Assembly (NCBI GenBank): GCA_001794435.1
Contig: MGJU01000014.1
Coordinates: 27,494-91,493 of the forward strand
DNA: 64,000 nucleotides
Source of the DNA: Candidatus Yanofskybacteria bacterium RIFCSPHIGHO2_02_FULL_43_17
GTDB lineage: Bacteria; Patescibacteriota; Minisyncoccia; 2-02-FULL-40-12; GWA2-44-9
Direction: 5' to 3'
Shown here: positions 1-64,000 of the stretch, in pieces
How the letters are laid out: each line of letters begins with the position of its first letter
Position numbering within the stretch: the stretch's first letter is position 1
Position numbers and translations under genes: made by a program
Notes under the pieces: model-generated
Seen by the model: the letters and a program-made list of their open reading frames with translations, nothing else
Told to the model about the DNA's origin: nothing
The model's database searches: none

Positions 1-46
1 CGCCGACCCGCCGTCTGGCGGGGAGGTGAATTTGACACTTCCCAGA

Positions 47-121
47 TGGCAGCGCTACGGGGAGTCGAACCCCGCTTCTCAGCTTGAAAAGCTGATGTCC
101 TAACCGATAGACGATAGCGCC
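47..121 (-). tRNA. tRNA-Glu (anticodon UUC)
   Basis: cloverleaf on minus strand; 7-bp acceptor with one G-U; anticodon loop UUUUCAA; CCA encoded. Confidence 0.8.
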
Positions 122-197
122 TCTACTACGCTAAAGCTCCGAAGAGCGCAGCATAATTGTTAAATTATCGCACAAAAATTGAAAAAAATCAATAAAA

Positions 198-1280
198 ATG
201 ATAAAATATTACCCTATGATGATACTTGGTATCGAAACATCCTGTGATGAAACGGCGATAGCCGTTCTTGAGATTAAAAACGGCAAAATTACGGTTCTAT
301 CTAATACCGTCTCATCTCAAGTTAAACTTCATGCGAAGTTCGGTGGCGTTGTGCCAAATCTCGCAGCAAGAGAACATGCTAAAAACATAGGACTCGTTTT
401 TAAGCTTTCTTTGAAAAAAGCGGGGGTTAAAGATTTTGGTAAGGAAATCCGCCTGATAACCGTAACTCGCGGTCCCGGGCTTGGTCCTTCCCTTTTAGTC
501 GGCTTGGCTTTTGCTAGAACTATCGCCTGGAAATATAACAAGCCTCTAATCGGAGTAAACCATTTGGAAGGACACATCTACTCCAACTGGCTAAAGCCAG
601 TTGGAGTAAACTCAACCCTTCGTAGTTTTAGCAAAGTAGGACCAGTCCTGAATCTTATTGTATCGGGTGGCCATACAGAGTTGGTACTGATGAAAGGACA
701 TGGAAAGTATAAGATTATCGGGGAAACCTTAGACGATGCTGTCGGCGAAGCATTTGACAAGGTCGCTAGACTTCTCGGGCTTGGTTATCCCGGCGGTCCG
801 ATGATTTCCAAAATTGCCGAGCGAGGTGACAGCACCCGCTTTCCCCTGCCGCGGCCGATGCTTAATTCAAAGAATTTTGACTTCAGTTATTCGGGACTTA
901 AAACAGCAGTCCTCTACCTCCTTCGGGACTTAAAAGAAAGCGGTGAGAAAATAAACAAGCAAACAAAAGCTGATATTGCCGCTTCATTTCAAAAAGCAGC
1001 CACGGACGTTCTGGTTTTTAAAACCATCAAAGCTGTTCAAGAATACAAAGTTAAATCACTATTCCTGTCCGGGGGTGTTTCCGCTAACAAAGAACTAAGA
1101 AAGCGGCTGGCAACAGAAGCAAAAAAGATAGGCATAAAATACTCGCAACCAGAGATGGAATATACCGGCGACAATGCTGCAATGATAGCGGTGGCCGGAT
1201 ATTTCAAAGTAAAAAGTAAAAATGAAAAAGTAAAAACCGATTGGGGGTCGATTAAGATGGATGCCAATCTGGGATTCTGA
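198..1280 (+). CDS. tsaD: tRNA N6-adenosine threonylcarbamoyltransferase TsaD (Kae1/Gcp family)
   Basis: N-terminal MMILGIETSCDETAIAV motif; length ~350 aa; likely true start at ATG 216/219. Confidence 0.9.
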   Translation: MIKYYPMMILGIETSCDETAIAVLEIKNGKITVLSNTVSSQVKLHAKFGGVVPNLAAREHAKNIGLVFKLSLKKAGVKDFGKEIRLITVTRGPGLGPSLLVGLAFARTIAWKYNKPLIGVNHLEGHIYSNWLKPVGVNSTLRSFSKVGPVLNLIVSGGHTELVLMKGHGKYKIIGETLDDAVGEAFDKVARLLGLGYPGGPMISKIAERGDSTRFPLPRPMLNSKNFDFSYSGLKTAVLYLLRDLKESGEKINKQTKADIAASFQKAATDVLVFKTIKAVQEYKVKSLFLSGGVSANKELRKRLATEAKKIGIKYSQPEMEYTGDNAAMIAVAGYFKVKSKNEKVKTDWGSIKMDANLGF

Positions 1281-3390
1281 TAGTATACAAGGAGTGGAAC
1301 TTCCAAAGACATACAACCCGCAAGAAACAGAGGACAGGATTTACAAACTCTGGGAAGAGAGCGGTTTTTTTACGCCGGAGAATTTGCCCCTTCGACAAGA
1401 TCAGGACAAGCCGGAAGAAGTAAGAAAATTTGTTACCTGTATCGCTCCCCCAAACATAACCGGCGAACTGCATATGGGACATGCTCTTGAACTTACAATG
1501 CAGGATATTTTGGTACGAATGAAAAGAATGCAAGGACACAAAACTTTATGGGTGCCGGGGATAGATCATGCTGGCATCGCCGCCCAAAATGTAGTGGAGA
1601 AACAACTCAAAAAGGAAGGCCTGACCCGCCATGACCTTGGTCGCGAAAAATTCGAACAAAGAGTCCGGGAGTGGAAAGAAAAATACGGAACCGCTATTCT
1701 TGGCCAGTTCAAGAAACTTGGTATTTCCGTTGACTGGTCTAGAACCCGCTACACTCGGGATGAAGAATACGAAAAAGCAGTCTGTAACGCATTCGACAAA
1801 TACAAAAAAGAGGGTTGGATCTATAAAGGCCTTAGGGTGGTTAATTGGTGTACCAGATGCGGAACCGGAATTTCCGACCTTGAAGTAAATTATGTTCCCG
1901 AAAAAACCAAACTTTACTTCATTAAATATGGCCCCTTTACTCTGGCCACCACCAGACCGGAAACAAAGCTCGGCGACACGGCCCTCGCAGTTCATCCCGG
2001 CGACGAACGCTATCGTGATTATGTGGGCAAAGAAATTGAGATCGAATCCGTGGATAACAATATTCCCCTTCTGGAAGAACCTAAGCTGAAAACAATAAAG
2101 ATAGAGGTGGTAGCCGATGAATCCGTGGACAAAGAATTCGGCACCGGAATAATCAAGGTAACGCCGGCTCACGATACCACCGATTTTGAGATCGCCCAAC
2201 GCCACAATCTGCCCTCGATCAAAATAATCGACGAACACGGAAAAATGAATAAGAATGCGGGACAAAGATATCAAGGCATGAAAACTGCCGAAGCCAGAGA
2301 ACAGATTGCCAAAGATCTCGAAGCCATCGGCTTGATGGGTAAGATTGAGGACTATGAACACAACATCGCCCGCTGTGACCGCTGCGACTCCGTGATCGAA
2401 CCCCTGCCTTCGGAACAATGGTTTTTAAAAGTGTCTGAACTTGCAAAGTTAGCCGATGAGGCGATCCGCAACAACGAAGTAGAGATATATCCCAAAAACT
2501 GGAAAGATGTCACGTTGAAATGGATAAACAATATGAGAGACTGGAATATCTCTCGCCAACTTTGGTGGGGACACAAAATACCGATCGAAGGCGAGGAAGA
2601 TGTTCTGGACACATGGTTTTCATCCGCTCTTTGGCCTTTCGCCGTCTTGGGTTGGCCGGAAGAAACAAAAGACATGCGAGAATACTATCCCACTCAATTT
2701 ATAACTTCGGATAGGGGTATTGTGTTTTTGTGGCAGATCCGGATGATATTTTCCGGAAAATATTTCACCGGCAAAGTCCCCTTCTCCGTAATTTATATTC
2801 ATCCCACGGTTTTAACAAAAGACGGCAAAAGAATGTCAAAATCACTTGGCACGGGCATTGATCCGGTCGGACTTATTGAGAAATATGGAGCTGACGCTCT
2901 GCGATTCGGCCTAGCCTATCAGAATACCGGGATACAAGACATGCGGTTCAATGAAGATGTCATACTCATGGGGAAAAAGTTCGCCAACAAATTGTGGAAC
3001 ATCGCCAGATATATTTTGATGAAAACGGGAGACAATTTTGAAGCCAAAAGAACTAACCATGAAATCATAAAAAAAATGGAGAGCACAGTCTCTTTGGTTT
3101 CAGAAAACATAAATTCATACAAATTCGGCGAGGCGGCCCACGAACTATATGATTTCATCTGGCACGATCTTGCCGACAAATACATAGAGGAGACCAAGGA
3201 TAAAGAAGATATCGAAACCAAACAAACACTAGCTTACGTTTTAATTAATTCCTTAAAACTTCTCCACCCTTTTATGCCTTTCGTGACTGAAGAAATTTGG
3301 TCAAAATTACCCACAAAAGACCCCGAAAAATCGCAAAGCGATCTCGGAGCAAGCAAGAAATTACTGCTTGTGGAAGAATGGCCTGCCTAA
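1261..3390 (+). CDS. valS: valyl-tRNA synthetase (short form lacking C-terminal coiled coil)
   Basis: PPNITGELHMGHA class-I motif, TTRPETKLGDTALAVHP editing-domain motif, KMSKSLGTGIDP. Confidence 0.9.
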   Translation: MPIWDSDSIQGVELPKTYNPQETEDRIYKLWEESGFFTPENLPLRQDQDKPEEVRKFVTCIAPPNITGELHMGHALELTMQDILVRMKRMQGHKTLWVPGIDHAGIAAQNVVEKQLKKEGLTRHDLGREKFEQRVREWKEKYGTAILGQFKKLGISVDWSRTRYTRDEEYEKAVCNAFDKYKKEGWIYKGLRVVNWCTRCGTGISDLEVNYVPEKTKLYFIKYGPFTLATTRPETKLGDTALAVHPGDERYRDYVGKEIEIESVDNNIPLLEEPKLKTIKIEVVADESVDKEFGTGIIKVTPAHDTTDFEIAQRHNLPSIKIIDEHGKMNKNAGQRYQGMKTAEAREQIAKDLEAIGLMGKIEDYEHNIARCDRCDSVIEPLPSEQWFLKVSELAKLADEAIRNNEVEIYPKNWKDVTLKWINNMRDWNISRQLWWGHKIPIEGEEDVLDTWFSSALWPFAVLGWPEETKDMREYYPTQFITSDRGIVFLWQIRMIFSGKYFTGKVPFSVIYIHPTVLTKDGKRMSKSLGTGIDPVGLIEKYGADALRFGLAYQNTGIQDMRFNEDVILMGKKFANKLWNIARYILMKTGDNFEAKRTNHEIIKKMESTVSLVSENINSYKFGEAAHELYDFIWHDLADKYIEETKDKEDIETKQTLAYVLINSLKLLHPFMPFVTEEIWSKLPTKDPEKSQSDLGASKKLLLVEEWPA

Positions 3391-3393
3391 AAA

Positions 3394-4149
3394 TTGTATA
3401 ATAGGGTTATGTCCCCCGTTTACGCGGCAACATTAGTAACCCTCGGCCTCGCGCCCAGTTTGGTGTGGCTTTCTTTTTACCTAAGAAGAGACTGCCATCC
3501 GGAACCAAAGCATCTCCTAACCAAAGCATTCTTAATGGGGATCATCATCTCCCCTCTCGCTATTTTGCTCCAGTTGGGATTTGCCGAGCTTAGAACCCTG
3601 ATCGGCTTAGAGATTTTCAGCCAGGGCACGCCCACGTTTTTTCTGTGGTCTTCGTTTGTGGAAGAATTTCTGAAATTTTTTGCCATTTATTTGGTGATTT
3701 TAAGGAGTCCGGAATTCGATGAACCGGTTGACGGGATGATATATATGATAACTGCCGCTCTAGGATTCGCCGCCATAGAGAACATACTGGTAATGTTAAA
3801 CCTCATTCCAAACGGCGCCGGTACCGCCCTCAATACGCTGGCCCTCCGATTCATAGGAGCAACACTTCTTCATGCGCTGGCTTCGGGGCTTATAGGTTAT
3901 TTCCTGGCTATGTCCTGGTTCTTTCAGGAACACAAAAAGAAATTGATAGTGTTCGGACTCGCCATCGCGACGCTTTTCCACGCGGCATTCAATATGCTTA
4001 TCGCTTTCGCGCAGGAATCAGCCAATCCCGTCGTCGGTCTGGTCTACACCACCTTCCTGTTAATAATTCTGGCCTTTTTAGTTTCCGTATTATTTGATAA
4101 AATAAAAGAGAGGCACATACATTCACAATCTCTAAATCCTAATTTCTAA
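3394..4149 (+). CDS. PrsW-like intramembrane metalloprotease (CAAX-protease-like)
   Basis: polytopic membrane protein with EEFLKF, FAAIEN and H motifs typical of the PrsW family. Confidence 0.6.
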   Translation: MYNRVMSPVYAATLVTLGLAPSLVWLSFYLRRDCHPEPKHLLTKAFLMGIIISPLAILLQLGFAELRTLIGLEIFSQGTPTFFLWSSFVEEFLKFFAIYLVILRSPEFDEPVDGMIYMITAALGFAAIENILVMLNLIPNGAGTALNTLALRFIGATLLHALASGLIGYFLAMSWFFQEHKKKLIVFGLAIATLFHAAFNMLIAFAQESANPVVGLVYTTFLLIILAFLVSVLFDKIKERHIHSQSLNPNF

Positions 4150-4207
4150 TCTCTAAATTTTTTGATACTTAAGATTGTTTAGAGATTAGGGTTTAGAAAT
4201 TAGAGAC
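4127..4207. promoter_or_regulatory. ~30-bp near-perfect inverted repeat spanning the prsW-like stop and the hsp20 5' region
   Basis: AATCTCTAAATCCTAATTTCTAATCTCTAAA ... TTTAGAGATTAGGGTTTAGAAATTAGAGAC; ends 10 nt before the hsp20 ATG. Confidence 0.5.
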
Positions 4208-4216
4208 TTTACACAG

Positions 4217-4651
4217 ATGGACGATTTTTTTTCTGATGACAACAATGAATTAGATCCGATCCTGGCAGTTTCCGAAAAGTCCGCCCCAAAGAAGCGAGAT
4301 CTCGCTCTTAACGAGGGTGATTTCGACGGCCAACTGACAGTTGACGTATACCAGACCGAGGATGACATCGTCGTCCAGTCAACCATAGCCGGAGTCGACC
4401 AGAACGATATAGATATAACCGTCACAAACGATATGGTTACAATAAGGGGCAAAAGAACAACGCCGGACAAGGTAAAATCGTCTGATTATTACTATCAGGA
4501 GCTATTCTGGGGGCCTTTTTCAAGATCAATAATCCTGCCCGAGGATGTTGATTCTGATAATTCAAGGGCATCAATGAAGAACGGGCTTTTGACCATACGC
4601 CTGCCCAAATTGGCCAAAACACGAACGAAAAAAATAAAAATATCGGGATAA
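4217..4651 (+). CDS. Hsp20/alpha-crystallin family small heat-shock protein
   Basis: alpha-crystallin domain pattern (GLLTIRLPK C-terminal strand). Confidence 0.85.
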   Translation: MDDFFSDDNNELDPILAVSEKSAPKKRDLALNEGDFDGQLTVDVYQTEDDIVVQSTIAGVDQNDIDITVTNDMVTIRGKRTTPDKVKSSDYYYQELFWGPFSRSIILPEDVDSDNSRASMKNGLLTIRLPKLAKTRTKKIKISG

Positions 4652-5817
4652 TGCCCAATTTATCAAAAAGCTTCATGCTATTTGTAAGCCGGTTATCTAT
4701 AGCCGGCGTTATTGTTTTAGGTGGCTTTCACTTCGGTTCCACTTTTTTTATAGCAAACACAACTGAGAAACTGGAAAAAGTAGAAGTAAAAAACTTAGCT
4801 GAAAAAATAAACGGCCAATCTGTCGACAATCTGGAGATCTATATCCAAAACAGCAAAATGGTCATACTTTCTGAAACTATAAAAAGTTGGCTTGAACCCT
4901 ATGTCAGAAATTACACGGGTAAAAAAGATATCAGAATATCGCCTGAAAGAGTGGGGGTATATCTTGCCTCGATAGCGCCGTTGGTAAACATTCAACCAGT
5001 AAACGCCAAGTTTATACTGGTCAACGGCAAAGCCGAGGAGTTCATCCCGGCTAAAAACGGACAAAACTTAAACCTTGATGCTTCTAAAAAACTTATTATA
5101 GACGCAATAACCAATGGGTATAAGGATGTGAATTTACCTGTTGAGATTATCGAGCCGGCCATAACCTTGGATAAAGTTAATGAATTGGGAATCATCACGC
5201 TTATCGGCCGGGGTGAATCTGACTTTAAAGGGTCGCCTCCTTCCAGAATTCATAATATAAAGATCGGTTCCGCCAAATACAACGGCACGATACTGAAACC
5301 GGGTGAAGAATTTTCTTTCAATTCAATTTTGGGAGAAGTCGATGAAAATAACGGTTACCAGCCGGAACTTACCATTAAGAACGGCAAACTGGTCTACGAA
5401 TACGGCGGCGGATTGTGCCAAGTTTCAACAACCTTATTCAGGTCAGCGATAATGGCCGGACTGCCGATACTGGAGAGAAAACCGCATTCTTTTCCGGTAA
5501 GGTACTACGACCCACAGGGTTATGATGCCACGATATATCCGGGAGTGGTGGATCTAAGATTTAAGAATGACACGCCTAACCACATCCTCATACAATCAAG
5601 GATAGAAGGCTCTAAACTGATATTCGATATTTACGGCTCGGGAGACGGAAGAAAAGTTGCGCTTAACGGGCCTTTTCAATATGATCAAAAAACAAACGGC
5701 TCCATGAAAGCGTATTTTGTCAGAAAAATTACTTCAGCCAACGGTTCCGTAAAAGAGGAGAGATTTGACTCAAACTACGGCGCGCCGGCTCCGCTTGAGA
5801 AGAATCCGTTGGAATAG
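4651..5817 (+). CDS. VanW family protein
   Basis: GGGLCQVSTTLFRSAIMAGLPILERKPHSFPVRYY VanW-domain core; N-terminal TM segment. Confidence 0.8.
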   Translation: MPNLSKSFMLFVSRLSIAGVIVLGGFHFGSTFFIANTTEKLEKVEVKNLAEKINGQSVDNLEIYIQNSKMVILSETIKSWLEPYVRNYTGKKDIRISPERVGVYLASIAPLVNIQPVNAKFILVNGKAEEFIPAKNGQNLNLDASKKLIIDAITNGYKDVNLPVEIIEPAITLDKVNELGIITLIGRGESDFKGSPPSRIHNIKIGSAKYNGTILKPGEEFSFNSILGEVDENNGYQPELTIKNGKLVYEYGGGLCQVSTTLFRSAIMAGLPILERKPHSFPVRYYDPQGYDATIYPGVVDLRFKNDTPNHILIQSRIEGSKLIFDIYGSGDGRKVALNGPFQYDQKTNGSMKAYFVRKITSANGSVKEERFDSNYGAPAPLEKNPLE

Positions 5818-5837
5818 TATAGTTTAGCGCTAGTATT

Positions 5838-5922
5838 GGGCGAGTGGCGGAACTGGAATACGCGCACGGCTTAGGACCGTGTTCCGAAAGGATTGAGGGT
5901 TCGACTCCCTCCTCGCCCACCA
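5838..5922 (+). tRNA. tRNA-Leu (anticodon UAG)
   Basis: long variable arm; anticodon loop CUUAGGA; CCA encoded. Confidence 0.85.
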
Positions 5923-5926
5923 TAAA

Positions 5927-5959
5927 CTCAAAATCCCCATCATGGGGATTTTGAGTTTT
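5927..5959. terminator. intrinsic terminator hairpin
   Basis: CTCAAAATCCCCAT-CAT-GGGGATTTTGAG followed by TTTT; sits between convergent tRNA-Leu and the pilin-like array. Confidence 0.6.
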
Positions 5960-5976
5960 ACTATCGATAACAAAGT

Positions 5977-6348
5977 TTAGGCGAAGAAGGATCGGGTAAT
6001 AAGTCCCGCCAATGTCTGCAGTATCACGCCGACACCCAGCACTACCGCCGCTCCGATCACACCGTTCCATATGGTCGATTGGGCCGATTTGACCTTTTCG
6101 TCGTCGCCTCTGGCTGCCATATACATAACTCCTCCCCAAATAATGAATATAACGGCGAGAATAACTGAAACAATTATCAAAAATTGCGCTATTCTTCTTA
6201 TCAATTCCTCAATCTCAAGTAGGGTTATTGCTGAGCCGGTGGTTGGAGGCGTCGGAGTTGGCAAGGTTCCCGCCAATACCAAAACAGGCATCAAAACCGC
6301 TATTATTGCCAACGCGACTAATGTTGTTCTGCTAATATTTTTTTTCAT
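5977..6348 (-). CDS. T4SS pilin-like (VirB2/TrbC-like) small membrane protein, paralog 1
   Basis: N-terminal signal/TM, PT-rich spacer, C-terminal two-helix hairpin module IIWGGVMYMAARGDDEKVKSAQ...GAAVVLGVGVILQT shared with four neighbouring genes. Confidence 0.55.
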   Translation of the reverse strand: MKKNISRTTLVALAIIAVLMPVLVLAGTLPTPTPPTTGSAITLLEIEELIRRIAQFLIIVSVILAVIFIIWGGVMYMAARGDDEKVKSAQSTIWNGVIGAAVVLGVGVILQTLAGLITRSFFA

Positions 6349-6688
6349 TCCTCCACCTCCCTTCCGCGAAATTTGCCCATGAGGAGTTGCTGAAAGCAGC
6401 CGAATAGCTGCAAATTTCAGCGTCCCGCTCTATCTGGAATCGAAGCTGCAGAATAATACTAGTCAAGACGAAGTCGGTAATTTCACAAAGTCCTGACTGG
6501 CCTATTGCTTTGACTCTAGATAGAGCGGGGTTCCTCGTGTTTTTAACTTACCTTCATTATATCAAATACAAATAAATTTGGTAGTAACCCCGCACCAATC
6601 TTATCCGCTGACCGCCATTAAGAAATGAGGCGGGATTGGAGCGGGGTTAAGTGTTTGTCGCCAATCGCTTCGCTCTTGGACAAACAAC

Positions 6689-7099
6689 TTAATAAATACA
6701 CGTTCCTATAATCGGAATCCTTACGGTACAGAAGAAGTCAAGGGTTATTACAGAAGCTATTGTCTGGATAATTACTCCGACACCGAAAATAATCGCCGCA
6801 CCGATAATACCGCTTCTCAGTCGCGCTTGGGCGGCCGTTACTTTGGTCGCATCATCTCCAGCATACATATATGTCACCCCGCTCCAGATGATGAATATCA
6901 CTGTCAACAAAGCGCTAACTGTGATGAAAAATGTGCTGACCCGAAATATTACATAATCCAAAACATCTAGGGTGATCGGATTGCCCGGAAGCAGGCCCTG
7001 ACTGCCGGCTCTGGAACTTGGAACATTTACAACCATCGCCGGCAATACGTAAGCCAGAAAAATGAATAGTGACGAAACTGTCCGTAATATTTTTTTCAT
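6689..7099 (-). CDS. T4SS pilin-like small membrane protein, paralog 2
   Basis: same C-terminal module (IIWSGVTYMYAGDDATKVTAAQ...GAAIIFGVGVIIQT); start taken at MKKILRT. Confidence 0.55.
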   Translation of the reverse strand: MKKILRTVSSLFIFLAYVLPAMVVNVPSSRAGSQGLLPGNPITLDVLDYVIFRVSTFFITVSALLTVIFIIWSGVTYMYAGDDATKVTAAQARLRSGIIGAAIIFGVGVIIQTIASVITLDFFCTVRIPIIGTCIY

Positions 7100-7213
7100 C
7101 CCGTTAGAAATAGTACAAAGCACCAACTACCACCGTGCGGTGCCATATACTATTATTTATTGTTTTATTGATATTAATATGATTCATACCCATTAGGGTT
7201 ATTTCTAACGGGA

Positions 7214-7558
7214 TTATTCGCAGCTCAACGGTATAAATAAAGTATAATCGGCGCCTAAAGAATTGGCAACCGTAGCAATTATAGTATAAGTTCCGAGTAT
7301 AACTAAAACGCCGACCAATCCCCACAAAAACGACTTTCTGGCTTCGGTCACCTTTGTCGGATCACCTTGCGACATCAAAAATTTCACTCCAAAATAAACA
7401 ACCGCCACCACCACCAAAACAAGGGCGACCCTTGTGATCCAGCAGGCAAGACCGGTTATTATTCCTAAAACATCCTGAATAGTTAAATCTATGCCCGGCG
7501 CAGTTCCGGTCACGCCGTATAATAAAGATCGGGAATTTGGAATTTGGAATTTCATCAA
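7214..7558 (-). CDS. T4SS pilin-like small membrane protein, paralog 3
   Basis: same module (VVYFGVKFLMSQGDPTKVTEARK...VGVLVILGTYTIIAT). Confidence 0.55.
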   Translation of the reverse strand: MMKFQIPNSRSLLYGVTGTAPGIDLTIQDVLGIITGLACWITRVALVLVVVAVVYFGVKFLMSQGDPTKVTEARKSFLWGLVGVLVILGTYTIIATVANSLGADYTLFIPLSCE

Positions 7559-7591
7559 GATTTGTTTAGAAATTAGGACTTACAAATTTAC

Positions 7592-8563
7592 TTAGGGCGT
7601 TCCTCCTAAGTTCAATATGCTCTCTATTAAAGTAATGAATCCTTTGCCTATCATTATTATAGCCAACCCCACCACGGCGTACACTAGTATCTGTCTGGCT
7701 TGAGTCACTTTAGCCGTATCGCCTCGAGAGGTCAAAAACATCACTCCCGCATAAACAATCATAGCTACGGCAATGGGAATGGCGAGGTTAAACAACCAAG
7801 TAGCGATGACATTTATCAATTCTATCAGATTATCCGCCAATATGGGATTAGTGATAGAAAAATTAAACGACTGCGTTGCACCAGGAGCTCCACCGCCTCC
7901 GCCACCACCACCGCCTCCGCCGCCACCGCCACCTCCAGGTGCTTGTTGGCCACAAATATTAACATTGATTTGCAAAGGAGTTCTTCCGGCACAAGCCGGA
8001 ACATCAGATAAATTCTGAAAATTCCCCGGACTGCAAGCGTAAGTGCCGTCACCAGCCACACAGGCCCATATCAATTCTCCGGTACCTACCGTAATCCTGA
8101 CCCTGGGAGACTCGATAACATTTGTATTGTAAATATAACCGGTATTTCCACACTCAATCAGCATATAGACATTTGCATCGGGTCCGCTCCAAGCCGGAAG
8201 TCTTGTTGATTGCGTAACCGATGTCTGAATGCTTTGCCCAGTACGCTGAAAACTCTGCGTACCGCTTGTCAAAACTTCGTCTTCTTCATTATTAAGATCC
8301 AGTTTCAAGCTCCAAACATAAGAACTAATATTATTGTCCCCACAATGCCTAGAATATGCGGCCAAATCTATAACACCCCTCATTGAAAAAGTGACCGGAT
8401 TATTTGGATTAACCACAAGAACTGGATTTGCAGTAAAACTACTGACAGTAAATCCGTTGGCGCTGATACCGCCTACAGTTCCAGCAAGAGCTAGATAATC
8501 AGTCGAAGGATTGATTATAACCAGAATAAAAACATAGAAAAATATGGTAATTTTTCTGATCAT
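7592..8563 (-). CDS. secreted Cys-containing domain fused via (Gly)16 tether to a C-terminal T4SS pilin-like module, paralog 4
   Basis: signal peptide, ~200-aa Cys-rich extracellular domain, G16 run, then MIVYAGVMFLTSRGDTAKVTQARQ...module. Confidence 0.55.
   Translation of the reverse strand: MIRKITIFFYVFILVIINPSTDYLALAGTVGGISANGFTVSSFTANPVLVVNPNNPVTFSMRGVIDLAAYSRHCGDNNISSYVWSLKLDLNNEEDEVLTSGTQSFQRTGQSIQTSVTQSTRLPAWSGPDANVYMLIECGNTGYIYNTNVIESPRVRITVGTGELIWACVAGDGTYACSPGNFQNLSDVPACAGRTPLQINVNICGQQAPGGGGGGGGGGGGGGGGAPGATQSFNFSITNPILADNLIELINVIATWLFNLAIPIAVAMIVYAGVMFLTSRGDTAKVTQARQILVYAVVGLAIIMIGKGFITLIESILNLGGTP
7879..7929 (-). repeat. imperfect (CCN)16 triplet tract encoding poly-Gly
   Basis: ccaccgcctccgccaccaccaccgcctccgccgccaccgccacctcc on the plus strand. 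Confidence 0.8.
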
Positions 8564-8622
8564 TTGTGTAATATGTTTTCCTTAAGTATTGGTATTGATG
8601 ATTTTTTATATCTGGACATCTT

Positions 8623-9294
8623 TCAATTTATTATACCTTGATCGAATTTATCGGTAAATTCGTTTTCCTGAATATGTTTTGCTTTTTCCCGTCTTCGCCA
8701 CACATACCACCCGCCAGCCGCCAGTATGGCAATGACCAGAGTAATTAATATTACCACGTTCGCAGATAAAAACCCCTTGTCCAAATTCGGCGGCGGCACA
8801 GGCACAGCACTTCGACAGTCATTAGGGCAAGTTTGTTCACTTTCCCCTCTGTCAGAATTGCACGTCCCGTCATCGTTGCAAAAGGAACTCTCGCTCACAA
8901 AAACTGTCAGAAGTATTTTCCCTTGCGAGTCATAGAAAACCGCTTTCTGGCCGTCAGGCGCATATGGCGCTTTGACCGAAATTTTACCTTTCAAAAAGTC
9001 GGGGTTGCCTCGTTTGGGATCAAACAAAAACTCCGCCGCCACCCCGTTCTTAAGGTTAATTATTTCTCCCTTAAAAGGGAATTGGGTATTGAACGTCTCG
9101 GGAGTGAATTCTTCTGGAATAACATCGTACTTGAACTCAAAATCCCTATCGGCAAACAACTGGCCGTTATCATAATAGAGATGAAAATTGTAAACATAAC
9201 TATCTTCTATCCTAATATCAGCCCAAGCTGGAAGTAAAAAAACAAACACAGCCACTGATACGAAGAAAAATATTTTAGAAACTAAATTAAACAT
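8623..9294 (-). CDS. secreted protein with C-terminal membrane anchor, Cys-rich segment, unknown function
   Basis: signal peptide MFNLVSKIFFFVSVAVFVFLLPAWA, CNDDGTCNSDRGESEQTCPNDC motif, C-terminal TM plus RRREK. Confidence 0.5.
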   Translation of the reverse strand: MFNLVSKIFFFVSVAVFVFLLPAWADIRIEDSYVYNFHLYYDNGQLFADRDFEFKYDVIPEEFTPETFNTQFPFKGEIINLKNGVAAEFLFDPKRGNPDFLKGKISVKAPYAPDGQKAVFYDSQGKILLTVFVSESSFCNDDGTCNSDRGESEQTCPNDCRSAVPVPPPNLDKGFLSANVVILITLVIAILAAGGWYVWRRREKAKHIQENEFTDKFDQGIIN

Positions 9295-11084
9295 TAAAAT
9301 ATGTTGGCATAACAATACTCGACTCTTGGAGCATACCTCCTTGTAAAAGCATAACTCGTCGGTCGGTCGGCATTACAGATATTATGCGAGTTGTTATCCC
9401 AAAGACACTCCCACCTTCTTGTTTCTCTCCCCTGGCCTCCACACACATCGCACCGTCCTCCGTCTGAAGCCGCAGACGGCCCACAGTTAGCACTAACTGA
9501 ACACGCACCAGCTCCTCCATTATATCCCGCCGCCAACTGTCTTGCATCGCAACCACAAGGACCGGCAATAGAATTCCTCAAATAAGTTGCCGCTATGCAG
9601 GCCTGCTCTTCTATTGTATCGCATCGATTGAGCCAGGCAAAATCAATGGTTTCAGTCACACCACATTGACTCTTATACAACGTAGCTACGTCAGGTTTAA
9701 GTTGGAAAAATCCGGCTGACTCCCCGTCTTCAGCAATAATACTACACCTACCCGACGACTCGTTTGCCGCAATGGATTTTAATAATTTTACTGTATCAAT
9801 TCCGCCGCAAACATTTATATTACCCACTCCAGCAATTATGGCTGCACTGTGAGTATTCACGGCAGAGGCAGCACAATTGCCACCCGGGTTAACTGGTGAA
9901 CAACTTAATGTGTCTGGAGCACCCCCAAAAGTACATGTTGATCCGGTACACAAATTACTCGTATTCGTTTGACTTACCACAATGGTAAAGTTCCTCCTCG
10001 AACTTCTTGTAGTTGGAGGTTCTTCTGTAAGCAAGATTTGGAAAGTAATAGTACCGGCCGTAGTGGGTGTGCCGGAAATAACCCCGGTTGAAGAATTCAA
10101 GTTAAGACCGGCCGGCAATGAACCGGAATATACTGCCCAACGATATGGAGGAGTTCCTCCGGTTCCGGTAATAGTTGTGGAGTAAGCTTGGCCGACTGTG
10201 GCGCCCGGAAGAGCGGCTGGAGTGGTGATAGATAAGGTACCCGTGCCGGTTCCCGCTATGACAATGGTAAAGTCTCTTGTTGCCGATTGCTGGGGCGTTG
10301 AGTTGTCGGTGACTCTGACGGTGAAAGTCGCCGTGCCAACAGCAGTAGGAGTTCCGGAGACAACACCAGAGGCAGTATTAAAACTTAAACCAGCAGGTGG
10401 AGAACCAGTCGTTGTCCAAGCATAAGGAGTTGTACCGCCAGAAACTTGAATTGTCTGAGAGTACTGCTGGCCCACCGTGCCGCCCGGAAGGTCGACGGTA
10501 ACAATGGATAACACTGCTCCCGGTGGTGGAATGGTCGATGTCGGAGTAGGAGTCGGTATTGGAGTGACAGGTGGCGGTGTGGCGGGTACTCTCTCAACAC
10601 AAGTGAACTGCCACCAATTGTCAGCATTGTCGTAGTTGGAACCGACGCTTTTTATCAAAGTGTTGGTTATCATCCACGCCGAAAGTATAATTATAATTCC
10701 GTAGAAAGTGTTTGTAAAAATTGTCCTTCCTTGCGCAACTAAGCCAGGATTGGCTCCGCCAAGCAGGATTAAAAAACCGGCCCATACAAAAAGTAAGACG
10801 GCCAGCACAGGCATCAAGGCGCCAACAGTAAAGTCGATAGTGTTTTTTAAAAGCCTAAAAAGATCGCAACGGCCACAGGATTGATAATAAGAATCATCGA
10901 GCACAACTTTGCCATCAGCTATTTCAGCGGGAGTGGGCCTTTCAAGGCCACAAGGCACCAACGGCCAGCCGGGAAGATCAACAGATTGCTGTCCTCCCAA
11001 GGCAAAGCCGGGGAAAAACAGTAAAATAACTAGCGAGATAAGTAGTAAATTCTTTCTTATCATTTTACTCTTTGATTTTTGCAT
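9294..11084 (-). CDS. chimeric surface protein: N-terminal pilin-like module, Pro/Thr linker, He_PIG-type Ig-like repeats, C-terminal lytic-transglycosylase-like (VirB1-like) domain
   Basis: N-terminus carries the LFVWAGFLILLGGANPGLVAQGR module; three repeats of LPxGxxGxxYSxxI..GGTxPYxW; C-terminus has ANESSG..GFFQL and AAGYNGG motifs reminiscent of the SLT catalytic region. Confidence 0.5.
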   Translation of the reverse strand: MQKSKSKMIRKNLLLISLVILLFFPGFALGGQQSVDLPGWPLVPCGLERPTPAEIADGKVVLDDSYYQSCGRCDLFRLLKNTIDFTVGALMPVLAVLLFVWAGFLILLGGANPGLVAQGRTIFTNTFYGIIIILSAWMITNTLIKSVGSNYDNADNWWQFTCVERVPATPPPVTPIPTPTPTSTIPPPGAVLSIVTVDLPGGTVGQQYSQTIQVSGGTTPYAWTTTGSPPAGLSFNTASGVVSGTPTAVGTATFTVRVTDNSTPQQSATRDFTIVIAGTGTGTLSITTPAALPGATVGQAYSTTITGTGGTPPYRWAVYSGSLPAGLNLNSSTGVISGTPTTAGTITFQILLTEEPPTTRSSRRNFTIVVSQTNTSNLCTGSTCTFGGAPDTLSCSPVNPGGNCAASAVNTHSAAIIAGVGNINVCGGIDTVKLLKSIAANESSGRCSIIAEDGESAGFFQLKPDVATLYKSQCGVTETIDFAWLNRCDTIEEQACIAATYLRNSIAGPCGCDARQLAAGYNGGAGACSVSANCGPSAASDGGRCDVCGGQGRETRRWECLWDNNSHNICNADRPTSYAFTRRYAPRVEYCYANIF

Positions 11085-11092
11085 TTTAAACC

Positions 11093-12427
11093 TTATCGAC
11101 TGCGTCGCGACCTTGCCATCAACACATTAACTTCCGATTCGGCGTTCTGGATTGCCTCTCTTACTGAAAGCCGACCAAAGTTAATGTCATCTATCATTTC
11201 GGCAAATATGGATTCTATCGCGGAATTGTCTATTTGATACCATGATTTTGCAGTAAGGGCTTGGTTGGCAAAAACACCTAATCGCAAATCGTTCTTCTGA
11301 AGATCTATAATATCGCGTCGCGCCGAAGGCCGCATCGTTTGGGCAAGATAGCTTGATGCTCCCTCTCTGGAAGCAAGGTAGGTCACGAACTTCCAGGCTT
11401 GATTGGAGACTAACGAGTTCTTTGAAACAGCGACGGCCCAATAGTTGGCGTAGTTTTTGATATCGCTCTCGCTTATCTGCGGCATGGACGCAACAGAATA
11501 ATTCAAGCGCGCGGCTTTTTGACTTAAAACTCCGGCCTGATGGGAATAGTTGAACATCATCGCAACTTTTCCGTCAACGAAGGCATCAATTGAATACGGC
11601 TGGGCATTGTTCCACGTATAGGTTCTTATATTGGGATTGGCAAAATCGGTGTAATATCTCAAAGCCACCTCGCCAATGGGAGTGTTGTTTACAGACCTTG
11701 CGAATGTGGCGCTAGTGTTGTTTATATCGGTCATTCTTGCGCCGCTTTGAAGCATAAGGGCCATAAGCACATCTGTTGACCTGTTAATATTTTCTGACGT
11801 GCCCATAGCCGCGCCTGATTGCATGATATTTCCCGAGGCATCGAGTTTGGTGAGTCGCTCGACTGCATTGTTGAATTCATCCCAATTTTTCGGAGGCGAA
11901 GTAATGCCGGCATTATTGAAAAGATCCCTGTTGTAGTAGAGAGCGAGGGTATCGACATATAAAGGCACCCCGTATATCTTGCCGCCGACGATTAAATCCT
12001 GAGTGGCAACTTCAACAAACTGGCTCTGAAAATCCTTTACGGACATCGGCGGACGGTCCAAACCGGAGATTTTCTCCGGAAGAGGCATAAGTTTGTCTAG
12101 ATGTTTTGGCAGCCAAGTCTGATGTATCATCCAAATATCAGGTCCCGTGCCGGCCGCAAGAGCGTTTACCACTTCCCTCTCGTAATCCTCGAATGAGAAT
12201 TGTCTATACACGACCGTAGTGCCAGGATTTTGAGTTTGGAATTCTCTGATAACCTTGTCGAAAACTGTCTTGTCGTCAAAAACGCCCCAGAACTCTACGG
12301 CAACTCTCGGACCAATGCCGCCCCCGCCGACATTGCGCAGGATTAAAATAAGCGTGAGAAAGACAAGTATCGCAATACCCGAAACGAGAATTATCATCAG
12401 TCTCTTGTTGTCTATCTGAATTGGCAA
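11093..12427 (-). CDS. ABC-transporter extracellular solute-binding protein (family 1, sugar-type), orphan
   Basis: N-terminal TM/signal; VEFWGVFDDKTVFDKVIREFQTQNPG...DIWMIHQTWLP pattern; no permease or ATPase nearby. Confidence 0.7.
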   Translation of the reverse strand: MPIQIDNKRLMIILVSGIAILVFLTLILILRNVGGGGIGPRVAVEFWGVFDDKTVFDKVIREFQTQNPGTTVVYRQFSFEDYEREVVNALAAGTGPDIWMIHQTWLPKHLDKLMPLPEKISGLDRPPMSVKDFQSQFVEVATQDLIVGGKIYGVPLYVDTLALYYNRDLFNNAGITSPPKNWDEFNNAVERLTKLDASGNIMQSGAAMGTSENINRSTDVLMALMLQSGARMTDINNTSATFARSVNNTPIGEVALRYYTDFANPNIRTYTWNNAQPYSIDAFVDGKVAMMFNYSHQAGVLSQKAARLNYSVASMPQISESDIKNYANYWAVAVSKNSLVSNQAWKFVTYLASREGASSYLAQTMRPSARRDIIDLQKNDLRLGVFANQALTAKSWYQIDNSAIESIFAEMIDDINFGRLSVREAIQNAESEVNVLMARSRRSR

Positions 12428-12446
12428 TGATTTATGTTTAAAGTTG

Positions 12447-13037
12447 TCAAGAATAAATATTCTTCTTAAATATCATTCCGAAGTGGAACTGCCCGGCATT
12501 GAAGACCTTATCGAATATCATCCCCTCACCAGTAGCAAGAGAACGCATGGCTTCATCATCAGTTCTTAATCTGTCAGGCGGACCGAATCCATTGGCGCCC
12601 TTTTTCCAATCAATAATTATAAGCGAGCCGTTGTCCCTCAATACCCTTTTTGCTTCTTTCACGATGTCTGATTTTTTATCGGACTGAAATAAAATATTCG
12701 CTAACAAAACAATGTCCTGCGACTGGTCAGCCAGACCGGAACTGCCCACAACCTCAAGATTGGTCCGGATCATCTCTACATTCTCAAGCCCGGCAGCTTT
12801 GGCTTTTTCCCTTACGCTATCAAGGGCGCTCTCCATAATATCTAAAGCATAAACCCGGCCTTCTTTGCCGGCCCTCTCGGCCATCAAAATAGTAAAGTAT
12901 CCTGCTCCCGAACCAAAATCGGCTATGTTCATTCCTTCTCTTACCCCAAATTCATTAACAATCGAGTCCGGATTCAAAAACCCGCCCGTACTAAGAGGGT
13001 TGCCAGAGCCGACTATTGGAGTAGCCGTCATTTCCAT
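12447..13037 (-). CDS. class I SAM-dependent methyltransferase
   Basis: DFGSGAGYFTILMA motif I, acidic post-I residue. Confidence 0.75.
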   Translation of the reverse strand: MEMTATPIVGSGNPLSTGGFLNPDSIVNEFGVREGMNIADFGSGAGYFTILMAERAGKEGRVYALDIMESALDSVREKAKAAGLENVEMIRTNLEVVGSSGLADQSQDIVLLANILFQSDKKSDIVKEAKRVLRDNGSLIIIDWKKGANGFGPPDRLRTDDEAMRSLATGEGMIFDKVFNAGQFHFGMIFKKNIYS

Positions 13038-13073
13038 ATATTAAATTTTACCACGACGAGAGAAATAAGTTAT

Positions 13074-15509
13074 CTACACTACCACAACCGACGCTATGCC
13101 GTCGCCGCTTTCAACTCTCATTATCCTTACTCCCTGCGTCGCCCGGCCTAAAACAGAGATGCTTGCAACTGAAGTCCTTATCACAACTCCCTTGCGAGAA
13201 ACAGCGATAAGTTCTTTATTTTCTTCCGAGGTCATGTGAGCTGAAACCAATTCACCCGTTTTCGGTGTTATTTTTGCAGTCATTATACCGCGACCTCCGC
13301 GTTTCTGAACCTTATACGCCTTAAGGTCGGTTCTTTTTCCATAACCGTTCTTAGTAACGGCCAAAACGTGAAGGCCCTTTTCAACTCCTGACGGAACAAC
13401 GTCGGCACCGACTACTTTTTGATCCTTATCCAGCCTGATCCCTATGACACCGGCGGCACTCCTGCCCATTGGCCTTACATCTTTTTCTTTAAACCTGATA
13501 GCATTCCCGCCCGAGGTAACAAGCATCATCTGGTCGTCGCCGGAAGTTGGAATGACCCAACCCAGCTCATCGCCCGCTCTCAACTTAATAGCAAGCATTC
13601 CGTTTTTCCTGACAGCATCAAGTGAATCCATATCAACCTTCTTTATAATCCCCTTGGTTGTAGCCATAAAAAGAAACATTCTTTTCTGTCCTTTTGGTAT
13701 GGGGACCACGGCGGTGATGACATCAGTTGGCGCGACTTGGAGAAAATTCACGATGGCTTTGCCTTTCGACTGGCGAGATGACTCGGGTACTTCATATGCC
13801 TTGGTCTGGAAAACTTTTCCCGAATTCGTAAAGAATAGCAAACTGTCGTGCGTATTCGCGACGAAGAACTGCGACACGACATCTTCTTCTTTTGTAGCTA
13901 TCCCAACCAAACCTTTCCCGCCCCTCTTTTGCGACTTTAATACGTCAGGAGGTATTCTTTTTATGTATCCGCCCCTTGTAAGCATAAAGAGTGAGTCCTC
14001 TTCGGGTACCAACTCCTCCTCTCCTATCTCTTTGAGAGGAGATTTGACCACTTTTGTCCTCCTCTCGTTGGCATGTTTGTCCTTTAAAGTCAGGAGTTCT
14101 TCCTTAACGACGCCCAAGATCTTCTTCGGGCTGGCCAAAAGGTCCTCAAGATGCGCTATGAGTTCCTTCTTCTCTTTGAGTTCATCGTTGATCTTTTTCC
14201 TCTCAAGACCAGCCAGGGCCTGCAATTTCATTTCCAATATTGCGTTGGTTTGTCTGTCTGAGAACTTGAATTTCTTTATCAAATTATTGAAAGCGTCTTC
14301 TTTTGAATCGGATTTTTTAATAATGGCGATTATTTCGTCGATGTGGTCCAAGGCCTTCTTCAGACCTTCCAAAATATGCGCCCGGTCTTTAGCTTTTTGC
14401 AAATCGTACTTGGCGCGTCTCGTCACTACTTCCTTGCGATGGTCTATGAATTTCTCAAGCAATCCTTTCAGTCCCAATATTTGAGGCTGAATGCCGTCCA
14501 CCAGAGCCAGCATATTAAAATGGAACGACTTCTGAAGTTCGGTGTATTTAAAAAGCTGGTTAAGGACTTTTCTCGGGAAAGCATCCTGTTTAAGATCTAT
14601 GGCAATTCTTAAACCGTCTTTATCCGACTCATCCCGTATATCCCTGATACCTTCCATTTTTTTATCTTTAACCAGATCGGCAATATGTTTTATCAATTCA
14701 GCTTTGTTTGTCTGATAAGGAACTTCAGTAACTATTATTTGAAAACCTCCGCCTCTGGCGGATTTGCCTTCAACGATCTCTGCCTTACCACGCATTAAGA
14801 TTGGGCCGCGGCCAGTAGCATACGCATTACGAATGTCGGTCTCGTTATAAATAATGCCGCCGGTCGGAAAATCCGGCCCTTTGACGAACCGCATCAGGTC
14901 ATCCACTTTGGCATCGCCGTTATCGGCTAAGTAGACGAGGGCGTCAAGCACCTCGGAGAGATTATGGGGGGGAATATTGGTGGCCATACCAACGGCTATG
15001 CCCATGGAACCGTTGATCAGAAGGTTGGGAACTTTGCTTGGAAGAACTTTCGGCTCTTGAGTTGACGCATCATAGTTATCTTGAAAACTAACGGTGTCTT
15101 TATCAATATCTGATAATAGTTCTTCGGCTATCGGGGCCATCCGGCATTCGGTATATCTTTGAGCCGCGGCTCCGTCGCCGTCAATCGAACCCCAATTGCC
15201 GAGTCCGTCAACCAACGGATATCGTAGGGAAAAATCCTGCGCCATTCGCACAATAGAATCGTAGATCGCCATATCGCCATGCGGGTGGAAGTTACCCATG
15301 CAAAAACCGACTACCTTCGCCGACTTCTGATACTTGGCACCCGGCCTCAAGCCCATCTCGTGCATCGAATAGAGTATCCTTCTGTGAACCGGCTTCAAAC
15401 CGTCCCTGACATCGGGAAGAGCGCGGGCAACGATGACGCTCATAGCGTACTCCAAGTACGACTGCTGCATCTCTTCGGTTATTTCTCGTTGTTTGATGTT
15501 TTTATCCAT
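13074..15509 (-). CDS. gyrA: DNA gyrase subunit A
   Basis: [28 protein letters not shown]-terminal signature; 811 aa with C-terminal beta-pinwheel repeats. Confidence 0.95.
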
Positions 15510-15609
15510 CTGGTTCTAATTACAAAATTACGCATTGCGAATTACGGATTAAATTTAATTCCTCAAAAAATCCGCAATTCGCAATACGCAATAAACTAAT
15601 TGAAGTTGG

Positions 15610-15957
15610 CTATTTATGTTCCGACAACGGTAATGTGTAAACTTTTCCGTTTTCGACTTGAATTTTGTCTTGCCTGTCTCTTGTCTCTTGTTTATTGTCT
15701 CCCAACAATCCCGACACCAGTCCTTTAACTTCTCCCGCCGACTGCCAAATATAACCGAACAGCGACGGCACGGATACGTTTTCGACGGCTAACGCTTTCT
15801 CTGCATCTTCTTCCGGATTCATCATTACATAAAGATTCTTTTGAAATGAACGGAACCACACCATTCCTACCAATAAGACGGTGATAAAGACTGAGAGGCC
15901 GAACATTATCTCTCTGGTATGTTGGGGTTGTTTTTTTATATCGTCGAGAAAAGACAT
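15610..15957 (-). CDS. small membrane protein, unknown
   Basis: single TM helix, no recognisable motif. Confidence 0.4.
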   Translation of the reverse strand: MSFLDDIKKQPQHTREIMFGLSVFITVLLVGMVWFRSFQKNLYVMMNPEEDAEKALAVENVSVPSLFGYIWQSAGEVKGLVSGLLGDNKQETRDRQDKIQVENGKVYTLPLSEHK

Positions 15958-15963
15958 GTCGGT

Positions 15964-16602
15964 TTAAAAGTTAAAAACGATTAATTTCACTTCTTCCGCG
16001 GGAAGATTTTTTTTGGCAATTTTGTACTTGTCGACTTTTTCGGGAGTCAGGCCCAGTTCTTTTATGAACTTGTCGGGTCCGTCTATGTCTATCTTCAGAT
16101 CTTTAACTTTATAATGCATCGGAATGACAACTTTCGGTTCTATTTGTCCCACCACCTCAATCGCTTCTTTGTAATCGACGGTGTATCTGCCTCCTATCGG
16201 GAGCATCAGTATATCAATGTCGCCTATATCATCAAGTTGATGTTCCTCAAATTTATCCTGACCGAAATCGCCCATGTGACACATCGTCATGTCTTCTGTT
16301 TTTATGACGTATATGGTATTGAGTCCTCTTTCCTGACCCTTACTCTTATCATGATACGAGAGAATGCCTCTTACGTACATACCCATTTTTTCATATTCCC
16401 CCGGACCGTCAACTATCATGGTCGTCTGAGAATCAGCGCCTTCAGTATTGTTGTGGTCATAGTGTTTGTGAGTCACTAAAACCAGATCGTCTTTTATCCG
16501 CGGCGGCTTTAATCCTATGTCTTTAGAAAACGGGTCGATGAGAATGCTTCCTTCTTTGGCCTCGATCCTGAAACAGCTTTGTCCAAACCAGGTGATGGTC
16601 AT
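15964..16602 (-). CDS. MBL-fold metallo-hydrolase
   Basis: HKHYDHNNTEGA (HxHxDH) motif. Confidence 0.75.
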   Translation of the reverse strand: MTITWFGQSCFRIEAKEGSILIDPFSKDIGLKPPRIKDDLVLVTHKHYDHNNTEGADSQTTMIVDGPGEYEKMGMYVRGILSYHDKSKGQERGLNTIYVIKTEDMTMCHMGDFGQDKFEEHQLDDIGDIDILMLPIGGRYTVDYKEAIEVVGQIEPKVVIPMHYKVKDLKIDIDGPDKFIKELGLTPEKVDKYKIAKKNLPAEEVKLIVFNF

Positions 16603-16763
16603 ATTGAAATCGTAGCAAAAAATTAGTTCAAAATCAACTTCGACACACCTCTACTGCTCGACCTTATGCCATAATGGCTGAGGCCTGAAGCAAAAGATGG
16701 GGAGGGGTGAGGAAACTACGAGTTGCATTGTCGAAAATAATAATGTATATTCTTCACGATATG

Positions 16764-16879
16764 GAATCCCGAACGAAATAGCCCTAATGGGTTCGGGAAT
16801 CAAATTAATAATTAACCGAACAGCTTGTTTTACAGATATAACTTATGTGTATAACTGTGAAACAGCTACTTCGTACGGG
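16764..16879 (+). repeat. 116-bp leader element (copy A) with conserved ends abutting the rpsA ATG
   Basis: 5' end AATCCCGAACGAAATAGCCCT and 3' end CAGCTACTTCGTACGGG immediately before ATG; paralogous copy at 55081-55196 before yidD. Confidence 0.6.
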
Positions 16880-17962
16880 ATGGAACTAGCGCAAAGCGAT
16901 ATAAAATCCATGAAAGAACTCCTGGCGAAGGAGGAATTTTATTTACCGAAGCCCGGAACTATACTGCAAGGCCAGATGATAAATGTCTCGAAGAACAACG
17001 TGATAGTCGACCTCGGTCAGGCCGGTATTGGCATAGTTTATCCGGGGGAATTCTACGATAATCCCGAAAGAATGCGCGCTCTTAAGCCGGGCGACATGGT
17101 TTCCGCTATGCTTATCGAGCTGGAGAACGAAGAGGGCTACCGAGAACTTTCTTTGAGGTCAGCCCAGATGACAACCGCTTGGCAGGATATTAAAGAAAAA
17201 ATGGACAAGGAAGAAATAGTAACCACCACCGTCATCAATATCAACAAAGGCGGTCTCATTGTTGAAGTAAGCGGAGTTCAAGGCTTCCTGCCCCTGTCCC
17301 AGCTCTCCCCCGAACACTACCCTAAAGTAGAGGGCGGCGACACGACCAGAATCGTCCAAGCGCTTCAAAAATTCAAAGGTCAGGAATTAATGGTAAAGAT
17401 AATAGGTTTCTCGGAAGCCGAAAATAAACTCATCGTTTCGGAAAAAGCGATACTAGAAGACCTTGCCAAAGAAGAGCTGAAAAAACTGACCGTCGGAGAT
17501 ATGGCGGAGGGTGAGATAACCGAAGTAACCGATTTTGGCGCTTTCGTAAGGCTAAGCGACAACCTTGACGCCCTGATACATTCTTCAGAGATTGACTGGA
17601 AGTTTATTGAAGACCCGCGAGAAGTTCTCCACATCGGAGACAAAATAAAAGCCAAGATAATAAATTTGGACGGCGGCAGAGTTTCGCTCTCCCTGAAAGC
17701 TCTGAAACCCGATCCATGGGAAACGGTTGAAGAAAAGTTCCAGGTCGGCCAGAAGATCAAAGGCAAAGTCATCAAGATCCGATCGAGCGGCGCATTCGTA
17801 GAATTATCAGACGACATCGTTGGATTTCTACCAGCAGAAGAAGTAATAAAAGACGGCAAACCTGCCCGAACGACTGACGTCGTTCAGTCAGGCGGAGAAT
17901 ACGATCTGGCCATCGTCAGTATAGACGCCAAAGATCACAAAATAGTTCTCACACTTGAGTAG
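16880..17962 (+). CDS. rpsA: 30S ribosomal protein S1
   Basis: four S1 domains (GQMINVSKNNVIVDLG, GIVQRKEG-like, EVTDFGAFVRL, GKVIKIRSSGAFVEL); start chosen at MELAQS, upstream ORF extension unlikely. Confidence 0.85.
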   Translation: MELAQSDIKSMKELLAKEEFYLPKPGTILQGQMINVSKNNVIVDLGQAGIGIVYPGEFYDNPERMRALKPGDMVSAMLIELENEEGYRELSLRSAQMTTAWQDIKEKMDKEEIVTTTVININKGGLIVEVSGVQGFLPLSQLSPEHYPKVEGGDTTRIVQALQKFKGQELMVKIIGFSEAENKLIVSEKAILEDLAKEELKKLTVGDMAEGEITEVTDFGAFVRLSDNLDALIHSSEIDWKFIEDPREVLHIGDKIKAKIINLDGGRVSLSLKALKPDPWETVEEKFQVGQKIKGKVIKIRSSGAFVELSDDIVGFLPAEEVIKDGKPARTTDVVQSGGEYDLAIVSIDAKDHKIVLTLE

Positions 17963-18037
17963 TCGCTCAAATATTATCCTCACTCTCAACCTTCGCTTCA
18001 AAATAATTCTTCTTCAACACACCTCTTGCCACTCGAA

Positions 18038-18243
18038 GCCATCCCCATTTTCATCACGGATTTCTCATAGAGCAATCGCGATTCGCTCCTAATTTTTCTG
18101 ACCGCCCGAAGCCACTTCCGTCAGGCCATGCGGTCCCGCCAAGGCGGGACCGTTCCTGACACCTTCGGCTCGGTTTCTCAGAAAAACAGCGTCGCTCATC
18201 TGCAACTGCTGTCTATTCGTCATAGTGATTCAAATAGGGATGG
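18038..18243. ncRNA. structured element copy 1 (candidate ncRNA, identity unknown)
   Basis: ~85% identical core to 56945-57147; central GGTCCCGCCAAGGCGGGACC hairpin; closing stem differs in sequence from copy 2 but keeps pairing (covariation). Confidence 0.45.
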
Positions 18244-18538
18244 CTCTTCGCTGGCTGGTTGACAAGTTAAGCTAAAACCTCCAGGGAGCAAGACCACCAG
18301 ACAATTTTTCTAGCGTTTACGCTTCTTTACTACAAATCCGAGATATTTGAGAGATAATGCGGTCCGCATTATGACCAAATATCGAAGGATTTGTTAACGA
18401 AGCGGAAGGCGTAAAAAATTGTCTGGCGGTCTCGCGACTGACCATAGCACACACCCCCCGACCTTGACTGAAGTTATATTTTACTATATACTATATTCAT
18501 CGTTTCGTTCCTTAACCAAGACAAGAAAGGACTGGGAA

Positions 18539-19246
18539 GTGGCGACAAAAAGAGCAGCCACCGTCGCAACCCTCGGGCCGGCAGTCCGGCTCGTAGTGTT
18601 CAAGTTTTTGATGAGAAGTGAGCTGGTGCCGGACTACATCCCCCGGTTGCCTAGCAACCGTTCCAGCGTTGCGCCGGCATATAACGGTACGCAGGTTTTG
18701 CCGTCCACGCCCGACGTGTGGCTGGCTGACCTGCGAGCCGGATTGCTCAACACCAAGGGCGACTACGCGTTCGTCGGCGCGAGAGTCGCCGATGAGAGAA
18801 CAAATACAAAGAGAAAGGTCAGGAGGGGAGGACTCGTTGAGATTGTCGAAGTCAAGATCAGCGATGTGCGATTCACATTCTGTCGCCGCCGGCATCTGAC
18901 CGACGATCCGCCTCCTCACGAGAACTTTGTGGAGAGGTTCAGTCAACTGGTTAACACCTTCGTTGACTTCACCAAGTCAAACCTCTGGATGACAGAGGCA
19001 TATCTCAATCCGTACCTGAACAAAGACGGCACTACCGGCAAAGGCAGCGTGCTGATGATTGACTGCGCCGGACGGAAATCGGCTGTCAATCCGGATGGTA
19101 CTCCGATCATGGTCTTCGAAGGTGGGCGAGAAAAATCGTCCGCTCCCGGTATGATCGGTCAGGGCATCGGCCCAAAGATTTCGATCCTGAACAAGGCCAG
19201 CGAATTGAAACTCGTCGGCAAGAATGTTCAGTTGATTACCAGATAA
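18539..19246 (+). CDS. hypothetical protein on GC-rich island 1
   Basis: GC ~60% ORF with GTG start after AAAGGA; no recognisable motif; followed by terminator. Confidence 0.5.
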   Translation: MATKRAATVATLGPAVRLVVFKFLMRSELVPDYIPRLPSNRSSVAPAYNGTQVLPSTPDVWLADLRAGLLNTKGDYAFVGARVADERTNTKRKVRRGGLVEIVEVKISDVRFTFCRRRHLTDDPPPHENFVERFSQLVNTFVDFTKSNLWMTEAYLNPYLNKDGTTGKGSVLMIDCAGRKSAVNPDGTPIMVFEGGREKSSAPGMIGQGIGPKISILNKASELKLVGKNVQLITR

Positions 19247-19279
19247 ATATTCGAGCGGATTATGTCCGCCGGCCCCTCA

Positions 19280-19315
19280 CCTTTCAGTAGAAAGGTGAGG
19301 GGCTTTAAAATTTTA
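19280..19315 (+). terminator. intrinsic terminator
   Basis: GCCCCTCACCTTTCAGTAGAAAGGTGAGGGGC followed by TTT. Confidence 0.7.
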
Positions 19316-19356
19316 GGAGGTTGACCCAGCTCTTGGGAAGCTTATATTATGCTCTT

Positions 19357-19626
19357 ATGTATTTTGTGTATGTATTATCTCTAAGCAACGGCCAGATTTA
19401 CATTGGTTTTACCAAAGACCTTAAGAAAAGAATTGAAGAGCATAATAACGGCAAGGTTTTTACTACTAGCAAGTATCTACCAATCAAACTTGTATACTAT
19501 GAATGCTATTTATCTAGAGAAGATGCCAAGATTAGAGAAACCATGATTAAAAAATTTGGTAGCACATACTCCCATCTTAAGAAAAGAATTTATTACTCTA
19601 TTAAAGCTTCCCAAGGGCGGGGTTGA
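19357..19626 (+). CDS. GIY-YIG domain nuclease (stand-alone, ~89 aa)
   Basis: YVLSLSNGQIYIGFTKDLKKRIEEHN GIY-YIG core; low GC unlike flanks. Confidence 0.75.
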   Translation: MYFVYVLSLSNGQIYIGFTKDLKKRIEEHNNGKVFTTSKYLPIKLVYYECYLSREDAKIRETMIKKFGSTYSHLKKRIYYSIKASQGRG

Positions 19627-19753
19627 CCCCGCTCTTGAAGAGAGGTTGCCTGTGGCAGAACCATCCCATTTATACGTTCTACTGATAAACACAGAATGAG
19701 TTGTTCAAAACTATTTTATTAAAAACATCCTCTCTTCAAGAGCGGGGTTGACA
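19611..19753. repeat. inverted-repeat element of the TTCAAGGGCGGGG-TTGAC family (arms 19611-19645 and 19729-19753, ~80-bp AT-rich spacer)
   Basis: arms CCAAGGGCGGGGTTGACCCCGCTCTTGAAGAGAGG / CCTCTCTTCAAGAGCGGGGTTGACA; right arm ends in a -35 hexamer. Confidence 0.7.
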
Positions 19754-19775
19754 AAATTTGTGAGAAGAGTATAAT
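19748..19775 (+). promoter_or_regulatory. sigma70-type promoter (TTGACA-16-TATAAT)
   Basis: perfect consensus hexamers with 16-bp spacer. Confidence 0.7.
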
Positions 19776-19967
19776 ACATTTAGAACATTAAATACTACCG
19801 GAGCAGAAAAGAGGCGACTTGAAGCCAATCTAGAAATGTCGAAATTATAGATACATCGATATTTTGGCCCCAAATCCCCTCTTTTCTGCAACCCGCTCCG
19901 TCACGAGCGGCGGAGCCAGGGAGGGGTTCGTCAACGACGTCAACGCCCACTGGGCAAAGGAGGCCAC

Positions 19968-20774
19968 ATGGCCACGAAGAAGGTTCGGAAGATGAAGAAG
20001 GACGAGATCCCGGTCACAGCCGGAGAACTCTCGGACATCGAGAAGCAAGACCTGGCGGCGACAGCGCCCGCCGACGACAAGGGCGACGGCGAAGCGAGCG
20101 ATCGCCTGCCGTACCACACGTTCGAGCCGGAAGTCTTCCAGCGCTGGACCCGACACGAGAACGGCCTCCACTTGGTCCCGAAGTACCGCTGGGACATGGT
20201 CGCACGGCTGAACGGCGGCCCGCTCTCGGTGGCCAACACCGAGCGGATCGTTCGGGTCGACCCGGCGCTGGGTCGGGCGACGTGCGGATTCCTCGGGCAT
20301 GGGAAGGAGTTCGTCGCCTATATGGTGGCGTTCATCCTGAACAAGCCGGGGCAGGAGGGTCAGCTGATGACTCGTGACAAGTACGTCACAACGGACAACC
20401 CCGAGGGGGTTGTCTACATGGGCTGCGTCGTCCGCGTCAAGGACGAGAACAACCACGTGGTTCCTCTCACGTGCTGCCCCGAGCACGTGGAAGCGGCCCA
20501 GAACGCCGTCGAGCTGGCCTCGGCCCGTCGCGACAAGGACGGAAAGATCGTCGAGCGCGGCTTCCGTCCGCCGGCCCAGTCGATGGGCCAAGCCCTCATC
20601 GACATCCAGGCCATTGTGACCAAGGCCGAACAGCGCCGCGACGAGACCCAGAAGGCCGTCGAGGCCTACGGTGGCAAGCGGCGAGAGTTCGGTGGGAGTC
20701 CCCACATGGCAACCAGCGGCCGCCAGGGCCGCGAGCGCGACCCGCGCGAGCGGAGCATCGGGAACCGCGGCTAA
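19968..20774 (+). CDS. hypothetical protein on GC-rich island 2
   Basis: AAAGGAGG RBS then ATG; GC ~62%; Cys/His cluster CGFLGHG...CCPEH; no known domain recognised. Confidence 0.5.
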   Translation: MATKKVRKMKKDEIPVTAGELSDIEKQDLAATAPADDKGDGEASDRLPYHTFEPEVFQRWTRHENGLHLVPKYRWDMVARLNGGPLSVANTERIVRVDPALGRATCGFLGHGKEFVAYMVAFILNKPGQEGQLMTRDKYVTTDNPEGVVYMGCVVRVKDENNHVVPLTCCPEHVEAAQNAVELASARRDKDGKIVERGFRPPAQSMGQALIDIQAIVTKAEQRRDETQKAVEAYGGKRREFGGSPHMATSGRQGRERDPRERSIGNRG

Positions 20775-20794
20775 CCCCGCGTTCCCGAGCACGC

Positions 20795-20850
20795 AACCCG
20801 GAAGGAGGGTGGAGGCACAACCTCCTTCCCTTCTTCCGGGTCGTTTTAAT
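20795..20850 (+). terminator. intrinsic terminator
   Basis: CCCGGAAGGAGGGTGGAGGCACAACCTCCTTCCCTTCTTCCGGG then TCGTTTT. Confidence 0.6.
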
Positions 20851-21132
20851 ATTTACCCGAGCGCAACGAAGTGAGCACGGTTGTAAATATTAACCCCGCA
20901 CTAATTTTGCCGACTACTCTGATAAGAATATTGAGCTAAGGACTACTTATTTAACACTCGCAAAGCGCGAGGGCCGAATAGGCCCACCCCTTATGGGCGC
21001 AGCACTTTGCCATAATAAAATCACAAAATTATTGCTGGGGTAATAAGTATTTACTAATGAAATTTTAAAACAAAGATTTTATTAGCTAGTACTTATACAA
21101 TCGGGAAGAGAACGGGAAGGGAAGGAGGCTAA

Positions 21133-22599
21133 GTGAAGACCACGAGGAGTTGGTACCGCCAGCTTGGCGAGTACCGGACGAACAAAGCTGGAAAGAAAAT
21201 TAGAGGCGTCATTGGCACCACGATGCATTTGTTCCGCATTTGCGGAAAGAATATCATCATTGAATGCGGCATCGGCTTTGACAGGAACGGTGAGTTTCAG
21301 GCCCAGTACGTACCCGATGGCAACTGGCTTATCGGAACTCATATTGATTTGATCATCCTCACCCACAAGCACCTGGATCATTCGGGGGCAATTCCCCGTC
21401 TTGTGTGGCATCACCCGGAAGCGCTGGTGTTGATGTCGGCCAAATGTTTTGACGGCACAGTGATAGCCGTTGAAGATTCTTTGAAGATCTGGCGCAACGA
21501 GGCGAATAACGCCGAGCGGAATGGTTTGCCCGTTCCGGAGCCGATCTTCACAGAAGAAATGGCTGAAGCGTTTTTCAATAACCCCAACTTGAGGGTGTTC
21601 AATCCTCCTTACTGGCTTGATCCGCAGGAAGACCTTCGCGGTCAGTGGCCGGGATGGGAAATTGGATTCTACGGTGCCGGTCACGATACCGGCGCAGTAT
21701 CTGTCTACATGATCCGACCGGATGGTAAGTATCTCTATCTGACCGGCGATATTGCCAGCCATGACGGAGAGAACGCCCGCGGTGTTCTTCTGCCGCCTGA
21801 CGACTTCCTTGGCGACTTCTTTGACCGTCCCGGAACGATGGTCACCGAAGCGACCAACGGCGGCCGCCGGATGGAAAAGCCGCGCAGTCAACTGGATGAA
21901 GAGCTCAACCGATTTATCAAGTCGGTTGATGCAAAAGGGGGCATTCTCCTGTGCGCCGAATTCGCGGGCACCAAAAGCGGCAACATGATGGTCAAGCTGA
22001 ATAATCTTGGCTACAAAGTTGTCGTTGACGGACTTGCCCGCCGGCATATCCGGGTTGAGGTTCCGGATGTTGACCAGAGGATCAGGGACGGCCGAGTCGT
22101 GTTCATTGAAGAACGCGACCAAGAGCTCGCGTGGAAACAGCGGGCCGACTACGCCGCCGGCGTTCACGGCTTTGTGTCCATAATCGCCGCGTCGGGTTCT
22201 ATGGATCAGGGCTTTGCCGCATCGGCATACGGGCCCGTGATCCTTGAGGGTGAGAAAAACGCTGTTGTCTTCACAAGCCATATCTTTGATGACTCCACCA
22301 CGCAACGACTGCTCAATATCAAGCGTGGTCGGACGATTAAGATGAAAAAGTTCGTCAACGGACGGCTCGAGCCGATTCGAGTCAATGTCCGTTGTGAAGT
22401 TAGACATTTCGGCTACTCGTCGCATGATTATCAGGACGGGTTAGTCGAGCGAGTCCGGCTCGCAAGACCGGAGGAGACGCTCATTGTCCACCACTGCCCG
22501 GGCAAGGCAACGTTTGACGCCTTTGCCGAACGAGTGAATTCCCTGCCCCCTCCCCCGAAAACAATCTGGGGACTCAATGGCAGAAAGATATTTATTTAA
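21133..22599 (+). CDS. MBL-fold hydrolase, beta-CASP-like putative nuclease (GC-rich island 2)
   Basis: THKHLDHSG HxHxDH motif, later GAGHDTGAV and YSSHD motifs; AGGAGG RBS then GTG start. Confidence 0.6.
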   Translation: MKTTRSWYRQLGEYRTNKAGKKIRGVIGTTMHLFRICGKNIIIECGIGFDRNGEFQAQYVPDGNWLIGTHIDLIILTHKHLDHSGAIPRLVWHHPEALVLMSAKCFDGTVIAVEDSLKIWRNEANNAERNGLPVPEPIFTEEMAEAFFNNPNLRVFNPPYWLDPQEDLRGQWPGWEIGFYGAGHDTGAVSVYMIRPDGKYLYLTGDIASHDGENARGVLLPPDDFLGDFFDRPGTMVTEATNGGRRMEKPRSQLDEELNRFIKSVDAKGGILLCAEFAGTKSGNMMVKLNNLGYKVVVDGLARRHIRVEVPDVDQRIRDGRVVFIEERDQELAWKQRADYAAGVHGFVSIIAASGSMDQGFAASAYGPVILEGEKNAVVFTSHIFDDSTTQRLLNIKRGRTIKMKKFVNGRLEPIRVNVRCEVRHFGYSSHDYQDGLVERVRLARPEETLIVHHCPGKATFDAFAERVNSLPPPPKTIWGLNGRKIFI

Positions 22600-22618
22600 C
22601 GGCATTTGCCGCAAACCA

Positions 22619-22644
22619 CCCCCGACCGCAAGGTCGGGGGTTTT
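22619..22644 (+). terminator. intrinsic terminator
   Basis: CCCCCGACCGCAAGGTCGGGGG then TTTT. Confidence 0.7.
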
Positions 22645-22647
22645 AAC

Positions 22648-22778
22648 TTGACCCCGCCCTTGAAGTCAGAATCTAAAGATTTTTTCTTGATCATGTTGCT
22701 ATTTATTAAATAGTCATAATTTGTTTGAAGAAAATAGTATTTGCTGGAAGCAATCTGACTTCAAGGGCGGGGTTGACC
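22648..22778. repeat. inverted-repeat element of the TTCAAGGGCGGGG-TTGAC family (arms 22648-22670 and 22754-22778)
   Basis: TTGACCCCGCCCTTGAAGTCAGA ... TCTGACTTCAAGGGCGGGGTTGACC; right arm gives TTGACC-17-TGTAAT promoter. Confidence 0.7.
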
Positions 22779-22823
22779 AACAAATCAATTTATGTAATAA
22801 TACTTTCAAGGAGGGCCGAGCTA

Positions 22824-23693
22824 ATGGCCAGATGGGGAAAACCCAAAACAGTTGACTGGAGAGGAGTACCGTCTTCTCCGACGTCATTTTGTATCTTTCC
22901 AATTAGAGACGCGGCATTCTCGCCGGAATTGAATATTTGGCTGGTTTATAATCATGCCGATAAAGGCAGAAAAAACCCGTTGGCTCAACTTTTAGGATTC
23001 GATCCCCAACAACAAGGGGGTGGTAGAAAAAAGGGCAAGCCGGCCGCTTACGGAATGCCCGGAGGCGGACTCAATCCGGAATGGCTTGAGACGGCAGAAG
23101 GTGCTGCCGTCAGAGAAGGCAGTAACGAAAGCGGGGTAAAGGTCATCCGGGCCCGTTTAATTCCTGTTCCGGGGGAAAAGAACAAGGCCCTGATATTAAA
23201 CAAGAAGACCGGCGAACGGACTCGTCCGGAGATAATGTATGCGGATGGACAACAGGTTCACATTGAACTAATGCCGAACGAGAAACTTCTTCTAAATCCG
23301 ATGAACTACTACCTCGCCGAAGTTGATTGGTTCAACTCAAAGGTCAGAGAATTTCTTCTCAACCTTAAGAATAACCTTATTGCGGAAGGCGCCTGCACCG
23401 CAGAAGATATCGCTCGCGAAGGAATCAGTATAAATACCCTCACCCGAGAAGAGCTTCTCGCGCTTGGAGTGGATGAGGAGGAAGTGGGTAAGATAAGCGA
23501 CCCCGAAGAAGTGTGTGAAATTGGCGGATTCGCTCTTCTGCCGGTAAGCTTGCTCCGCGATATGTGGGAGAGCAAGCGGTTCTACTTGAACCCCGAAGAA
23601 GACCGGGAAAATCCTTTGGATCCGACTACGTATGTGTACTACAGCCACGTAAAGCGAATCCTGGAAGGCCTAGACCTAATGGGCGTTGCCTGA
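22824..23693 (+). CDS. hypothetical protein
   Basis: AAGGAGG RBS then ATG at 22824 (MARWGKP); upstream ORF extension overlaps the promoter element; terminator at 23716-23745. Confidence 0.5.
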   Translation: MARWGKPKTVDWRGVPSSPTSFCIFPIRDAAFSPELNIWLVYNHADKGRKNPLAQLLGFDPQQQGGGRKKGKPAAYGMPGGGLNPEWLETAEGAAVREGSNESGVKVIRARLIPVPGEKNKALILNKKTGERTRPEIMYADGQQVHIELMPNEKLLLNPMNYYLAEVDWFNSKVREFLLNLKNNLIAEGACTAEDIAREGISINTLTREELLALGVDEEEVGKISDPEEVCEIGGFALLPVSLLRDMWESKRFYLNPEEDRENPLDPTTYVYYSHVKRILEGLDLMGVA

Positions 23694-23778
23694 CCCTGTC
23701 GTTTTTTTTCAAAAATAAGGAGCACGCAACGCTCCTTCTTTTTATAACTAAGCCCGTTGTGTTAAAATAAAAAATCAA

Positions 23779-25587
23779 ATGAAAACTATTCTAAAATATA
23801 TTCTTATCGTATTTGTATCGCTATTTGTTCTGGCGGCTTTGGTGTCTTTGTTTGAATCTCCCGAAAAATCAGTCATTCCCCTTTCAGAACTGGTGAATAA
23901 GATAAACCGAGGAGAAGTGGAGAGCGTGACTCTCAAAGAAAATTTGCTTGAGATAAAAACTGTCAGCGGCGAGTTGTTGGAAACAAAGAAAGAAACATCC
24001 GTATCCGCTTTCGAGACACTCGCTAATCTTGGCGCCGAGAAAGACAAGCTATCGGCAATACGAGTTGAGGTCAAAGATGCCAGCGGATTTGCGGTAATTC
24101 TCAGATCGGTATTACCCATAGTTCTGCCGTTTCTTCTGATACTTTTTATCTTTTGGTTTATGTTCAGCAAAGCCCAGCAAGGTTCAATGCAGGCATTGTC
24201 CTTCGGAAAAACAAAGGCGCGGCTGGCAAACATGATCGGCAAAAGAAAAGTTATGTTCAAGGATGTGGCCGGACTGACAGAAGCGAAGGAAGAGATATCG
24301 GAAGTGGTTGAATTTTTGAAAGATCCCCAGAAATTCCACAAACTCGGCGCAAGAATACCGCGAGGCATTATGCTTGTCGGTTCTCCGGGAACCGGAAAAA
24401 CTCTCCTAGCCAAAGCCGTCGCCAATGAAGCCGATGTTCCCTTTTATTTCGTTTCGGGTTCGGAATTCGTAGAAATGTTCGTTGGCGTGGGCGCAAACAG
24501 GGTAAGAGACACCTTTGAGCTGGCCAAGAAAACATCGCCTTCGATCATCTTCGTAGATGAGATAGACGCCGTAGGCCGTCACAGAGGCGCGGGTCTTGGC
24601 GGAGGCCACGACGAAAGAGAGCAGACATTGAATCAAATACTGGTTGAGATGGATGGTTTTGATACCAACGACGCCGTGATTGTAATGGCCGCGACAAACA
24701 GACCCGATATTCTTGACCCGGCCCTTTTAAGACCGGGTCGTTTTGACAGGAGAATAATCTTGGATGAGCCGTCAATGAGAGACCGCGAAGACATATTAAA
24801 GATCCACTCGCTGGGCAAACCAGTATCACCAAGCGTAAACCTTAAAATAGTTGCGGAAAGAACACCGGGATTTTCCGGAGCCGATCTGGCAAACTTAGCC
24901 AACGAAGCAGCGATACTGGCGGCAAGAAAGGGTCGAGCTCAGATAAATCAGGACGACTTCTTTCAAGCAATAGAAAAGGTCATTCTCGGTCCGGAGAGAC
25001 GAAGCCATATACTTTCAAAAAAGGAAAAAGAGATAACCGCTTATCATGAGGCCGGGCACGCCTTAGTTGCCGTATCGATTCCCCACTCCGATCCGGTACA
25101 CAAGGTCTCTATTATATCCCGGGGACGAGCGGGCGGATACACTTTGAAGTTGCCAAGCGAGGACAAACACATGAGATCTAAAGCAGAATTTGAATCGGAG
25201 CTGGCTGTGCTTCTCGGCGGCTATGCCGCGGAGAAAGCCATATTCAAAGACACAACTACGGGAGCAACCAACGACCTAAGAGTAGCTTCCGATCTTGCCA
25301 GAAAGATGGTAACCCAATTCGGTATGTCGGAAAAATTGGGACCGATAACCTACGGCGAGAAAGACGAGCTGGTGTTTCTTGGCAAAGAGATGGGACACAC
25401 CAAAAATTACTCCGAAACAATCGCCTACCAAATAGACAACGAGGTTAAAAAACTTGTCTCAAAAGGTCTGGCAACCGCTAAAAAAGTACTCACTCAAAAA
25501 ATAGGTGCTCTCCACAAAATCGCTAAAGAACTCCTGACCAAAGAAACTCTCGAACAAAAAGAATTCTATTCTCTGGTCAGAGGGTAA
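23779..25587 (+). CDS. ftsH: ATP-dependent zinc metalloprotease FtsH
   Basis: [15 protein letters not shown] Walker [11 protein letters not shown] Walker [10 protein letters not shown] zinc site, N-terminal TM. Confidence 0.95.
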
Positions 25588-25635
25588 AGTTGTCAACTCG
25601 TACTAACGAATATCTTATGATATAATCGTCAGTAC

Positions 25636-26304
25636 ATGGCACGAGTTAAAGACAGACGTCTAGCAATTAAGTTGCGGGAGCAAGGCAAAAGTTGGACTGA
25701 GATAAGAAGCGTACTTACTGTAAGTAAGGACACTTTATCTCGTTGGTTAAAAGACGCTTGCCTCACAGAAGAACAGAGACAGAAAATAGTCCTCGAAGGA
25801 AAAACTAGGCGGATAGAAAACTATATTCTGTCTACCAAAGCAAGAAGAAAAAGAATTGATGAAACGTACCTTCAAAATAAAGCCCGGGAGTTTGGCAAAG
25901 TAAACAAGCGAGACTTTCTTGTGGCGGGGTTGTTTTTATATTTAGGTGAGGGGGCCAAGTCAACTAGGTCACGCATACAAATTACCAATAGTGATCCCTC
26001 GATTATTCAATTTTCTATCTACTGGCTAACAAAAATACTAAAAATTCCTTATCGAAAAATAAAAGTTCAACTGCACTTATATACAGATATGGCTATTGAG
26101 AGAGAAATTGATTTTTGGCAAAAAATTACTATGCTAAATAGAGATCAGTTCATTAAACCCTATATAAAGAGGACATCTTCTTTACGAATTGATCACCCAA
26201 GTTTCGGTCACGGAACTTGCTCGATATATTATCATAATGCGAAAATAAAAGACGAAATTATGGCAGGAATAAAGGTTATAATGAATTCAGCAACGCGCCT
26301 GTAG
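25636..26304 (+). CDS. LAGLIDADG-type homing endonuclease-like protein with N-terminal HTH
   Basis: LAGLFLYLGEGAK single LAGLIDADG motif; N-terminal resolvase-like HTH; immediately upstream of tRNA pair. Confidence 0.55.
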   Translation: MARVKDRRLAIKLREQGKSWTEIRSVLTVSKDTLSRWLKDACLTEEQRQKIVLEGKTRRIENYILSTKARRKRIDETYLQNKAREFGKVNKRDFLVAGLFLYLGEGAKSTRSRIQITNSDPSIIQFSIYWLTKILKIPYRKIKVQLHLYTDMAIEREIDFWQKITMLNRDQFIKPYIKRTSSLRIDHPSFGHGTCSIYYHNAKIKDEIMAGIKVIMNSATRL

Positions 26305-26370
26305 CTCAGTTGGTAGAGCACACGACTTATAATCGTGCGGTCCCTGGTTCGAGTCCAGGCAGGCGCACCA
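26295..26370 (+). tRNA. tRNA-Ile with unmodified-type anticodon UAU (reads AUA)
   Basis: canonical cloverleaf, all stems Watson-Crick; anticodon loop CUUAUAA; CCA encoded. Confidence 0.7.
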
Positions 26371-26374
26371 GAAC

Positions 26375-26450
26375 GGGCGGTTAGCTCAGTTGGTAGAGCG
26401 CTTCCTTTACACGGAAGATGTCGAGGGTTCGAGTCCTTCACCGCCCACCA
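26375..26450 (+). tRNA. tRNA-Val (anticodon UAC)
   Basis: anticodon loop UUUACAC; CCA encoded. Confidence 0.85.
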
Positions 26451-26579
26451 GAATTTGACTTTCAGTCAGCCAGCCGGCGGATTGCCCGACCGATTCGGCC
26501 GCGCGAAGCGCGTCTTCAAAACTTGCAATTTCCTTATTGGTGCGCTATTTTTAATCACAAGATCAAGGATTAATTTGTT

Positions 26580-26906
26580 TTGATAATTCATATGGATCAA
26601 AAAGGATTTGCCAATATGGCGTTAGTTGTTTTGGTTGGGGTGGCTGGATATTTTGCTTTGAATAATCGTTCGACAACACCCGCACCAACGCCTTCTCCCA
26701 CACCAACCCCGTCCGTAAATCTATTGAAGGTCTGCCCCGAAGAATGGTATGTCAATCAAATGCCCGGCACAGTGGGATTAGAAACAGATCAAAACAAAAT
26801 CCCAAACGAATATTTTATTTACAAAGGCATACGACGAGAACTTTCAGAGTTTGATATTAATTGGGTAAAAACTAATTGTTCAGTAAGGCCTCAGGTCGTC
26901 TATTAA
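26580..26906 (+). CDS. small secreted/membrane-anchored hypothetical protein with PT-rich linker
   Basis: TM/signal then TPAPTPSPTPTPS. Confidence 0.4.
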   Translation: MIIHMDQKGFANMALVVLVGVAGYFALNNRSTTPAPTPSPTPTPSVNLLKVCPEEWYVNQMPGTVGLETDQNKIPNEYFIYKGIRRELSEFDINWVKTNCSVRPQVVY

Positions 26907-26967
26907 GCATGTAGGCGCCGCATTTCCGTCCAAACTAGTTCAAGAATAGACTATGAGGATTTAACTT

Positions 26968-27306
26968 ATGTCTACAGTGGAAAAATTGAAGCCGTCGACA
27001 ACAGAAAAACCCAAACCGGAAAAACCGGCTGATATTAGTGATTTTGAATCGGTCAAAAAGAAGAAGCGATTATGGGAAGCGCGGCGGGCAGATACAAGCT
27101 CGGTGCTAGCTGACGCTCTTGAATTGGTCCGAGAAAGCCAGCTCTCGGATGCAGAGATAGACGAACTCCGCTCTATTACCAACGATGAAAAAACACTTCT
27201 GAAAACGGTGTCCGACTTATTTACGCGTTTGAGAAATAACAACCAAGAAATAGAAGAACTTCGAGAACTGATCGGACAAATCAAACAAAAATTAGGCGAA
27301 GAATAA
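26968..27306 (+). CDS. hypothetical coiled-coil protein
   Basis: charged, helical, no motif. Confidence 0.4.
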   Translation: MSTVEKLKPSTTEKPKPEKPADISDFESVKKKKRLWEARRADTSSVLADALELVRESQLSDAEIDELRSITNDEKTLLKTVSDLFTRLRNNNQEIEELRELIGQIKQKLGEE

Positions 27307-27308
27307 TT

Positions 27309-28052
27309 ATGGATGTAGGTATTGTTTATGAAGACGGCGATATTTTAGTCTTGAACAAGCCCGCTGGCCTTATAACTCACCCGAAGAACATAAGCGATAC
27401 CCAAGACAGCGTAACCGGTTGGCTGATAGAAAAATTTCCAAACATCAAAAACGTCGGCGAACCTTTCGTTGCCTCCGGGAAGGAAGTTCCCCGCGCCGGC
27501 GTTGTTCATCGCCTAGACAAAGATACTTCGGGACTACTGATAGTCGCCAAGAATAACGAGGCTTTTTTTTATTTAAAAAAACTGTTTCAGAACAGAAAGA
27601 TAAGAAAATATTATTTGGCTTTAGTGAATGGCAGACCCAAAGAGCCGAAAGGAGTGATTTCAGCTCCTCTGGGCAGGGTAGGCCTAAAAAGAACGGCTCG
27701 CCTAACCGGTAAAAAGTTAGTAGACAAGAAAGAGGCGCTAACCGAGTATCGAACCCTAAAAGAGTTCAAACATCACACCCTTCTGGAAGTATCCCCGCAT
27801 ACCGGCCGAACCCACCAAATAAGAGTCCATCTCAACTCCATAGGCACGCCCGTTTCTGGAGATAAGATTTATGGATTCAAAAGGGTCAAATCACCGTCCG
27901 GGTTGATGAGATTATTCCTGCACGCTTACAAGTTGGAATTTACGGCTCCCTCCTTCGCTAAAGCTTCGGAGGGCAGACCTGATGGTAAAAACCTGGTGCT
28001 GGAGGCAGATCTGCCGGAAGAGTTGCAAAACACGTTAAATATGCTAGAATAA
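27309..28052 (+). CDS. RluA-family pseudouridine synthase
   Basis: HRLDKDTSGLLIVAKN catalytic Asp motif. Confidence 0.85.
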   Translation: MDVGIVYEDGDILVLNKPAGLITHPKNISDTQDSVTGWLIEKFPNIKNVGEPFVASGKEVPRAGVVHRLDKDTSGLLIVAKNNEAFFYLKKLFQNRKIRKYYLALVNGRPKEPKGVISAPLGRVGLKRTARLTGKKLVDKKEALTEYRTLKEFKHHTLLEVSPHTGRTHQIRVHLNSIGTPVSGDKIYGFKRVKSPSGLMRLFLHAYKLEFTAPSFAKASEGRPDGKNLVLEADLPEELQNTLNMLE

Positions 28053-28062
28053 ACTACTAATT

Positions 28063-28425
28063 ATGGACAAACTGTCGTTATTCAACCAGAACAATTCCGG
28101 TCAAAACCCTTCCGCCAGTTGGCGGACCGAACTGAAGACGGGATGGACGGTCAAGGTTTACCAAAAGATAAAAGAGGGCGATAAGTCCAGAGTTCAGGCA
28201 TTCGAAGGCATCATTATAGCCAAGAAGCACGGCAATGAACCCGGGGGAACAATAATCGTAAGGAAGGTTTCCGGTGGTATTGGAGTTGAGAAGACCTTTC
28301 CGCTTCACCTGCCCACAATCACGAAAATAGAAGTCGTGAAGAAATCCAGCACCAGAAAATCAAAACTCTATTACTTGAGAGACAAGTCTGCCAGAGAAAC
28401 AAGAAAGAAGATGAGAGCAGCTTAA
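28063..28425 (+). CDS. rplS: 50S ribosomal protein L19
   Basis: KIKEGDKSRVQAFEGIIIAKKHG...VRKVSGGIGVEKTFPLHLP. Confidence 0.9.
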   Translation: MDKLSLFNQNNSGQNPSASWRTELKTGWTVKVYQKIKEGDKSRVQAFEGIIIAKKHGNEPGGTIIVRKVSGGIGVEKTFPLHLPTITKIEVVKKSSTRKSKLYYLRDKSARETRKKMRAA

Positions 28426-28432
28426 ACTATTC

Positions 28433-28519
28433 GCGCGGGTGGCGAAACTGGCAGACGCACTACCTTGAGGTGGTAGCGGGGGCAACCCCATGGAGGTTCA
28501 AATCCTCTCCCGCGCACCA
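28433..28519 (+). tRNA. tRNA-Leu (anticodon GAG)
   Basis: long variable arm; anticodon loop UUGAGGU; CCA encoded. Confidence 0.85.
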
Positions 28520-28683
28520 ATAAGGGTACCATTAAAAAACTTCTGTTCTGTTTCTGTTGACAAAAGGACCGTTGGCCGACCAACGTATTCAAATTACCAT
28601 GGCGTGTGTATCGTCAGATGCGGAACAGTTGCAATACAGAGGAAATTGTCATATTTAAGTGAAATTTATTGCAATAAAATTCT

Positions 28684-28761
28684 GCGCGCGTAGCTCAGTT
28701 GGTTTAGAGCGACCGATTGACGTTCGGTAGGTCCCTGGTTCGAGTCCAGGCGCGCGCACCA
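28684..28761 (+). tRNA. tRNA-Val (anticodon GAC)
   Basis: anticodon loop UUGACGU; extended D-loop; CCA encoded. Confidence 0.8.
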
Positions 28762-28773
28762 AAATAGTAAATT

Positions 28774-28845
28774 GCCGGAGTAGCTCAGTGGTAGAGCGCA
28801 GCCCTGAAGAGGCTGGCGTCCGGTGTTCGATTCACCGCTCCGGCA
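28774..28845 (+). tRNA. tRNA-Phe (anticodon GAA)
   Basis: anticodon loop CUGAAGA; CCA not encoded. Confidence 0.8.
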
Positions 28846-28870
28846 CAAGGGTGTTATAATTTTTACGACT

Positions 28871-28941
28871 GCGGGTGTAGTACAGTGGTAGTACGCGACC
28901 TTGCCAAGGTCAAGACGAGGGTTCGATTCCCTTCACCCGCT
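28871..28941 (+). tRNA. tRNA-Gly (anticodon GCC)
   Basis: hallmark ACCUUGCCAAGGU anticodon arm; short tRNA; CCA not encoded. Confidence 0.85.
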
Positions 28942-29066
28942 CCGAGTCATACTCGGCTGCGCCCGAGGATGACGAGAGCCGAGTTGGACTCGGCCCATCG
29001 TCTCTGTTATATAAATATAAAATAATAATTTGAGTTGCGAAGTCTGACTTCGCAACGAATTTAGCT

Positions 29067-29222
29067 ATGAAAAGATATTACGTTTACATACTTTTATCTC
29101 TCAAGGATAACAAGCTATACACTGGATTTACCACAAATCTCAAGAAACGCCTCCAAGAGCATGCAAGAGGCGGAGTTAAATCTACTCAAAACTATATCGT
29201 CCGTTCAAGCCTGACTTTTTGA
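29067..29222 (+). pseudogene. truncated GIY-YIG nuclease gene fragment (51 codons)
   Basis: MKRYYVYILLSLKDNKLYTGFTTNLKKRLQEHARGG matches the N-terminal half of the GIY-YIG fold, then terminates. Confidence 0.55.
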
Positions 29223-29654
29223 AATAATACTCAGGCTCTCTCATGTTTATGACGTCCTATCCTCATAAACATAAGGCAAAGCCAATAATTCTCAATATTC
29301 CGCTACCTATCGGGCGGAATCAGTATGCTTATTATCAGACAGCTTCGATTTGACTTTTGGTTTCTAGGAGAGTATATTTAGGCTATTAACAAGTAAATAT
29401 AATTGCAAACGCATCATTACGAAGGACTAGTAGGTTACATAATCTAAGGCAAAAGCGAGCCTGGGGCGGTGAAAGCCAGGACCTGAAAAGTAACTGAACA
29501 CGTCTTCGGAGCGGTTAGCGAGAATGCCAGAATTGGCACAAGCTAAACGGTAGTCACTCTATCGTGAACTAGATAATTAAGTGCTCGGATTTCCTGAATA
29601 AGGCGTCTGAGAATAAGGATGGAACCACGGGATTCTCTTACTATCTAAGACTCT

Positions 29655-29715
29655 CGTTCCTTTTTTGCTATTCGAAAGAATAGTTATCAAGGAACGGGAG
29701 TCTTTTTGTTTAAAA
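29655..29715 (+). terminator. strong nested hairpin followed by T-tract
   Basis: GACTCTCGTTCCTT...AAGGAACGGGAGTC then TTTTTGTTT. Confidence 0.55.
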
Positions 29716-29795
29716 ACTTCCCGTAGAAGGAGGCAAAGGCCATGAATCACATCGGCTTCAGCCTTGGAGGTGCGGGTCCGCACCTCCTTCGTATG

Positions 29796-29868
29796 GTCCT
29801 GGTAGCTCAATAGAAGAGCGGTGCCCTGTGAAGGCATTGGTTGCGGGTGCAAGTCCCGTCCAGGACCC
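29796..29868 (+). tRNA. tRNA-His-like (anticodon GUG, G-1:C73) with atypical D- and T-loops
   Basis: 7-bp acceptor plus extra 5' G pairing with C73; anticodon loop CUGUGAA; D-loop AAUAGAA lacks GG; T-loop UGCAAGU lacks U55. Confidence 0.5.
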
Positions 29869-29988
29869 ATGAGTTATAAAAATAAGAAATTGCAGAAGAG
29901 TAAATTTAATCAGTTCAAGTATAGATTTGGACTTATTAAACTTGCTCTTATCAAGAGGGCAAGAGCTCTTTTCCAAAAGGAGGGTCGA

Positions 29989-30789
29989 ATGAGACTACAA
30001 CAAGTTGCTAGAATCATGGAGTCTCTAAGACTCCGCAATAAGGGACTTCGTCCAAACAATCAGAAGATTGATGAGTGGGTAGATAACTATATCCAACAAT
30101 GTATTCTGAAAGGTCAAAAGGTAGATATCTTAACTCAATGGTGTTTGTCTAAAGACCTGGAGACTAGATATCAAGTTCAGGGCAATAGATTCGAACCGCT
30201 ACAAGCTGAGATAGATTTACTGCAAAGAGAAATACCCCAAATCTTAAAAGTCTTTACTGACAATGGGGTGGGAGTTAACTGGTGGGTTACATTTAACGGA
30301 GCCTTTCTCGACAGAGGCAGAATTTCCAAAGAACCAACAAAAGAATATGCCGATATGTTAAGAGGTATTAGTACTTCTCCTGAGTTAATTCTGATGGACT
30401 GGGAAGAAGAGATACTCGGAGGCAATAGACCACAGCCGAGTCAAAAAGTTTTGGATGATTTCTTTGGCATAGTTCCAAGAAAGGCCTTCGACTTGGACTT
30501 TTCGAATTTGCTTGAACGGGTAAAGAAATATCCAGAATTTTCTAAAACAGAAGAAGAGTTAAAGAAGGAGTCACAATATAAGATTGCCTGCGAAGCTGAG
30601 GAGGGCAGGTTTCTGTTTAGTCCTGACTCACCATTTCCGTGTGGGCAGTTCATTCTGGTACCTTTGGAATTTCCCGAGAGATATATTTTCTTTGCTGTTT
30701 TGGCTCCTGAGTTCAAGAAGAGGATAGCTTCGATAGTAAAGTCATATCCGTGGAGAATGGATGCAGATAGCCTAAGCTACGAGCTCTAA
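29989..30789 (+). CDS. hypothetical protein
   Basis: AAGGAGG RBS 5 nt before ATG 29989; upstream in-frame extension would overlap the tRNA. Confidence 0.5.
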   Translation: MRLQQVARIMESLRLRNKGLRPNNQKIDEWVDNYIQQCILKGQKVDILTQWCLSKDLETRYQVQGNRFEPLQAEIDLLQREIPQILKVFTDNGVGVNWWVTFNGAFLDRGRISKEPTKEYADMLRGISTSPELILMDWEEEILGGNRPQPSQKVLDDFFGIVPRKAFDLDFSNLLERVKKYPEFSKTEEELKKESQYKIACEAEEGRFLFSPDSPFPCGQFILVPLEFPERYIFFAVLAPEFKKRIASIVKSYPWRMDADSLSYEL

Positions 30790-30800
30790 GGTAGAGCTTG

Positions 30801-30845
30801 CAAGCGGTGCGATAACCTCGCCCGCTTTTTCTTTTTTCAAAAACC
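30801..30845 (+). terminator. intrinsic terminator
   Basis: AAGCGG...CCCGCTT then TTTTCTTTTTT. Confidence 0.55.
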
Positions 30846-31000
30846 CTTGTTTTATAAGGGTTTTCTCATTTTTGGTGAGGGGTTTGTTGAAGAGGTTAAA
30901 ACTTCATGTAATGAGCGACGCTCGCCCCGAAAGGACGGCCCGCTCTTATGACGTCCTTAAAATACCGCTGTTTTTATTCTCAAGCCGCTATCAAAAACTC

Positions 31001-32866
31001 TTAGAAAAGATATCTTAAGATTGAAGGGATTGATAAGTGAAGAAAATCTTTATTGGTTTTCATGTTTGCCATTTTCAGATATGTGCGGAAATTGTTGCCA
31101 AATTTAACAGTTCTCGGCAAAGTTGATGCTAAATTTGACGTTGATACAGGTGAAAGCGTAAGATCGCCGGATACATACCAATTGGGATCAAAATTGACAT
31201 CCAGCTCAAAATCCATCAAACGAAATATGAAATCTTGATTAAACGCAGTCCCCTGATTGGCTCCATTTCCAATATTAGGCGAACTATCGTACCCGTTGGC
31301 AGCATACGCCCACGTTCCAGCGCCATCCAACACCAGATCCTGCGCTGTAGGATTGCCTTCAGTGTTATTGTTGTTCCAAATTTTTACATAACTTGTACCA
31401 ACGGCGCCATGTCGCCAGCTCCATTGAAGATTAGACCACTGTCCAACCGGCAAAGAAACGGTTGCGGTATCAGTATAATGATTAATATTTCTTTGCAGTG
31501 TGAAACACACATTGGCAGTATCCGTCCCGCCACAATTTGAACCGCTTTCCAAAAAACCTATGACCCGATTACCGGAACCAGCGCTACCAATATGCCAAAT
31601 GAAAAACTTAAGTTGGCGCCTAGTATCGCCTCCGGGGGCAACACTTATTGGGTTTTCAATATATATTCTCATTCTTCCATAAAAGGGCCCATTAGCTGGC
31701 CAAGAAGAATAAGCAGGTCTTGAATTGCTTTCTATCCAACCGGCGAGTTCTGAATTTTGGCCAGATTGAGACACGTCAAAATCACACCACTTGTATTGAG
31801 TGTATCCTCTATTACTCCAACCGCCGGAATTAAAATGAGTATTTTGCCAATAAACCCCGTTAGCGCATGTGCCTGACGGACGAACCTCTGAAAGGTTTCT
31901 CCATTGGCTGTTGGGGCTCCAATACATCTGATATGGGGTTGATTGAAATGGGATTCTGATTAAAACGTTGGTGCTTGGTGTTGGAGTCGGAGTTGGCGTA
32001 GGTGTCAGAGTAGGAGTCGGTGTTGGAGTAGGCGTTGGAGTCGGGGTAACGCTTGGTGTCGGAGTCGGAGTTGGTGTTGGTGTTGGGGTCGGAGTTGGTG
32101 TCGGCGTTGGAGTGGGTGTGGGTGTCGGTGTAACTCCTCCCCTATCAGAGATAGCCCTTATTTTGAAAAAATCGTATCTTGGGTCATTATCGTTGTCTGC
32201 TGCTCGTCCGCCAATACCAGACTGAATGTGGACCGCGTCATCAAGCCTTGCGGTATTAGTATCGGTAAAAGTTCCGTTGGGTGACCCATTAATACCTATC
32301 CATCCCGGGTCAGAGGGTTTGACGGAACCGTGATTCACAACCCATGCATTTAATACTACGTTAGCTCCTACTGCTCCGGAAGCCGATAATCGCACGGTAT
32401 AAAAATTACCTGATGTCACGGTAACACCGCTTACTATTGCTCCAAGAATCGTTCTTACGCCGGCATTGTAACGCGCGAGTTGGAGAGTCCTTGTAGACGC
32501 TTCAAGATAAACGGCGTAAAAGTCGTTTCTGCCGGCATCTTGAACTCGCACAGCGGTCATTGGGGTACGAGTAGCTGTTGCGGCTCCGGTTATCTGAGCC
32601 TCATGTTCTATGCTGCCGGGATTACTTACAGAATAGCGAAACAATGATGTAAGAGCCGTGTTGCCGTCTAAATCGAGGGTGGTGGCATCCCAAACAGCAG
32701 AGCCGAGGTTTATGGTCCAGCGAGATGGAGAAAATGGATTGGTGTCGAAGTTGTCTGAAGATTCAAAAGCAACGGCAAATTGCGGATTTATTAAAGACAC
32801 TGCGAAAATAGCAACAAAGAACGCTACGACCCTAAGTCTAAAATTAAAATATTTGTTATTTTTCAT
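31001..32866 (-). CDS. large secreted protein with (TP)n linker and jelly-roll/lectin-like domains
   Basis: signal peptide; ~50-residue TPTPTP linker; Trp/Asn/Gly-rich beta-type domains; function unknown. Confidence 0.5.
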
Positions 32867-32993
32867 AAGAGAAAATATACCACAAGAAATTTTAAGCGCC
32901 AAATTTGTTGATGAGGGGCGGGATAACTGTCCTGTTTTTAATAACCAAAACCCCGCACGGAGGCACTGTCGGGGTTCGGATAAAATTGTCTAT

Positions 32994-35831
32994 TTATTGT
33001 ATGGCATCCCCCTCCGTCCACGAATCCAGCTCCGTCTGATTTACGGGAGAAACATGTTGCCAGTTGTAACCATTGCGGTCAAAAGCTTCTTTGGTTTGGA
33101 TCCAATGTCGTCGGTTGTTTTGTATAAGATAGACCCTGGAATCCCCCGATACTCGGATAAGAGTGTTGTCGTCGATAAGAGATAGCTCAGACGGTTCAAC
33201 TTCTACAACATCGCTGAATCTGTTGCCGTAGGACAGGAATACATCTGCAGTCGGTATCCAGCGTTTTAATCCTGTTTCTGTTATGTAGTATACTTTCGTG
33301 TCTCCTCTGGCCCTGAGAAGGTTTGCGCGTGAATAGTTACGCTCTTCCGAGTTGGAACGCTTTTCGATCTTGGTCCAATCCAGGTTAAGAGAATTAAAGA
33401 TGCTGGGGTTGGTAATCCATTTTATTTTTTCTCCGATGACTATGTATACCTTGGGGCTGCCTTCAAAGGTAACAACCTTGGGTTTAGGTGTGGGTGTGGG
33501 TTTGGGAGTAGGTGACGGATGTGGACACCAACCTTCGGCTGGTTCAGGAGGAAGACATCTGGGACCGGAAATGGCATCGAGACAAGCCGGGCGAACTACA
33601 CAAGTGGGTGTGGGTGTGCGAGTTGGTGTGGGCGTCGGAGTCGGTGTAGGCGTACGAGTTGGCGTAGGTGTCACGGTTGGCGTCGGAGTAGGCGTGCGGG
33701 TTGGTGTGGGCGTAGGCGTCGGAGTAGGAGTCGGAGTCCTGGATGGCGTGGGTGTTGGAGTTGGAGTCGGCGTCGGCGTAGGAGTCGGGGTTGGTGTAGG
33801 GGTTGGTGTGGTCGTGCCAGTTCCAATATATGAGGTGCTGATTTTAACATCGTCATAGTAGATGTCTTGATTATGCGAGGGAACGCCTTCGGTCAAATAA
33901 TCCGAAATCATCGCAAAGTTGGTGCCTTTAGTGAAATCATCGCCATAAGTTCCGTTCCAAGGCACACGCCATCTGATGTTACTGTAATCCGCCACCTGCT
34001 GACCGTTAATCCACATCTGGAAAATTCCATTATCCTGACTTGGATCATTTAATCTGCGGCGAGCTTCAATCGTATACCATTGACCAGATTGCACTCTGTA
34101 TGGGTTGGCGGTCCTATTATATCCCGCCAAATTCGGACCTACCCAAAACCACTGACCGCTAGCCGCTTGTTTATTATTGCCTTCTGCTCCAAAGTTACCG
34201 TCATAACTTTGAACTATCAAATAATGCGAAACCCACGGATTACAGCAAGGACTGTCATGTCTTCTTGAGTCTTGGGTGCCGATAATGAATTGTTTCGGGT
34301 TAGCATTAAAATCAAATCCCGGGGAATAATATACTTTCCATTGAACATAGACGTCATTATAGCGGTTACCCTGTCCGGAACTCCAGACTGGGCCGGCGAT
34401 TGAATCGCCGAAATGCTGGGTACCAAAACTTGTCTGATCACCGGTCTGACCCGCGGTTAACGCATGCCTTAGAGCATAATTACCACTATTACGAACAGTG
34501 GTCTGGACAGTGAATTGATTACTGCTTTGAAGACTACCCTGACTGGCACTATTAAACGACCCTGCCTTGCTACCTGATTCCCAGCCTTCGTTGAAGAAAA
34601 TACCCGCTCCGGGTGTGGGCGTAGGAGTCAGCGTCGGTGTAGGAGTAGGAGTCGGTGTCAATTGAGTCCTGAATGTCTGATTAGCAGAAGTGGCTAGATT
34701 GTTTGACGCATCTCTTGATCTGACCCTGTATGTATAGAGGGTGTTGGGAAGAAGGGTGGATACATTGATAGAATGGGAGGTTCTGGTTCCGGCTACTAGC
34801 GGTGTAAGACAATTAGTAGTTCCCGGGCAGACGCCATTCATGAATTCTACTTGAGAATTTGCTCCTTCGTTGGTGGTCCAGTTAATAGTGGCGCTGTATT
34901 GGCCAAGATTAGTTACATTGATGCCTGAGATGACTGGAGGAGTTGTGTCGGGTGTTGGAGTAGGCGTCGGTGTAGGAGTCGGGGTTGGTGTTGGCGTTGG
35001 TGTTGGTGTGGGGGTTGGTGTGGGGGTTGGAGTGCTACCCGTTACAAACCCTGCCGGAGGGTTTGGCCTTGTCTGCGTTACCATGATACGGCCAATGTCA
35101 ATATATGCACCTGCCGAACCCCCGGAAGTCTGTTCAATATAGGCGAGTAATCGCGCGACATCCCATGTTGTGCTCCATGACCTGGTATCACTATTTGAGA
35201 TATGACCTGCGATGGATCCGTCCTGGCTGTAAATCCATAATTCCGTATGGTCGTTCACAAGTCCCATAATCACATAATACCATTGGTTGTGTCCGCCGGG
35301 CGCCTCCTGATATCGGTGATTACTACCTAAACTATTTTGGTTGTTACCAAATTCATCGCGACATCCATCTCCGTTGGCATTTGTACAAGTTAAGAAAGTG
35401 CGATGCCCCACTGCCTGCCAGTTAAAAATAGTCGGCCGAAATGGCACGCCTCCCCCGGCATCAGTAACAGGGTAAAACATTGCAAACTTGAATTCACCGC
35501 CTACATGAGAGCTAGTCCATGTGGGGCCTACCCGCATGATAAATGATGTGTATATGCTGTTGGTTCCAGTATTCGGGTGATTGAGCGAATATCCGTCGTC
35601 ATCCTCACCCTGAGATACTGTGGTCCATCTGTAGTAACCTTCAGAACCGTTCCAAGATCCATCAGTGCGCCACTGACGCGTAAAATGAGGGTTGTTTGTG
35701 CCAGGGATCTGCGCATCGTGTTGGGCTTGAGTAGAGACAAGTTCTCCCCATCCAATGGCCATAGCCGTTGTCGGAAATATTACGATGCTTATTGCAAAAA
35801 CAAGTCCTGTCAAAAAATTGCGGTATTTCAT
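32994..35831 (-). CDS. giant secreted multidomain protein (FN3-like domain, concanavalin-like domain, several PT linkers, C-terminal duplicated KVYxI..WI motif)
   Basis: signal peptide [25 protein letters not shown]; FN3-like block [14 protein letters not shown]...YTYRVRSRD; four PT/TPTP linkers. Confidence 0.5.
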
Positions 35832-36148
35832 ATGTTTAATATTAGTAGTTAAAAATAAATACGAGTAATAATTTCCAGCAACAACTATCTTGCCCTGCCT
35901 AGAGCGCAATAATCATGTTGCCGAAATTTTTACCTCTATTTATATAAATTATACGCAACTTAATTATACACAATTACGATACGGAGCAACAATGGTCAAA
36001 AAACCGATAGATATCCACAACCCGTACCAAGGAACACGCGGGCTTTGCGGGCGGCGGCAGAGCACTTGTCTGCCGATAGGTAGGGCTTTCTCGGTTCAAA
36101 AATTTTTGATAAGGTATGTCCTAGCTAAGCTGTAAGCATACTGCGACC

Positions 36149-36622
36149 ATGTTTATTCTGAATATTTTCTCAAGGATGCACAAATCGATAAGACACAAGG
36201 TTACTACCCAAGAACCCGGTCTTTATGTTTCTCTGATATTTCCCATTGCCGTCGCCTTCTTGCTTACATTTACGGTTGCCAGAGTTATCAGTTATCTTGT
36301 CCCCTCTCTTGGTGTATTTATAAACGACTTCAGAGTTCATCATTTTACTTGGGGTATTTTTATTTTGGCTGTTTCTGGCTATCTGGCATTGGTATTTGAC
36401 GAAGCCAGGGCCAAATATCTCATCTCGCTTCTTTATGGCTTCGGTTTGGGCCTTACCTTTGACGAATTTGCTTTTTGGCTTAAGTTAACCGATGACGATC
36501 CGGCGCGTTGGAGTTACGACGGATTTCTTTTAGTTGCCGGCTTTTTATTCTTGATCATCTCGGCAAAATCCGGAGTAAAAATGCTCAAAAAACTGTGGCC
36601 CTTTAGGGGGTTGACTTTTTGA
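36149..36622 (+). CDS. hypothetical membrane protein
   Basis: three to four TM helices. Confidence 0.45.
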   Translation: MFILNIFSRMHKSIRHKVTTQEPGLYVSLIFPIAVAFLLTFTVARVISYLVPSLGVFINDFRVHHFTWGIFILAVSGYLALVFDEARAKYLISLLYGFGLGLTFDEFAFWLKLTDDDPARWSYDGFLLVAGFLFLIISAKSGVKMLKKLWPFRGLTF

Positions 36623-36735
36623 CTCGAATCTGCTATACTTATAGCATAACCTCAAGAAGGGTCTAAATACAAAGAGATGGCTTGCTAAGCCGTTTTTTTG
36701 TACCCAAATTAATCCTTTCCAGAGGCAAAAATATG

Positions 36736-37263
36736 AATAAAAAACTAAGGTATACGGTGGTTCTTTTTATCCTAATTTCAGCGTTCTCAAGCGGCATTGA
36801 TGCCAAGGCCGGATTGTTCGACTGGATCAACGGCGGAAATACAGAGTGGACATTCGAAAACATTTACGAAAATATTGCCAGCCAAACCGACAAGTCGAAT
36901 CCCGCTATTCAGGAGGTTGTCGTTTTGGAGTCCAAAAACCCCATAACACCGGCCAGAACTAAAACCGACTCCGTGAAGGAATATGTCGTTACCGCAACGG
37001 CTTACTCTTCTACGGTTGACCAGACGGACGATACCCCGTTCATAACCGCTTCGGGAACATATGTAAGAGATGGTATTGCTGCAGCAAACTTCTTGCCGTT
37101 CGGTACTGTGTTCAAAATACCAGATCTATACGGTGACAAAATATTCATCGTTGAGGACAGGATGAACAAAAGATACTGGCACCGGGTAGACATCTGGTTC
37201 CCAGAAAGACAGATGGCCAGAGAGTTCGGAGTCAAACAGATCCGGATCGAGATCGTCTCATAA
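36736..37263 (+). CDS. 3D-domain (MltA C-terminal-like) secreted protein
   Basis: signal peptide; VTATAYSS...DDTPFITASGT...GTVFKIPDLYGDKIFIVEDRMNKRYWHRVDIW 3D-domain pattern. Confidence 0.7.
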   Translation, partial: NKKLRYTVVLFILISAFSSGIDAKAGLFDWINGGNTEWTFENIYENIASQTDKSNPAIQEVVVLESKNPITPARTKTDSVKEYVVTATAYSSTVDQTDDTPFITASGTYVRDGIAAANFLPFGTVFKIPDLYGDKIFIVEDRMNKRYWHRVDIWFPERQMAREFGVKQIRIEIVS

Positions 37264-37291
37264 CCATTCGACGAGTCACAACCAACAACCT

Positions 37292-37320
37292 AAAACCCGC
37301 AAAAGCGGGTTTTAGGTTTT
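37292..37320. terminator. bidirectional intrinsic terminator
   Basis: AAAACCCGCAAAAGCGGGTTTT between convergent genes. Confidence 0.7.
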
Positions 37321-37930
37321 ATAGTTGTGGCCTATATTTTGTGTTGTTGCGCATAAGTCCGGCTATTTCCTCAAGACGCTCTTTAGGTACCGTCACGCCT
37401 ATTGATCTGGTCTGATCATGGGTTGATAACCCCTCCTCATGATCGAAAAAAAGTAGACCGTTTTTTTCTGCCAGGTCTTTGGCTTTTCTGGCATTAGTTT
37501 CAAATTCAGCTTGAAATCTCTTTTCTTCCTCTTCGTCTTCAACACCATAGATATCTTTTAATCCTGTGTTATCTATTCCGAAAAATATGTCCACCGAACT
37601 ACCGTCTTCTGCAATACTAATCGGAATTTCAGGCAAATCGTACTCTTTCAAACTTCCTTCGCGAATCAAGATCCTTATCAATACATCGTTTTTATCTAGA
37701 CCTAGCTTTTTACCTATTTCCAAGAGTTTTAAATGAGCCCTGTGTTTTTCTTTATTTACAAAGGCAAGCATCCGCTGCCGTTCAAAATCATTTGAGCCGC
37801 CCCTTCTCCCTTTTTCTATGTCCCTTATCTCTTGGACAAGCCCCCAATATTCTCCGATCAGTCTATTAAACAGAGACTTAATCTCATAATTTGGAACCTC
37901 CGGTCTAAATCTAAATGGACCCTTTTTCAT
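37319..37930 (-). CDS. hypothetical protein
   Basis: soluble, acidic C-terminus; no motif recognised. Confidence 0.45.
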   Translation of the reverse strand: MKKGPFRFRPEVPNYEIKSLFNRLIGEYWGLVQEIRDIEKGRRGGSNDFERQRMLAFVNKEKHRAHLKLLEIGKKLGLDKNDVLIRILIREGSLKEYDLPEIPISIAEDGSSVDIFFGIDNTGLKDIYGVEDEEEEKRFQAEFETNARKAKDLAEKNGLLFFDHEEGLSTHDQTRSIGVTVPKERLEEIAGLMRNNTKYRPQL

Positions 37931-38066
37931 ATTGCCATTGTATTAATAGATTTAATAATGGTGTCACTTTTTTATGGAATCCTCGATAACCTTGTCCAGT
38001 ATTCTTGAAATAGTGCGAACCGTTTTCGCCCCGCCACGACGGGGCGAGGCATTGACTTTTCCAACG

Positions 38067-38142
38067 TGGTGCGCCCACCAGGGCTCGAACCTGGGACAAA
38101 TCGATTAAGAGTCGATTGCTCTACCAACTGAGCTATGGGCGC
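38067..38142 (-). tRNA. tRNA-Lys (anticodon CUU)
   Basis: anticodon loop CUCUUAA; CCA encoded; GC hairpin terminator downstream at 38020-38050. Confidence 0.85.
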
Positions 38143-38166
38143 ATATCGTTTGATTTTATCAAATTC

Positions 38167-38241
38167 TGGTGCCCCCGCCAGGGCTCGAACCCGGAATTCG
38201 ACGTCCGAAGCGTCGCGTGATATCCATTTCACTACAGGGGC
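38167..38241 (-). tRNA. tRNA-Arg (anticodon UCG)
   Basis: anticodon loop CUUCGGA; CCA encoded. Confidence 0.8.
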
Positions 38242-38284
38242 ATGACTACGGGATTATTATACCAGAAAATCCGGATTTTTCAAT

Positions 38285-39568
38285 TTATTTTTTGTATCTC
38301 TTTTTGAGGTCTTGAATTATTTTAGGAAGCACTTTGAGAACATAGTCTATGTCCTTTTTTGTTGTTTGTCTGCCCATAGAAAATCTTAGGGCTCCGTTAA
38401 TGTATTTTTTATCCAACCCTATGGCCTTGAGTACATGAGACGGCTCAACGGCATGAGAGGTGCAGGCTGAACCGCTTCCGGCACATATTCCGTATTTATC
38501 GAGTTCCAACAAAAGCACTTCACTCGTCAGGTCTGGAACCGATATGTTCACATTATTCGGCAACCTGTTGATAATCGACTTCGCAAGTCGATTATCAACA
38601 GGTCCGTTAATTTTAACGTCCGGTAACAAGGCGCCCACTTTTTCGATAAGGTCATCCCTCAAGCCAGCAAGCCGTTCGCCTTCTTGTTCTTGCCCTGAGC
38701 TTGTGGATTCGACAGGCTCACCACCCTGAGGCTTTGTCGAATGGGTCGAATGAGTATCTATGTTATCTAAAGCCACAGCCAATCCGCCGATAGCCATCAG
38801 GTTCTCGGTCCCGGCTCTCAGGCCAGCCTCTTGCTCTCCACCTAACATAATAGGAGAAAGCTTAACCCCCCTCCTTGCATACAAAACACCTACTCCTTTC
38901 GGGCCATATATTTTGGAACCGTTAAAAGTAAGCAGGTCAACACCAAGATGGTTGACGTTCATATCCAGATATTCCGTCGCCTGACAAGCGTCGACATGAA
39001 AAATTGGAAATTTTTCATGTCGTATATTTCGAAATTTCGATATGTCGGCATACTCTTCACGAAAATCTCGAATTATTTTCGAGATTTTCGTGATCGGTTC
39101 AATGGTGCCTATTTCGTTATTGGCATACATTACCGACACCAGAACCGTACGGGAGTTTAGCTTGTTTTTTAGATCATTTAAATCCACCAGCCCATTTTGG
39201 TCTACTCTGACGAATTTAATTTCCCATCCTTTTTGCTTTAAAAACTTCAACGGCCTGAGTATTGACGGGTGTTCAATGGGAGTAGAGATTATCTCTCTTC
39301 GACTACGTTTAGAACAAGCATGGGCCAGTCCGAAAATGGCTAAGTTATTAGCTTCTGTACCGGAAGCAGTGAAAATTATCTCGTCCGAATGTGCCCCTAG
39401 AAATCTTGCCACCTTCAATCGAGCCCGTTCTGTATATTCCCGCGCTTCCCTACCACGGTCGTTGTAAGAAGACGGGTTGCCATACAGTTTAGTGACTTTG
39501 ACTATTTCTGCGACGACGTTTTCATCTATCGGAGTAGAGGCGGCGTTGTCTAAATAAACTTTTTTCAT
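38285..39568 (-). CDS. cysteine desulfurase (IscS/NifS-like aminotransferase class V) with low-complexity insertion
   Basis: MKKVYLDNAASTP N-terminus, SGTEANNLAI, PLP-fold pattern; insertion STHSTKPQGGEPVESTSSGQEQEGE. Confidence 0.8.
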   Translation of the reverse strand: MKKVYLDNAASTPIDENVVAEIVKVTKLYGNPSSYNDRGREAREYTERARLKVARFLGAHSDEIIFTASGTEANNLAIFGLAHACSKRSRREIISTPIEHPSILRPLKFLKQKGWEIKFVRVDQNGLVDLNDLKNKLNSRTVLVSVMYANNEIGTIEPITKISKIIRDFREEYADISKFRNIRHEKFPIFHVDACQATEYLDMNVNHLGVDLLTFNGSKIYGPKGVGVLYARRGVKLSPIMLGGEQEAGLRAGTENLMAIGGLAVALDNIDTHSTHSTKPQGGEPVESTSSGQEQEGERLAGLRDDLIEKVGALLPDVKINGPVDNRLAKSIINRLPNNVNISVPDLTSEVLLLELDKYGICAGSGSACTSHAVEPSHVLKAIGLDKKYINGALRFSMGRQTTKKDIDYVLKVLPKIIQDLKKRYKK

Positions 39569-39942
39569 ACGAACCTTTTCCTCTCGGGCCAAAAGAAAAG
39601 AGATAAGAACCCCCCTATAAGGCCCACGTCTCTGATAACAACCTCATTTATGCCAAAAGTAAACAAAATAGCGACCAGAAACATCAGCGCCAAAAAAGAG
39701 AATGTCTTTATGAAAATATTACTCAAAACACTTGCACCTACCAATAACTCAAAAACGCCGCTGGCATAGACAACGTCCATCCCACCGAGACCCGCCTTTG
39801 AAGCAACCGACAAAATTCCTTGGGAAATCCAGGCACTAAGCCAATACTGGGGATTCAGGAATTTATCCACTCCGAACCAAATGAAAACCGTCGCCAGACC
39901 GAGACGTAAAAACAGATTGGAATAACGAAGGGACTGAAACAT
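39565..39942 (-). CDS. DoxX-family membrane protein
   Basis: four TM helices; LGLATVFIWFGVDKF N-terminal pattern. Confidence 0.5.
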   Translation of the reverse strand: MFQSLRYSNLFLRLGLATVFIWFGVDKFLNPQYWLSAWISQGILSVASKAGLGGMDVVYASGVFELLVGASVLSNIFIKTFSFLALMFLVAILFTFGINEVVIRDVGLIGGFLSLFFWPERKRFV

Positions 39943-39944
39943 AA

Positions 39945-39976
39945 TGGTATATTGACAAAGACTAAAAATTAGTGTA
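39945..39976 (+). promoter_or_regulatory. consensus sigma70-type promoter TTGACA-17-TATAAT with no downstream ORF
   Basis: tattgacaaagactaaaaattagtgtataatac. Confidence 0.65.
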
Positions 39977-39981
39977 TAATA

Positions 39982-40232
39982 CAGATATCCTTAACTAGAG
40001 TCCGTACTGGCGACTTCGTATTTACACGGCATAAAATCTTCACCCCGTTTTACGGGAAGTGAAAATTCATTACTCTTCTATTATACAGAAGAATAGGCTT
40101 GCCGCAACAAGTATCGGGTCGCTGGTTCACCCCGCACTTAACGAGGGTCGGCAAAAACAGCCGTTAAGAGCTTGTCCTCGTTAAGTGCGGGGTTCAAACA
40201 AAAACTGTCGCTTCAAGCGACAGTTTTTGTTA
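39982..40232 (+). ncRNA. candidate small RNA (ORF-free transcript between consensus promoter and terminator)
   Basis: no ATG-initiated ORF; 17-bp perfect stem CCCCGCACTTAACGAGG/CCTCGTTAAGTGCGGGG; ends at AAAAACTGTCGCTTCAAGCGACAGTTTTTGTT. Confidence 0.4.
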
Positions 40233-41537
40233 TGCAGAGCAGTGGGATTCGATATACTCCAAAGCTTTCTCATTCACTATCCTTGACGCTATATTCTCTT
40301 TTATCTTTAGTGGATTGATGTCGGCTTGGCTGGTCTCACCGGCTATGATGGCCGACTGAATAGCCTGATCAGCCAACCCCTCGATTTCTTCTTGAGATGC
40401 TTTGATGCCAAGTTCCTTGGCCAACTTTCTTAGTATCAAGGATGTTTTAACCTGTTTTACAGCATCTTTGGTCCAGTCGTTTTTCAGTTCTTCCTGGGTC
40501 TTTCCTATTTTTGCCAAGTATAAACCGAGTTCCAGGCCTTTTCCGTGAAGAGTGTGATCAAAGTCAGAGACCATTATGTCGAGTTGTCTGTTGAGCAAGC
40601 TGTCGGGGACCTCTATTTTAGAACGGTCAATGATGTTATCCAAGATCTCCAGACGCAGTTTTTGGCTTTCTTTAGTTTTTTTCTCCTGAGTCAAGCCTTC
40701 TTTTAAGCTTTCTCTTAATTCCGTAAGGCTAGCGAAACGGCCCAAGGATCTGGCAAAATCATCGCTAATTTCCGGCCTTATAACTTTCTTGATATCACTC
40801 ACTTTAACATTGAAGTCCAAATTTTTACCGGCAATGTCTTTATGAAAATAGTCTTCAGGAGCGGTAAGAGAAAAGGACTTCTCATCCCCTCTCTTCATTC
40901 CCACCAACTGATCTTCAAACCCCGGGATGAAATTTCGGCCGCCTATTATAAGGGGGTGGCTCTTGCTTATGCCCCCTTCAATGATCTGACCGTCTTTCTT
41001 CACTTCAAAATCAACCTCGACCCTGTCTCCTTCTTCTGCTGTCTCGTTGTCGTCTTTGCTGATAAAGTTGGCCCTTGAGTTTTTGATAAATTCTATGGCA
41101 TCATCCACTTCTTTTTCTTCCACTGTTACGTCCTGCCTTTTTACTTTTATCTTGCTAAGATCGGTAAGTTCCACACCCGGAAACAAGTCTAGCAGTATCG
41201 AATACTTGAATTGGGCCGATTCGTTGCTTTCTATTGACAATTGGGATGTGTCAAGAACATCGAGAGAATTATCCTTGATAACATCAGACAAACTTTCTTC
41301 TACCGCTATTTCAAGGGCTAGTGTTCTTACCTGTTCTTGATCAAGATGTTTTTTAAGCAATTCTTTGGGAGCCTTTCCTTTTCTGAATCCCTTTACCTCA
41401 AGGTTGACGCCCAACGCACTCTCGGCTTTATTTAAGTATCTCTGGAGATCTTCCCGATCAAGTTCCACAGTCGCCTTGACTTGATTATTGTTCAGTTTCT
41501 TGAGGTTGTGTTTCATTTTTTTCGGAAGTTTGATCAA
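40230..41537 (-). CDS. tig: trigger factor
   Basis: N-terminal ribosome-binding domain GFRKGKAPK, FKBP-type PPIase core; start may be at 41516. Confidence 0.9.
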   Translation of the reverse strand: MIKLPKKMKHNLKKLNNNQVKATVELDREDLQRYLNKAESALGVNLEVKGFRKGKAPKELLKKHLDQEQVRTLALEIAVEESLSDVIKDNSLDVLDTSQLSIESNESAQFKYSILLDLFPGVELTDLSKIKVKRQDVTVEEKEVDDAIEFIKNSRANFISKDDNETAEEGDRVEVDFEVKKDGQIIEGGISKSHPLIIGGRNFIPGFEDQLVGMKRGDEKSFSLTAPEDYFHKDIAGKNLDFNVKVSDIKKVIRPEISDDFARSLGRFASLTELRESLKEGLTQEKKTKESQKLRLEILDNIIDRSKIEVPDSLLNRQLDIMVSDFDHTLHGKGLELGLYLAKIGKTQEELKNDWTKDAVKQVKTSLILRKLAKELGIKASQEEIEGLADQAIQSAIIAGETSQADINPLKIKENIASRIVNEKALEYIESHCSA

Positions 41538-42744
41538 AATCTACCGCCTCTCTGGGTGATCTGACATCGATCTTCCACCCGGTAAGTTTGGCCGCGAGAC
41601 GAACGTTTTGTCCCCTTTTGCCTATAGCCAACGAGAACTGATCATCGGATACTTCAACAAGAGCATGTTTTTTATCCTCATCCAAAACCTTAACATCCAG
41701 GATTTTTGCGGGAGAAAAAGAATTGGCTATAAACTCTGCTACCTTGTCGCTCCACAAGATTATGTCTATCTTTTCACCAGCTAGTTCGTTTATGACTGTC
41801 TGCACTCTGACGCCCTTCTGCCCGACAAGTGAGCCGATCGGATCAACCCCGTTTTCTTTTGAAGTTACCGCTATCTTTGTCCTAGATCCCGCTTCTCTGG
41901 CAATGGCCTTGACTTCAACTGCTCCACTGTCTATCTCCGGAACTTCCATCCCAAATAAGCCGTAAACTAGTCTAGGATGAGACCTCGATAATACCACTAC
42001 CGGGCCCCTGGGAGTTTCATCAACTTTCAATATCAAAAACCGCAACCGAGAACCTATCCTGTAGTTTTCTTCCGGAACTTGCTCTGCGACTGTAAGTATC
42101 CCATTCGTTTTTCCGATATCAATAAAGACGAGCGGTCCTTCTTTTCTTTGAACGATGCCGCTAATTATCTCGCCTTCCTTCTTTTTGAACTCTTCATAAA
42201 CAGCGCTTCTCTCGGCTTCCCTTAACCGCTGTATGACAACTTGTTTGGCTGTTTGAGCGGCAATGCGTCCGAATTCAGTATGGGTTTCCAGCTCGGTTAT
42301 AAGTTCATCGCCTACTTTTATCTTCTTGTTGATCTTTTTAGCATCGTCGAGAAGAATATGTTTTTCTGGGTTGAATTTTACTTTAAATTCTCCCTCCTCT
42401 TCTTTCTCGGTTTCTTCTTTTTCTGTAGTTCCTGTCTCTCTGCGTCGTGATCTTCCCTCCATATCGGCAAAATCAGATTTTTCTTCCATCAGCTTTAAGG
42501 GTAGCGGTCCCGTTATATTTTCCTCTTCGTCCACGCCCTCAACGACGTAATGAACTTGGGACACCTTTATATCTCCTGTTTCCGGATCAAGCTTGGCCCT
42601 CACTATCTGGCCCTTTTTGCCGTAATCTCTTTTATAGGCAGCCGCAATAGCCGCTTCAACGGTTTCTAAAACACTCCCTTCAGGTATGCCCTTTTCCTCG
42701 GCAATCTGCTTTATTGCCACTAAGAATTGTTTTACATCAAGCAT
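41485..42744 (-). CDS. nusA: transcription termination/antitermination factor NusA
   Basis: N-terminal domain, S1, two KH domains; acidic insertion. Confidence 0.9.
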   Translation of the reverse strand: MLDVKQFLVAIKQIAEEKGIPEGSVLETVEAAIAAAYKRDYGKKGQIVRAKLDPETGDIKVSQVHYVVEGVDEEENITGPLPLKLMEEKSDFADMEGRSRRRETGTTEKEETEKEEEGEFKVKFNPEKHILLDDAKKINKKIKVGDELITELETHTEFGRIAAQTAKQVVIQRLREAERSAVYEEFKKKEGEIISGIVQRKEGPLVFIDIGKTNGILTVAEQVPEENYRIGSRLRFLILKVDETPRGPVVVLSRSHPRLVYGLFGMEVPEIDSGAVEVKAIAREAGSRTKIAVTSKENGVDPIGSLVGQKGVRVQTVINELAGEKIDIILWSDKVAEFIANSFSPAKILDVKVLDEDKKHALVEVSDDQFSLAIGKRGQNVRLAAKLTGWKIDVRSPREAVDFDQTSEKNETQPQETEQ

Positions 42745-42917
42745 GCTGGCTTACAACTTACGACTTACAACCTACAACTTTTTGTTGTTGGTAATTAGTA
42801 GTTGGTCGTTGATTAAAGAAGAAGCCCGCCACTCAGCGGACTTATCAGTATGTTTAAATGATATCAAATTTTTAAAAAAGCGTCAACCCCTCGTCTCTTA
42901 TCCACAAATTTTACTTT

Positions 42918-42990
42918 ACCCCGCTCTTGAAAAGAGTTAGAAGAGATTAGTTTTGTAAACAAGGGTTTAATAACTTTTCAAGGACGGGGT
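42918..42990. repeat. short member of the TTCAAGGGCGGGG inverted-repeat family
   Basis: ACCCCGCTCTTGAAAAG ... CTTTTCAAGGACGGGGT with ~40-bp spacer, between divergent nusA and pilB. Confidence 0.55.
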
Positions 42991-43140
42991 TTACAAAAAG
43001 GTTGGTCAGTTAGAGTCCTGTTTATAGTCTTGGTTATAAGAAATGTTAAAGTTTAGTTATGCTGAGTAGTAGATTTTTCGGCTACGGCTTAGCGGTAACC
43101 AAGTCAGATTATTTTTTAACTGCAAAAATCACTATCTAGT

Positions 43141-44814
43141 ATGCCTGAAGACAAATCAACAAAAAAAGAGGAGGAGCTGGAGAAAAAACTCTTAGATATG
43201 AGAGGGCGGGCGGAAGAAGACAAATATAAAGCTCTTGCCCAACAGTTGAACCTTCCCTACTCCAATCTTATATCAATTCCCATCGATACTGATGCGCTAT
43301 CTTTATTAAGCGAAGAAGAAGCTCGCTCAGCCAGTATCGCCCCAATATTCCAAAAGGACTCAAAAATCATTGTAGTAACAGTGGACCCTACCAACCCCGT
43401 GACTCAAAAGGTTATTTCCAGACTGAAAGAGAACAGCGAGGTTGATGTGATTTTGACAAATCCTCGATCCCTTCAAAACATTCTGAAAAGGTACCGGGAC
43501 ATAAAAAAGGCGGATGTTTTTGAGGTCGGAGCAATAGAAATACGAGAGAAAGAGTTAGACCGGCTTGAAGGTGAGATAAAAAACATCTCAGATATAAAAG
43601 AGCGAATGAAAAAAATGTCCGCCACAAGCCTGTTAGAAATGATCGTGGCTGGAGCCTTAAAAACAGAGGCATCGGATATACACCTGGAACCCGAATCGGA
43701 CAAGATCCGGCTGAGATACCGACTCGACGGTCTTTTGCATGACATAGCCTCTTTAGATGAACCGTCTTATGAGAAGGTGTTGAATAGAATAAAGGTTTTG
43801 TCGAAAATCAAACTTAATATTCACAACACCCCCCAAGATGGACGATTTACCATACGTCTGAAAACCGTATCTATAGAGGTGAGGGTGTCGGTCTTACCAA
43901 GCGAATTCGGCGAAACCGTCGTAATACGGCTTCTTGATCCAAGAACAATTAAAAGAAGCCTCGAAGAGCTGGGGATGAGAGACGACTTGCTAAATAAGGT
44001 TAAGGAAGTCCTGAAAAAACCGACGGGAGCCATCTTTACGACCGGTCCAACCGGTTCCGGTAAAACAACGATGCTATATGCTTTCGTCAGCTACCTTAAC
44101 TCACCCGAAACCAAAATAGTAACAATAGAGGATCCGATAGAATACCACATCGAGGGTATATCCCAGACCCAAGTTGACACCCATAAAGGATATACTTTTG
44201 CCAACGGCTTAAGGGCCATCGTTAGACAAGACCCTGACATTATCCTTGTAGGAGAGATAAGGGATGCCGAAACGGCCAATATCGCTTTACAATCCGCCCT
44301 TACGGGGCACTTAGTACTGTCAACTATCCACACAAATGACGCCGCCGGCACCATTCCCCGCTTGATAGATCTCGACATAAGGCCTCAAATAATAGCCCCT
44401 GCCATAAATGTGGCGATGGCCCAGCGCCTAGTCAGAAAATTGTGTCCCAACTGCAAGAAAATGGAAAAGATCGAGACAGAAGACTTGAAAAAAATAAAAG
44501 CACTATTAGAACCATTGTCGAAATTTCGAAATATCGATATGTCAAAATATCCGAAGCTAGACGCCAGTTTGGAGATAGGCACCCCTGGAAAATGCACAGA
44601 ATGCAATGATTCGGGCTACAAAGGGCGTATCGGTGTCTTTGAAGCGTTTGAGATGTCGCGGGAAATGGAGAAATTAATATTGAGATCGCCGGCAATGTCG
44701 GAGGTAAGGGATCTAGCTATAACCGAGGGCATGGTAACAATGCTGCAAGATGCGTACATCAAGCTGATCAACGGAGTAACATCGATGGAAGAAATAGACA
44801 GAGTGTTAGGATAG
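43141..44814 (+). CDS. pilB: type IV pilus/type II secretion assembly ATPase (PilB/GspE family)
   Basis: GPTGSGKTT Walker A, IEDPIEY, ILVGEIRD, tetra-Cys zinc motif CPNC...CTEC. Confidence 0.9.
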   Translation: MPEDKSTKKEEELEKKLLDMRGRAEEDKYKALAQQLNLPYSNLISIPIDTDALSLLSEEEARSASIAPIFQKDSKIIVVTVDPTNPVTQKVISRLKENSEVDVILTNPRSLQNILKRYRDIKKADVFEVGAIEIREKELDRLEGEIKNISDIKERMKKMSATSLLEMIVAGALKTEASDIHLEPESDKIRLRYRLDGLLHDIASLDEPSYEKVLNRIKVLSKIKLNIHNTPQDGRFTIRLKTVSIEVRVSVLPSEFGETVVIRLLDPRTIKRSLEELGMRDDLLNKVKEVLKKPTGAIFTTGPTGSGKTTMLYAFVSYLNSPETKIVTIEDPIEYHIEGISQTQVDTHKGYTFANGLRAIVRQDPDIILVGEIRDAETANIALQSALTGHLVLSTIHTNDAAGTIPRLIDLDIRPQIIAPAINVAMAQRLVRKLCPNCKKMEKIETEDLKKIKALLEPLSKFRNIDMSKYPKLDASLEIGTPGKCTECNDSGYKGRIGVFEAFEMSREMEKLILRSPAMSEVRDLAITEGMVTMLQDAYIKLINGVTSMEEIDRVLG

Positions 44815-44862
44815 CCACTAGCCAATAGCGATTAGCCACCCCGCCAGGGCGGGGTCGCTAAT
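44813..44862. repeat. GC-rich extended hairpin immediately after the stop codon (family of three)
   Basis: GCCACTAGCCAATAGCGATTAGCCACCCCGCCAGGGCGGGGTCGCTAAT; paralogs at 54674-54730 and 55429-55485. Confidence 0.6.
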
Positions 44863-44867
44863 TAGAA

Positions 44868-45031
44868 GAACCCTTATAATCTGTAGGCAAAACCCGAGCC
44901 ATAAAAACACGGGGGCAGGATAATTCCGAGGAGTAAGCCAGTCGAAACCAACTTATCCAAACTAAGATAGCATCCCGGTTGGACCTACGTATTAAAATAC
45001 TCAATCCAATTGCCTACAGATTATAATGGTT
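44868..45031. repeat. 164-bp element bounded by 22-bp inverted repeats
   Basis: AACCCTTATAATCTGTAGGCAA ... TTGCCTACAGATTATAATGGTT; internal ORF-free. Confidence 0.55.
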
Positions 45032-45135
45032 CTTTACGCTATATTTTAAGTTAAAAAATAGCGAATGTCAACCCCGCCCTTGAAATAGGGTGGCCCCAGC
45101 AATAATCAAAATTATCGCAATAAATTACAAATTCT

Positions 45136-46284
45136 ATGGAAGCAGATAACAAACACGACAATCATTCTTCAAATACCGCTCTCAAGGACGGGGTCAATCA
45201 CTCAAACTTAACCCCCAAAGCCGCTATGGACGACCAGGTCCTGGACAATGCACTCCGGCCCAAGACATTTGGCGAATATGTCGGGCAGGACAAGATTAAG
45301 GAAAATCTGAGAATAGTCATCGGGGCGGCGAAGAAAAGACGGGAACCCGTGGAACACCTGCTGTTTCATGGCCCTTCCGGGCTTGGAAAGACAACTCTCG
45401 CTTATTTGGTGGCAAAAGAACTGGGAGCTGACATCAGGATAACTTCGGGCACAGCCCTTGAAAAAGCCGGAGATGTCGGTTCAATCCTGACCGGCCTTAA
45501 TGACGGCGATGTTATCTTTATCGACGAGGTGCATCGCCTTAACAAAGCCGTTGAGGAAGTGATATATCCGGCTATGGAGAACTTCAAGCTGGATATAGTC
45601 ATTGGAAAAGGCAATTCCGCAAAGACACTACAAATAGATCTTCCTCGTTTCACTCTTATTGCCGCCACAACTAAAATCTCAATGCTTTCAGCCCCCTTTA
45701 GATCAAGGTTTGGGGTTAATTTCCGGCTCGACTTCTACAACCAAGAGGACATCGAAGAAATCATATCAAGGTCAGCACATCTGCTTGGCGTAGATATCAA
45801 AAAAGAAGCCGTCAAAGAGGTAGCTCTTGCTTCAAGATTCACGCCCAGAGTTGCAAATCGTCTTCTGAAGAGAGTCCGTGACTTCAGCCAAATGAATCCA
45901 GTTAGAGGTAAGACGCCCCTCAAAGAGGGGTCGTCTGCCGACCACGCCATTGCGGCGGGTCGGACCTCTAACGGGATGAATGACACTTATATCACTGCTG
46001 AAACCGCCAAAAGTGCTTTAAAAATGCTTGAGATAGACGACAAAGGACTCGAGGAAACAGACAGAAAAATTCTGTTAGCCATAATCAACAACTTCGATGG
46101 CGGTCCTGCCGGTCTCAAATCTATTGCTGCATCTATTTCAGAAGAAGAAAGTACAATAGAAGATGTTTACGAACCGTACTTGATGCAGATGGGATTTCTC
46201 GCAAGAACTCCGAAAGGAAGGATTGTCACCTCCCGAGGATTTGAGCACTTAGGACTAAAAAACAATAAACCGAAGTTGTTATGA
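45136..46284 (+). CDS. ruvB: Holliday junction branch migration helicase RuvB (N-terminal extension and internal insertion)
   Basis: LRPKTFGEYVGQ, GPSGLGKTTLA Walker A, IFIDEVHRL Walker B. Confidence 0.9.
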   Translation: MEADNKHDNHSSNTALKDGVNHSNLTPKAAMDDQVLDNALRPKTFGEYVGQDKIKENLRIVIGAAKKRREPVEHLLFHGPSGLGKTTLAYLVAKELGADIRITSGTALEKAGDVGSILTGLNDGDVIFIDEVHRLNKAVEEVIYPAMENFKLDIVIGKGNSAKTLQIDLPRFTLIAATTKISMLSAPFRSRFGVNFRLDFYNQEDIEEIISRSAHLLGVDIKKEAVKEVALASRFTPRVANRLLKRVRDFSQMNPVRGKTPLKEGSSADHAIAAGRTSNGMNDTYITAETAKSALKMLEIDDKGLEETDRKILLAIINNFDGGPAGLKSIAASISEEESTIEDVYEPYLMQMGFLARTPKGRIVTSRGFEHLGLKNNKPKLL

Positions 46285-46784
46285 GTGGCCATAGTCGCTG
46301 GTCGCAAATAAAACACAAAAAATCGTTAACTGACCAAAAACGGGGTCAGATATTTTCTAAGCTTTCAAAAAACATAACTCTTGCCGCTCGCAAAGGCACT
46401 GACCCGAAAAACAATATTGTTCTTCAAAACGCCATTGAACAAGCGCGGCGGGAAAATATGCCGAATGATAATATTGAACGAGCTATTAAAAAAGCGTCGG
46501 AAAAAGACGGCGCGCAATTGGAAGAGATAATGGTAGAAGCAATTGGGCCCGCGGGAGTCGCTTTGAGAATAAAGGGGGTTACCGACAACAAAAACCGCAC
46601 CATCTCGGAAATTAAGAAAATCCTTTCAACTCACGAAGCAAAAATGATCCAACCCGGAAGTATCGGCTGGATGTTCAACACTTCAGTCCAAGTTAGTGAC
46701 CAGACGCAGCAGAATCTTGCTAAATTATTCGGCGTACTAAATGACAATCCTGATGTTATTGATATAATTTCAAATTTGAACTGA
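46281..46784 (+). CDS. YebC/PmpR-family protein, C-terminally short (167 aa)
   Basis: MSGHSRWSQIKHKK N-terminal signature; ends about 70 aa before typical family length. Confidence 0.7.
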   Translation: MSGHSRWSQIKHKKSLTDQKRGQIFSKLSKNITLAARKGTDPKNNIVLQNAIEQARRENMPNDNIERAIKKASEKDGAQLEEIMVEAIGPAGVALRIKGVTDNKNRTISEIKKILSTHEAKMIQPGSIGWMFNTSVQVSDQTQQNLAKLFGVLNDNPDVIDIISNLN

Positions 46785-46831
46785 AACTAAATTACTTCAT
46801 TACGTATTTCGCATTACGCATTAAATCAAAC

Positions 46832-46866
46832 TAATCCGTAATCCGTAATCCGTAATCCGTAATCCG
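46832..46866. repeat. (TAATCCG)5 tandem heptamer repeat
   Basis: perfect five-unit tandem array; flanked by ATTACGCATT motif shared with 15531 and 51353. Confidence 0.85.
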
Positions 46867-46870
46867 TTAA

Positions 46871-47338
46871 TTGATTACACTAGGTATTGACCCAGGCACA
46901 ACTCGTATCGGCTATGGCGTAGTGCGACAAGATAAGAATCGTTTTGTTTGTGTTGACTATGGAATTTTAAAAGTTGGCAGTGATAAATTTACCGGATTTA
47001 AAGAAGCATCTCGAGAGTTGAAGAAACTTATCACAAAATATAAGCCTGATCAGGCGGGCATTGAAAAGCTCTTCTTTTTCAAAAATCATAAGACCGTGAT
47101 GGCTGTAAGCGAGATGCGCGGAGTATTGCTTCTTACGCTTGCCGAAAATAACATCCCTATTCAGGAATTCACCCCTCTTCAGGTAAAACAGAGCATAAGC
47201 GCTCATGGCCGCGCGGAGAAAGCCCAAATGCAAAGAATAGTCCAGTTGCTGTTGGGTCTAAAAGAGCCAATAAAGCCGGATGATGCCGCTGACGCTCTGG
47301 CTATTGCAATTTGTTGTACAAATAATAGAATGTTTTAA
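46871..47338 (+). CDS. ruvC: crossover junction endodeoxyribonuclease RuvC
   Basis: ITLGIDPGTTRIGYGV N-terminal catalytic Asp region; TTG start. Confidence 0.85.
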   Translation: MITLGIDPGTTRIGYGVVRQDKNRFVCVDYGILKVGSDKFTGFKEASRELKKLITKYKPDQAGIEKLFFFKNHKTVMAVSEMRGVLLLTLAENNIPIQEFTPLQVKQSISAHGRAEKAQMQRIVQLLLGLKEPIKPDDAADALAIAICCTNNRMF

Positions 47339-47384
47339 GTTTTAAATTTGGTCGAAAACAAACATAATACAAACCGCAAACAAT

Positions 47385-47540
47385 ATGTCTATGAATGAAG
47401 GAATTGTTTATTTTGACGAGGCAGACGAAGTTGTCGCAAACGACGACGCGAAAGACCTCGAAGATGACGAATTAGAGGATGACGAGAACGACGAAGATGA
47501 AAAAGACGAAGAAGATGACAGCGAAGAAGAAACCGTCTAG
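47385..47540 (+). CDS. small highly acidic protein (51 aa)
   Basis: MSMNEGIVYFDEADEVV...DDENDEDEKDEEDDSEEETV; followed by terminator; below ORF-track cutoff. Confidence 0.3.
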   Translation: MSMNEGIVYFDEADEVVANDDAKDLEDDELEDDENDEDEKDEEDDSEEETV

Positions 47541-47546
47541 TAAAAT

Positions 47547-47568
47547 AAAACGCCCTGCAGGGCGTTTT
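47547..47568. terminator. bidirectional intrinsic terminator
   Basis: AAAACGCCCTGCAGGGCGTTTT between convergent small ORF and tyrS. Confidence 0.75.
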
Positions 47569-48901
47569 ATTTTACTCTTACGAATTTCTTAGGACCTATC
47601 TGAAGCACATCGCCTTTGTTAGTTTGTCTGTCCCATTCTTTAACCACTTCGTCATTAATTCGAACTGCCCCTTGGTCTATCAACCTCTTGGCTTGAGTTG
47701 AACTGACTCCGCCGCTTGCCTCAACTACATCAACCAGCCTGCCTCCTTCAACTTCTTCCATCTCGCTGGGCAACTCACCCCTGGAAAACACCCTATCCCA
47801 TTCTTGCCAAGCCTTCACGGCTTCCTTCTCGTCATAATACATCCTGACGAGTTCAGAAGCGAGTTCTTTTTTAAAATCATACGGTTCGCTTCTTTTTTTG
47901 TCTTCTATCCACTCTGTGGGTTTTTCGGTACAAAGACGAAATACTAATTCTATCATTTCGTCCGGTACGGTTTTCATTGTTTTGCCGAACATGTCTTGAG
48001 GAGAATCAGACAAGGATATCAGTCCCCCTTCCGTCTTGCTCATTTTTTTGCCTGATTCAGCGTTCACCAACAATTTGGTGGCAAAAACCAATTTGTCCTT
48101 GTTCAATAGTTTCTTTTCCAAGTCCCTGCCAACTAACATATTGAATGTCTGGTCGTTCCCTCCAACTTCTCCATCTATCTTCATAGCCACAGAGTCATAG
48201 CCCTGCATTAACGGGTAAAGGAATTCGTTGAGTCCTATTGGTCTTAGCTCAGTTTCTGAAAAGATAGCCTTCTTTTCAAGAGGAACAATCTGACCACAAT
48301 GCGAGCACTTAGTTGAGTTGTCTTGCATCATGGCGGTATCATAAGCTTCCTGTGTACCGAATTGGATTTGTGAATGTGAAACTTTTTTACAATTTGGACA
48401 TTTCCACTTCCAAAGACGCCTCTGAAACATCTCTCTCTGGAGCATCTGCTGAACCGTGACGTGGCTCGCCAGTTCCACTAAATCCTGGAACGACATTTTA
48501 GAAAGCCATGAACCATTATATTTAACTTCAAAAGAACCCTTGGGTAGAATCTTATAAACCTGCCCGAGATAATTTATCATATTATTTTTTACTTCCTTTT
48601 CGGTAAGAGATTTGCGAGCTGTTTCTTTACCAGTAGGATCCCCTATTCTGGCGGTAAAGTCGCCTATTAACAAAACTGGCTTGTGACCTAATTCTAAAAG
48701 CTGTTTTAAAAACAATAACGGTATTGTGTGGCCAAGATGAAGGTGGGGGCCGGTAGGGTCTATTCCAAGATACACCCTTAATTCTTTGCCCTCCTTGAAC
48801 CTTTTCTCCGCTTCCTCTTTGGACGGAAAAACCGCCTCGATCCGGCGAGTTAACAACTCTTCTATTTTTTGTTCGTCTGTGACTGTTTTACTTCCAAACA
48901 T
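47567..48901 (-). CDS. tyrS: tyrosyl-tRNA synthetase with Zn-ribbon insertion and C-terminal S4 domain
   Basis: HLHLGHTIPL (HIGH), KKMSKT (KMSKS), C-terminal STQAKRLIDQGAVRIN S4 motif; CPNC...CSHC insertion. Confidence 0.85.
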   Translation of the reverse strand: MFGSKTVTDEQKIEELLTRRIEAVFPSKEEAEKRFKEGKELRVYLGIDPTGPHLHLGHTIPLLFLKQLLELGHKPVLLIGDFTARIGDPTGKETARKSLTEKEVKNNMINYLGQVYKILPKGSFEVKYNGSWLSKMSFQDLVELASHVTVQQMLQREMFQRRLWKWKCPNCKKVSHSQIQFGTQEAYDTAMMQDNSTKCSHCGQIVPLEKKAIFSETELRPIGLNEFLYPLMQGYDSVAMKIDGEVGGNDQTFNMLVGRDLEKKLLNKDKLVFATKLLVNAESGKKMSKTEGGLISLSDSPQDMFGKTMKTVPDEMIELVFRLCTEKPTEWIEDKKRSEPYDFKKELASELVRMYYDEKEAVKAWQEWDRVFSRGELPSEMEEVEGGRLVDVVEASGGVSSTQAKRLIDQGAVRINDEVVKEWDRQTNKGDVLQIGPKKFVRVK

Positions 48902-48980
48902 ATTCTAAATAATACCACAAAACAATCATCTTGAAAGTGCTGGATTTTTGAGGTCTTTCATGGTATTGTAAAGCATCTAA

Positions 48981-51029
48981 ATGAGCAAAAAACGAAAACT
49001 ATCCAAGATAGCCCGAGCATTACCTATGCTTTTTTTGTGGCTGATCGTGGTCGGAATTATATCGTTTTTAGTCCTGTTCATATACATAGAATTGACTCTC
49101 CCGGCTCCCGAATCAATAGCCGTACGCAAGATCACTGAATCAACCAAGATATACGATAAGACCGGCGAGATTCTGCTTTACGATATTCACGGTGAAGAAA
49201 AAAGAACCATCATCCCATGGGACCAGATACCTGAATCGGCCAAGGAAGCAACTCTCGCTTCCGAAGATGCTGAATTCTATGACCACAAAGGACTTGATCT
49301 CAGGGGTATCGCGAGAGCACTTCTAAAAGATCTGCGAGATTTTGATCTGTCTCAAGGCGGCTCTACAATAACTCAGCAACTGGTCAAAAAAACACTCTTG
49401 GGTGACGAGAAAACGATCACCAGGAAACTAAAGGAAGCACTTTTATCTATAGAGGTCGAGAAAAGATACACCAAGGGTGAGATACTCTGGATGTATTTGA
49501 ACCAAATCCCCTACGGTTCTAACGCTTACGGTATAGAAGCTGCTTCAAAAACATTCTTTGGCAAAACCGCATCAGCATTGACTGTAAATGAGGCTGCGAT
49601 ACTTGCTTCCCTTATCAAAGCCCCCTCATACTACTCCCCTTATGGCAACCATGTCGATGAGTTGGCGGTAAGAAAGAACTCTCTTCTTGAGCGGATGGCG
49701 GCTTTGAATTTTATAACACCGGAAGAGTATGAGGAAGCTGTCAACGAAAAACTTGTATTCGGGTCTAATGTTGAGAAAATCCAGGCTCCCCACTTCGTGA
49801 TTATGGTCAAAGAATATCTTGAGAACAAATATGGACGAGGTGCGGTTGAAAGTGGGGGTCTGAAAGTTATAACCACCCTTGACGCCGAACTTCAGACCCT
49901 AGCAGAAGAAACGGTCAGTAAGTACGCCGAGATAAACAAAGAAAGATATAAAGCATCCAATGCCGCCCTTATTGCAATCGACCCAAAGACCGGAGAGATA
50001 CTGTCTCTCGTCGGTTCTGTCGATTATTTTGATATCGAAAATGAGGGCAACTTCAATGTTGCAACCGCAAAAAGACAGCCGGGTTCGGCTTTCAAACCAT
50101 TTGCTTATGCCGCTGCTTTCCAAAAAGGATATCCCGACTTTACTGTTTTGTTTGATGTGAAAACCGAGTTCAATCCGAATTGTTCCCCGGATACAGAGCA
50201 AGAGAAAGATCAGTACGGTCTTGATTGCTACCATCCAAGAAACTACGACGGAAGATTTAGGGGTCCTGTCACAATGAGACAAGCGCTTGCTCAATCACTA
50301 AACGTGCCTTCGGTTAAGACATTATATTTAGCCGGTGTGAACGACACTCTGGATCTCGCCGAAAAAATGGGCATCACCACACTTCAGGATCGGTCAAGGT
50401 TCGGATTATCTCTCGTACTTGGCGGAGCAGAAGTCAGATTGATTGATCTCGTTTCAGCATATAGCGTTTTTGCCAATGATGGCATAAGAAATCCCTGGCA
50501 TTTCATAAAAGGAGTTGAGTCGGCAGACGGAATGGTCTTGGAAAATAACGCTCCGGACCCGAAAAGAGTGCTCGATTCTCAAATAGCGAGACTTGTTTCG
50601 GACGTTATGTCGGACAACAGTGCTAGAGCGCCGGTATTCGGCTATTCAAGCTCTCTTTATTTTCCAGGCAAATCAGTTGCAGCCAAAACAGGAACCACTC
50701 AAGAAAACAGAGATGCCTGGGTTATTGGTTACAGCCCAACAGTAGCAATCGGGGTTTGGGTTGGAAACAACAGACAAGAGTCAATGACACAGGAAGGGGC
50801 CGGCATAAGCGCTGCTGGTCCTATGTGGCATGAATTTATGGCAAAAGCCGTTGAAAAGCTCCCGAGAGAAGAGTTCGTTAAGCCCGACTTGGTCTCCTCT
50901 TCCAAACCGATGCTTAATGGAATTTACGACGGTTCCGACCCTCACAATATACTTTATTACGTTGATGGGAACAGTGATCAGTTTAAGAACTGGGAGTGGT
51001 CAGTGCGCAGGTTTTTTGGACTAAATTAA
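48981..51029 (+). CDS. class A penicillin-binding protein (glycosyltransferase plus transpeptidase)
   Basis: N-terminal TM; GT51 motifs EDAEFYDHKG, GGSTITQQLVK; transpeptidase SAFKPF (SxxK), KTGT. Confidence 0.9.
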   Translation: MSKKRKLSKIARALPMLFLWLIVVGIISFLVLFIYIELTLPAPESIAVRKITESTKIYDKTGEILLYDIHGEEKRTIIPWDQIPESAKEATLASEDAEFYDHKGLDLRGIARALLKDLRDFDLSQGGSTITQQLVKKTLLGDEKTITRKLKEALLSIEVEKRYTKGEILWMYLNQIPYGSNAYGIEAASKTFFGKTASALTVNEAAILASLIKAPSYYSPYGNHVDELAVRKNSLLERMAALNFITPEEYEEAVNEKLVFGSNVEKIQAPHFVIMVKEYLENKYGRGAVESGGLKVITTLDAELQTLAEETVSKYAEINKERYKASNAALIAIDPKTGEILSLVGSVDYFDIENEGNFNVATAKRQPGSAFKPFAYAAAFQKGYPDFTVLFDVKTEFNPNCSPDTEQEKDQYGLDCYHPRNYDGRFRGPVTMRQALAQSLNVPSVKTLYLAGVNDTLDLAEKMGITTLQDRSRFGLSLVLGGAEVRLIDLVSAYSVFANDGIRNPWHFIKGVESADGMVLENNAPDPKRVLDSQIARLVSDVMSDNSARAPVFGYSSSLYFPGKSVAAKTGTTQENRDAWVIGYSPTVAIGVWVGNNRQESMTQEGAGISAAGPMWHEFMAKAVEKLPREEFVKPDLVSSSKPMLNGIYDGSDPHNILYYVDGNSDQFKNWEWSVRRFFGLN

Positions 51030-51302
51030 CAGTTTTCTGAAGATAATTCCCTCATTTCTCAATTCGTTCTCCAGGATTCTTATTTTTAAGGCAATCTCTT
51101 GAGCGATCAGTTTATTATCCAGCTCTATTTTAATAATACCCTTGTTGATTGTATAAGAAAGGTGGTAATCCAGATCTGTTTTTTTAAGAACCTCTTCTTT
51201 TACGAATCTGGCGAACACTTCGTCAATTTTTAACTTCATACTTAACTCGTCCTCAATTGACTTTCTTTTTCTTAAAAAAAACCCTGTCGTATTTTTAAAC
51301 AA
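51021..51302 (-). CDS. small protein downstream of dnaN (DUF721/DciA-like position)
   Basis: 93 aa, basic; position conserved relative to dnaA-dnaN; no motif confirmed. Confidence 0.35.
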   Translation of the reverse strand: MFKNTTGFFLRKRKSIEDELSMKLKIDEVFARFVKEEVLKKTDLDYHLSYTINKGIIKIELDNKLIAQEIALKIRILENELRNEGIIFRKLLI

Positions 51303-51304
51303 AT

Positions 51305-51332
51305 TTACGTATTACGTATTACGTATTACGTA
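51305..51332. repeat. (TTACGTA)4 tandem heptamer repeat
   Basis: four perfect units, each containing the palindrome TACGTA. Confidence 0.85.
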
Positions 51333-51374
51333 TTTTTAGTTCCAATACGCAACCCGAAATGCGTAATTAAATAA

Positions 51375-52499
51375 TTAACTTCTAAGAGGCATTATAAGAT
51401 AGGTGAGATCTTTGTTGTTGTCGTGAGGTTTTATTATCAACGGATTACCATTACCGGTGAATTCAAGTACAACCTTCTCGCTGTCCATTATCTTCAGTCC
51501 GTCCAATAAGTAGTGGTAATTGACTGAAATTTCAAATGGATCATTCTTCAATACGGCGGGAATAGTTGTTTCTATCTCGCCCTTATCAGAATTTTTGGAT
51601 TTTATAACAATCTCGTCTTTTGAACATAGGAGTTTGATGTCAGAAATATTCGAGGAAAACAATCCTGCCAGACGGATATCTTTTTCAAGGTCATCTTTCT
51701 GCACAAGTATGCGAGATAAGAATTTACTCGGTATTACTTTCTTGTAGTCAGGGTAGTTCCCGTCAATAAGACGCGAAACGAGTTCGAAATCATTATTGTA
51801 AAATAAAATCTGGTTATCTCCTATTTTTATTTCTATGTCTCCCTCAATATCGTTTGTTATCCTTATCAACTCCATAACAGTATTTCTAGGTATTATCACG
51901 CTATATTGACCGGAGTTTTTTGTGTCAAAACTTACTTCCGATAAACGAAAACTGTCAGTAGCAGCAAAGGTTAACTTCTTATCATTAACACTAGCATAGA
52001 CACCTGCTAACTCCGGCCTTGTCTCAGATAAAGCAATTGCGTCAGCGACAGAATAAAGCATATTTCTCAATATTTTTGACGATACCAGAGTAATTGGGTC
52101 TTCTTTTAATTTAGGAATAATTGGGAAATCTTTAGGATCAAACCCCAATATTTGTGTCTTGTATTTATCGGAGTTGATGAATAAAATGTTGTTTTTGGTA
52201 TGTAATGTGATTTTTTCGTCGGATATATTATTTATAAAATCTGAAGATACTCTTGCTGGTATAGCTATTTCCCCCACCTCGTCTATCTTCGCTCCGATTG
52301 TACAATTGATGCCAATCTCTAAATTCGTTGAAGATACTCTTAAACGACCATTGTCGGTTTTTATAAGTATATTATTCAATATTGGCAGAGATGGATTTCT
52401 CGAAACTATTTTTTCAACCAAACCCAAGGCTCGTCTAAGATTTTTTTGATTTACTGTAACTTTCATTTTATTAGAAGTAGTCCCGCCAAAGTCATTCAA
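51375..52499 (-). CDS. dnaN: DNA polymerase III beta sliding clamp
   Basis: MKVTVNQKNLRRAL N-terminus, three-domain length, position after dnaA. Confidence 0.9.
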   Translation of the reverse strand: MNDFGGTTSNKMKVTVNQKNLRRALGLVEKIVSRNPSLPILNNILIKTDNGRLRVSSTNLEIGINCTIGAKIDEVGEIAIPARVSSDFINNISDEKITLHTKNNILFINSDKYKTQILGFDPKDFPIIPKLKEDPITLVSSKILRNMLYSVADAIALSETRPELAGVYASVNDKKLTFAATDSFRLSEVSFDTKNSGQYSVIIPRNTVMELIRITNDIEGDIEIKIGDNQILFYNNDFELVSRLIDGNYPDYKKVIPSKFLSRILVQKDDLEKDIRLAGLFSSNISDIKLLCSKDEIVIKSKNSDKGEIETTIPAVLKNDPFEISVNYHYLLDGLKIMDSEKVVLEFTGNGNPLIIKPHDNNKDLTYLIMPLRS

Positions 52500-52813
52500 A
52501 CTCGCAACAGAGTTGCGATCAACACTTACAGCGGAGTTAGTATTTATTATAATTTAATTAAATAGGTTATTACTTATTATTATAGTAGCCGATTTTGTTG
52601 ATAATTTATACTTATATCTTAAAAAACCAGATTTAAAAGGATTAATCTAATCTATAGTTTAAAAACAAACTGTGCACAAATTATTCATTAACTAAGGAAT
52701 AATAGTTGAATACTTGGGATAATTTCCCTATCTCGGTAATTTTAAACTTTCAACCAACTCGATATCAACTAACCTTCAACAGGTTTAGGATAGCCCCGAA
52801 CCAGTCGAACAGA
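52500..52813. other. AT-rich dnaA-dnaN intergenic region (candidate oriC / DNA unwinding element)
   Basis: ~75% AT, 314 bp, one near-consensus DnaA box TTGTGCACA (on minus) at ~52672. Confidence 0.4.
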
Positions 52814-54187
52814 CTACTTTTCAAAAGAATTATAAACACGTTCTCTAATAAGAACCAACTCCTGTTTTAACGGCTCATCAACCGATAATTCGGACTTTAT
52901 TTTTTCGCAAGCATGAATAACAGTTGAATGATCTCTTCCTCCCAATTTCTGGCCTATCTCTGGAAAAGATAATTTTGTTTCCTCCCTCAATAAGAACATA
53001 GCGATCTGACGAGGTTTAACAACTTCTTTCTTGCGACTTCTTTTGATAAGGTCACTACCTGAAATACTGTAAAAATCCGCTACCGCTTTAAGTATCGACT
53101 GCGGGGACGTCTTTCTATAAGGACTGCTTAGGTAAGTGTTTAAGATATTCTTAACTTCTTTTATATCAGGTATCCTGTTATAGATTTGACTGAAAGCGCC
53201 GACTCGGTTCAAAGCGCCTTCTAATTCCCTCACATTATTCTGTATATGAGTAGCGATGTAAGTAAGGGTTTCTTCGTCAAAATCATAATTTTTTTCGTTA
53301 CTTTTCTGCTTAAGTATAGCCAGACGTGTCTCAAAATCAGGAATACCTATGTCCGCTATCATACCGCCTTCAAAGCGCGATCTCAGACGTTCTTCCAAAG
53401 CCGGGATTGCTTGTGGCGGCCTGTCTGAAGAAAGGACTATTTGTTTATTTCTTCCGTAAAGTTCATTAAATGTCGAGAATATTATATCTTGGGTCTTTTC
53501 TTTGCCGGCTATGAATTGGATGTCGTCGATCATTAGCAGATCCAGCTGGGAATATTTGGATTTGAGGTCTTCTATTGTTCTATGAACAAGTGCCTCCAAA
53601 ATACTTGCCGTAAACCTTTCAGCCGATATATAGAGGATACTTTTTGGATTACCCTCTATCAAGAGCTTATTTCCCATCGCCTGAAGGAGGTGGGTTTTAC
53701 CTAATCCTACTCCGCCATAGAGAAACAAGGGGTTATAAAGCTTGCCCAAGCTCTTCGTTACAGCCAAACACGCCGCATGGGCCAACTCGTTATTCGATCC
53801 GACAATGAACGACTCAAAAGTATATTTTTTGTTTAAGTTGGTGGCTTTGTCTACGTCTTTATCCACTTCAATATTGGACCTGGACTCGAGTTCCCTTTCC
53901 AGTATGACGTTGGAAAAATCATGTTTCGCCAGCTCTATTTTAGGACGGCCTATGGTGTAGCGGATCTCTCTTATTTCCGGACTCTGGTTTCTAATTGACT
54001 CAAGGATTTTTTTATTAAACTTGTTTTCGAGCCATTCTTTAATAAAGCCGTTAGGCACACTAACTATCACCGCGTTCTTGTCTTTTGACAAAACAGAGGT
54101 GTTTTTAAACCAAGTAGTGAAATTGGCCCGCGTAAGGGACAGTTCCATTTCTCCAAGCACCGCTTTCCAAAGCTCCTCATTAGTCAT
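52814..54187 (-). CDS. dnaA: chromosomal replication initiator DnaA
   Basis: AAA+ Walker A GGVGLGKTHLL, DDIQF box, C-terminal DNA-binding helix. Confidence 0.95.
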   Translation of the reverse strand: MTNEELWKAVLGEMELSLTRANFTTWFKNTSVLSKDKNAVIVSVPNGFIKEWLENKFNKKILESIRNQSPEIREIRYTIGRPKIELAKHDFSNVILERELESRSNIEVDKDVDKATNLNKKYTFESFIVGSNNELAHAACLAVTKSLGKLYNPLFLYGGVGLGKTHLLQAMGNKLLIEGNPKSILYISAERFTASILEALVHRTIEDLKSKYSQLDLLMIDDIQFIAGKEKTQDIIFSTFNELYGRNKQIVLSSDRPPQAIPALEERLRSRFEGGMIADIGIPDFETRLAILKQKSNEKNYDFDEETLTYIATHIQNNVRELEGALNRVGAFSQIYNRIPDIKEVKNILNTYLSSPYRKTSPQSILKAVADFYSISGSDLIKRSRKKEVVKPRQIAMFLLREETKLSFPEIGQKLGGRDHSTVIHACEKIKSELSVDEPLKQELVLIRERVYNSFEK

Positions 54188-54331
54188 ACTAGGTAATTAA
54201 TTTTGCAGTTAGCAGTTAATTTAGTACGCGATTCGATCGCTGTCGGGTCGTAGCTGGGAAATCTGCTGTTCGACATAAAAAGAATTATAGCTGATTAAAA
54301 TTTTAAAACGAATACTGTTTTTAGTTGATAT

Positions 54332-54340
54332 ACTGTGTAT
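54332..54340 (-). promoter_or_regulatory. consensus DnaA box TTATACACA
   Basis: TGTGTATAA on the plus strand, ~145 bp upstream of dnaA. Confidence 0.5.
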
Positions 54341-54365
54341 AACAAGTGGAAAAATAAAGACAATA

Positions 54366-54493
54366 TTGACCCCGCCCTTGAAAAGCAGTGTAATAGTTAA
54401 CCAGCCATCAAAAAATACTTTTAGGAATATTTTATTTAGTTTGAAATAAAATTTCTACAAATCCTGGGCTGCTTTTCAAGGGCGGGGTTGACC
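54366..54493. repeat. inverted-repeat element of the TTCAAGGGCGGGG-TTGAC family between divergent dnaA and rpmH
   Basis: TTGACCCCGCCCTTGAAAAGCAG ... CTGCTTTTCAAGGGCGGGGTTGACC; left arm TTGACC-17-TGTAAT, right arm TTGACC-17-TAAATT. Confidence 0.7.
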
Positions 54494-54525
54494 AGGATGC
54501 TAAATTTTTGTAAATTATATACTAT

Positions 54526-54672
54526 ATGACATTATCAAAAGCACTAACATATCGGCCAAAAAAGAAAAAAAGAAAGAGAAAACACGGCTTTCTGGCAAGG
54601 TCAAGCTCAAGATTTGGTAAAAGAGTTTTAACAAAAAGAAGGAGAAAAGGCAGAAAACGGCTAACGGTGTAG
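54526..54672 (+). CDS. rpmH: 50S ribosomal protein L34
   Basis: 48 aa [25 protein letters not shown]...[11 protein letters not shown]; below ORF-track cutoff. Confidence 0.9.
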
Positions 54673-54673
54673 T

Positions 54674-54730
54674 TAGCGACTAGCGACTAGCCAATAGCGA
54701 CCCCGCCTTGGCGGGGTGGCTAGGGGCTAT
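54674..54730. repeat. GC-rich post-stop hairpin (family member)
   Basis: GCGACTAGCGACTAGCCAATAGCGACCCCGCCTTGGCGGGGTGGCTAGGGGC. Confidence 0.6.
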
Positions 54731-54748
54731 TAACTAGTAGCTAGTTGT

Positions 54749-55081
54749 GTGGCTTTACCAAAGAAGAACAGACTATCCAACAAGAAAGACATAGACCGCG
54801 TTTTCAAGAACGGCAGGACTGTTAAGGGCAGTTTTTTATTTATCAAGTTGTCAGACAATCCGAGAGGATATTCAAGGTTTGCTTTCATTGTTCCGTCAAA
54901 ATATGTTCCCATCGCCGCAGACAGGAACAGAATAAAGAGAGTATTTTCTGAAGAGGTAAGGAATGGCCAGATTTTATCCGGAAAAAGCCGCGATGTGATT
55001 GTGTTTGCTTGTAGAAAAATAACCCGAAGCGAACTCGACAATTTAACAAAAGATTTGAGAGGACTTTTGTCAAAGATATGA
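54749..55081 (+). CDS. rnpA: ribonuclease P protein component
   Basis: KKNRLSNKKDIDRVF...RNRIKRVFSE pattern; position after rpmH. Confidence 0.85.
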   Translation: MALPKKNRLSNKKDIDRVFKNGRTVKGSFLFIKLSDNPRGYSRFAFIVPSKYVPIAADRNRIKRVFSEEVRNGQILSGKSRDVIVFACRKITRSELDNLTKDLRGLLSKI

Positions 55082-55196
55082 ATCCCGAACGAAGTAGCCC
55101 TAGCGGGTTAAACGAGCGGGGCATAGATTAACAACAATAGTTGTTCTACGCACGTAATGGTCGTTCCATAACTGCGCAGCAGCTACTTCGTACGGG
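55081..55196 (+). repeat. 116-bp leader element (copy B) abutting the yidD ATG
   Basis: AATCCCGAACGAAGTAGCCCT ... CAGCTACTTCGTACGGG then ATG. Confidence 0.6.
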
Positions 55197-55427
55197 ATGA
55201 AAGAAATAATTTTGGGAACGATAGTCGTCTACAAAAAATTATCGTTGGGCCTTAGAATTGCACGAGTGCCTATTTTTATATATACCGACTGCAAATATTA
55301 TCCTTCTTGCTCAGATTACGCGGTTGAAGCGATAAACAAGCACGGGGTTTTAAGGGGTTTGATAAAATCGTTTCTGCGTATTTTGAAGTGTTCCCCCGTT
55401 TCAAAAGGGGGAGTAGATATGCCGTAA
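55197..55427 (+). CDS. yidD: membrane protein insertion efficiency factor YidD
   Basis: YYPSCSDYAVEAINKHG...RILKCSP conserved Cys pattern. Confidence 0.85.
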   Translation: MKEIILGTIVVYKKLSLGLRIARVPIFIYTDCKYYPSCSDYAVEAINKHGVLRGLIKSFLRILKCSPVSKGGVDMP

Positions 55428-55428
55428 G

Positions 55429-55485
55429 TAGCCACTAGCCAATAGCCACCCCGCCAAGGCGGGGTCGCTAGTGGCTAGTCGTTAG
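55429..55485. repeat. GC-rich post-stop hairpin (family member)
   Basis: TAGCCACTAGCCAATAGCCACCCCGCCAAGGCGGGGTCGCTAGTGGCTAGTCG. Confidence 0.6.
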
Positions 55486-55493
55486 TCATTAGA

Positions 55494-56198
55494 TTGTTTA
55501 ATCTCTACAACGAAATCCTATATCGACCCCTATTCAATGCTATGGTCTATCTCCAGGGCATAATTCCTGGTGGCGATTTGGGGCTGACTATTATTATCCT
55601 AACCGTAGTGATAAGGGCGTTGTTTGCGCCTCTCTCTTTGAAAACCATCAAATCTCAGCGATCACTCAGAGAGTTAGCTCCCAAGATCGATGAGGTAAAA
55701 GCGAAATTAAAGAATGACACCGCCGCTCAATCAGCCGCAATACTGAAACTTTATAAAGAAAACAACGTCAACCCTCTGGCCGGATGCTTGCCTCTTTTGG
55801 TACAGATACCGATATTGATAGCCTTGTACCAAGTCTTTATAAAGGGAATAACTCCGGAAAGCTTAACCCTCCTTTACAGCTTCATTTCCACGCCGGAGCT
55901 TACTGACCACAATTTTCTGGGCTTGCTTGATGTTACTAAAAACAACAGGCTCCTTACGATTATTGCCGGAGGGCTTCAGTTTATTCAGTCCAAGCAGGCG
56001 GCGGCTTTACAGGGCGATAGCGGGTCTCCGCCAGCTGGTGGAAAAGAACTGGCGGCTATCAGCAAGCAAATGTTGTATTTTTTCCCCGTTATGATTATAA
56101 TTATTGGTTGGAATTTGCCGGCCGGCCTTATCCTTTATTGGGTAACGACAACGGTTTTTTCAATGTTTGAGCAGTATTTCATTAAGACAAAGAAATAA
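55494..56198 (+). CDS. yidC: membrane protein insertase YidC (short form)
   Basis: five TM helices; C-terminal LILYWVTTTVFSMFEQY pattern. Confidence 0.85.
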   Translation: MFNLYNEILYRPLFNAMVYLQGIIPGGDLGLTIIILTVVIRALFAPLSLKTIKSQRSLRELAPKIDEVKAKLKNDTAAQSAAILKLYKENNVNPLAGCLPLLVQIPILIALYQVFIKGITPESLTLLYSFISTPELTDHNFLGLLDVTKNNRLLTIIAGGLQFIQSKQAAALQGDSGSPPAGGKELAAISKQMLYFFPVMIIIIGWNLPAGLILYWVTTTVFSMFEQYFIKTKK

Positions 56199-56458
56199 GT
56201 AGTTGTCCAAGAGGACGAGCGTTTTACGCGAAGTCCGATTGGCTACAAGTACTTACCCCGCCCTAACTTTGCTATCGAAAACAAGAAAATCAATAGTATA
56301 AAGTATAGAGCATTGTACACGAAAGCGCGGCGGACCCTGAATAAGGGATTCCGCCAAAAGCGGAATTGGCTATTCGCCACCGCTGGCGCCGTCAATTCAA
56401 TGGCAAAGTTAGAGCGGGGTGGTAAGTTTGTAGCTATTCGCTTCGCTCATAGACAAAT

Positions 56459-56935
56459 ATGGCACAAAAATTAGACAAGGACGATGTTTTAAGAGCCGTA
56501 ACGAAAGTGGCTGGTTTTATGAATATTGAATGTCAAATTGAAGCGAAAGAAGAACCTGCCGATAAACACGGAGAAGGAGCTGTTGTTGTGTCTGTTCAGA
56601 CGCTTGATAACGCCAGATTTTTAATTGGCAAGAACGGCCAAAACCTGAAGGCTTTGGAACATGTTCTTAGGGCTATGCTGGTTAAAGACGGGAAAGAAGG
56701 CACCATCGTTTTAGATGTGAATGACTATAGGAAGTCCCGAGCTACCTATCTTGTTGATGTGGCTAAACAAACAGTTGCAAGAGTAAGGAATACGCAGAAA
56801 GCCGAAGCCTTGTTTCCAATGTCGGCTTATGAAAGGCGGATAGTCCATATGGAGCTTGCGGCTTATCCTGATATTGCTACAGAAAGTGTCGGCGCGGAAC
56901 CGCAAAGAAGGGTTATAATCAAACCGTATCCATAG
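56459..56935 (+). CDS. jag: Jag/KhpB-type RNA-binding protein (KH plus R3H)
   Basis: IGKNGQNLKALEHVL KH motif; R3H-like YERRIVHMEL. Confidence 0.8.
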   Translation: MAQKLDKDDVLRAVTKVAGFMNIECQIEAKEEPADKHGEGAVVVSVQTLDNARFLIGKNGQNLKALEHVLRAMLVKDGKEGTIVLDVNDYRKSRATYLVDVAKQTVARVRNTQKAEALFPMSAYERRIVHMELAAYPDIATESVGAEPQRRVIIKPYP

Positions 56936-56944
56936 AGATCGCTC

Positions 56945-57147
56945 ACCCCAGCTACTCTTTTCTCACGAACTCCTCATAGAGCAGTTACGATTCGCTCCTA
57001 ATTTTTCTGACCGCTCGGGGTCACCCCTGTCAGGCCATGCGGTCCCGCCAAGGCGGGACCGTTCCTGACATCCCCGACTCGGTTTCTCAGAAAAATGTCG
57101 TCGCTCATCTGCAACTGCTAACTACTCGTCATCAAGTGAGAAAAGAG
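56945..57147. ncRNA. structured element copy 2 (paralog of 18038-18243)
   Basis: shared core with compensatory stem changes; 12-bp closing stem CTCTTTTCTCAC/GTGAGAAAAGAG. Confidence 0.45.
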
Positions 57148-57451
57148 AAGCAAGGGTTTCGCTCCTTGTCATTTAAATCTGAGCAACACCTATCGCAATT
57201 TTATCACTTGACGAGCCCGCCAAAGTTTTCCAATGGAAAATTTAGGCGGGCGAGTCAAGAAAACTTATGAGAGTGAGGCGGATTTTATCTGAAATCATAG
57301 GTCGAACGCCCAGCCCCTCTTTTCAGAGAAAAGAGGGGCTGGGAGGCAAGAGAGGGTTACCTGTGATTTTAGAACATAAACCCTGCTCTATCTTGAGTAA
57401 GTTTTTGAAGGTGAGGAATCGTGATAAAATTGCGATAGAAGTTGCGAGCGA

Positions 57452-58516
57452 CTATTTAATTTTCAGAGCATACAGCTTGTCGTCTATCTCATTGAGTATG
57501 TAAATAACATCTCCTAGCGGGCCAAGAGCCATCTCTTTAGTAAGCAGATTAATGCTTGGTACCGAAACCAGTATTTTAGAACCATCGGCCACGCTTATTC
57601 TGTAAAATTCGTCCTTGAGTTGGGTTTGGTTTTTAACTCCGCAAATAACCTCATCCCTATTTAACCAGGCGCACTTTGAAGCGTTAGAATTTACATCCAG
57701 AGAAACGATTGCGTCATTGTTAGCAATATCTATGTAAAACAGGCGTTCAGAACCAGTGCCATTTTTGGCAGAAAATAATATTTTTTCGCCATCGGGCGAC
57801 CATTTTACGCCAAGATCGTATTGATAGGACAGTATTTTATTGAGGGCGCCTTCTTCTTTTAGAACAAGCAGATCGCCATACCCGTCTTTATCGTAGGATA
57901 CTATGGATATAAAATCATCCCTTGGCCAGCTGACTGTTACGGCGCCGAGCCGTGTTTTAAGGGCACGCTTAATGATTTTCCCGGCTTTGGATATGAGCAA
58001 CTCTCCCACCCCGTCGTTAACAAGCAGATACGTCGCTTGATCGCCGTGAGGAGAGAAAGCAGCCGACCTTAAATTACCCGCCAAGTTTGATTTTTCGCCT
58101 GTTTTTAAATTTAAATAAACCGTTTTTCTGTTGTTCCCAGCGTCATAAAAAGAGTAGATAACAGAGTCGCCTGTCGGCGATAGCAGTACTTCCGATATAT
58201 CGGTTCGACCCAAAGAGGCCAGAACTTTTTCTCTGATATTGGCCGCATCTATTTCAATAATATCACCATTCTTGTCTACGGCTATTATATTTTCAGAACC
58301 AAGGCTGACAAACGAAACAAGCCTTCTGGAGCTAAGGGGCAGTGTTTTTGGAATTGTGGTTTCAAGCAACTCCGCCTTAGTGTTGCTATTGAATCTTTGT
58401 ATCAATGAATTGCTTTGGGTGCCGAGCCCGCCTCCTAGAGTTAAAAGACGGCCGGATAAAAAGGCAATAGCTCCTAATGTTATGAATATTGAAACCAATA
58501 ATATTTTTTTCTCCAT
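57452..58516 (-). CDS. membrane-anchored TolB-like beta-propeller protein
   Basis: N-terminal TM; repeated hydrophobic-Asp/Gly blades (LLSPTGDSVIYSFYD, ILFSAKNGTGSERLFYIDI). Confidence 0.45.
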   Translation of the reverse strand: MEKKILLVSIFITLGAIAFLSGRLLTLGGGLGTQSNSLIQRFNSNTKAELLETTIPKTLPLSSRRLVSFVSLGSENIIAVDKNGDIIEIDAANIREKVLASLGRTDISEVLLSPTGDSVIYSFYDAGNNRKTVYLNLKTGEKSNLAGNLRSAAFSPHGDQATYLLVNDGVGELLISKAGKIIKRALKTRLGAVTVSWPRDDFISIVSYDKDGYGDLLVLKEEGALNKILSYQYDLGVKWSPDGEKILFSAKNGTGSERLFYIDIANNDAIVSLDVNSNASKCAWLNRDEVICGVKNQTQLKDEFYRISVADGSKILVSVPSINLLTKEMALGPLGDVIYILNEIDDKLYALKIK

Positions 58517-58517
58517 A

Positions 58518-59210
58518 TTATGCGATTCCCGTTTCTCCGGTTGCTTCCAAAACCGAATCCGACGCTTCCCTTGCGTTTTTATAGCTCTCTTTTTCTGCTC
58601 TATAGCTTAACCAAATTCCAACCAGCATCCAGGGAACAAGCGCCAGAAAAGGCACCAGATTTAAAGTACCGGCCGCCACGGATCTCAATATTGGGCTTTT
58701 GGCGCTTTTGGCTACTCCTCTTAAAGCCACTCTCGCTCGCCTTACGGTTCTCAAATGAAGTTTACGGTATAGCTGTTTTGCTCCCGGAATTTTGCGGCTT
58801 AATCGGGCCACTCTTAAAATGTTTCTTTCAGCATTGGCTATGCGCGCCACTAAGGCGTCAATTTTTTTCTGGATATTTTCAGCATACTCATCTGCTCTTT
58901 TTTGTTTTGTATTGGTGAACCAGAAAATAAGGATTATAACTGCCGAAACGGCGAAAGAAATTATCCTCCCAACGATTGCGCCCAGACCGGTTAGGTCAAT
59001 AAAATCAACGATATCAACTATCACTGCCAATGATGCGAGGATTGAGTATTTGAATAACGAGGGGCGATGATATGTTTGTCCTTGGTTATATAATTCCACT
59101 GCTTCAGCTTGCGCGGCATAAAGCTCTTGTTCTGCGGCAAGCTCGTCGGCATACTGCTCCTCTTCGGCTACCTCTTCGTCAGTATTTCTAGTTGTTTGTT
59201 CTTCGGGCAT
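58518..59210 (-). CDS. membrane protein of T4SS-like module, unknown role
   Basis: acidic N-terminus, 2-3 TM helices, basic central segment. Confidence 0.4.
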   Translation of the reverse strand: MPEEQTTRNTDEEVAEEEQYADELAAEQELYAAQAEAVELYNQGQTYHRPSLFKYSILASLAVIVDIVDFIDLTGLGAIVGRIISFAVSAVIILIFWFTNTKQKRADEYAENIQKKIDALVARIANAERNILRVARLSRKIPGAKQLYRKLHLRTVRRARVALRGVAKSAKSPILRSVAAGTLNLVPFLALVPWMLVGIWLSYRAEKESYKNAREASDSVLEATGETGIA

Positions 59211-59260
59211 TAGATAAAAATTTACGAAATCCTCCCCACCTTAAACTTGTTGAGAAGCTT

Positions 59261-61009
59261 TTAGCTTCTCAACTTTGCCCACTCTTCCTTGGCTTTTTCT
59301 ATTTCAAGTATCTGTCTCGGATCGGAGGTTATTATCTGGTCTTCGGCATAAGATGCCAGAACTCTGATGCCGATGTGGTTTTGGCCGACAAAGAAAAGTC
59401 CGAAACCGACCCTTGCTTCAAGCAGATAATATTTCTCTCCGTCAGTAAGGTTAAATGTTTTCTGGACTATATCTATCGCCGCAGGCGACTGCTTCATCAG
59501 AATTTGCATAGACGAGTTGGTTACGATGCTTTTGCCTTTGTCGGTGGAAAGCATGTCGTTGATGTCCTGCGATATCGTGGTCAGGCCGAGATAATATTTT
59601 CTGGCTCGTTTTGCAATGTTGGACAGAAAGTCCGCGCCGATATCGTATTTCATAAGCCACCACGCCTCATCGACTATCAAAAGCCGCTTCTTCTGGACTC
59701 TTCTTACGGATGTCCATATGTGATTGAGTATCGAGTACATTGCAATCGGCCTTAGCTCTTCTTCCATGTCTCTGATACTGAATACAACAAGGTTATTGTC
59801 CAATAAAACATTGGTCGGCATGTTTAAAAATCCAGCAAAAGTACCTTCAGTATATTTTTTAAGCCGTATCGCCATTGATTCGGCTCCGGTAAGCCCTTCA
59901 AGTATGTTTTGGAGGTCGGATAAGACCGGAGGCGTGGCATTGGTGAAATTGGAATCCGGGGTTATGTCTTTTATCGCGTATGTTTGTATCAGCGCCTCGT
60001 CGAGTATTGAATTTTCTTCCGGTGTCAGTTCCCCGAGCATCAGCCGCAGAAGACCAGTAAGGTCTAAAATATGCGATTTGAACACATCAGCCGGCGACTC
60101 GTCTTGTTTTGGAACAGGAAGGTCCAGGGGGTTTATATGTTGGTCGGAAGTGATGGATATTTTAATGGGTGAGCCGCCAACTGTCTCGGCTAGGTATTTG
60201 TACTCGTCCTCGGGGTCGATGATCAATACTTGGGTACCGAATATCAAACTTCTCAAGATTTCCAGCTTTACCGTGTAACTCTTCCCCCCACCTGATTTTC
60301 CAAAAACAACGGCATTGTAGTTTTCTAGTTGGAATCTGTCGAACAAAACCAAGGAGTTGTTGTGAGTGTTGATGCCATAGAGTATACCGTCATGAGAGGT
60401 CAGGTCAAAAGAAACAAACGGGAAAATCGACGATAAGGGCTCAGTATTGAGAGAAGTATGAATATTGAGACGGTCATCGTTTATGGGCAGTGTAGAGATG
60501 AATCCCTCCAGCATTCTGAATGTTGCCACTTTTGGAAAGACGAGCTGGTATTCCAACATGCCTCGTAATTTGTTTTCCGTCTCATCCAGTTCTTTTAAGC
60601 TGTTTTCGTAGATTGTTATGTACACGCCTAGCTCGAAAAATTTATCTGTTCCTTGCTGAAGCCGGTCTCGCAAGTTCTCTATGTCCTGAATGGCTGTCTC
60701 CAGAATGGGGTCTCTGACTTTTCCCTTAGCCGCTTCTTCCATGGTTTGGGACTCAAGGCGGCTAAGCTGGTCGCGAAGCTGTTTTAAAACCGTTGTCGTG
60801 TTTTTGGGCAGTACGAATATCGAAATATCGAAAACTCTGTCCAGGTTTATAACTGGAGAAAACCACTTTGTCTGCAAATACCTTGGATATGTCGCTAGAA
60901 AAATAGTTCGGGCAAACTTATCCCCCACCTGAATGTAAGAAGGAGCGATATTAAATGCTCCCGGTGCAAGATATTCTGACATTTTATTTTTCTGTTGCTC
61001 AGCAGCCAT
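59261..61009 (-). CDS. VirB4/TrbE/CagE-family conjugative-type ATPase (C-terminal ~3/4 of a split gene)
   Basis: Walker A VVFGKSGGGKSYTV, Walker B LLIVDEAWWLM, family-typical N-terminal IAPSYIQVGDKFARTIFLATYP. Confidence 0.8.
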   Translation of the reverse strand: MAAEQQKNKMSEYLAPGAFNIAPSYIQVGDKFARTIFLATYPRYLQTKWFSPVINLDRVFDISIFVLPKNTTTVLKQLRDQLSRLESQTMEEAAKGKVRDPILETAIQDIENLRDRLQQGTDKFFELGVYITIYENSLKELDETENKLRGMLEYQLVFPKVATFRMLEGFISTLPINDDRLNIHTSLNTEPLSSIFPFVSFDLTSHDGILYGINTHNNSLVLFDRFQLENYNAVVFGKSGGGKSYTVKLEILRSLIFGTQVLIIDPEDEYKYLAETVGGSPIKISITSDQHINPLDLPVPKQDESPADVFKSHILDLTGLLRLMLGELTPEENSILDEALIQTYAIKDITPDSNFTNATPPVLSDLQNILEGLTGAESMAIRLKKYTEGTFAGFLNMPTNVLLDNNLVVFSIRDMEEELRPIAMYSILNHIWTSVRRVQKKRLLIVDEAWWLMKYDIGADFLSNIAKRARKYYLGLTTISQDINDMLSTDKGKSIVTNSSMQILMKQSPAAIDIVQKTFNLTDGEKYYLLEARVGFGLFFVGQNHIGIRVLASYAEDQIITSDPRQILEIEKAKEEWAKLRS

Positions 61010-61028
61010 TGTTGTAAGCTAAAGGTTT

Positions 61029-61646
61029 CTAGTCGTCCTTGGTTGGATTATAGAGCTGATAATACAAGTTCTTAAGTTCCTCGTCCTCAAGCTGGGTTAT
61101 CTGAAGGCCTAATCCGGCAAGGCCGCCGTAAACCAGCTCGGCTCTTTGGAGCAACTGGTTTTTGTAAGAGTTGAATTGTTCGCCCGTCAGTTCTTTGGGT
61201 ATGGTCTGGGGACTCAATATTCCCTTTAAGCTTCGGATCAACCCCGTGGCTTCCGGTTTTTCGTAGATGTAAAAAGGAACCGCGATATAGAACCTCTTAG
61301 ACATTATGTTGGACAAACTCGAGAGTTCTTTTATAAATCTTGAATATTCTGAGGCTTGGATCTTCATAAGTTCGTTGGTTGTCGACTCGACAATCTCGCC
61401 CACGATCTTAAGATAGCCGCTTATGTCCAGTTCTCTGGAGCTGACAATGATTTGAAGAGGAAAATCAACGGAATTGAGAAAATTTTGAAAACCCTGAAGT
61501 ATCGCTACTTGTTCATCGGCGGATCTTAACTCAAAATTTATAGCCGAAATCTCTAAAACCATCCTGAGAGAGCCATTCTTAAGAACAACCACCCCTTCAC
61601 GGATATCAGAAATAGGGACTAAATTTTCGGTGGATTGGTTGGGCAT
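61029..61646 (-). CDS. VirB4 N-terminal-domain-like protein (upstream part of split VirB4)
   Basis: PISDIREGVVVLKNGSLRMVLEISAINFELRSADEQVAILQGFQNFLN resembles the VirB4/TcpF N-domain; stops 19 nt before the ATPase ORF. Confidence 0.55.
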   Translation of the reverse strand: MPNQSTENLVPISDIREGVVVLKNGSLRMVLEISAINFELRSADEQVAILQGFQNFLNSVDFPLQIIVSSRELDISGYLKIVGEIVESTTNELMKIQASEYSRFIKELSSLSNIMSKRFYIAVPFYIYEKPEATGLIRSLKGILSPQTIPKELTGEQFNSYKNQLLQRAELVYGGLAGLGLQITQLEDEELKNLYYQLYNPTKDD

Positions 61647-61750
61647 GTTTCAAATTAAAAAGTAAAATTGAAAATCTAAAAACGACAACTAAAAAGTTAA
61701 AACTGGAGAAGTTGTCTTAGTTTTTAATTTTACACTGCCGTTTTTCATTT

Positions 61751-62059
61751 TTAGATTCTAGTTTTTAAATTATTATCCTCGTCTTTTCTGAATATGTATC
61801 GTTTAGGGTTTAATAAATATGAAAGTAGATACGCGATGTAATTGATTAACGGCATCCCGTCTATTTTCAGGAAAGCAAAAGCCAGAAATATCGCCGCTAT
61901 CGGTACTCCGGCGGCGAAGAATATAAATCCACCCTGCGTAGTCGTAAACAGAAGAAATAGTATCGACACTCCGCCGGCTACCCACAGAAACTGCTTCAAA
62001 GTAAGCGGGCCGACCAATTTCGTCTCTGTTTCTATGAATTGTGGTAATTGAAACCTCAT
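61751..62059 (-). CDS. VirB3/PrgI-like small two-TM protein
   Basis: 102 aa, two adjacent TM helices, located directly upstream of VirB4 as in Gram-positive-type T4SS. Confidence 0.45.
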   Translation of the reverse strand: MRFQLPQFIETETKLVGPLTLKQFLWVAGGVSILFLLFTTTQGGFIFFAAGVPIAAIFLAFAFLKIDGMPLINYIAYLLSYLLNPKRYIFRKDEDNNLKTRI

Positions 62060-62532
62060 TGATTTTGTTTACGTAGATCTATCACATTGCTTTGCTCTGC
62101 GTTTGTGTTCTGTGATGACTGCTGGCTTTGGTTGGATCTGTTTTGCGCTATTCTGTCTTTAAATTTTTCTCTTTGCATATTTTTAATATCCTCTATCGCC
62201 AGAGCGAATAGTTCGCTGACTATTTTGTTGGCAATTTGATTTGCGATGCTCGCCTCAACTCCCAGCTTTGAAGATATTAATGCAGGGAAGTCGCTCAAGA
62301 AAGCGTCGGCAAGAAGGACGTCTCTTACTATCCGCGATAAGTCGGAAGATTGATTCTGGTCCAAGCCAACTTTTTTAGAAAGAAATTCTAAGTAGTAATC
62401 AGTTGTAGCAGAAGTCATAACATCTTTCACCTTAAGTGGTAATTTTATAAATTTATTCGCGAAAATATCCCAGTCCTTTTTGACTAGTAGTAATTCCTCT
62501 AGGTCCACTTGGGAAGGACTATATATATTCAT
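62056..62532 (-). CDS. hypothetical soluble protein of T4SS-like module
   Basis: 158 aa, Gln/Ser-rich tail, no motif. Confidence 0.4.
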   Translation of the reverse strand: MNIYSPSQVDLEELLLVKKDWDIFANKFIKLPLKVKDVMTSATTDYYLEFLSKKVGLDQNQSSDLSRIVRDVLLADAFLSDFPALISSKLGVEASIANQIANKIVSELFALAIEDIKNMQREKFKDRIAQNRSNQSQQSSQNTNAEQSNVIDLRKQNQ

Positions 62533-62544
62533 CTTAAGGGGGTT

Positions 62545-64000
62545 TTAAGGGATTGTTAAAGCAAAAATCTGTGCCAAACTTCTTGTGTCCGTTGCATTAT
62601 CTTGCAGTCCTTTCTTGAACCTCTCGCCACCACCAGGCTTGGGCATAATCGGAGGACCCCCTGGAGTTGTGGGCGGTCCACCGGGGATAGAAGGTTCAGA
62701 TGTTTGAAGTGCATTTATCTTTGCTTGAACCGCATTGACAAAATCCGGGTTTCCCCAACCGCCGTCATAGCCTATTTCTGCCAAAGCATCAGCTTTCATT
62801 CTCGTTACTCTAAAATTAAGAACCGCTCCCCTGGTTGCTAGCGGAGTTCCAGCGGCATCTCGCACTACTCCAAGAGCAGCTTTGGCGTCGACGGTAGCCA
62901 TGAAGTTCTTTTTCTCAGCTTTTTCTAGGAATTTGATTTTTTCAGCATCATTAGCATACAAGTTGGCAGCGGCCGCAAGCGCCGGCGCGGTCATCATGCT
63001 CGGGTCACCTTTTTCAGCCATTACTTCAGCTGACTTTCTTTTTACCTCATTATCAGGAGCATTGTTGTACCACGTTTGTCTATCTGTTTGAGATAGATTT
63101 TCGAAGTCAACCTTTGTGCCAAAATCAACCGCTTCTTTAGATCCAGCTCTGTACATACTATAAGTGTCAAACATCTCAGCGCCAGTCAAAGCACCTCTTT
63201 CTGCTAGAATTTCTCTAACAGCCAGTTTTTCTTGGTCGCTTCCTGTAGTCATGAGACCGCGCAGTGTCGTATTATCAGTAATGCGTCTGGCAGCTTTTTT
63301 AAGAAAGTTTGCTTTTTCTCCTGGTAAGGCATATAACGACTGAGCTCTTTGAATAGAATCGACGGTATCAAACTCGCCCTTCTCAGCCATAACTTCGGCA
63401 ACTTTTCTCTTAGCTTCTACGTCTGTCAGGTCTTTGTACCAATCCCCTCTATCCGTGCTGGAAAGTTTACCGTAGTCAATGCTTTTAGCGAACTGTCTGC
63501 CGGCCAGCGTGTTGTTGCCGCCGTACAGTTCGAATGTCTTTCTGTAATCATCGCTGGTTAATAATCCTCTATCCTTCATCACTTCTCTGGCAGCCAACTG
63601 GTTTCTAAGCGGACCTTTGTCCATCAACTTTCTAAGTTCTGCTGGGTCGGTAATTCTTTCAAATCTCTTCTTGATTTCCCCGATATCTTTAGCTTGTTGT
63701 TCTTCCAAAAATCCGACCTTGCCGCCGGTAATACGGCCAAGGGCATCTCTCATATATCCTGTTTGTCGCGCTATTCTGGCCTCTTCTTTTTCCCCAAGTT
63801 CGTCAAACCTTCCTTTCACCGCTCTGCCGGCAGCTGTCCACCCTATCCTATTTGCCACCCTATCTCTTCCCCATTTTGCCACTTGCACTACTCCCGTTCC
63901 GGAAAACGTTCCGGCACTCATTGCCACTTTTGTGCCGCCTATCATAAAGATGGCCACAAGAAAATAGTAAAATATCAGTCCAAAAGTAAAATCGGATTGC
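62545..64000 (-). CDS. membrane-anchored protein with two ~100-aa internal repeats and Pro/Gly-rich C-terminus (5' end runs past the window edge)
   Basis: tandem repeats ...LTSDDYRKTFELYGG..VEAKRKVAEVMAEKGEFD / ...LTGAEMFDTYSMYRAG..NEVKRKSAEVMAEKGDPS; frame stays open to position 64000. Confidence 0.45.
   Translation of the reverse strand, partial: QSDFTFGLIFYYFLVAIFMIGGTKVAMSAGTFSGTGVVQVAKWGRDRVANRIGWTAAGRAVKGRFDELGEKEEARIARQTGYMRDALGRITGGKVGFLEEQQAKDIGEIKKRFERITDPAELRKLMDKGPLRNQLAAREVMKDRGLLTSDDYRKTFELYGGNNTLAGRQFAKSIDYGKLSSTDRGDWYKDLTDVEAKRKVAEVMAEKGEFDTVDSIQRAQSLYALPGEKANFLKKAARRITDNTTLRGLMTTGSDQEKLAVREILAERGALTGAEMFDTYSMYRAGSKEAVDFGTKVDFENLSQTDRQTWYNNAPDNEVKRKSAEVMAEKGDPSMMTAPALAAAANLYANDAEKIKFLEKAEKKNFMATVDAKAALGVVRDAAGTPLATRGAVLNFRVTRMKADALAEIGYDGGWGNPDFVNAVQAKINALQTSEPSIPGGPPTTPGGPPIMPKPGGGERFKKGLQDNATDTRSLAQIFALTIP

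Follow-up and report, generated by a model that had tools for sequence, protein, structure and literature searches.

What does a co-oriented run of five divergent pilin-like genes contribute to an ultra-small cell: a filament, a membrane channel or a changeable surface repertoire? The locus lies at positions 5977–11084 of the window (the whole 64,000-nucleotide stretch analysed). The host, Candidatus Yanofskybacteria (Patescibacteria/CPR), is an ultra-small groundwater bacterium. An ORF check recovered all five genes of the first-pass annotation at their positions, on the minus strand and in the same direction, with a common two-helix module of ~75 aa (products of 123, 136, 114, 323 and 596 aa), and each of the five motif strings quoted there is present verbatim. 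The length given for p137 needs a small correction: the product has 136 aa from the ATG, the earlier 137 counting one extra codon (145 aa if translation begins at an alternative TTG at 7126). Three of the proteins are minimal and two carry large passengers, as had been described. A sixth gene, p230, which encodes a non-pilin membrane protein, is placed inside the array, and the order is p596–p230–p323–p114–p137–p123, with p596 first and p123 last (Table 1). The array is chromosomal and flanked by gyrA/SBP and VanW/HSP20/LeuRS, a placement kept in dozens of species.

Table 1. Coordinates of the cassette, its downstream flank and the T4SS core in the window.
Feature	Position	Strand	Evidence or remark
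tRNA-Leu	5838–5922		convergent with p123
Perfect hairpin, 17-bp stem	5924..5958	.	inverted repeat I4, 100% complementary; 3′ of p123 stop
p123, candidate major pilin (123 aa)	5977..6348	-	PF18895 38.5 bits; TrbC 25.2 bits
Intergenic region upstream of p123	6349..6688	-	unusually long, strongly structured
p137, small pilin-like protein (136 aa)	6689..7099	-	PF18895 21.9 bits (sub-cut-off); TrbC 17.6 bits
p114, small pilin-like protein (114 aa)	7214..7558	-	PF18895 27.0 bits
p323 (323 aa)	7592..8563	-	PF18895 35.3 bits; C-terminal pilin hairpin at aa 244–320
p230, conserved non-pilin single-pass membrane protein	8623..9294	-	orthology and predicted topology
p596 (596 aa), first cassette gene	9294..11084	-	Pfam: He_PIG 2.2e-28; T4SS_pilin 33.2 bits; SLT 17.2 bits
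p596 SLT catalytic domain (aa 433–527)	9504..9788	-	PF01464 via orthologues, and motifs
p596 pilin hairpin module (aa 87–143)	10656..10826	-	PF18895 match
VirB4-like T4SS ATPase	59261..61009	-	NCBIfam conju_CD1110 355.7 bits (cut-off 325)
TrsD/VirB4-N-terminal-like protein	61029..61646	-	VirB4_plasma 9.4e-13 (N-terminal part), TrsD 8.4e-6 (NCBIfam); both under curated cut-offs
PrgI/VirB3-like small membrane protein	61751..62059	-	Pfam PF12666 PrgI 40 bits (cut-off 27)

Profile searches support the earlier assignment of the module to the T4SS-pilin (VirB2/TrbC-like) family rather than to type IV (PilA) pilins. PF18895 (T4SS_pilin) was matched by all five proteins, p137 alone scoring under the gathering cut-off (26.6 bits) and the other four clearing it. 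The gathering cut-off of TrbC (PF04956) was reached by none of the five window proteins; within the p123 orthologue family, 55 of 60 members matched TrbC at E ≤ 0.01 (best, 4.4e-8), and one orthologue is named 'TrbC/VirB2 family protein' by NCBI. Class III signal and LPXTG motifs are absent from the array proteins. A signal peptide and two hydrophobic segments are predicted throughout, except that p114 lacks the N-terminal signal peptide that its orthologues have in the alignment; the cytoplasmic loop is not net basic (+3/−3 in p123). Paralogue pairs share 19–42% identity in pairwise BLASTP (E = 1e-30 to 2e-4, values inflated by hydrophobic bias because composition correction was off), p323 and p596 being the sole pair joined just via other paralogues. 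An HMM of the module matched the five array proteins alone among 733 window ORFs of ≥40 aa (next best, E = 0.17), a test that is circular for the five proteins themselves. The hairpin was modelled in p123 (AF2; pLDDT 83, helices 43–78 and 83–122) and p323 (pLDDT 81); neither sequence-profile nor fold searches recovered an experimentally solved T4SS pilin. Profile–profile comparison with eight bona fide VirB2/TrbC proteins returned a probability of 15% (E = 0.0018; hhalign). Because fold searches cannot tell helical hairpins apart, pilus formation is something that we infer.

The three small proteins differ in detail. p123 has an SPase I-type signal peptide (..VLVLA↓G) followed by the hairpin, and its orthologues are 60–83% identical across the full length; its conservation is comparable to that of neighbouring chromosomal genes (in L023, 77% compared with 75% for SBP and 87% for GyrA). 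It alone within the array has a strong GGAGG ribosome-binding site. The long region upstream (MFE −128.4 kcal/mol, z = −6.73) bears an extended −10-like TGATATAAT, matched no Rfam family and is conserved in relatives only in short segments; it may supply the major pilin gene with an internal promoter and a 5′ UTR. The hairpin beyond the p123 stop, common to p123 and the convergent tRNA-Leu, is likely to be the cassette terminator. Besides its signal peptide, p137 (42% identical to p123; orthologues 52–71%) has a C-terminal pair of Cys (FFCTVRIPIIGTCIY) that is conserved; in p114 (orthologues 61–78%) conserved Cys mark both the C-terminus and the outer end of helix 1.

In p323, a signal peptide precedes an Ig-like β-sandwich and a small Cys-rich module (aa ~33–200; passenger pLDDT >90), which a poly-Gly linker (aa 212–237) separates from the hairpin. 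The hairpin is 62–80% identical in orthologues and the passenger can be aligned only within a closer subset of relatives; on this comparison, p323 couples a highly conserved hairpin to an Ig-like passenger that is hypervariable. A fold search with the passenger gave generic Ig-like matches only. p230 had been taken for a Cys-rich secreted protein embedded in the array. Embedded it is, but as a predicted single-pass membrane protein with five Cys, four of them in one CX5CX10CX3C knot: an N-terminal signal/TM segment leads into a ~140-aa ectodomain, the knot, a C-terminal TM anchor and a basic tail (223 aa from an ATG overlapping the p596 stop, or 230 aa from a TTG). Searches of Pfam, NCBIfam and PDB gave no match for p230; its positional orthologues are 58–68% identical, and it occurs in 21 of 38 complete arrays.

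The largest product, p596, joins a pilin hairpin to a cell-wall enzyme. From the N-terminus it comprises a signal peptide, a Cys-flanked VirB2-like hairpin, a PT-rich linker, two He_PIG Ig domains, an SLT domain and a Cys-rich C-terminus (22 Cys). Conserved Cys line the outer side of the hairpin (PLVPC and a CxxC before helix 1, WWQFTC after helix 2), and C38, C63, C66, W150 and C155 are invariant or nearly so in 110 relatives. The SLT domain was assigned through orthologue matches and conserved motifs, its own score (17–20 bits) being under the Pfam cut-off of 21.3: all ten aligned orthologue SLT domains matched PF01464 (best, 1.3e-14), and when the profile is matched to the lytic transglycosylase EmtA (6gi4; E = 0.003) the ES motifs line up. 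p596 itself carries ANESSG (with the catalytic Glu-Ser), GFFQL and AAGYNGG; in the alignment E61, S62, Q80 and A138–N141 are invariant, as are the ES, GLMQ-like and AYNGG motifs. With active-site residues intact, the domain is predicted to be active in a VirB1-like function. Orthologues bear PF18895, PF05345 and PF01464 (p596 itself is named 'Transglycosylase SLT domain-containing protein' in UniProt), and a pilin–(Ig/FN3)–SLT architecture recurs in at least 32 protein clusters (32 of the 110 representatives).

Comparison across species bears directly on the 'diversified repertoire' that the first-pass annotation had envisaged. In three further Yanofskybacteria genomes (L006, L008 and L009) every one of the six genes has a 1:1 orthologue at the corresponding position, in fixed order, and these orthologues are 52–82% identical, far above any paralogue pair, which argues against interchangeable or copy-variable paralogues. 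Nor did copy number bear the idea out: among 38 complete arrays from other species, pilin modules number mostly 4–5 (mode, 5; range, 3 to 8), and many of these arrays have the same core order. An SLT fusion is present in 12 of them; the 26 without it keep their pilins. On this evidence the cassette appears to encode specialised subunits rather than a repertoire that varies.

The same annotation had suggested that the array may serve T4SS-like machinery at 57–64 kb. A monoderm-type core (VirB4, TrsD-like and PrgI/VirB3-like) is indeed present at 59.3–62.1 kb, adjoining dnaA; its functional link to the array is one that we infer. The VirB4-like gene, which lies close to dnaA/dnaN at a distance of 48 kb from the array, also matches Pfam P-loop_TraG, AAA_10 and CagE_TrbE_VirB, and no VirB6, VirB8 or VirD4 homologue was identified within the window. 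A distant relative (L074) has a pilin array no more than 6 kb away from PrgI and TrsD-like genes.

We consider it fairly probable (about 60%) that the six-gene cassette supplies the Patescibacteria T4SS with its VirB2-like 'pilins', these specialised subunits being assembled into a pilus or conduit. This T4SS would be a chromosomal, relaxase-less system derived from monoderm conjugation systems, here with its core near the replication origin. Each array protein would be inserted through Sec/YidC as an N-out/C-out hairpin whose short loop (GDxxKVxxA[QR]) is cytoplasmic; the Cys-rich and PT-linked passengers, which precede the hairpin in p323 and follow it in p596, require both of its ends to be outside. 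Both termini also face outward in VirB2/TraA pili, a geometry that would allow passenger-bearing subunits to enter a filament. The five pilin-like proteins would be anciently diverged and not interchangeable: p123, with its full-length conservation, sole strong ribosome-binding site, possible promoter of its own and terminator, could be the abundant major subunit, and p137 and p114 minor subunits with disulfide-stapled outer ends. p323 may present a fast-evolving binding domain on its flexible Gly linker for host or surface recognition, the SLT of p596 may open peptidoglycan in VirB1 fashion from its two Ig spacers (in the cell's own wall and possibly that of the host), and p230 would be a conserved accessory membrane protein. 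The VirB4 machine would then extract the hairpins from the membrane and build a pilus or conduit touching the host cell. To our knowledge, no pili have so far been seen in Patescibacteria.

A different, rather unlikely arrangement would leave the hairpins in the membrane: the small proteins would be integral T4SS channel subunits, a role also assumed for Mbov_0395-type 'pilin-like' proteins of Mycoplasma ICEs, no filament would form, and the hairpins of p323 and p596 would merely be surface tethers for an adhesin domain and for a cell-wall hydrolase, respectively. The generic fold, with nothing specific to solved pilins, the weak link to true VirB2 and the joining of big passengers at either end of the hairpin all suit this arrangement, as do the best NCBIfam matches of p123, p137 and p114, which are to the Mycoplasma ICE family (NF045849; 17–30 bits, under the 40-bit cut-off); we know of no pilus in mycoplasmas, which are wall-less monoderms. 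Monoderm T4SSs, too, are generally without pili (PMC12102498; PMC10633639). Five distinct, separately conserved hairpin proteins nevertheless exceed the needs of anchoring, some p123-family members attain TrbC/VirB2 significance, and pilus formation is judged plausible by the field's reviewers (PMC12857230).

It seems improbable that the paralogues stand in for one another as major pilins or adhesins, varying antigenicity or host range as strains gain and lose copies. Such arrays have been suggested to aid adaptation to different host strains, by comparison with the VirB2 paralogues of Bartonella and Anaplasma (PMC12102498), and the spread of array sizes across species and the hypervariable p323 passenger would suit that role. 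The 1:1 orthologues in conserved order, the low identity and ancient divergence of the paralogues and the neighbour-like conservation of p123 speak against it; moreover, the array is 100% identical in five independent contigs of the source population, and no repeats, invertible segments or recombinase genes were found in or beside it. The pilin series of Southlakia epibionticum ML1 is essential (Wang et al. 2023, PMC10633639; PMC12857230), which argues for non-redundant subunits. Least credible is a lysis or bacteriocin-type cassette (a prophage remnant or autolysis module) in which holin-like two-TM proteins release or activate the p596 muramidase. Small two-TM proteins beside a muralytic enzyme do superficially recall holin–endolysin pairs; this reading is disfavoured by the conserved chromosomal site, the absence of phage genes near the array, the Sec signal peptides and significant PF18895 matches, the joining of the SLT itself to the hairpin via Ig spacers and the retention of pilins in arrays without the fusion.

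The array is of a kind already known, since a 2025 study whose dataset contains this genome (assembly given as GCA_001795625.1) reported divergent VirB2-like arrays in Patescibacteria: 441 arrays of 2–11 genes with a mean identity of 25%, tandem or split by one non-pilin gene (Quinonero-Coronel et al. 2025, PMC12102498). Ours agrees with them in phylum, in detection by the same Pfam families (PF18895 and PF04956), in co-oriented divergent genes with an occasional single non-pilin interruption, in a mean identity of ~25% and in a relaxase-less, MPF_FATA-like T4SS core near dnaA; the S. epibionticum array, in contrast, lies inside the T4SS cluster. What is added here is the fixed-order cassette with 1:1 orthologues, the pilin–Ig–SLT architecture and the hypervariable p323 passenger. 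The main text of that study does not describe pilin–SLT fusions, passenger-bearing pilins, the p230 partner or gene-by-gene orthology, and in the text searched 'fusion' is used solely for VirB3–VirB4. The Mycoplasma ICE proteins are likewise small two-TM proteins of a monoderm MPF_FATA-type system, but single-copy rather than in a chromosomal array. With the diderm MPF_T pilins (Agrobacterium VirB2 and RP4 TrbC; PF04956) the module shares a signal peptide, two hydrophobic helices, a short loop, a size of ~100–125 aa and a helix-to-helix alignment in register, although the window proteins fall under the TrbC curated cut-off with an hhalign probability of just 15%, and five paralogues in a monoderm host replace one pilin gene. 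By analogy, the extracellular Cys pairs may fill the role of head-to-tail cyclisation in TrbC/VirB2. A lytic transglycosylase gene directly precedes the diderm pilin gene (virB1–virB2–virB3), and SLT-bearing p596 is likewise first, but VirB1 is a separate protein whereas the p596 SLT is covalently joined to a hairpin. Like VirB1 and the monoderm T4SS hydrolases (pIP501 TraG, PrgK, TcpG and CD419/TrsG types), p596 is a membrane-tethered, SLT-family lytic transglycosylase encoded with T4SS components and keeping the catalytic Glu-Ser motif; it differs in its tether (a VirB2-like hairpin with He_PIG Ig spacers), in a Cys-rich C-terminal extension, in lacking a CHAP or M23 second domain and in lying in a pilin array rather than beside virB4. 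This pilin–cell-wall-enzyme fusion is the less-described feature of an otherwise reported arrangement.

Six minus-strand genes of the same orientation occupy positions 5977–11084 in the ORF reading, and five of them (p596, p323, p114, p137 and p123) encode a common module of ~75 amino acids in which a hydrophobic helix, a GDxxKVxxA[QR] loop and a second hydrophobic helix follow one another; the module was found in no further ORF when the whole window was scanned. Pairwise, the five module proteins are 19–42% identical (BLASTP E = 1e-30 to 2e-4), and p137 is 42% identical to p123. The first-pass annotation had described five co-oriented genes with a common module, which is borne out, and all of its motif strings were found in the sequence; four of its gene lengths were right, the protein given as 137 aa having 136 aa from its ATG. 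The embedded protein that it called Cys-rich and secreted (p230) instead spans the membrane once and has a single four-Cys knot.

Features of the cassette and of other loci discussed in the text (window positions; identity is to the positional orthologues in three other Yanofskybacteria genomes)
Feature	Position	Strand	Length	Identity
p596	9294-11084	minus	596 aa	45-54%
p230	8623-9294	minus	223 aa from ATG overlapping p596 stop; 230 aa from TTG start	58-68%
p323	7592-8563	minus	323 aa	62-79% (hairpin only)
p114	7214-7558	minus	114 aa	61-78%
p137	6689-7099	minus	136 aa	52-71%
p123	5977-6348	minus	123 aa	62-82%
p137-p123 gap	6349-6688	minus	340 nt	
Inverted repeats in that gap	6424-6446/6507-6529 and 6585-6600/6634-6649			
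Inverted repeat at p114-p137 spacer	7098-7112/7200-7214		15 nt	
Four-Cys knot of p230	8700-8790			
Solute-binding protein (SBP)	11093-12427	minus		
G+C spike	20001-22000			
Long ORF under G+C spike	21082-22425	minus		
Long ORF under G+C spike	21133-22599	plus		
PilB/GspE-type ATPase	43141-44814	plus		
Multi-TM protein	58518-59210		230 aa	
T4SS core	59.3-62.1 kb			
Protein with internal repeats	62545-63957	minus	470 aa	

In its AF2 model (pLDDT 83), p123 has helices at residues 43–78 and 83–122 with a short loop between, preceded by an SPase I-type signal peptide, and the hairpin helices of p323 span 246–278 and 283–320; a hydropathy scan likewise gave the two hydrophobic helices and short loop of the T4SS_pilin family (PF18895). 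Both p137 and p114 are small hairpins whose extracellular ends carry conserved Cys. The confident p323 model (pLDDT 81) places an N-terminal Ig-like sandwich and a small Cys-rich module before a disordered poly-Gly linker and the hairpin, and a fold search with this passenger (the large non-hairpin part) gave generic Ig-like domains as sole neighbours and no functional lead. A Cys-rich passenger precedes the hairpin in p323 and another follows it in p596, so both ends of the hairpin should face outward and its loop should be cytoplasmic, an arrangement that would correspond to VirB2 topology. The knot of p230 (CNxDGxCxxxxGExxxxCxxDC, residues ~146–167) is small, and the same type stands in place of the poly-Gly linker in the p323 orthologues of two homologous loci (L006 and L008) and in relatives, which suggests an extracellular mini-domain common to p230 and p323 relatives within the cassette. 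The p114 protein is without the hydrophobic N-terminal signal peptide found in the orthologues of loci L006, L008 and L009, and its ORF cannot be extended beyond 7579; it is either leaderless at insertion or impaired in this genome.

Four module proteins passed the PF18895 gathering cut-off of 26.6 bits (p123, 38.5; p114, 27.0; p323, 35.3; p596, 33.2 bits), p137 fell below it (21.9 bits, E = 1.9e-4), and 60/60 members of the p123 family matched. Scores for TrbC/VirB2 (PF04956; cut-off, 27.9 bits) were all under the cut-off (p123, 25.2; p137, 17.6; p323, 16.9; p596, 13.7 bits; p114, no match). Among 60 p123 orthologues, 55 matched PF04956 at E <= 0.01 (best, 4.4e-8), and one is labelled a TrbC/VirB2 family protein by NCBI. 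Judged by sequence, the window proteins are superfamily-level relatives of TrbC/VirB2 and not certified members; the VirB2/TrbC-type reading proposed earlier gains PF18895 membership and loses at the PF04956 cut-off, which all five missed. The best NCBIfam matches, all sub-threshold, were to the 'pilin-like conjugal transfer protein' of Mycoplasma ICE. When the array pilin profile was compared by hhalign with eight annotated VirB2/TrbC genes taken from MPF_T plasmids, 74 columns aligned in register with a probability of 15% (E = 0.0018), a profile–profile likeness that is suggestive only. Sequence and profile searches of the PDB with p123, the p123 family and p230 returned nothing relevant and no solved pilin.

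Other pilus classes were considered and rejected. The six proteins contain no class III signal motif (regex) and match no Pfam type IV pilin, which agrees with the earlier assignment of the module as T4SS-pilin-like rather than type IV (PilA). Sortase-assembled Gram-positive pilins were set aside as no LPXTG motif occurs in the six proteins; p230 matched the LPXTG anchor model weakly (E = 0.037), in its TM-plus-basic-tail part only. A weak NCBIfam match to CPR_pilus_PamR reflects merely the Ig domains of p596, the Pam pilus of CPR bacteria being an unrelated Ig donor-strand system (Pam pilus preprint).

The largest protein, p596, begins with a signal peptide and the hairpin, which has four conserved Cys at its flanks; a PT-rich linker then leads to two He_PIG Ig domains and a predicted SLT domain. 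It scored 17.2 bits against PF01464 (SLT) as a whole protein and 19.8 bits as the domain alone, both below the gathering cut-off of 21.3 bits; 10/10 aligned orthologue SLT domains matched (best, 1.3e-14), and precomputed PF01464 matches exist on p596 orthologues. The p596 domain carries ANESSG, GFFQL and AAGYNGG, corresponding to the catalytic Glu-Ser, GLMQ-type and AYNxG-type motifs, and E61, S62, Q80 and A138–N141 are invariant in the alignment of p596-family SLT domains. Against the PDB, the C-terminal domain as a single sequence found no match and the family profile alone succeeded, retrieving the lytic transglycosylase EmtA with the catalytic Glu-Ser aligned. The SLT prediction is therefore weak on p596 alone and secure for the family. 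The Cys-flanked hairpin has 5016 relatives (E <= 1e-3) among 1.84 billion cluster representatives, and 110 of the best included 32 with SLT, 25 with He_PIG and 33 with FN3-like domains; hairpin plus spacer plus SLT is a recurrent design and not a local accident.

The same cassette was found in three other Yanofskybacteria genomes (L006, L008 and L009), flanked by gyrA–methyltransferase–SBP on one side and VanW–HSP20–PrsW–LeuRS–TsaD on the other, and the best match of each cassette gene there was the gene at the same position. All these orthologue identities clearly exceed those between paralogues; the duplications are accordingly old and the copies non-interchangeable. Between the window and these three genomes the passenger of p323 could not be aligned at all; it is alignable among a subset of closer relatives. 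A scan with one genome per species gave 60 loci, and 38 arrays were complete (not ended by a contig edge), with five module-bearing ORFs in 14, four in 13, six in 3, seven in 3, eight in 2, three in 1 and one in 2. A P230 orthologue was present in 21/38 complete arrays and a pilin–SLT fusion in 12/38. The array is 100% identical on five contigs of this population from different samples, which are therefore silent on strain-level variation, micro-diversity and poly-Gly length variation. In L006 (GCA_016185505), a Polbeta nucleotidyltransferase/HepT-like toxin–antitoxin pair lies between the p323 and p114 orthologues (6238–6899 of that locus). Many species-representative MAGs (L020–L022, L027, L034–L037 and others) have a Yanofskybacteria-type cassette with gyrA/SBP synteny under the title 'uncultured Candidatus Saccharibacteria' (binchicken assemblies) or, for L037, 'Planctomycetota'; such titles probably reflect generic or mis-assigned taxonomy, or bin contamination.

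Only p123 has a strong GGAGG ribosome-binding site within the cassette. The gap upstream of it contains a TGATATAAT element and two inverted repeats and is predicted to fold stably (MFE, -128.4 kcal/mol; z = -6.73 versus shuffled controls); it matched no Rfam family. Equivalent gaps in relatives measure 86–220 nt and also hold GC-rich hairpins, conservation being confined to ~22 nt at the 5' end and the ribosome-binding site. For the putative major pilin gene, the gap could provide a structured 5' UTR or a regulatory RNA. A perfect 17-bp hairpin, a candidate terminator given by a repeat finder, lies 3' of p123, and a candidate extended -10 element was read by eye; promoter and terminator consensus scans did not exceed shuffled expectation. 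A perfect 15-nt inverted repeat frames the entire p114–p137 spacer and extends into the stop of p114 and the start of p137; it might affect initiation of p137 translation by coupling or occlusion.

The window consists of ordinary chromosome (gyrA, leuS, tsaD, dnaN, dnaA, yidC and rnpA, with an orphan solute-binding protein, NusA, trigger factor, PBP1 and a PilB-type ATPase), and identical proteins, the five pilin-like ones under OGN02621-OGN02626, are encoded on MGKJ01000014.1, a contig of GCA_001795625.1, which is a Candidatus Yanofskybacteria (Patescibacteria, class Paceibacteria) genome from Rifle groundwater. Adjoining dnaA is a monoderm-type T4SS core of VirB4 (CD1110 family; 355.7 bits, cut-off 325), PrgI/VirB3-like (40 bits, cut-off 27) and TrsD/VirB4-N-like proteins; VirB6, VirB8, VirD4 and a relaxase were not recognised within the window. 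On the contig that they share, 48 kb separate the array from VirB4 and PrgI; it is not adjacent to virB3/virB4, and a pilin array adjoining T4SS genes was seen only in a distant relative (L074). Two proteins near the core are candidates for unrecognised T4SS components: one of 470 aa, immediately upstream of the core, which contains two long internal repeats (..KRKVAEVMAEKGEFD.. and ..KRKSAEVMAEKGDPS..) and matches no family, and a multi-TM protein downstream of virB4, likewise unassigned. The membrane-anchored SBP_bac_1 protein is encoded 8 nt upstream of p596, in the same orientation, and has no adjacent ABC permease or ATPase genes; its homologue is directly upstream of the array in 38/60 related loci (30–82% identity), and it is possibly co-transcribed with the cassette. 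The PilB/GspE-type ATPase (T2SSE, 2.2e-116, plus MshEN domain) implies that the genome encodes machinery of a type IV pilus or T2SS as well, distinct from the VirB2-like array. The G+C spike (0.573 versus about 0.44 elsewhere) overlies two overlapping long ORFs and has no rRNA or other Rfam match.

Our preferred reading, with a probability of about 0.6, is that the cassette is a specialised subunit kit of a Patescibacteria T4SS surface structure. Here p123 would be the major subunit, p137 and p114 minor subunits, p323 a variable binding subunit and p596 a tethered VirB1-like wall-opening enzyme, with p230 as an accessory protein of unspecified role and assembly by the VirB4 machine at 59–62 kb. 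What is established is membership in the 'T4SS pilin-like' protein family, not filament formation, and the main rival, in which the hairpins serve merely as anchors in the membrane or as parts of a channel and no filament is made, is conceivable if somewhat unlikely. The refuting check proposed with the first-pass annotation speaks neither way: the HMM search gave the PF18895 match, and fold searches yield thousands of unrelated helical hairpins. The paralogues had earlier been taken for a diversified repertoire, an idea that their 1:1 positional orthologues and fixed order disfavour and that we consider improbable. A holin–endolysin cassette was considered and rejected, lysis being very unlikely.

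The subunit-kit reading can be extended to a heteromeric T4SS pilus in monoderm CPR whose minor subunits would display cargo domains on the surface of the filament or at its tip, a combination that we regard as rather doubtful. The cargo would be a putative hypervariable Ig-like adhesin (p323) and a putative catalytically active lytic transglycosylase (p596); the pilus might act as a 'drill', the host being recognised and its peptidoglycan opened locally to give an epibiotic or parasitic junction; and disulfide stapling of the hairpin ends might replace TrbC/VirB2 head-to-tail cyclisation.

Patescibacteria account for a sizeable fraction of bacterial diversity and spend their lives on host cells, to which they attach. 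In the sole species tested, the T4SS and its pilin series are required for this lifestyle, and the Yanofskybacteria 'array' would be a conserved multi-subunit kit in which one pilin tethers a cell-wall hydrolase and another a variable binding domain. The locus offers separable hypotheses for a major, an adhesin and a wall-opening subunit, and the pilin–SLT fusion may explain the apparent want of a stand-alone VirB1 in many Patescibacteria with VirB2 homologues.

A survey of 3,035 Patescibacteria genomes with PF18895 and PF04956 (Quinonero-Coronel et al. 2025, PMC12102498), which covered GCA_001795625.1 (its Table S1), found VirB2-like pilins in 1,948 assemblies, with a pilin gene near virB4 in 1135/1948, and counted 441 arrays; T4SS genes lie near dnaA and relaxases are absent. 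Pilin–SLT fusions are not mentioned in the main text of that paper. In Southlakia epibionticum, a series of predicted pilins lies within an essential T4SS cluster (Wang et al. 2023, PMC10633639). The published arrays are defined by 2–11 pilin genes, in tandem or with one non-pilin gene between, low mutual identity and a Patescibacteria-type VirB4 (PMC12102498); the present locus, with five pilin genes, one intervening non-pilin gene, 19–42% identity and a VirB4, is such an array and thus an already described kind of system; the modestly new architectural detail added to it appears to lie in the pilin–SLT fusion, the conserved partner P230 and the orthology of the single genes.

Follow-up and report, generated by a model that had tools for sequence, protein, structure and literature searches.

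A pilin-like protein with a predicted lytic transglycosylase domain at the head of VirB2-like pilin arrays in Patescibacteria

Investigating a 64,000-nucleotide stretch (hereafter the window) of a contig from a groundwater-dwelling, ultrasmall Candidatus Yanofskybacteria bacterium, we found a single gene whose product carries, in this order, a signal peptide, a VirB2-like hairpin, a Pro/Thr linker, two He_PIG repeats and a Cys-rich C-terminal domain resembling family-1 lytic transglycosylases (Table 1). The pilin, He_PIG and lytic transglycosylase modules, which the original prediction had placed in one polypeptide, are thus all present. An alternative start lies at Met8 (position 11063), and public gene calls are split between this codon and the upstream ATG. 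The protein is recorded as NCBI OGN02626.1 and UniRef A0A1F8GHR8 (Candidatus Yanofskybacteria); UniProt automatically annotates it and its family members as SLT-domain-containing, while an NCBIfam search assigned no family to any part of it, the SLT region included. Misassembly of this gene can be rejected, because the identical gene recurs on at least six contigs, the three inspected coming from three different samples. Moreover, the combination of pilin and SLT domain is common to more than 100 homologs, and the concern that separate reading frames had been mis-joined is thereby settled in favour of an intact gene.

Table 1 Features of the fusion gene, its neighbourhood and the T4SS core (positions in the window)
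Feature	Position	Strand	Description	Basis
Pilin-stalk-SLT fusion gene	9294..11084	-	596 aa, ATG start	ORF list
Signal peptide	10995..11084	-	aa 1-30, end FALG/G	Hydropathy; A-x-G cleavage-type motif in sequence
VirB2-like pilin module	10590..10994	-	aa 31-165	Pfam T4SS_pilin; hydropathy
Pro/Thr-rich linker	10518..10589	-	aa 166-189, VPATPPPVTPIPTPTPTSTIPPPG	Translation
Two He_PIG Ig-like repeats (stalk)	9981..10517	-	~aa 190-277 and 283-368	Pfam
Cys-rich family-1 lytic transglycosylase (SLT/GH23-like) domain	9297..9953	-	aa 378-596, predicted catalytic E442	
Conserved partner gene	8623..9315	-	230 aa; signal peptide, ectodomain, Cys motif, C-terminal TM	
Remaining co-directional pilin array	5977..8563	-		Pfam T4SS_pilin
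Cargo-pilin	7592-8563	-	323 aa, hairpin at C-terminus	Pfam T4SS_pilin
Three small pilins	7214-7558, 6689-7126, 5977-6348	-		Pfam T4SS_pilin
TM-anchored solute-binding protein (SBP) gene	11093..12427	-		Pfam SBP_bac_1 1.6e-32
T4SS core	59261..61646	-	Near yidC and dnaA	NCBIfam; Pfam P-loop_TraG/AAA_10
VirB4-like ATPase	59261-61009	-		NCBIfam VirB4 CD1110 family 355.7 bits (cutoff 325)
TrsD-like protein	61029-61646	-		TrsD 8.4e-6

Hydropathy analysis of the protein revealed three hydrophobic segments (about aa 10-30, 85-112 and 122-147, the averaging spans being centred at about aa 15-24, 90-108 and 130-139). The pilin module consists of a Cys-containing N-terminal segment (C45, C70, C73), TM1 (~85-112), the loop GGANPGLVAQGR, TM2 (~122-147) and the motif WWQFTC162. 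Pfam T4SS_pilin (PF18895) matches aa 87-143 with 33.2 bits, above its cutoff of 26.6, and TrbC (PF04956) only weakly (13.7 bits); 67 of 105 family members also match PF18895. The signal and pilin hairpin proposed earlier for the N-terminus are therefore confirmed by hydropathy and profile alike. With a signal peptide, two hydrophobic helices and a short loop, the protein has the makings of a VirB2/TrbC pilin, but not the usual dimensions: such pilins typically measure about 70-130 aa and are mostly hairpin, whereas this protein has 596 aa, ~430 of which lie beyond the hairpin. Homologs keep the pattern LVPCG...CxxCD...C, with conserved Cys residues on either side of the hairpin. Their loop reads GGxNP...G(K/R), as opposed to GDxxKVxxA in the small pilins, which sets the fusion-type pilins apart as a distinct subfamily. 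A single-sequence AlphaFold prediction of the full protein returned long helices at 65-111 and 113-161, at a low confidence (pLDDT 44) that makes the C-terminal domain in that model unusable.

The Pro/Thr linker, likewise anticipated, is present in the translated sequence, and most homologs carry only a short PT/Gly stretch at this position. Pfam He_PIG (PF05345) matches the following region above threshold in two tandem stretches (E 2.2e-28, 99 bits), and these repeats are 52% identical to each other. The earlier reading of three such repeats was hence right about their nature and wrong about their number; a third was rejected, as Pfam finds two stretches only and the protein leaves no room for another. 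When the whole protein was compared with PDB sequences by phmmer, the He_PIG region alone found a match, namely in the tandem cadherin-like modules of Staphylococcus aureus SraP (PDB 4m00-4m03; 4m03, E 1.3e-4). In SraP, these modules serve as a stiff stem that holds out the functional head. The fusion protein differs from SraP at both ends, its head being a predicted enzyme instead of a lectin and its anchor a pilin hairpin instead of an LPXTG motif.

The assignment of the C-terminal domain rests on the family profile and on the fold, because the window protein alone stays below the Pfam gathering threshold for SLT (PF01464; 17.2 bits, E 0.0039, cutoff 21.3) and would not be called an SLT protein by that search. 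Homologs of the domain are nevertheless found far beyond chance (best E 1e-99), and at E <= 1e-3 the Pfam SLT profile recognises 96 of the 105 family members. Searched against PDB sequences, a profile of 32 family sequences retrieved the lytic transglycosylases MltE (6.9e-5), MltC and Slt70, aligning E442 with the catalytic ESGG motif; a profile of 13 sequences had given MltE at a borderline E of 0.006, so that significance was reached only with 32. The AlphaFold model of aa 378-596, built from the 32-sequence alignment, is confident (pLDDT 94.5) and shows the goose-lysozyme-like alpha-helical SLT fold, its nearest solved structures again being MltE, MltC and Slt70. E442 and S443 lie at the C-terminal end of helix 54-66 (domain numbering). 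The original prediction, which stood or fell with a lysozyme-like fold carrying a catalytic-type Glu, is in this respect upheld by both the profile search and the model. The Glu-Ser and AYNAG-like signatures that it had pointed out are also nearly invariant among the 165 family proteins over which conservation was counted: in the ANES motif, E442 is kept in 155 of 157 and S443 in 151 of 157; in GFFQL, the equivalent of GLMQ, G458 in 158 of 158 and Q461 in 149 of 161; in AAGYNGG (aa 518-524, the equivalent of AYNxG), A519, Y521 and N522 in 160, 157 and 149 of 165, respectively. In addition, 12-13 Cys columns of the domain are conserved in the family alignment. Pfam detected no second hydrolase domain in the protein. 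A recent phage origin of the SLT domain was considered and found unsupported, as the BFVD viral library yields only generic phage lytic transglycosylases and lysins, which are no closer than the bacterial enzymes.

An exhaustive search recovered about 300 cluster representatives of the pilin-SLT family, and all matches in genomes belong to Patescibacteria. The notion of an unusual chimera consequently needs qualification: the fusion is genuine, yet it is not singular but one of a widespread family already auto-annotated as SLT-domain proteins. Throughout the family the anchor is a pilin hairpin, never a simple TM helix or a lipobox. The spacer between pilin and enzyme varies widely, from about 0 to 570 aa, with a median of 49 aa; it measures at most 60 aa in 58 of 105 representatives and exceeds 150 aa in 26 of them. 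Long spacers are composed of He_PIG, fn3 and PAP_N-type Ig-like modules, and some members possess extra domains beyond the SLT domain. While the SLT annotation is already known, a full-text search of the literature, including the supplements of the key paper, found no published description of the pilin-SLT fusion.

Of the 25 species loci (out of 29) with enough sequence on the 3' side to be informative, 19 have the fusion gene leading a row of VirB2-like pilin genes on its own strand, 2-7 of which follow it directly in each locus; in the other 6 the downstream array is absent. A pilin gene upstream of the fusion gene occurs in one locus (L031) only. In the window, the 230-aa partner gene sits between the fusion gene and the pilins, its start overlapping the fusion-gene stop, and homologs of it lie directly 3' of the fusion gene in 16 of the 29 loci (E 1e-83 to 1e-22). 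Neither the single protein nor a 12-sequence profile gave a credible Pfam or PDB-sequence match for this partner. One of the array genes encodes a cargo-pilin with an extra domain N-terminal to its hairpin, and the order of the array genes recurs in related loci. The SBP gene, which shares the strand of the fusion gene, precedes it by 8 nt, and an SBP gene is conserved directly upstream in 18 loci; it is possibly co-transcribed with the fusion gene, its membership in the system being uncertain, and no permease genes lie beside it. Much of the synteny, including gyrA, the methyltransferase and the SBP, is common to related genomes, and gene order is therefore in part a matter of inheritance rather than an independent line of evidence. 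In the window, about 48 kb separate the VirB4/TrsD core from the fusion gene. VirB4 lies within 10 kb of the fusion gene in one of the 29 loci (again L031), and apart from TrsD and VirB4 in that locus, no homologs of the genes neighbouring VirB4 in the window were found near the family loci. The window also contains a gene for a class A PBP, from which it follows that the cell makes peptidoglycan.

Compared with the VirB1-type enzymes of Gram-negative systems (Agrobacterium VirB1, pKM101 TraL, R1 P19), the fusion protein shares a family-1 SLT domain with a predicted catalytic Glu, a gene that in most loci stands just in front of VirB2-type pilin genes, and a presumed opening of peptidoglycan for the assembly of the apparatus. 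In the virB operon, virB1 is the gene directly before virB2, and VirB1* has a promoting role in the formation of the T-pilus. VirB1, however, is a separate soluble periplasmic protein, whereas here the enzyme is covalently joined to a VirB2-like hairpin and an Ig-like stalk, with ~18 Cys residues, in a monoderm Patescibacterium. The term VirB1-like holds only in the sense of a family-1 SLT domain heading a VirB2-like pilin operon; the architecture is neither that of a soluble periplasmic protein nor that of a TM helix followed by SLT and CHAP/NlpC-P60 domains.

The latter architecture is approached by the hydrolases of Gram-positive conjugative T4SS (PrgK of pCF10, TraG of pIP501, TcpG, CD419/TrsG), which resemble the fusion in being membrane-tethered proteins of monoderms with an SLT-type domain for getting the T4SS through the wall. 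The core of Patescibacteria T4SS is MPF-FATA-like (PMC12102498), and the membership of the window's VirB4 in the CD1110 family adds to this likeness. These hydrolases have a single N-terminal TM helix, usually combined with CHAP/NlpC-P60 or LytM, in contrast to the two-helix pilin hairpin and lone detected hydrolase domain of the fusion, whose gene leads a pilin array instead of lying beside virB4. With E. coli MltE/EmtA, MltC and Slt70 (family-1, GH23) the SLT domain has the ES...GLMQ...AYNxG motif set in common, but sequence identity reaches only 17-18%. The CPR domain bears ~45 additional residues on its N-terminal side as well as a C-terminal segment of ~70 residues held together by conserved cysteines, and the E. 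coli enzymes serve housekeeping functions in a diderm, as lipoproteins or as soluble proteins. The closest parallels to the array itself are those of Southlakia epibionticum ML1 (SEML1_0006-0019 region) and Nanosynbacter lyticus TM7x, where tandem divergent PF18895 genes likewise occur and the T4SS core lies near dnaA. Without its array pilins, S. epibionticum cannot grow epibiotically (PMC10633639; PMC12102498). Published array members of Patescibacteria have been treated as plain pilins, an SLT-bearing one being mentioned nowhere in the literature and supplements searched.

Taking these data together, we regard as the likeliest reading, at an even chance, that the fusion is a pilin-tethered, VirB1-equivalent opener of the producer's own wall, serving the pilus system. 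Following Sec export and cleavage of the signal peptide, the two hydrophobic helices would settle in the membrane as a VirB2/TrbC-like hairpin with both ends outside, which fits the extra domain N-terminal to the hairpin of the cargo-pilin. With both ends outside, the C-terminal extension (Pro/Thr linker, two rigid Ig-like domains, disulfide-rich SLT domain) would in turn project into the wall space; the conserved Cys residues in the SLT domain and around the hairpin are consistent with such a location. There, Glu442 of the Glu-Ser motif could cleave the MurNAc-GlcNAc strands of peptidoglycan, the enzyme being a putative lytic transglycosylase or muramidase tied to the cell by its VirB2-type hairpin. 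A local gap may thus be opened in the producer's wall at the site where pilins are inserted or assembled, as is classically ascribed to VirB1, with the difference that wall opening would be physically coupled to a pilin paralog rather than entrusted to a separate protein. Arrays of VirB2 genes have been described in Patescibacteria, where a recognisable VirB1 is missing from most of the genomes bearing VirB2 (PMC12102498); the fusion is a candidate for this missing wall opener of the T4SS pilus because its gene heads a conserved row of pilins. The genome also has a T4SS core of the monoderm type (VirB4/TrsD). The short median spacer would keep the enzyme beside the producer's membrane in most members. 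A cultured relative within the Yanofskybacteria is a parasite of an archaeon without murein (PMC10936435), a slight argument for the producer's own wall as the target in this lineage. On the other hand, the long spacers and the domains beyond the SLT domain fit a reach past the producer's wall and speak against this role, as do the distance to VirB4, the six loci lacking a downstream pilin array, the partly inherited gene order and the sub-threshold SLT score of the window protein.

The target might instead be the host. The hairpin would then co-polymerise with, or cap, a VirB2-like pilus and display the stalked SLT domain, which would digest host peptidoglycan at the point of contact, leading to a breach for T4SS delivery or to the release of cytoplasmic nutrients and wall fragments, perhaps to be captured by the solute-binding protein encoded upstream. 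We consider such a weapon or harvesting tool conceivable but doubtful. In the F and T pilus structures, VirB2-type pilins turn both of their ends outward, and a C-terminal cargo is for this reason geometrically possible; a cargo of ~45 kDa on every subunit, however, would be hard to pack, so that the fusion could at most be a minor subunit or sit at the tip, and the pilin module belongs to a subfamily distinct from the small pilins. Stalks are very variable and reach 570 aa, but most family members have a short linker. The enzyme domain, being disulfide-rich, is probably robust outside the cell, and the SBP gene is conserved next to the fusion gene, though with no permease genes beside it. Reviews propose that lytic transglycosylases of Patescibacteria attack host envelopes (PMC11665869), and T4SS and pilins are essential to the epibiotic growth of a Saccharibacterium (PMC10633639), yet the sole documented host in the Yanofskybacteria is the murein-free archaeon. 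Taken to its furthest, with the fusion as a true polymerising or tip subunit of a conjugative-type (VirB2) pilus whose muramidase lets the filament drill through the host wall, and with the SBP and the 230-aa partner capturing wall fragments or controlling the enzyme, the proposal seems to us distinctly improbable.

A role in general wall turnover, growth or division, without any special tie to pilus or T4SS, would make the hairpin a mere membrane anchor recruited from abundant paralogs and the protein a housekeeping autolysin, comparable to membrane-bound lytic transglycosylases elsewhere. The gene does belong to a chromosomal stretch conserved by vertical descent (gyrA, methyltransferase, SBP ... 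VanW) and not to a mobile element, the adjacent pilin array is missing in some loci, the closest solved structures are those of housekeeping enzymes, and the PBP attests to peptidoglycan synthesis. We nonetheless hold this role to be unlikely in view of the leading position of the gene in most pilin arrays, the conserved partner gene between it and the pilins, and the exclusive use of a pilin hairpin in place of a simple TM helix or a lipobox. That the protein is an artefact, either a mis-joined reading frame or an SLT-like region surviving as a non-catalytic sugar-binding remnant, is hardly credible and largely refuted: metagenome-derived sequence may be chimeric and the window protein does fall under the Pfam threshold, but recurrence on at least six contigs, the many homologs of the same architecture, the near-invariant Glu with the conserved GxxQ and AxYNGG motifs, and the confident model of an SLT fold all stand against it.

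A large part of bacterial diversity belongs to the Patescibacteria, and the sole species tested genetically needs its T4SS and VirB2-like pilins to live on its host. With its own predicted lytic transglycosylase and its place at the front of the pilin operon, this conserved pilin paralog offers a specific candidate for the missing VirB1 activity, and together with the cargo-pilin it indicates that the VirB2 hairpin serves Patescibacteria as a scaffold for cargo domains at either end. With aa 378-596 (E442), a defined, soluble and assayable domain is at hand for probing the system. If the enzyme proved to be carried on the pilus and directed against the host, this would represent a new mode of delivering wall-degrading activity.

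Fused in one polypeptide, the original prediction had placed a signal peptide, a pilin hairpin, a Pro/Thr linker, three Ig repeats and a VirB1-like lytic transglycosylase domain, and the ORF list returned this pilin-SLT gene with the same boundaries. The reading proved right in substance: signal peptide, hairpin and linker are present, and T4SS_pilin (PF18895) matches aa 87-143 above the Pfam cutoff (33.2 versus 26.6 bits). The repeats have to be reduced to two (He_PIG, Pfam E 2.2e-28), and the enzyme domain needed stronger evidence; on its own, the window protein gave only a sub-threshold Pfam SLT match (17.2 versus 21.3 bits). The Met8-start form is identical on at least six contigs, and the three of these inspected, from three samples (JGI 3300002502, ENA ERZ4903055, JGI 3300025323), have the same neighbours, so that a mis-joined ORF, which the prediction had itself named as a refuting outcome, is excluded. 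The 596-aa form is found as NCBI OGN02626.1 and UniRef A0A1F8GHR8 (Candidatus Yanofskybacteria), the latter automatically named "Transglycosylase SLT domain-containing protein"; the SLT-domain label is therefore already in the databases.

Features of the pilin-SLT protein (aa) and of the window (nt)
Feature	Position	Strand	Remarks
Pilin-SLT gene	9294-11084	-	596 aa
Signal peptide	N-terminus		predicted cleavage between MQKSKSKMIRKNLLLISLVILLFFPGFALG and G
Pilin module	helices ~aa 85-112, ~122-147		Cys-containing segment, then hydrophobic helices (hydropathy); short loop GGANPGLVAQGR
Pro/Thr linker	aa 166-189		
Two He_PIG repeats	~aa 190-277, 283-368		52% identical to one another
C-terminal domain			219 aa, 18 cysteines
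SBP_bac_1 solute-binding protein (SBP)	11093-12427	-	TM-anchored; ends 8 nt before pilin-SLT start
230-aa membrane-anchored protein	8623-9315	-	start overlaps pilin-SLT stop
Cargo-pilin, 323 aa	7592-8563	-	T4SS_pilin hairpin C-terminal, preceded by 16 glycines
Three small pilins	7214-7558, 6689-7126, 5977-6348	-	downstream of cargo-pilin
Class A PBP	48981-51029		peptidoglycan synthesis
VirB4 ATPase (CD1110 family) and separate TrsD-like protein	59261-61646	-	adjoin yidC and dnaA

A word-indexed search with aa 375-596 retrieved 13 relatives, a number that profile iteration raised to 34; most are 343-387 aa long and have precomputed PF18895 and PF01464 domains. Among PDB sequences, a 32-sequence profile matched the solved lytic transglycosylases MltE/EmtA (6.9e-5), MltC (8.7e-5) and Slt70 (2.7e-4), aligning E442 to their ESGG catalytic motif; for the AlphaFold model built with this alignment (pLDDT 94.5, pTM 0.91), the top 36 Foldseek matches in the PDB were all family-1 lytic transglycosylases, followed by g-type lysozyme. 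Across 165 family proteins the catalytic Glu-Ser is kept (E442 in 155/157, S443 in 151/157), together with G458 (158/158), Q461 (149/161), A519 (160/165), Y521 (157/165) and N522 (149/165), and 12-13 Cys columns of the domain are at least 87% conserved. Profile, fold and motifs thus bear out the claimed lysozyme-type fold with its catalytic Glu, and aa 378-596 are, judged from sequence and model, a predicted SLT/GH23-type enzyme cleaving glycan strands to either anhydro-muropeptides or hydrolysis products, with family-specific Cys-rich decorations. The protein combines fold and motifs of a family-1 SLT domain with profile and topology of T4SS_pilin, at a size far above any canonical pilin. Two further cysteines, C447 (1/157) and C488 (1/160), occur among the family sequences in the window protein only, which suggests a lineage-specific extra disulfide beside Glu442.

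When 1.84 billion cluster representatives were scanned exhaustively with HMMER, 302 proteins of 84-1128 aa passed E <= 1e-3, of which 104 also passed E <= 1e-30. According to Pfam, SLT is found in 96 of 105 members, T4SS_pilin in 67, He_PIG in 21, and fn3 and Pur_ac_phosph_N (Ig-like fold) in nine each. In the 105 representatives, hairpin and enzyme are separated by a median of 49 aa, the spacer measuring up to 60 aa in 58, 61-150 aa in 21, 151-300 aa in 16 (including the window protein, 213 aa) and more than 300 aa in ten (maximum 570); certain members carry Ig domains C-terminal to the enzyme, or large cargo N-terminal to the hairpin. All 29 matches in one-genome-per-species GTDB contigs belong to Patescibacteria (Yanofsky-, Doudna-, Taylor- and Lloydbacteria, Paceibacterota, Minisyncoccia and MAGs labelled Saccharibacteria). 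Spacer distribution and taxonomy place the window gene among the long-stalked members of a family that is sizeable and restricted to one phylum.

Among the 25 related loci whose downstream sequence extends for 2.5 kb or more, HMMs built for this analysis place 2-7 pilin genes directly 3' of the pilin-SLT gene in 19; array pilins are absent upstream in every locus but one (L031), which has a single pilin there. The cargo-pilin carries an N-terminal domain of ~225 aa with no assigned family, its order mirroring that of the pilin-SLT protein, and homologs of this domain occupy the equivalent array position in four related loci (L005, L018, L028, L030). The small pilins weakly match the NCBIfam Mycoplasma ICE "Mbov_0395 family pilin-like conjugal transfer protein" (30.2 bits at best, under the cutoff), hinting that CPR pilins could be linked to the pilin-like proteins found on ICEs of wall-less monoderms. 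The 230-aa protein, a possible partner or regulator of the SLT enzyme, combines a signal peptide and a beta-rich ectodomain with the motif CNDDGxCNxDxGExxxxCPxDC, a Pro-rich stretch, a TM helix at the C-terminus and a basic tail; homologs of it adjoin pilin-SLT downstream in 16/29 loci (E down to 1e-83), and Pfam and PDB searches gave no matches. The SBP gene lies directly upstream in 18 loci, with no adjacent permease gene; in one related locus (L019, 8051-10426) SBP and pilin-SLT share a single reading frame uninterrupted by stops, perhaps through a fusion, perhaps through a sequencing error. Synteny extends to the larger block (gyrA, methyltransferase, SBP, array, VanW), and part of the gene-order conservation therefore reflects shared ancestry and is not independent evidence.

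Elsewhere in the window, VirB4 scores 355.7 bits (NCBIfam CD1110 cutoff 325), and the VirB4/TrsD stretch, taken with 52814-54187 and 55494-56198, lies close to dnaA and yidC; the neighbouring ORFs 57452-59210 and 62056-63957 gave no informative matches. This position matches the published Patescibacteria T4SS, which is monoderm, MPF-FATA-like and near the origin, with 2-11 genes per VirB2 array (PMC12102498). The class A PBP indicates that the organism makes peptidoglycan. At 20001-22000 the GC content rises to 0.573 (~0.44 in the rest of the window), with no Rfam matches and long ORFs on both strands (19845-20792 and 21082-22425, minus; 19968-20774 and 21133-22599, plus, the last a metallo-beta-lactamase/RMMBL, RNase J-like gene). 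Two large adjoining secreted proteins (31001-35909, minus) are likely surface proteins, one of 633 aa without a Pfam match, the other, of 971 aa, weakly matching polysaccharide-lyase-14 and purple-acid-phosphatase-N (fn3-like).

Both ends of the hairpin probably lie outside the cytoplasm, as they do in VirB2/TrbC: a signal peptide precedes the two helices, conserved Cys stand on either side of the hairpin (C45, C70 and C73 before, C162 after), and the neighbouring cargo-pilin has its cargo at the opposite terminus. Linker, Ig-like domains and enzyme would then all point outward from the membrane. In a PDB sequence search the He_PIG repeats match modules of SraP, where they form a stem, and by analogy the Ig-like domains may serve as a spacer.

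The likeliest role, to which we give an even chance, is a VirB1-equivalent one, in which the enzyme would open the producer's wall locally, at the site of pilin and T4SS assembly. The pilin-SLT gene heads a pilin operon as virB1 precedes virB2 in the virB operon, most family members tether the enzyme closely, and monoderm T4SSs generally rely on SLT enzymes tethered to the membrane, PrgK and TraG among them. Pointing the same way, most pilin-bearing Patescibacteria have no recognisable VirB1 (PMC12102498), and the sole documented Yanofskybacteria host has no murein (PMC10936435). The variable and at times very long stalk, the disulfide-rich enzyme head and the adjoining SBP gene speak for the main rival, a pilus-displayed enzyme that would attack host peptidoglycan and harvest nutrients, which we regard as rather unlikely. 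A housekeeping autolysin, for which the pilin-like hairpin would be a mere anchor, appears improbable given the array context, consistent across loci.

For the VirB1-equivalent role, the likeness to VirB1, PrgK and TraG would lie in the proposed way of working and would not by itself imply orthology; the window protein falls outside their architectural definitions, being anchored by a pilin hairpin and having no CHAP/NlpC-P60 domain. Neither the fusion nor its leading place in the arrays is described in the literature searched, which included the Patescibacteria T4SS survey with its supplements (PMC12102498), the S. epibionticum genetics paper (PMC10633639) and a 2025 T4SS review. The pilin-SLT protein is not categorically new; it bears directly on a stated gap, the missing VirB1, and is readily testable.

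What the first reader, a model, noticed from the sequence alone, without database searches (positions are those of the whole stretch)
18038..18243. Two paralogous ~205-nt structured elements with compensatory stem changes (second copy 56945-57147)
The cores of the two loci align almost base for base (TCATAGAGC...CGATTCGCTCCTAATTTTTCTGACCGC...GTCAGGCCATGCGGTCCCGCCAAGGCGGGACCGTTCCTGAC...GGTTTCTCAGAAAAA...GTCGCTCATCTGCAACTGCT...CGTCAT). Where they differ, pairing is preserved. An internal stem CCGAAG/CTTCGG in copy 1 corresponds to TCGGGG/CCCCGA in copy 2. The outer closing stem is CCATCCCCATTTTCATCAC/GTGATTCAAATAGGGATGG in copy 1 but CTCTTTTCTCAC/GTGAGAAAAGAG in copy 2. Covariation of this kind argues for selection on RNA structure. 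Copy 1 follows rpsA and copy 2 follows jag. The central hairpin CCCGCCAAGGCGGG also occurs in the post-stop GC hairpins. Candidates are a duplicated regulatory RNA (6S-like or other), a structured mobile repeat, or a cis element.
Basis: seen in the sequence. Interest (0 to 1): 0.7.

Follow-up and report, generated by a model that had tools for sequence, protein, structure and literature searches.

The report
Nested palindromic repeat at gene ends
The two look-alike 205-base hairpin sequences are copies of a small, probably mobile, palindromic DNA repeat found only in a few groundwater Yanofskybacteria; it sits exactly on the stop codons of neighbouring genes, takes the place of their terminators, and matches no known regulatory RNA.

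Summary
Windows 18038-18243 and 56945-57147 are 86% identical, and each folds into one long rod hairpin (z about -8 to -10).

It is a dispersed repeat, not a conserved RNA gene. About 17 distinct copies were found, only in Candidatus Yanofskybacteria MAGs and related Rifle-type metagenome contigs. There are 2-3 copies per genome, next to unrelated housekeeping genes. Close relatives have empty sites after rpsA and after jag.

The 205-nt piece is the core of a larger nest of palindromes. Its ends read TAG|TCGCTCAAC...GTTGAGCGA|CTA, and those TAGs are the stop codons of the flanking genes. Empty sites have TAA and a plain terminator hairpin.

The "compensatory" changes are swaps of whole self-complementary modules that reassort among copies. 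That is weak evidence for selection on RNA. An excess of G-U pairs on the minus strand does hint at an RNA-level constraint.

No Rfam family matches, no ORF is conserved, and no transposase lies nearby.

Best reading: a MITE-like nested palindromic element that now serves as the 3' hairpin or terminator region. It is a new member of a known kind, of moderate interest.

The parts
17960..17970 (+). Left terminus of the copy-1 composite: rpsA stop codon TAG (17960-17962) followed at once by TCGCTCAA
   Evidence: Four rpsA orthologues without the element end in TAA followed by a plain terminator.
17971..18038 (+). Left extension between the terminus and the closing stem of copy 1
   Evidence: Absent from the empty rpsA sites L100-L103.
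18039..18243 (-). Element A copy 1. Closing-stem arms are 18039-18057 and 18225-18243. The central palindrome TTTTTCTGA...TCAGAAAAA is 18093-18186. The apex hairpin is 18131-18152. The unpaired conserved blocks are GATTCGCTCCTAA (18080-18092) and GCGTCGCTCATCTGCAACTGCT (18189-18210).
   Evidence: The strand is given as minus because G-U pairs and folding energy favour it.
18280..18445 (.). Companion long hairpin 'C' (CCAGGGAGCAAGACC...GGTCTCGCGAC). It sits to the right of A in this copy and in L045, L075, L054, L067 and L069.
   Evidence: It is part of the roughly 490-nt block missing from relatives.
56933..56944 (+). Left terminus of the copy-2 composite: jag stop TAG (56933-56935), then AGA, then TCGCTC (56939-56944)
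   Evidence: The empty site L104 has TAA.
56955..57147 (-). Element A copy 2, with closing-stem arms 56955-56966 and 57136-57147
57148..57165 (.). Orphan outer part of the right closing arm (AAGCAAGGGTTTCGCTCC). Its left partner GAGCGAAACCCTGCTT, present in full-length copies, is missing in this copy.
57183..57445 (.). Companion palindrome 'D'. Its arms are GCAACACCTATCGCAATTTTATCAC (57183-57207) and GTGATAAAATTGCGATAGAAGTTGC (57421-57445), and it holds two inner hairpins. It is also found with A in L044/L081, and without A after jag in L106.
57446..57454 (-). Right terminus of the copy-2 composite: GAGCGA, then CTA, which is the TAG stop of the convergent 354-aa gene (57452-58516, minus strand)

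Best explanation
Element A is the core module of a non-autonomous, MITE-like family of nested palindromes confined to a narrow Candidatus Yanofskybacteria lineage.

Shown:
- Copies sit in unrelated gene contexts, and close relatives have empty sites.
- The full unit is built as hairpin within hairpin.
- Its ends are inverted repeats, TAGTCGCTCAAC...GTTGAGCGACTA, and the TAGs serve as the stop codons of the flanking genes. Empty sites have TAA plus a short terminator hairpin.
- A 67-nt sub-element carries a clean TA duplication.
- Modules (outer stem, middle, apex) reassort among copies.

Inferred:
- The modules spread by TA-targeted insertion and/or recombination between copies.
- Only insertions that keep the neighbouring reading frames intact survive in this very compact genome.
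- Each module is self-complementary, so swapping a module changes both arms at once and looks like compensatory evolution.
- Once in place, the composite is transcribed as the 3' untranslated end of the flanking gene or genes. Its long hairpin then does the job of the terminator it displaced, ending transcripts or protecting their 3' ends. The minus-strand RNA is the better-folding and apparently constrained form.
For: Narrow distribution. An exact-pattern scan of 185,579 species genomes found real copies in only one genome, Ca. Yanofskybacteria RIFCSPLOWO2_01_FULL_42_49, with 3 copies. A metagenome scan gave about 22 copies, all Rifle-type contigs. The window belongs to a Yanofskybacteria MAG.

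Unrelated contexts. Flanking DNA and proteins are unrelated between most loci. The neighbours are ordinary genes: S1, Jag, ParB, transketolase, VanW, PMT_2.

Presence or absence at the same site:
- L061/L097 is syntenic with window 1-12900 and carries a copy where the window has none.
- rpsA in L100-L103 has no A or C, a gap of 109-144 nt in L100 and L101 (the two with the same downstream gene as the window), and a TAA stop in all four.
- jag and the 354-aa gene in L104 are separated by only the 24-nt hairpin ATAACCCCCGTATCAGGGGGTTAT, with TAA on both sides. The window has 516 nt there, with TAG on both sides.

Termini. TAG(+0-3 nt)TCGCTC closes 10 long ORFs at 7 loci. At W2 and L069 it does so on both sides of the unit. 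TAG is only 9 of 49 stop codons in the window. TAGTCGCTCAA is about 100 times over-represented and always lies next to A.

Sub-element. E65 is inserted with a TA duplication at CAGAAAAATA^GCGTCGC in 4 copies.

Module reassortment. Two or three outer-stem types, alpha/beta middles and four apex hairpins occur in many combinations. The orthologous loci L063 and L069 differ by a whole-module swap.

Imperfect copies. Copy 2 and L054 lack a left outer arm, and L058 has arms from two subfamilies.

No Rfam family matches.
Against: - No transposase or autonomous parent element with the same ends was found. I could not search whole genomes for one.
- The window sites are replacements of the old terminator, not clean insertions with a duplicated target, so the insertion chemistry is not shown. 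The right end of the copy-1 block is followed by TG, not TA.
- Copy number is low (2-3 per genome) and copies are 7-30% diverged, which is unusual for an active MITE.
- G-U pairs are in clear excess on the minus strand, whichever strand the structure is derived from. The minus strand folds better in 20 of 20 copies. Several unpaired blocks that were not used for retrieval are nearly invariant, such as CCGCAUGG and AAAAUUAGGAG. Both points fit an RNA under selection better than purely selfish DNA.
- Terminator function is inferred only from position.
Confidence: 0.6

Rival explanations
1. A family of trans-acting structured small RNA genes on the minus strand. It would be 6S-like or a protein decoy: a long rod with a conserved internal bubble carrying two GAGCGA motifs, duplicated a few times per genome.
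For: The fold is rod-like, with a roughly 15 x 13 nt weakly paired internal loop of conserved sequence. G-U pairs are in excess and folding is more stable on the minus strand in 20 of 20 copies. 89.6% of pair cells are paired, against 39-48% in slid controls.
Against: - No match to 6S or any other Rfam family, even at E<=10.
- The location varies between close relatives, and empty sites exist.
- The closing stem is truncated or mismatched in some copies.
- No convincing promoter or terminator was found.
- The invariance of the main conserved block is partly an artefact, because the copies were retrieved with it.
- The double-sided changes are block swaps.
Confidence: 0.12
2. A host 3'-end cassette (a bidirectional terminator or mRNA-stabilising hairpin) copied between gene ends by recombination or gene conversion rather than transposition, and kept by selection for that cis function.
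For: It replaces the native terminator hairpin exactly, stop codon to stop codon. It lies mostly between convergent genes or just after a stop codon. The apex hairpin is identical to stand-alone post-stop hairpins elsewhere in the window. Modules reassort as expected from recombination.
Against: - A 500-700 nt nest of palindromes is far more than termination needs.
- There is no U-tract after the main hairpin.
- The inverted-repeat termini and the TA-duplicated sub-element point to insertion events.
- Relatives do well with a 24-nt hairpin.
Confidence: 0.2
3. A non-autonomous element whose own minus-strand RNA guides its mobility. It would be bridge-RNA- or omega-RNA-like: internal-loop GAGCGA segments would pair with the TCGCTC motifs at the element ends or target.
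For: Two loop strands carry GAGCGA, and the termini carry its complement TCGCTC. The internal block GCGTCGCTCATC resembles the terminus TAGTCGCTCAAC.
Against: No IS110-type, TnpB or IscB gene lies near any copy. The repeated motif is explained more simply by nested insertion of related modules. No Rfam family of such RNAs matches.
Confidence: 0.04
4. A small protein gene on the minus strand (18089-18223, 44 aa).
For: An ATG-initiated ORF exists in copy 1, and one pipeline called it as a gene.
Against: Copy 2 has a stop after 4 codons. The beta-type middle module shifts the frame by 2 nt, and the 67-nt insertion changes the frame again, so no reading frame is shared among copies.
Confidence: 0.01

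Closest known systems
Correia elements (CREE/NEMIS) of Neisseria (from my own knowledge)
   Same: Both are small and have no transposase. Both have terminal inverted repeats, are flanked by TA, and lie next to genes. When transcribed, both fold into a long hairpin, and both occur as variants with internal insertions or deletions.
   Different: Correia elements are 100-155 bp, number in the hundreds per genome, and form a single palindrome. Here the unit is 300-800 nt with several nested palindromes, there are 2-3 copies per genome, and the ends carry the neighbours' stop codons. There is no sequence similarity.
ERIC/IRU and related enterobacterial intergenic repeats (from my own knowledge; RU-1/2/3 in PMC2759123 and PMC2229807, seen only as search hits)
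   Same: Both are imperfect palindromes in transcribed intergenic regions. Longer forms arise by insertions of about 70 nt at fixed internal sites, as E65 does here. Both sit at 3' ends of genes.
   Different: ERIC is 127 bp and widespread in one family of bacteria. No stop-codon-bearing termini are described for it. The sequences are unrelated.
REP/BIME/REPIN elements mobilised by RAYT transposases (PMC3733652, seen only as a search hit)
   Same: Both are palindromic extragenic repeats after stop codons. In both, paired arms stay complementary, and terminator or mRNA-stabiliser roles have been proposed.
   Different: REPs are 20-40 bp, carry a GTAG or CGTC tag, and are present in tens to hundreds of copies. 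None of these features is seen here.
Rickettsia palindromic elements (from my own knowledge)
   Same: Both are palindromic selfish repeats in a reduced genome, and both survive only where they do not break genes.
   Different: RPEs insert in frame inside genes. Here the element abuts stop codons. The companion element B duplicates start codons.
6S RNA (Rfam RF00013 and relatives)
   Same: Both are rod-like RNAs of about 200 nt with an internal bubble, in a small number of copies.
   Different: There is no model match. The locus is not conserved, the closing stem is not always intact, and the bubble lies off-centre and is partly paired.

Membership tests
MITE-like non-autonomous element | Small size and no transposase gene inside | tested here: met
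   Units are 300-800 nt. The only internal ORFs are not conserved in frame.
MITE-like non-autonomous element | Terminal inverted repeats | tested here: met
   TAGTCGCTCAAC / GTTGAGCGACTA lie at both ends in L069 and L054, and in imperfect form in window copy 2. A further inner repeat is CCCCACTAAATTTTGAGAA / TTCTCAAAATTTAGCGGGG.
MITE-like non-autonomous element | Target-site duplication | tested here: inconclusive
   TA flanks both ends in W2, L044, L045, L075, L069 and L054, but not the right end of W1. The duplication is clean only for sub-element E65. The window sites are replacements of the old terminator.
MITE-like non-autonomous element | Several copies at non-homologous sites, with filled and empty alleles | tested here: met
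MITE-like non-autonomous element | A related autonomous element with the same ends | not tested
   Nothing of the kind lies in the 783 kb of sequence held.
6S RNA | Match to the Rfam covariance models | tested here: not met
   There is no 6S hit at the gathering score or at E<=10.
6S RNA | Closing stem, large central bubble and terminal stem | tested here: inconclusive
   The rod has a conserved, weakly paired loop of about 15 x 13 nt, but it lies near the base rather than the centre. The closing stem is defective in W2, L054 and L058.
6S RNA | A conserved gene locus with its own promoter and terminator | tested here: not met
   The position varies between relatives. The scan found no matching signals.
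6S RNA | Binds RNA polymerase holoenzyme and templates pRNA | not testable with these tools
   This needs biochemistry.
REP/REPIN | A 20-40 bp palindrome with a GTAG or CGTC tag, in tens to hundreds of copies | tested here: not met
   Units are 300-800 nt, there are 2-3 copies per genome, and no consistent GTAG tag is present.
REP/REPIN | A RAYT (Y1 transposase) gene in the genome | not tested
   The whole genome was not available.
IS110 bridge RNA / TnpB omega RNA | Encoded next to the cognate recombinase or nuclease gene | tested here: not met
   Neighbours are housekeeping genes.

The most novel reading that the evidence does not exclude
The minus-strand transcript of element A is a functional structured RNA on which the whole element family depends. 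One possibility is a guide- or bridge-like RNA whose conserved GAGCGA loop segments pair with the TCGCTC termini or targets and direct stop-codon-precise integration by an enzyme encoded elsewhere in the genome. Another is a protein-binding decoy RNA spread by a MITE vehicle.
Probability: 0.05. Interest if true: 0.85.

Novelty: new member of a known kind. Interest (0 to 1): 0.42.

Why it matters
Candidate-phyla-radiation bacteria have tiny, tightly packed genomes and are thought to carry few mobile elements. This lineage nevertheless tolerates several families of palindromic insertions. The ones that persist are those that rebuild the signals they land on. Element A and its companions carry TAG at both ends and replace terminators stop codon to stop codon. 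Companion element B duplicates the start codon, or the ATGA stop/start overlap.

This is a clear example of how selfish DNA and gene-dense genomes accommodate each other. It is also a warning for RNA discovery: nested palindromes whose modules are swapped whole produce convincing-looking "covariation" with no RNA function needed.

If the minus-strand constraint is real, these elements may also be a source of new terminators or small RNAs in CPR bacteria.

Tried and rejected
- Rfam. I ran the gathering threshold on the whole window and on nine related loci, and a permissive scan (E<=10) on both copies. Only tRNAs and chance microRNA-like hairpin hits appeared.
- Viral contigs. Three pattern scans found no real copy; the 16-mer hits were chance.
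- Phage and plasmid collections gave no match with sensitive blastn.
- Small ORF on the minus strand. Rejected, because the frame is not conserved.
- RNAalifold on the raw alignment gave a fragmentary consensus, because of partial copies and insertions. I used the rod structure mapped from single-sequence folds instead, and checked it from both strands.
- Extra diverged copies. An nhmmer profile search of the 783 kb held found none.
- Element B was not found in other loci by blastn. E65 was not found outside A copies.
- A clean target duplication for the whole composite could not be established. The L061-versus-window site is rearranged, with a tRNA inverted. The window sites are replacements.
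- Promoter and terminator scans gave nothing above shuffled expectation for the element itself.
- Literature searches found no description of such elements in CPR or Yanofskybacteria.

Full report
**1. The observation**

The two loci exist as described. They are the only copies in the window. Repeat family D5 spans 18049-18223 and 56958-57132 at 86% identity. The conserved 20-nt and 27-nt blocks occur exactly twice, against zero expected.

Each copy folds into one long interrupted hairpin, far more stable than shuffled sequence (z -7.8 to -9.7). The minus strand is 17-20 kcal/mol more stable than the plus strand.

The apex hairpin CCCGCCAAGGCGGG is also found in stand-alone post-stop hairpins at 54702 and 55450. 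The upstream genes are an S1-domain protein (rpsA) and an R3H/KH protein (jag).

**2. No known RNA family and no protein**

Rfam gives only tRNAs at gathering thresholds. Permissive scans of both loci (E<=10) give nothing credible, and no 6S hit. The same holds for nine related loci.

The 44-codon minus-strand ORF of copy 1 is interrupted in copy 2. Its frame is broken by a 2-nt difference in one module type and by a 67-nt insertion in four copies. I reject protein coding.

**3. Where else it occurs**

The window comes from a Rifle Candidatus Yanofskybacteria MAG.

- An exact scan for the most conserved 19-mer in one genome per species (185,579 species) found real copies in a single genome, another Yanofskybacteria MAG. 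That genome has three copies on three contigs.
- The same scan of JGI metagenomes gave 22 loci with real copies at 68-93% identity. About 17 of the sequences are distinct.
- Viral contigs, phage records and plasmids have none.

The family is therefore narrow, with low copy number (2-3 per genome). One caveat: retrieval required the 19-mer, so its invariance among copies is by construction.

**4. A dispersed repeat with filled and empty sites**

Flanking DNA and flanking proteins are unrelated between most loci. The neighbours are ordinary genes: S1, Jag, ParB, transketolase, VanW and a PMT_2 glycosyltransferase. No transposase lies beside any copy.

Three site comparisons show presence versus absence.

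- **L061/L097.** This locus is syntenic with window 1-12900. It has a copy after the VanW-like gene, where the window has none.
- **rpsA.** Four orthologous loci (84-88% protein identity) lack the element. In L100 and L101, where the downstream gene is the same as in the window, the gap to it is 109-144 nt, against about 460-600 nt in the window. L100 carries a plain terminator hairpin in that gap. The stop codon is TAA in all four.
- **jag.** In L104 (94% identity, same gene order), jag and the convergent 354-aa gene are separated by a single 24-nt hairpin, ATAACCCCCGTATCAGGGGGTTAT, with TAA stops on both sides. The window has 516 nt there (56936-57451), and both stops are TAG.

**5. True extent and architecture**

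Full-length copies run from the stop codon of the upstream gene. In order they read:

- TAG|TCGCTCAAC
- an outer inverted repeat, CCCCACTAAATTTTGAGAA / TTCTCAAAATTTAGCGGGG
- a 29-bp closing stem, GAGAGCGAAACCCTGCTTCTTTTTCTCAC / GTGATAAAAAGAAGCAAGGGATTTCGCTCTC
- often further palindromes: 'C' at window 18280-18445 and 'D' at window 57183-57445
- a right end, GTTGAGCGA|CTA

TAG followed within 0-3 nt by TCGCTC closes ten long ORFs at seven loci. In window copy 2 and in L069 it does so on both sides, so the unit fills the space between convergent genes exactly, stop to stop.

TAG is a minority stop codon in the window: 9 of 49, against 31 TAA. The 11-mer TAGTCGCTCAA is about 100-fold over-represented in the sequence held and always lies next to A.

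In every filled-versus-empty comparison where the element terminus TCGCTC abuts the stop codon (rpsA, jag and the 354-aa gene), the filled allele has TAG plus TCGCTC and the empty allele has TAA. L106 has TAG AAG TCGCTCGC plus a D-type element but no A. At the VanW-like gene site (L061 versus the window), where no TCGCTC follows the stop, both alleles have TAG.

A 67-nt sub-element (E65) sits at one fixed point of the core in four copies, with a clean TA duplication. The central palindrome is also TA-flanked in most copies.

TCGCTC/GAGCGA recurs at each nesting level. The two "bubble" strands of the rod both carry TCGCTC on the same DNA strand, which is why they cannot pair with each other.

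The simplest reading is repeated insertion of related palindromic modules into the loop, or into a TA, of earlier ones. The conserved "internal loops" would then be the split remains of older loops.

**6. What the covariation means**

On a 20-sequence alignment, a rod structure of 84 pairs is 89.6% paired, against 39-48% when partners are slid. It has 25 pairs with changes on both sides.

These double changes are not scattered. They come as blocks that separate module variants:

- a middle module, alpha (GTCAGG/CCTGAC with CCGCTCGGGG/CCCCGACTCGG) or beta (GACCCGG/CCGGGTC with CCAATTGGGG/CCCCAATTGG)
- four apex hairpins
- two or three closing-stem types

The variants occur in many combinations. 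The orthologous loci L063 and L069 differ by a whole-module swap. Each module is its own palindrome, so replacing it changes both arms at once. This mimics compensatory evolution without any selection on RNA.

Several copies lack a proper closing stem. Window copy 2 and L054 have lost the left outer arm, and L058 joins arms of two subfamilies. That argues against a strict RNA-gene constraint.

**7. Evidence that some RNA-level constraint exists**

The minus strand folds better in 20 of 20 copies. In the well-aligned core helices, 18 pair columns show G-U on the minus strand. Only 5 show A-C, which would be G-U on the plus strand.

The asymmetry holds whether the reference structure is derived from the minus or the plus strand of eight different copies. 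Because copies are related, the number of independent events is perhaps 10-15.

A strand-biased mutation process could in principle do the same. However, the expected transcription or replication bias would favour the other strand. I treat this as suggestive, not proof.

Unpaired blocks that were not used for retrieval, such as CCGCAUGG and AAAAUUAGGAG, are also nearly invariant.

**8. Mechanism I commit to**

I read this as a MITE-like, nested palindromic element family (confidence about 0.6).

Shown: dispersal, filled and empty alleles, inverted-repeat ends that carry the neighbours' stop codons, a TA-duplicated sub-element, and module reassortment.

Inferred: TA-targeted insertion and/or recombination between copies, with survival only where reading frames stay intact. 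After insertion, the composite would take over the role of the displaced terminator as a 3' hairpin of the flanking transcripts.

Not shown: the enzyme, the exact insertion chemistry, and any transcription.

Rivals:
- a recombination-spread host terminator cassette (0.2)
- a trans-acting minus-strand small RNA, 6S-like or otherwise (0.12)
- an RNA-guided non-autonomous element (0.04)
- a small protein (0.01)

**9. Comparison with known systems**

It works most like Correia, ERIC, REP/REPIN and Rickettsia palindromic elements. It shares with them small size, palindromic form, position at gene ends, hairpin transcripts and variants with fixed internal insertions.

It differs from them in several ways. 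It has multi-level nesting, a large size and a very low copy number with high divergence. Its termini double as stop codons for one or both neighbours.

It fails the tests for 6S RNA, REP/REPIN and bridge/omega RNAs (see the membership table). I found no description of such elements in CPR bacteria.

**10. Verdict**

The finding is real and its sequence-level description is accurate. The most exciting reading, a new structured regulatory RNA supported by covariation, is not what the evidence favours. This is a new member of the known class of palindromic intergenic mobile repeats.

Its way of fitting into a gene-dense genome is unusually neat, and it carries an unresolved hint of RNA-level constraint. 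Interest is moderate.

Noticed in passing
window 16761-16885 and 55078-55200: A second paralogous hairpin element, 'B', has arms TCCCGaACGAAgTAGC / GCTACTTCGTACGGGA. It is an insertion that duplicates the start region.

At rpsA it is flanked by ATGGAA...ATGGAA. Relatives L100-L103 read promoter then ATGGAA with no insert.

Between rnpA and yidD it is flanked by ATGA...ATGA. The first ATGA gives the rnpA stop and the second gives the yidD start. L106 has the uninterrupted ATGA overlap. L104 has an orthologous B whose arms have a completely different but still complementary sequence (CGCACATAACAGC / GCTGTTATGTGCG).
   Followed up: partly
window 18280-18445; L045, L075, L054, L067, L069: Long hairpin family 'C' (CCAGGGAGCGAGACC...GGTCTCGCGAC) has a variable middle and usually sits to the right of element A. 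Its only Rfam hit is a chance match to a plant microRNA precursor model.
   Followed up: partly
window 57183-57445; L044/L081; L106 2490-2560; L058 left flank: Palindrome family 'D' has arms GCAACACCTATCGCAATTTTATCAC / GTGATAAAATTGCGATAGAAGTTGC. It travels with A in two genomes. It also occurs without A after jag in L106, again directly after TAG...TCGCTCGC.
   Followed up: partly
L066 1635-1656, L054 10496-10517, L071 278-297: A 20-22 nt perfect palindrome, CCTGCCTGCCGGCAGGCAGG, occurs in three unrelated places: once inside an element A copy and once apparently inside a transketolase-like ORF. It looks like a separate REP-like mini-repeat.
   Followed up: no
L006 (ERZ27254846 k141_1161304) 684-972: This short contig joins the left part of the copy-2 type to the right part of a copy-1-type element from a more distant relative. 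It is probably an assembly chimera across the repeat.
   Followed up: no
window 31935-32170, 33470-33850, 34610-35045 (also 10513-10583): There are long arrays of 6- and 12-nt periodic GGNGTN repeats. On the minus strand they encode Thr/Pro-rich low-complexity stretches inside two very large ORFs (31001-32902 and 32994-35909).
   Followed up: no
window 44819-44876, 54681-54738, 55429-55486: A family of post-stop hairpins (TAGCSACTAGCCAATAGCSACCCCGCCWWGGCGGGG...) shares its GC apex with element A. This suggests that apex modules are exchanged between stand-alone terminators and the element.
   Followed up: partly
L045 about 7000-7300 (= L006 1290-1484): A GC-rich stretch that looks highly structured lies right after element C (GGGAGTGCGGGGGCGAGGCCGTGTCC...). 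It has no Rfam match at gathering score.
   Followed up: partly
L102 3554-3760; upstream of rpsA in L100 and L103: Other Yanofskybacteria carry different AT-rich long palindromes (for example AATCTCTAATCTCTAAATCC...GGATTTAGAGATT) at the same intergenic positions. Occupation of gene ends by palindromic elements seems general in this lineage.
   Followed up: no
window 7172-7215 (minus strand): There is a weak match (80% over 46 nt) to the left arm of element B. It may be a third, degenerate B copy.
   Followed up: no
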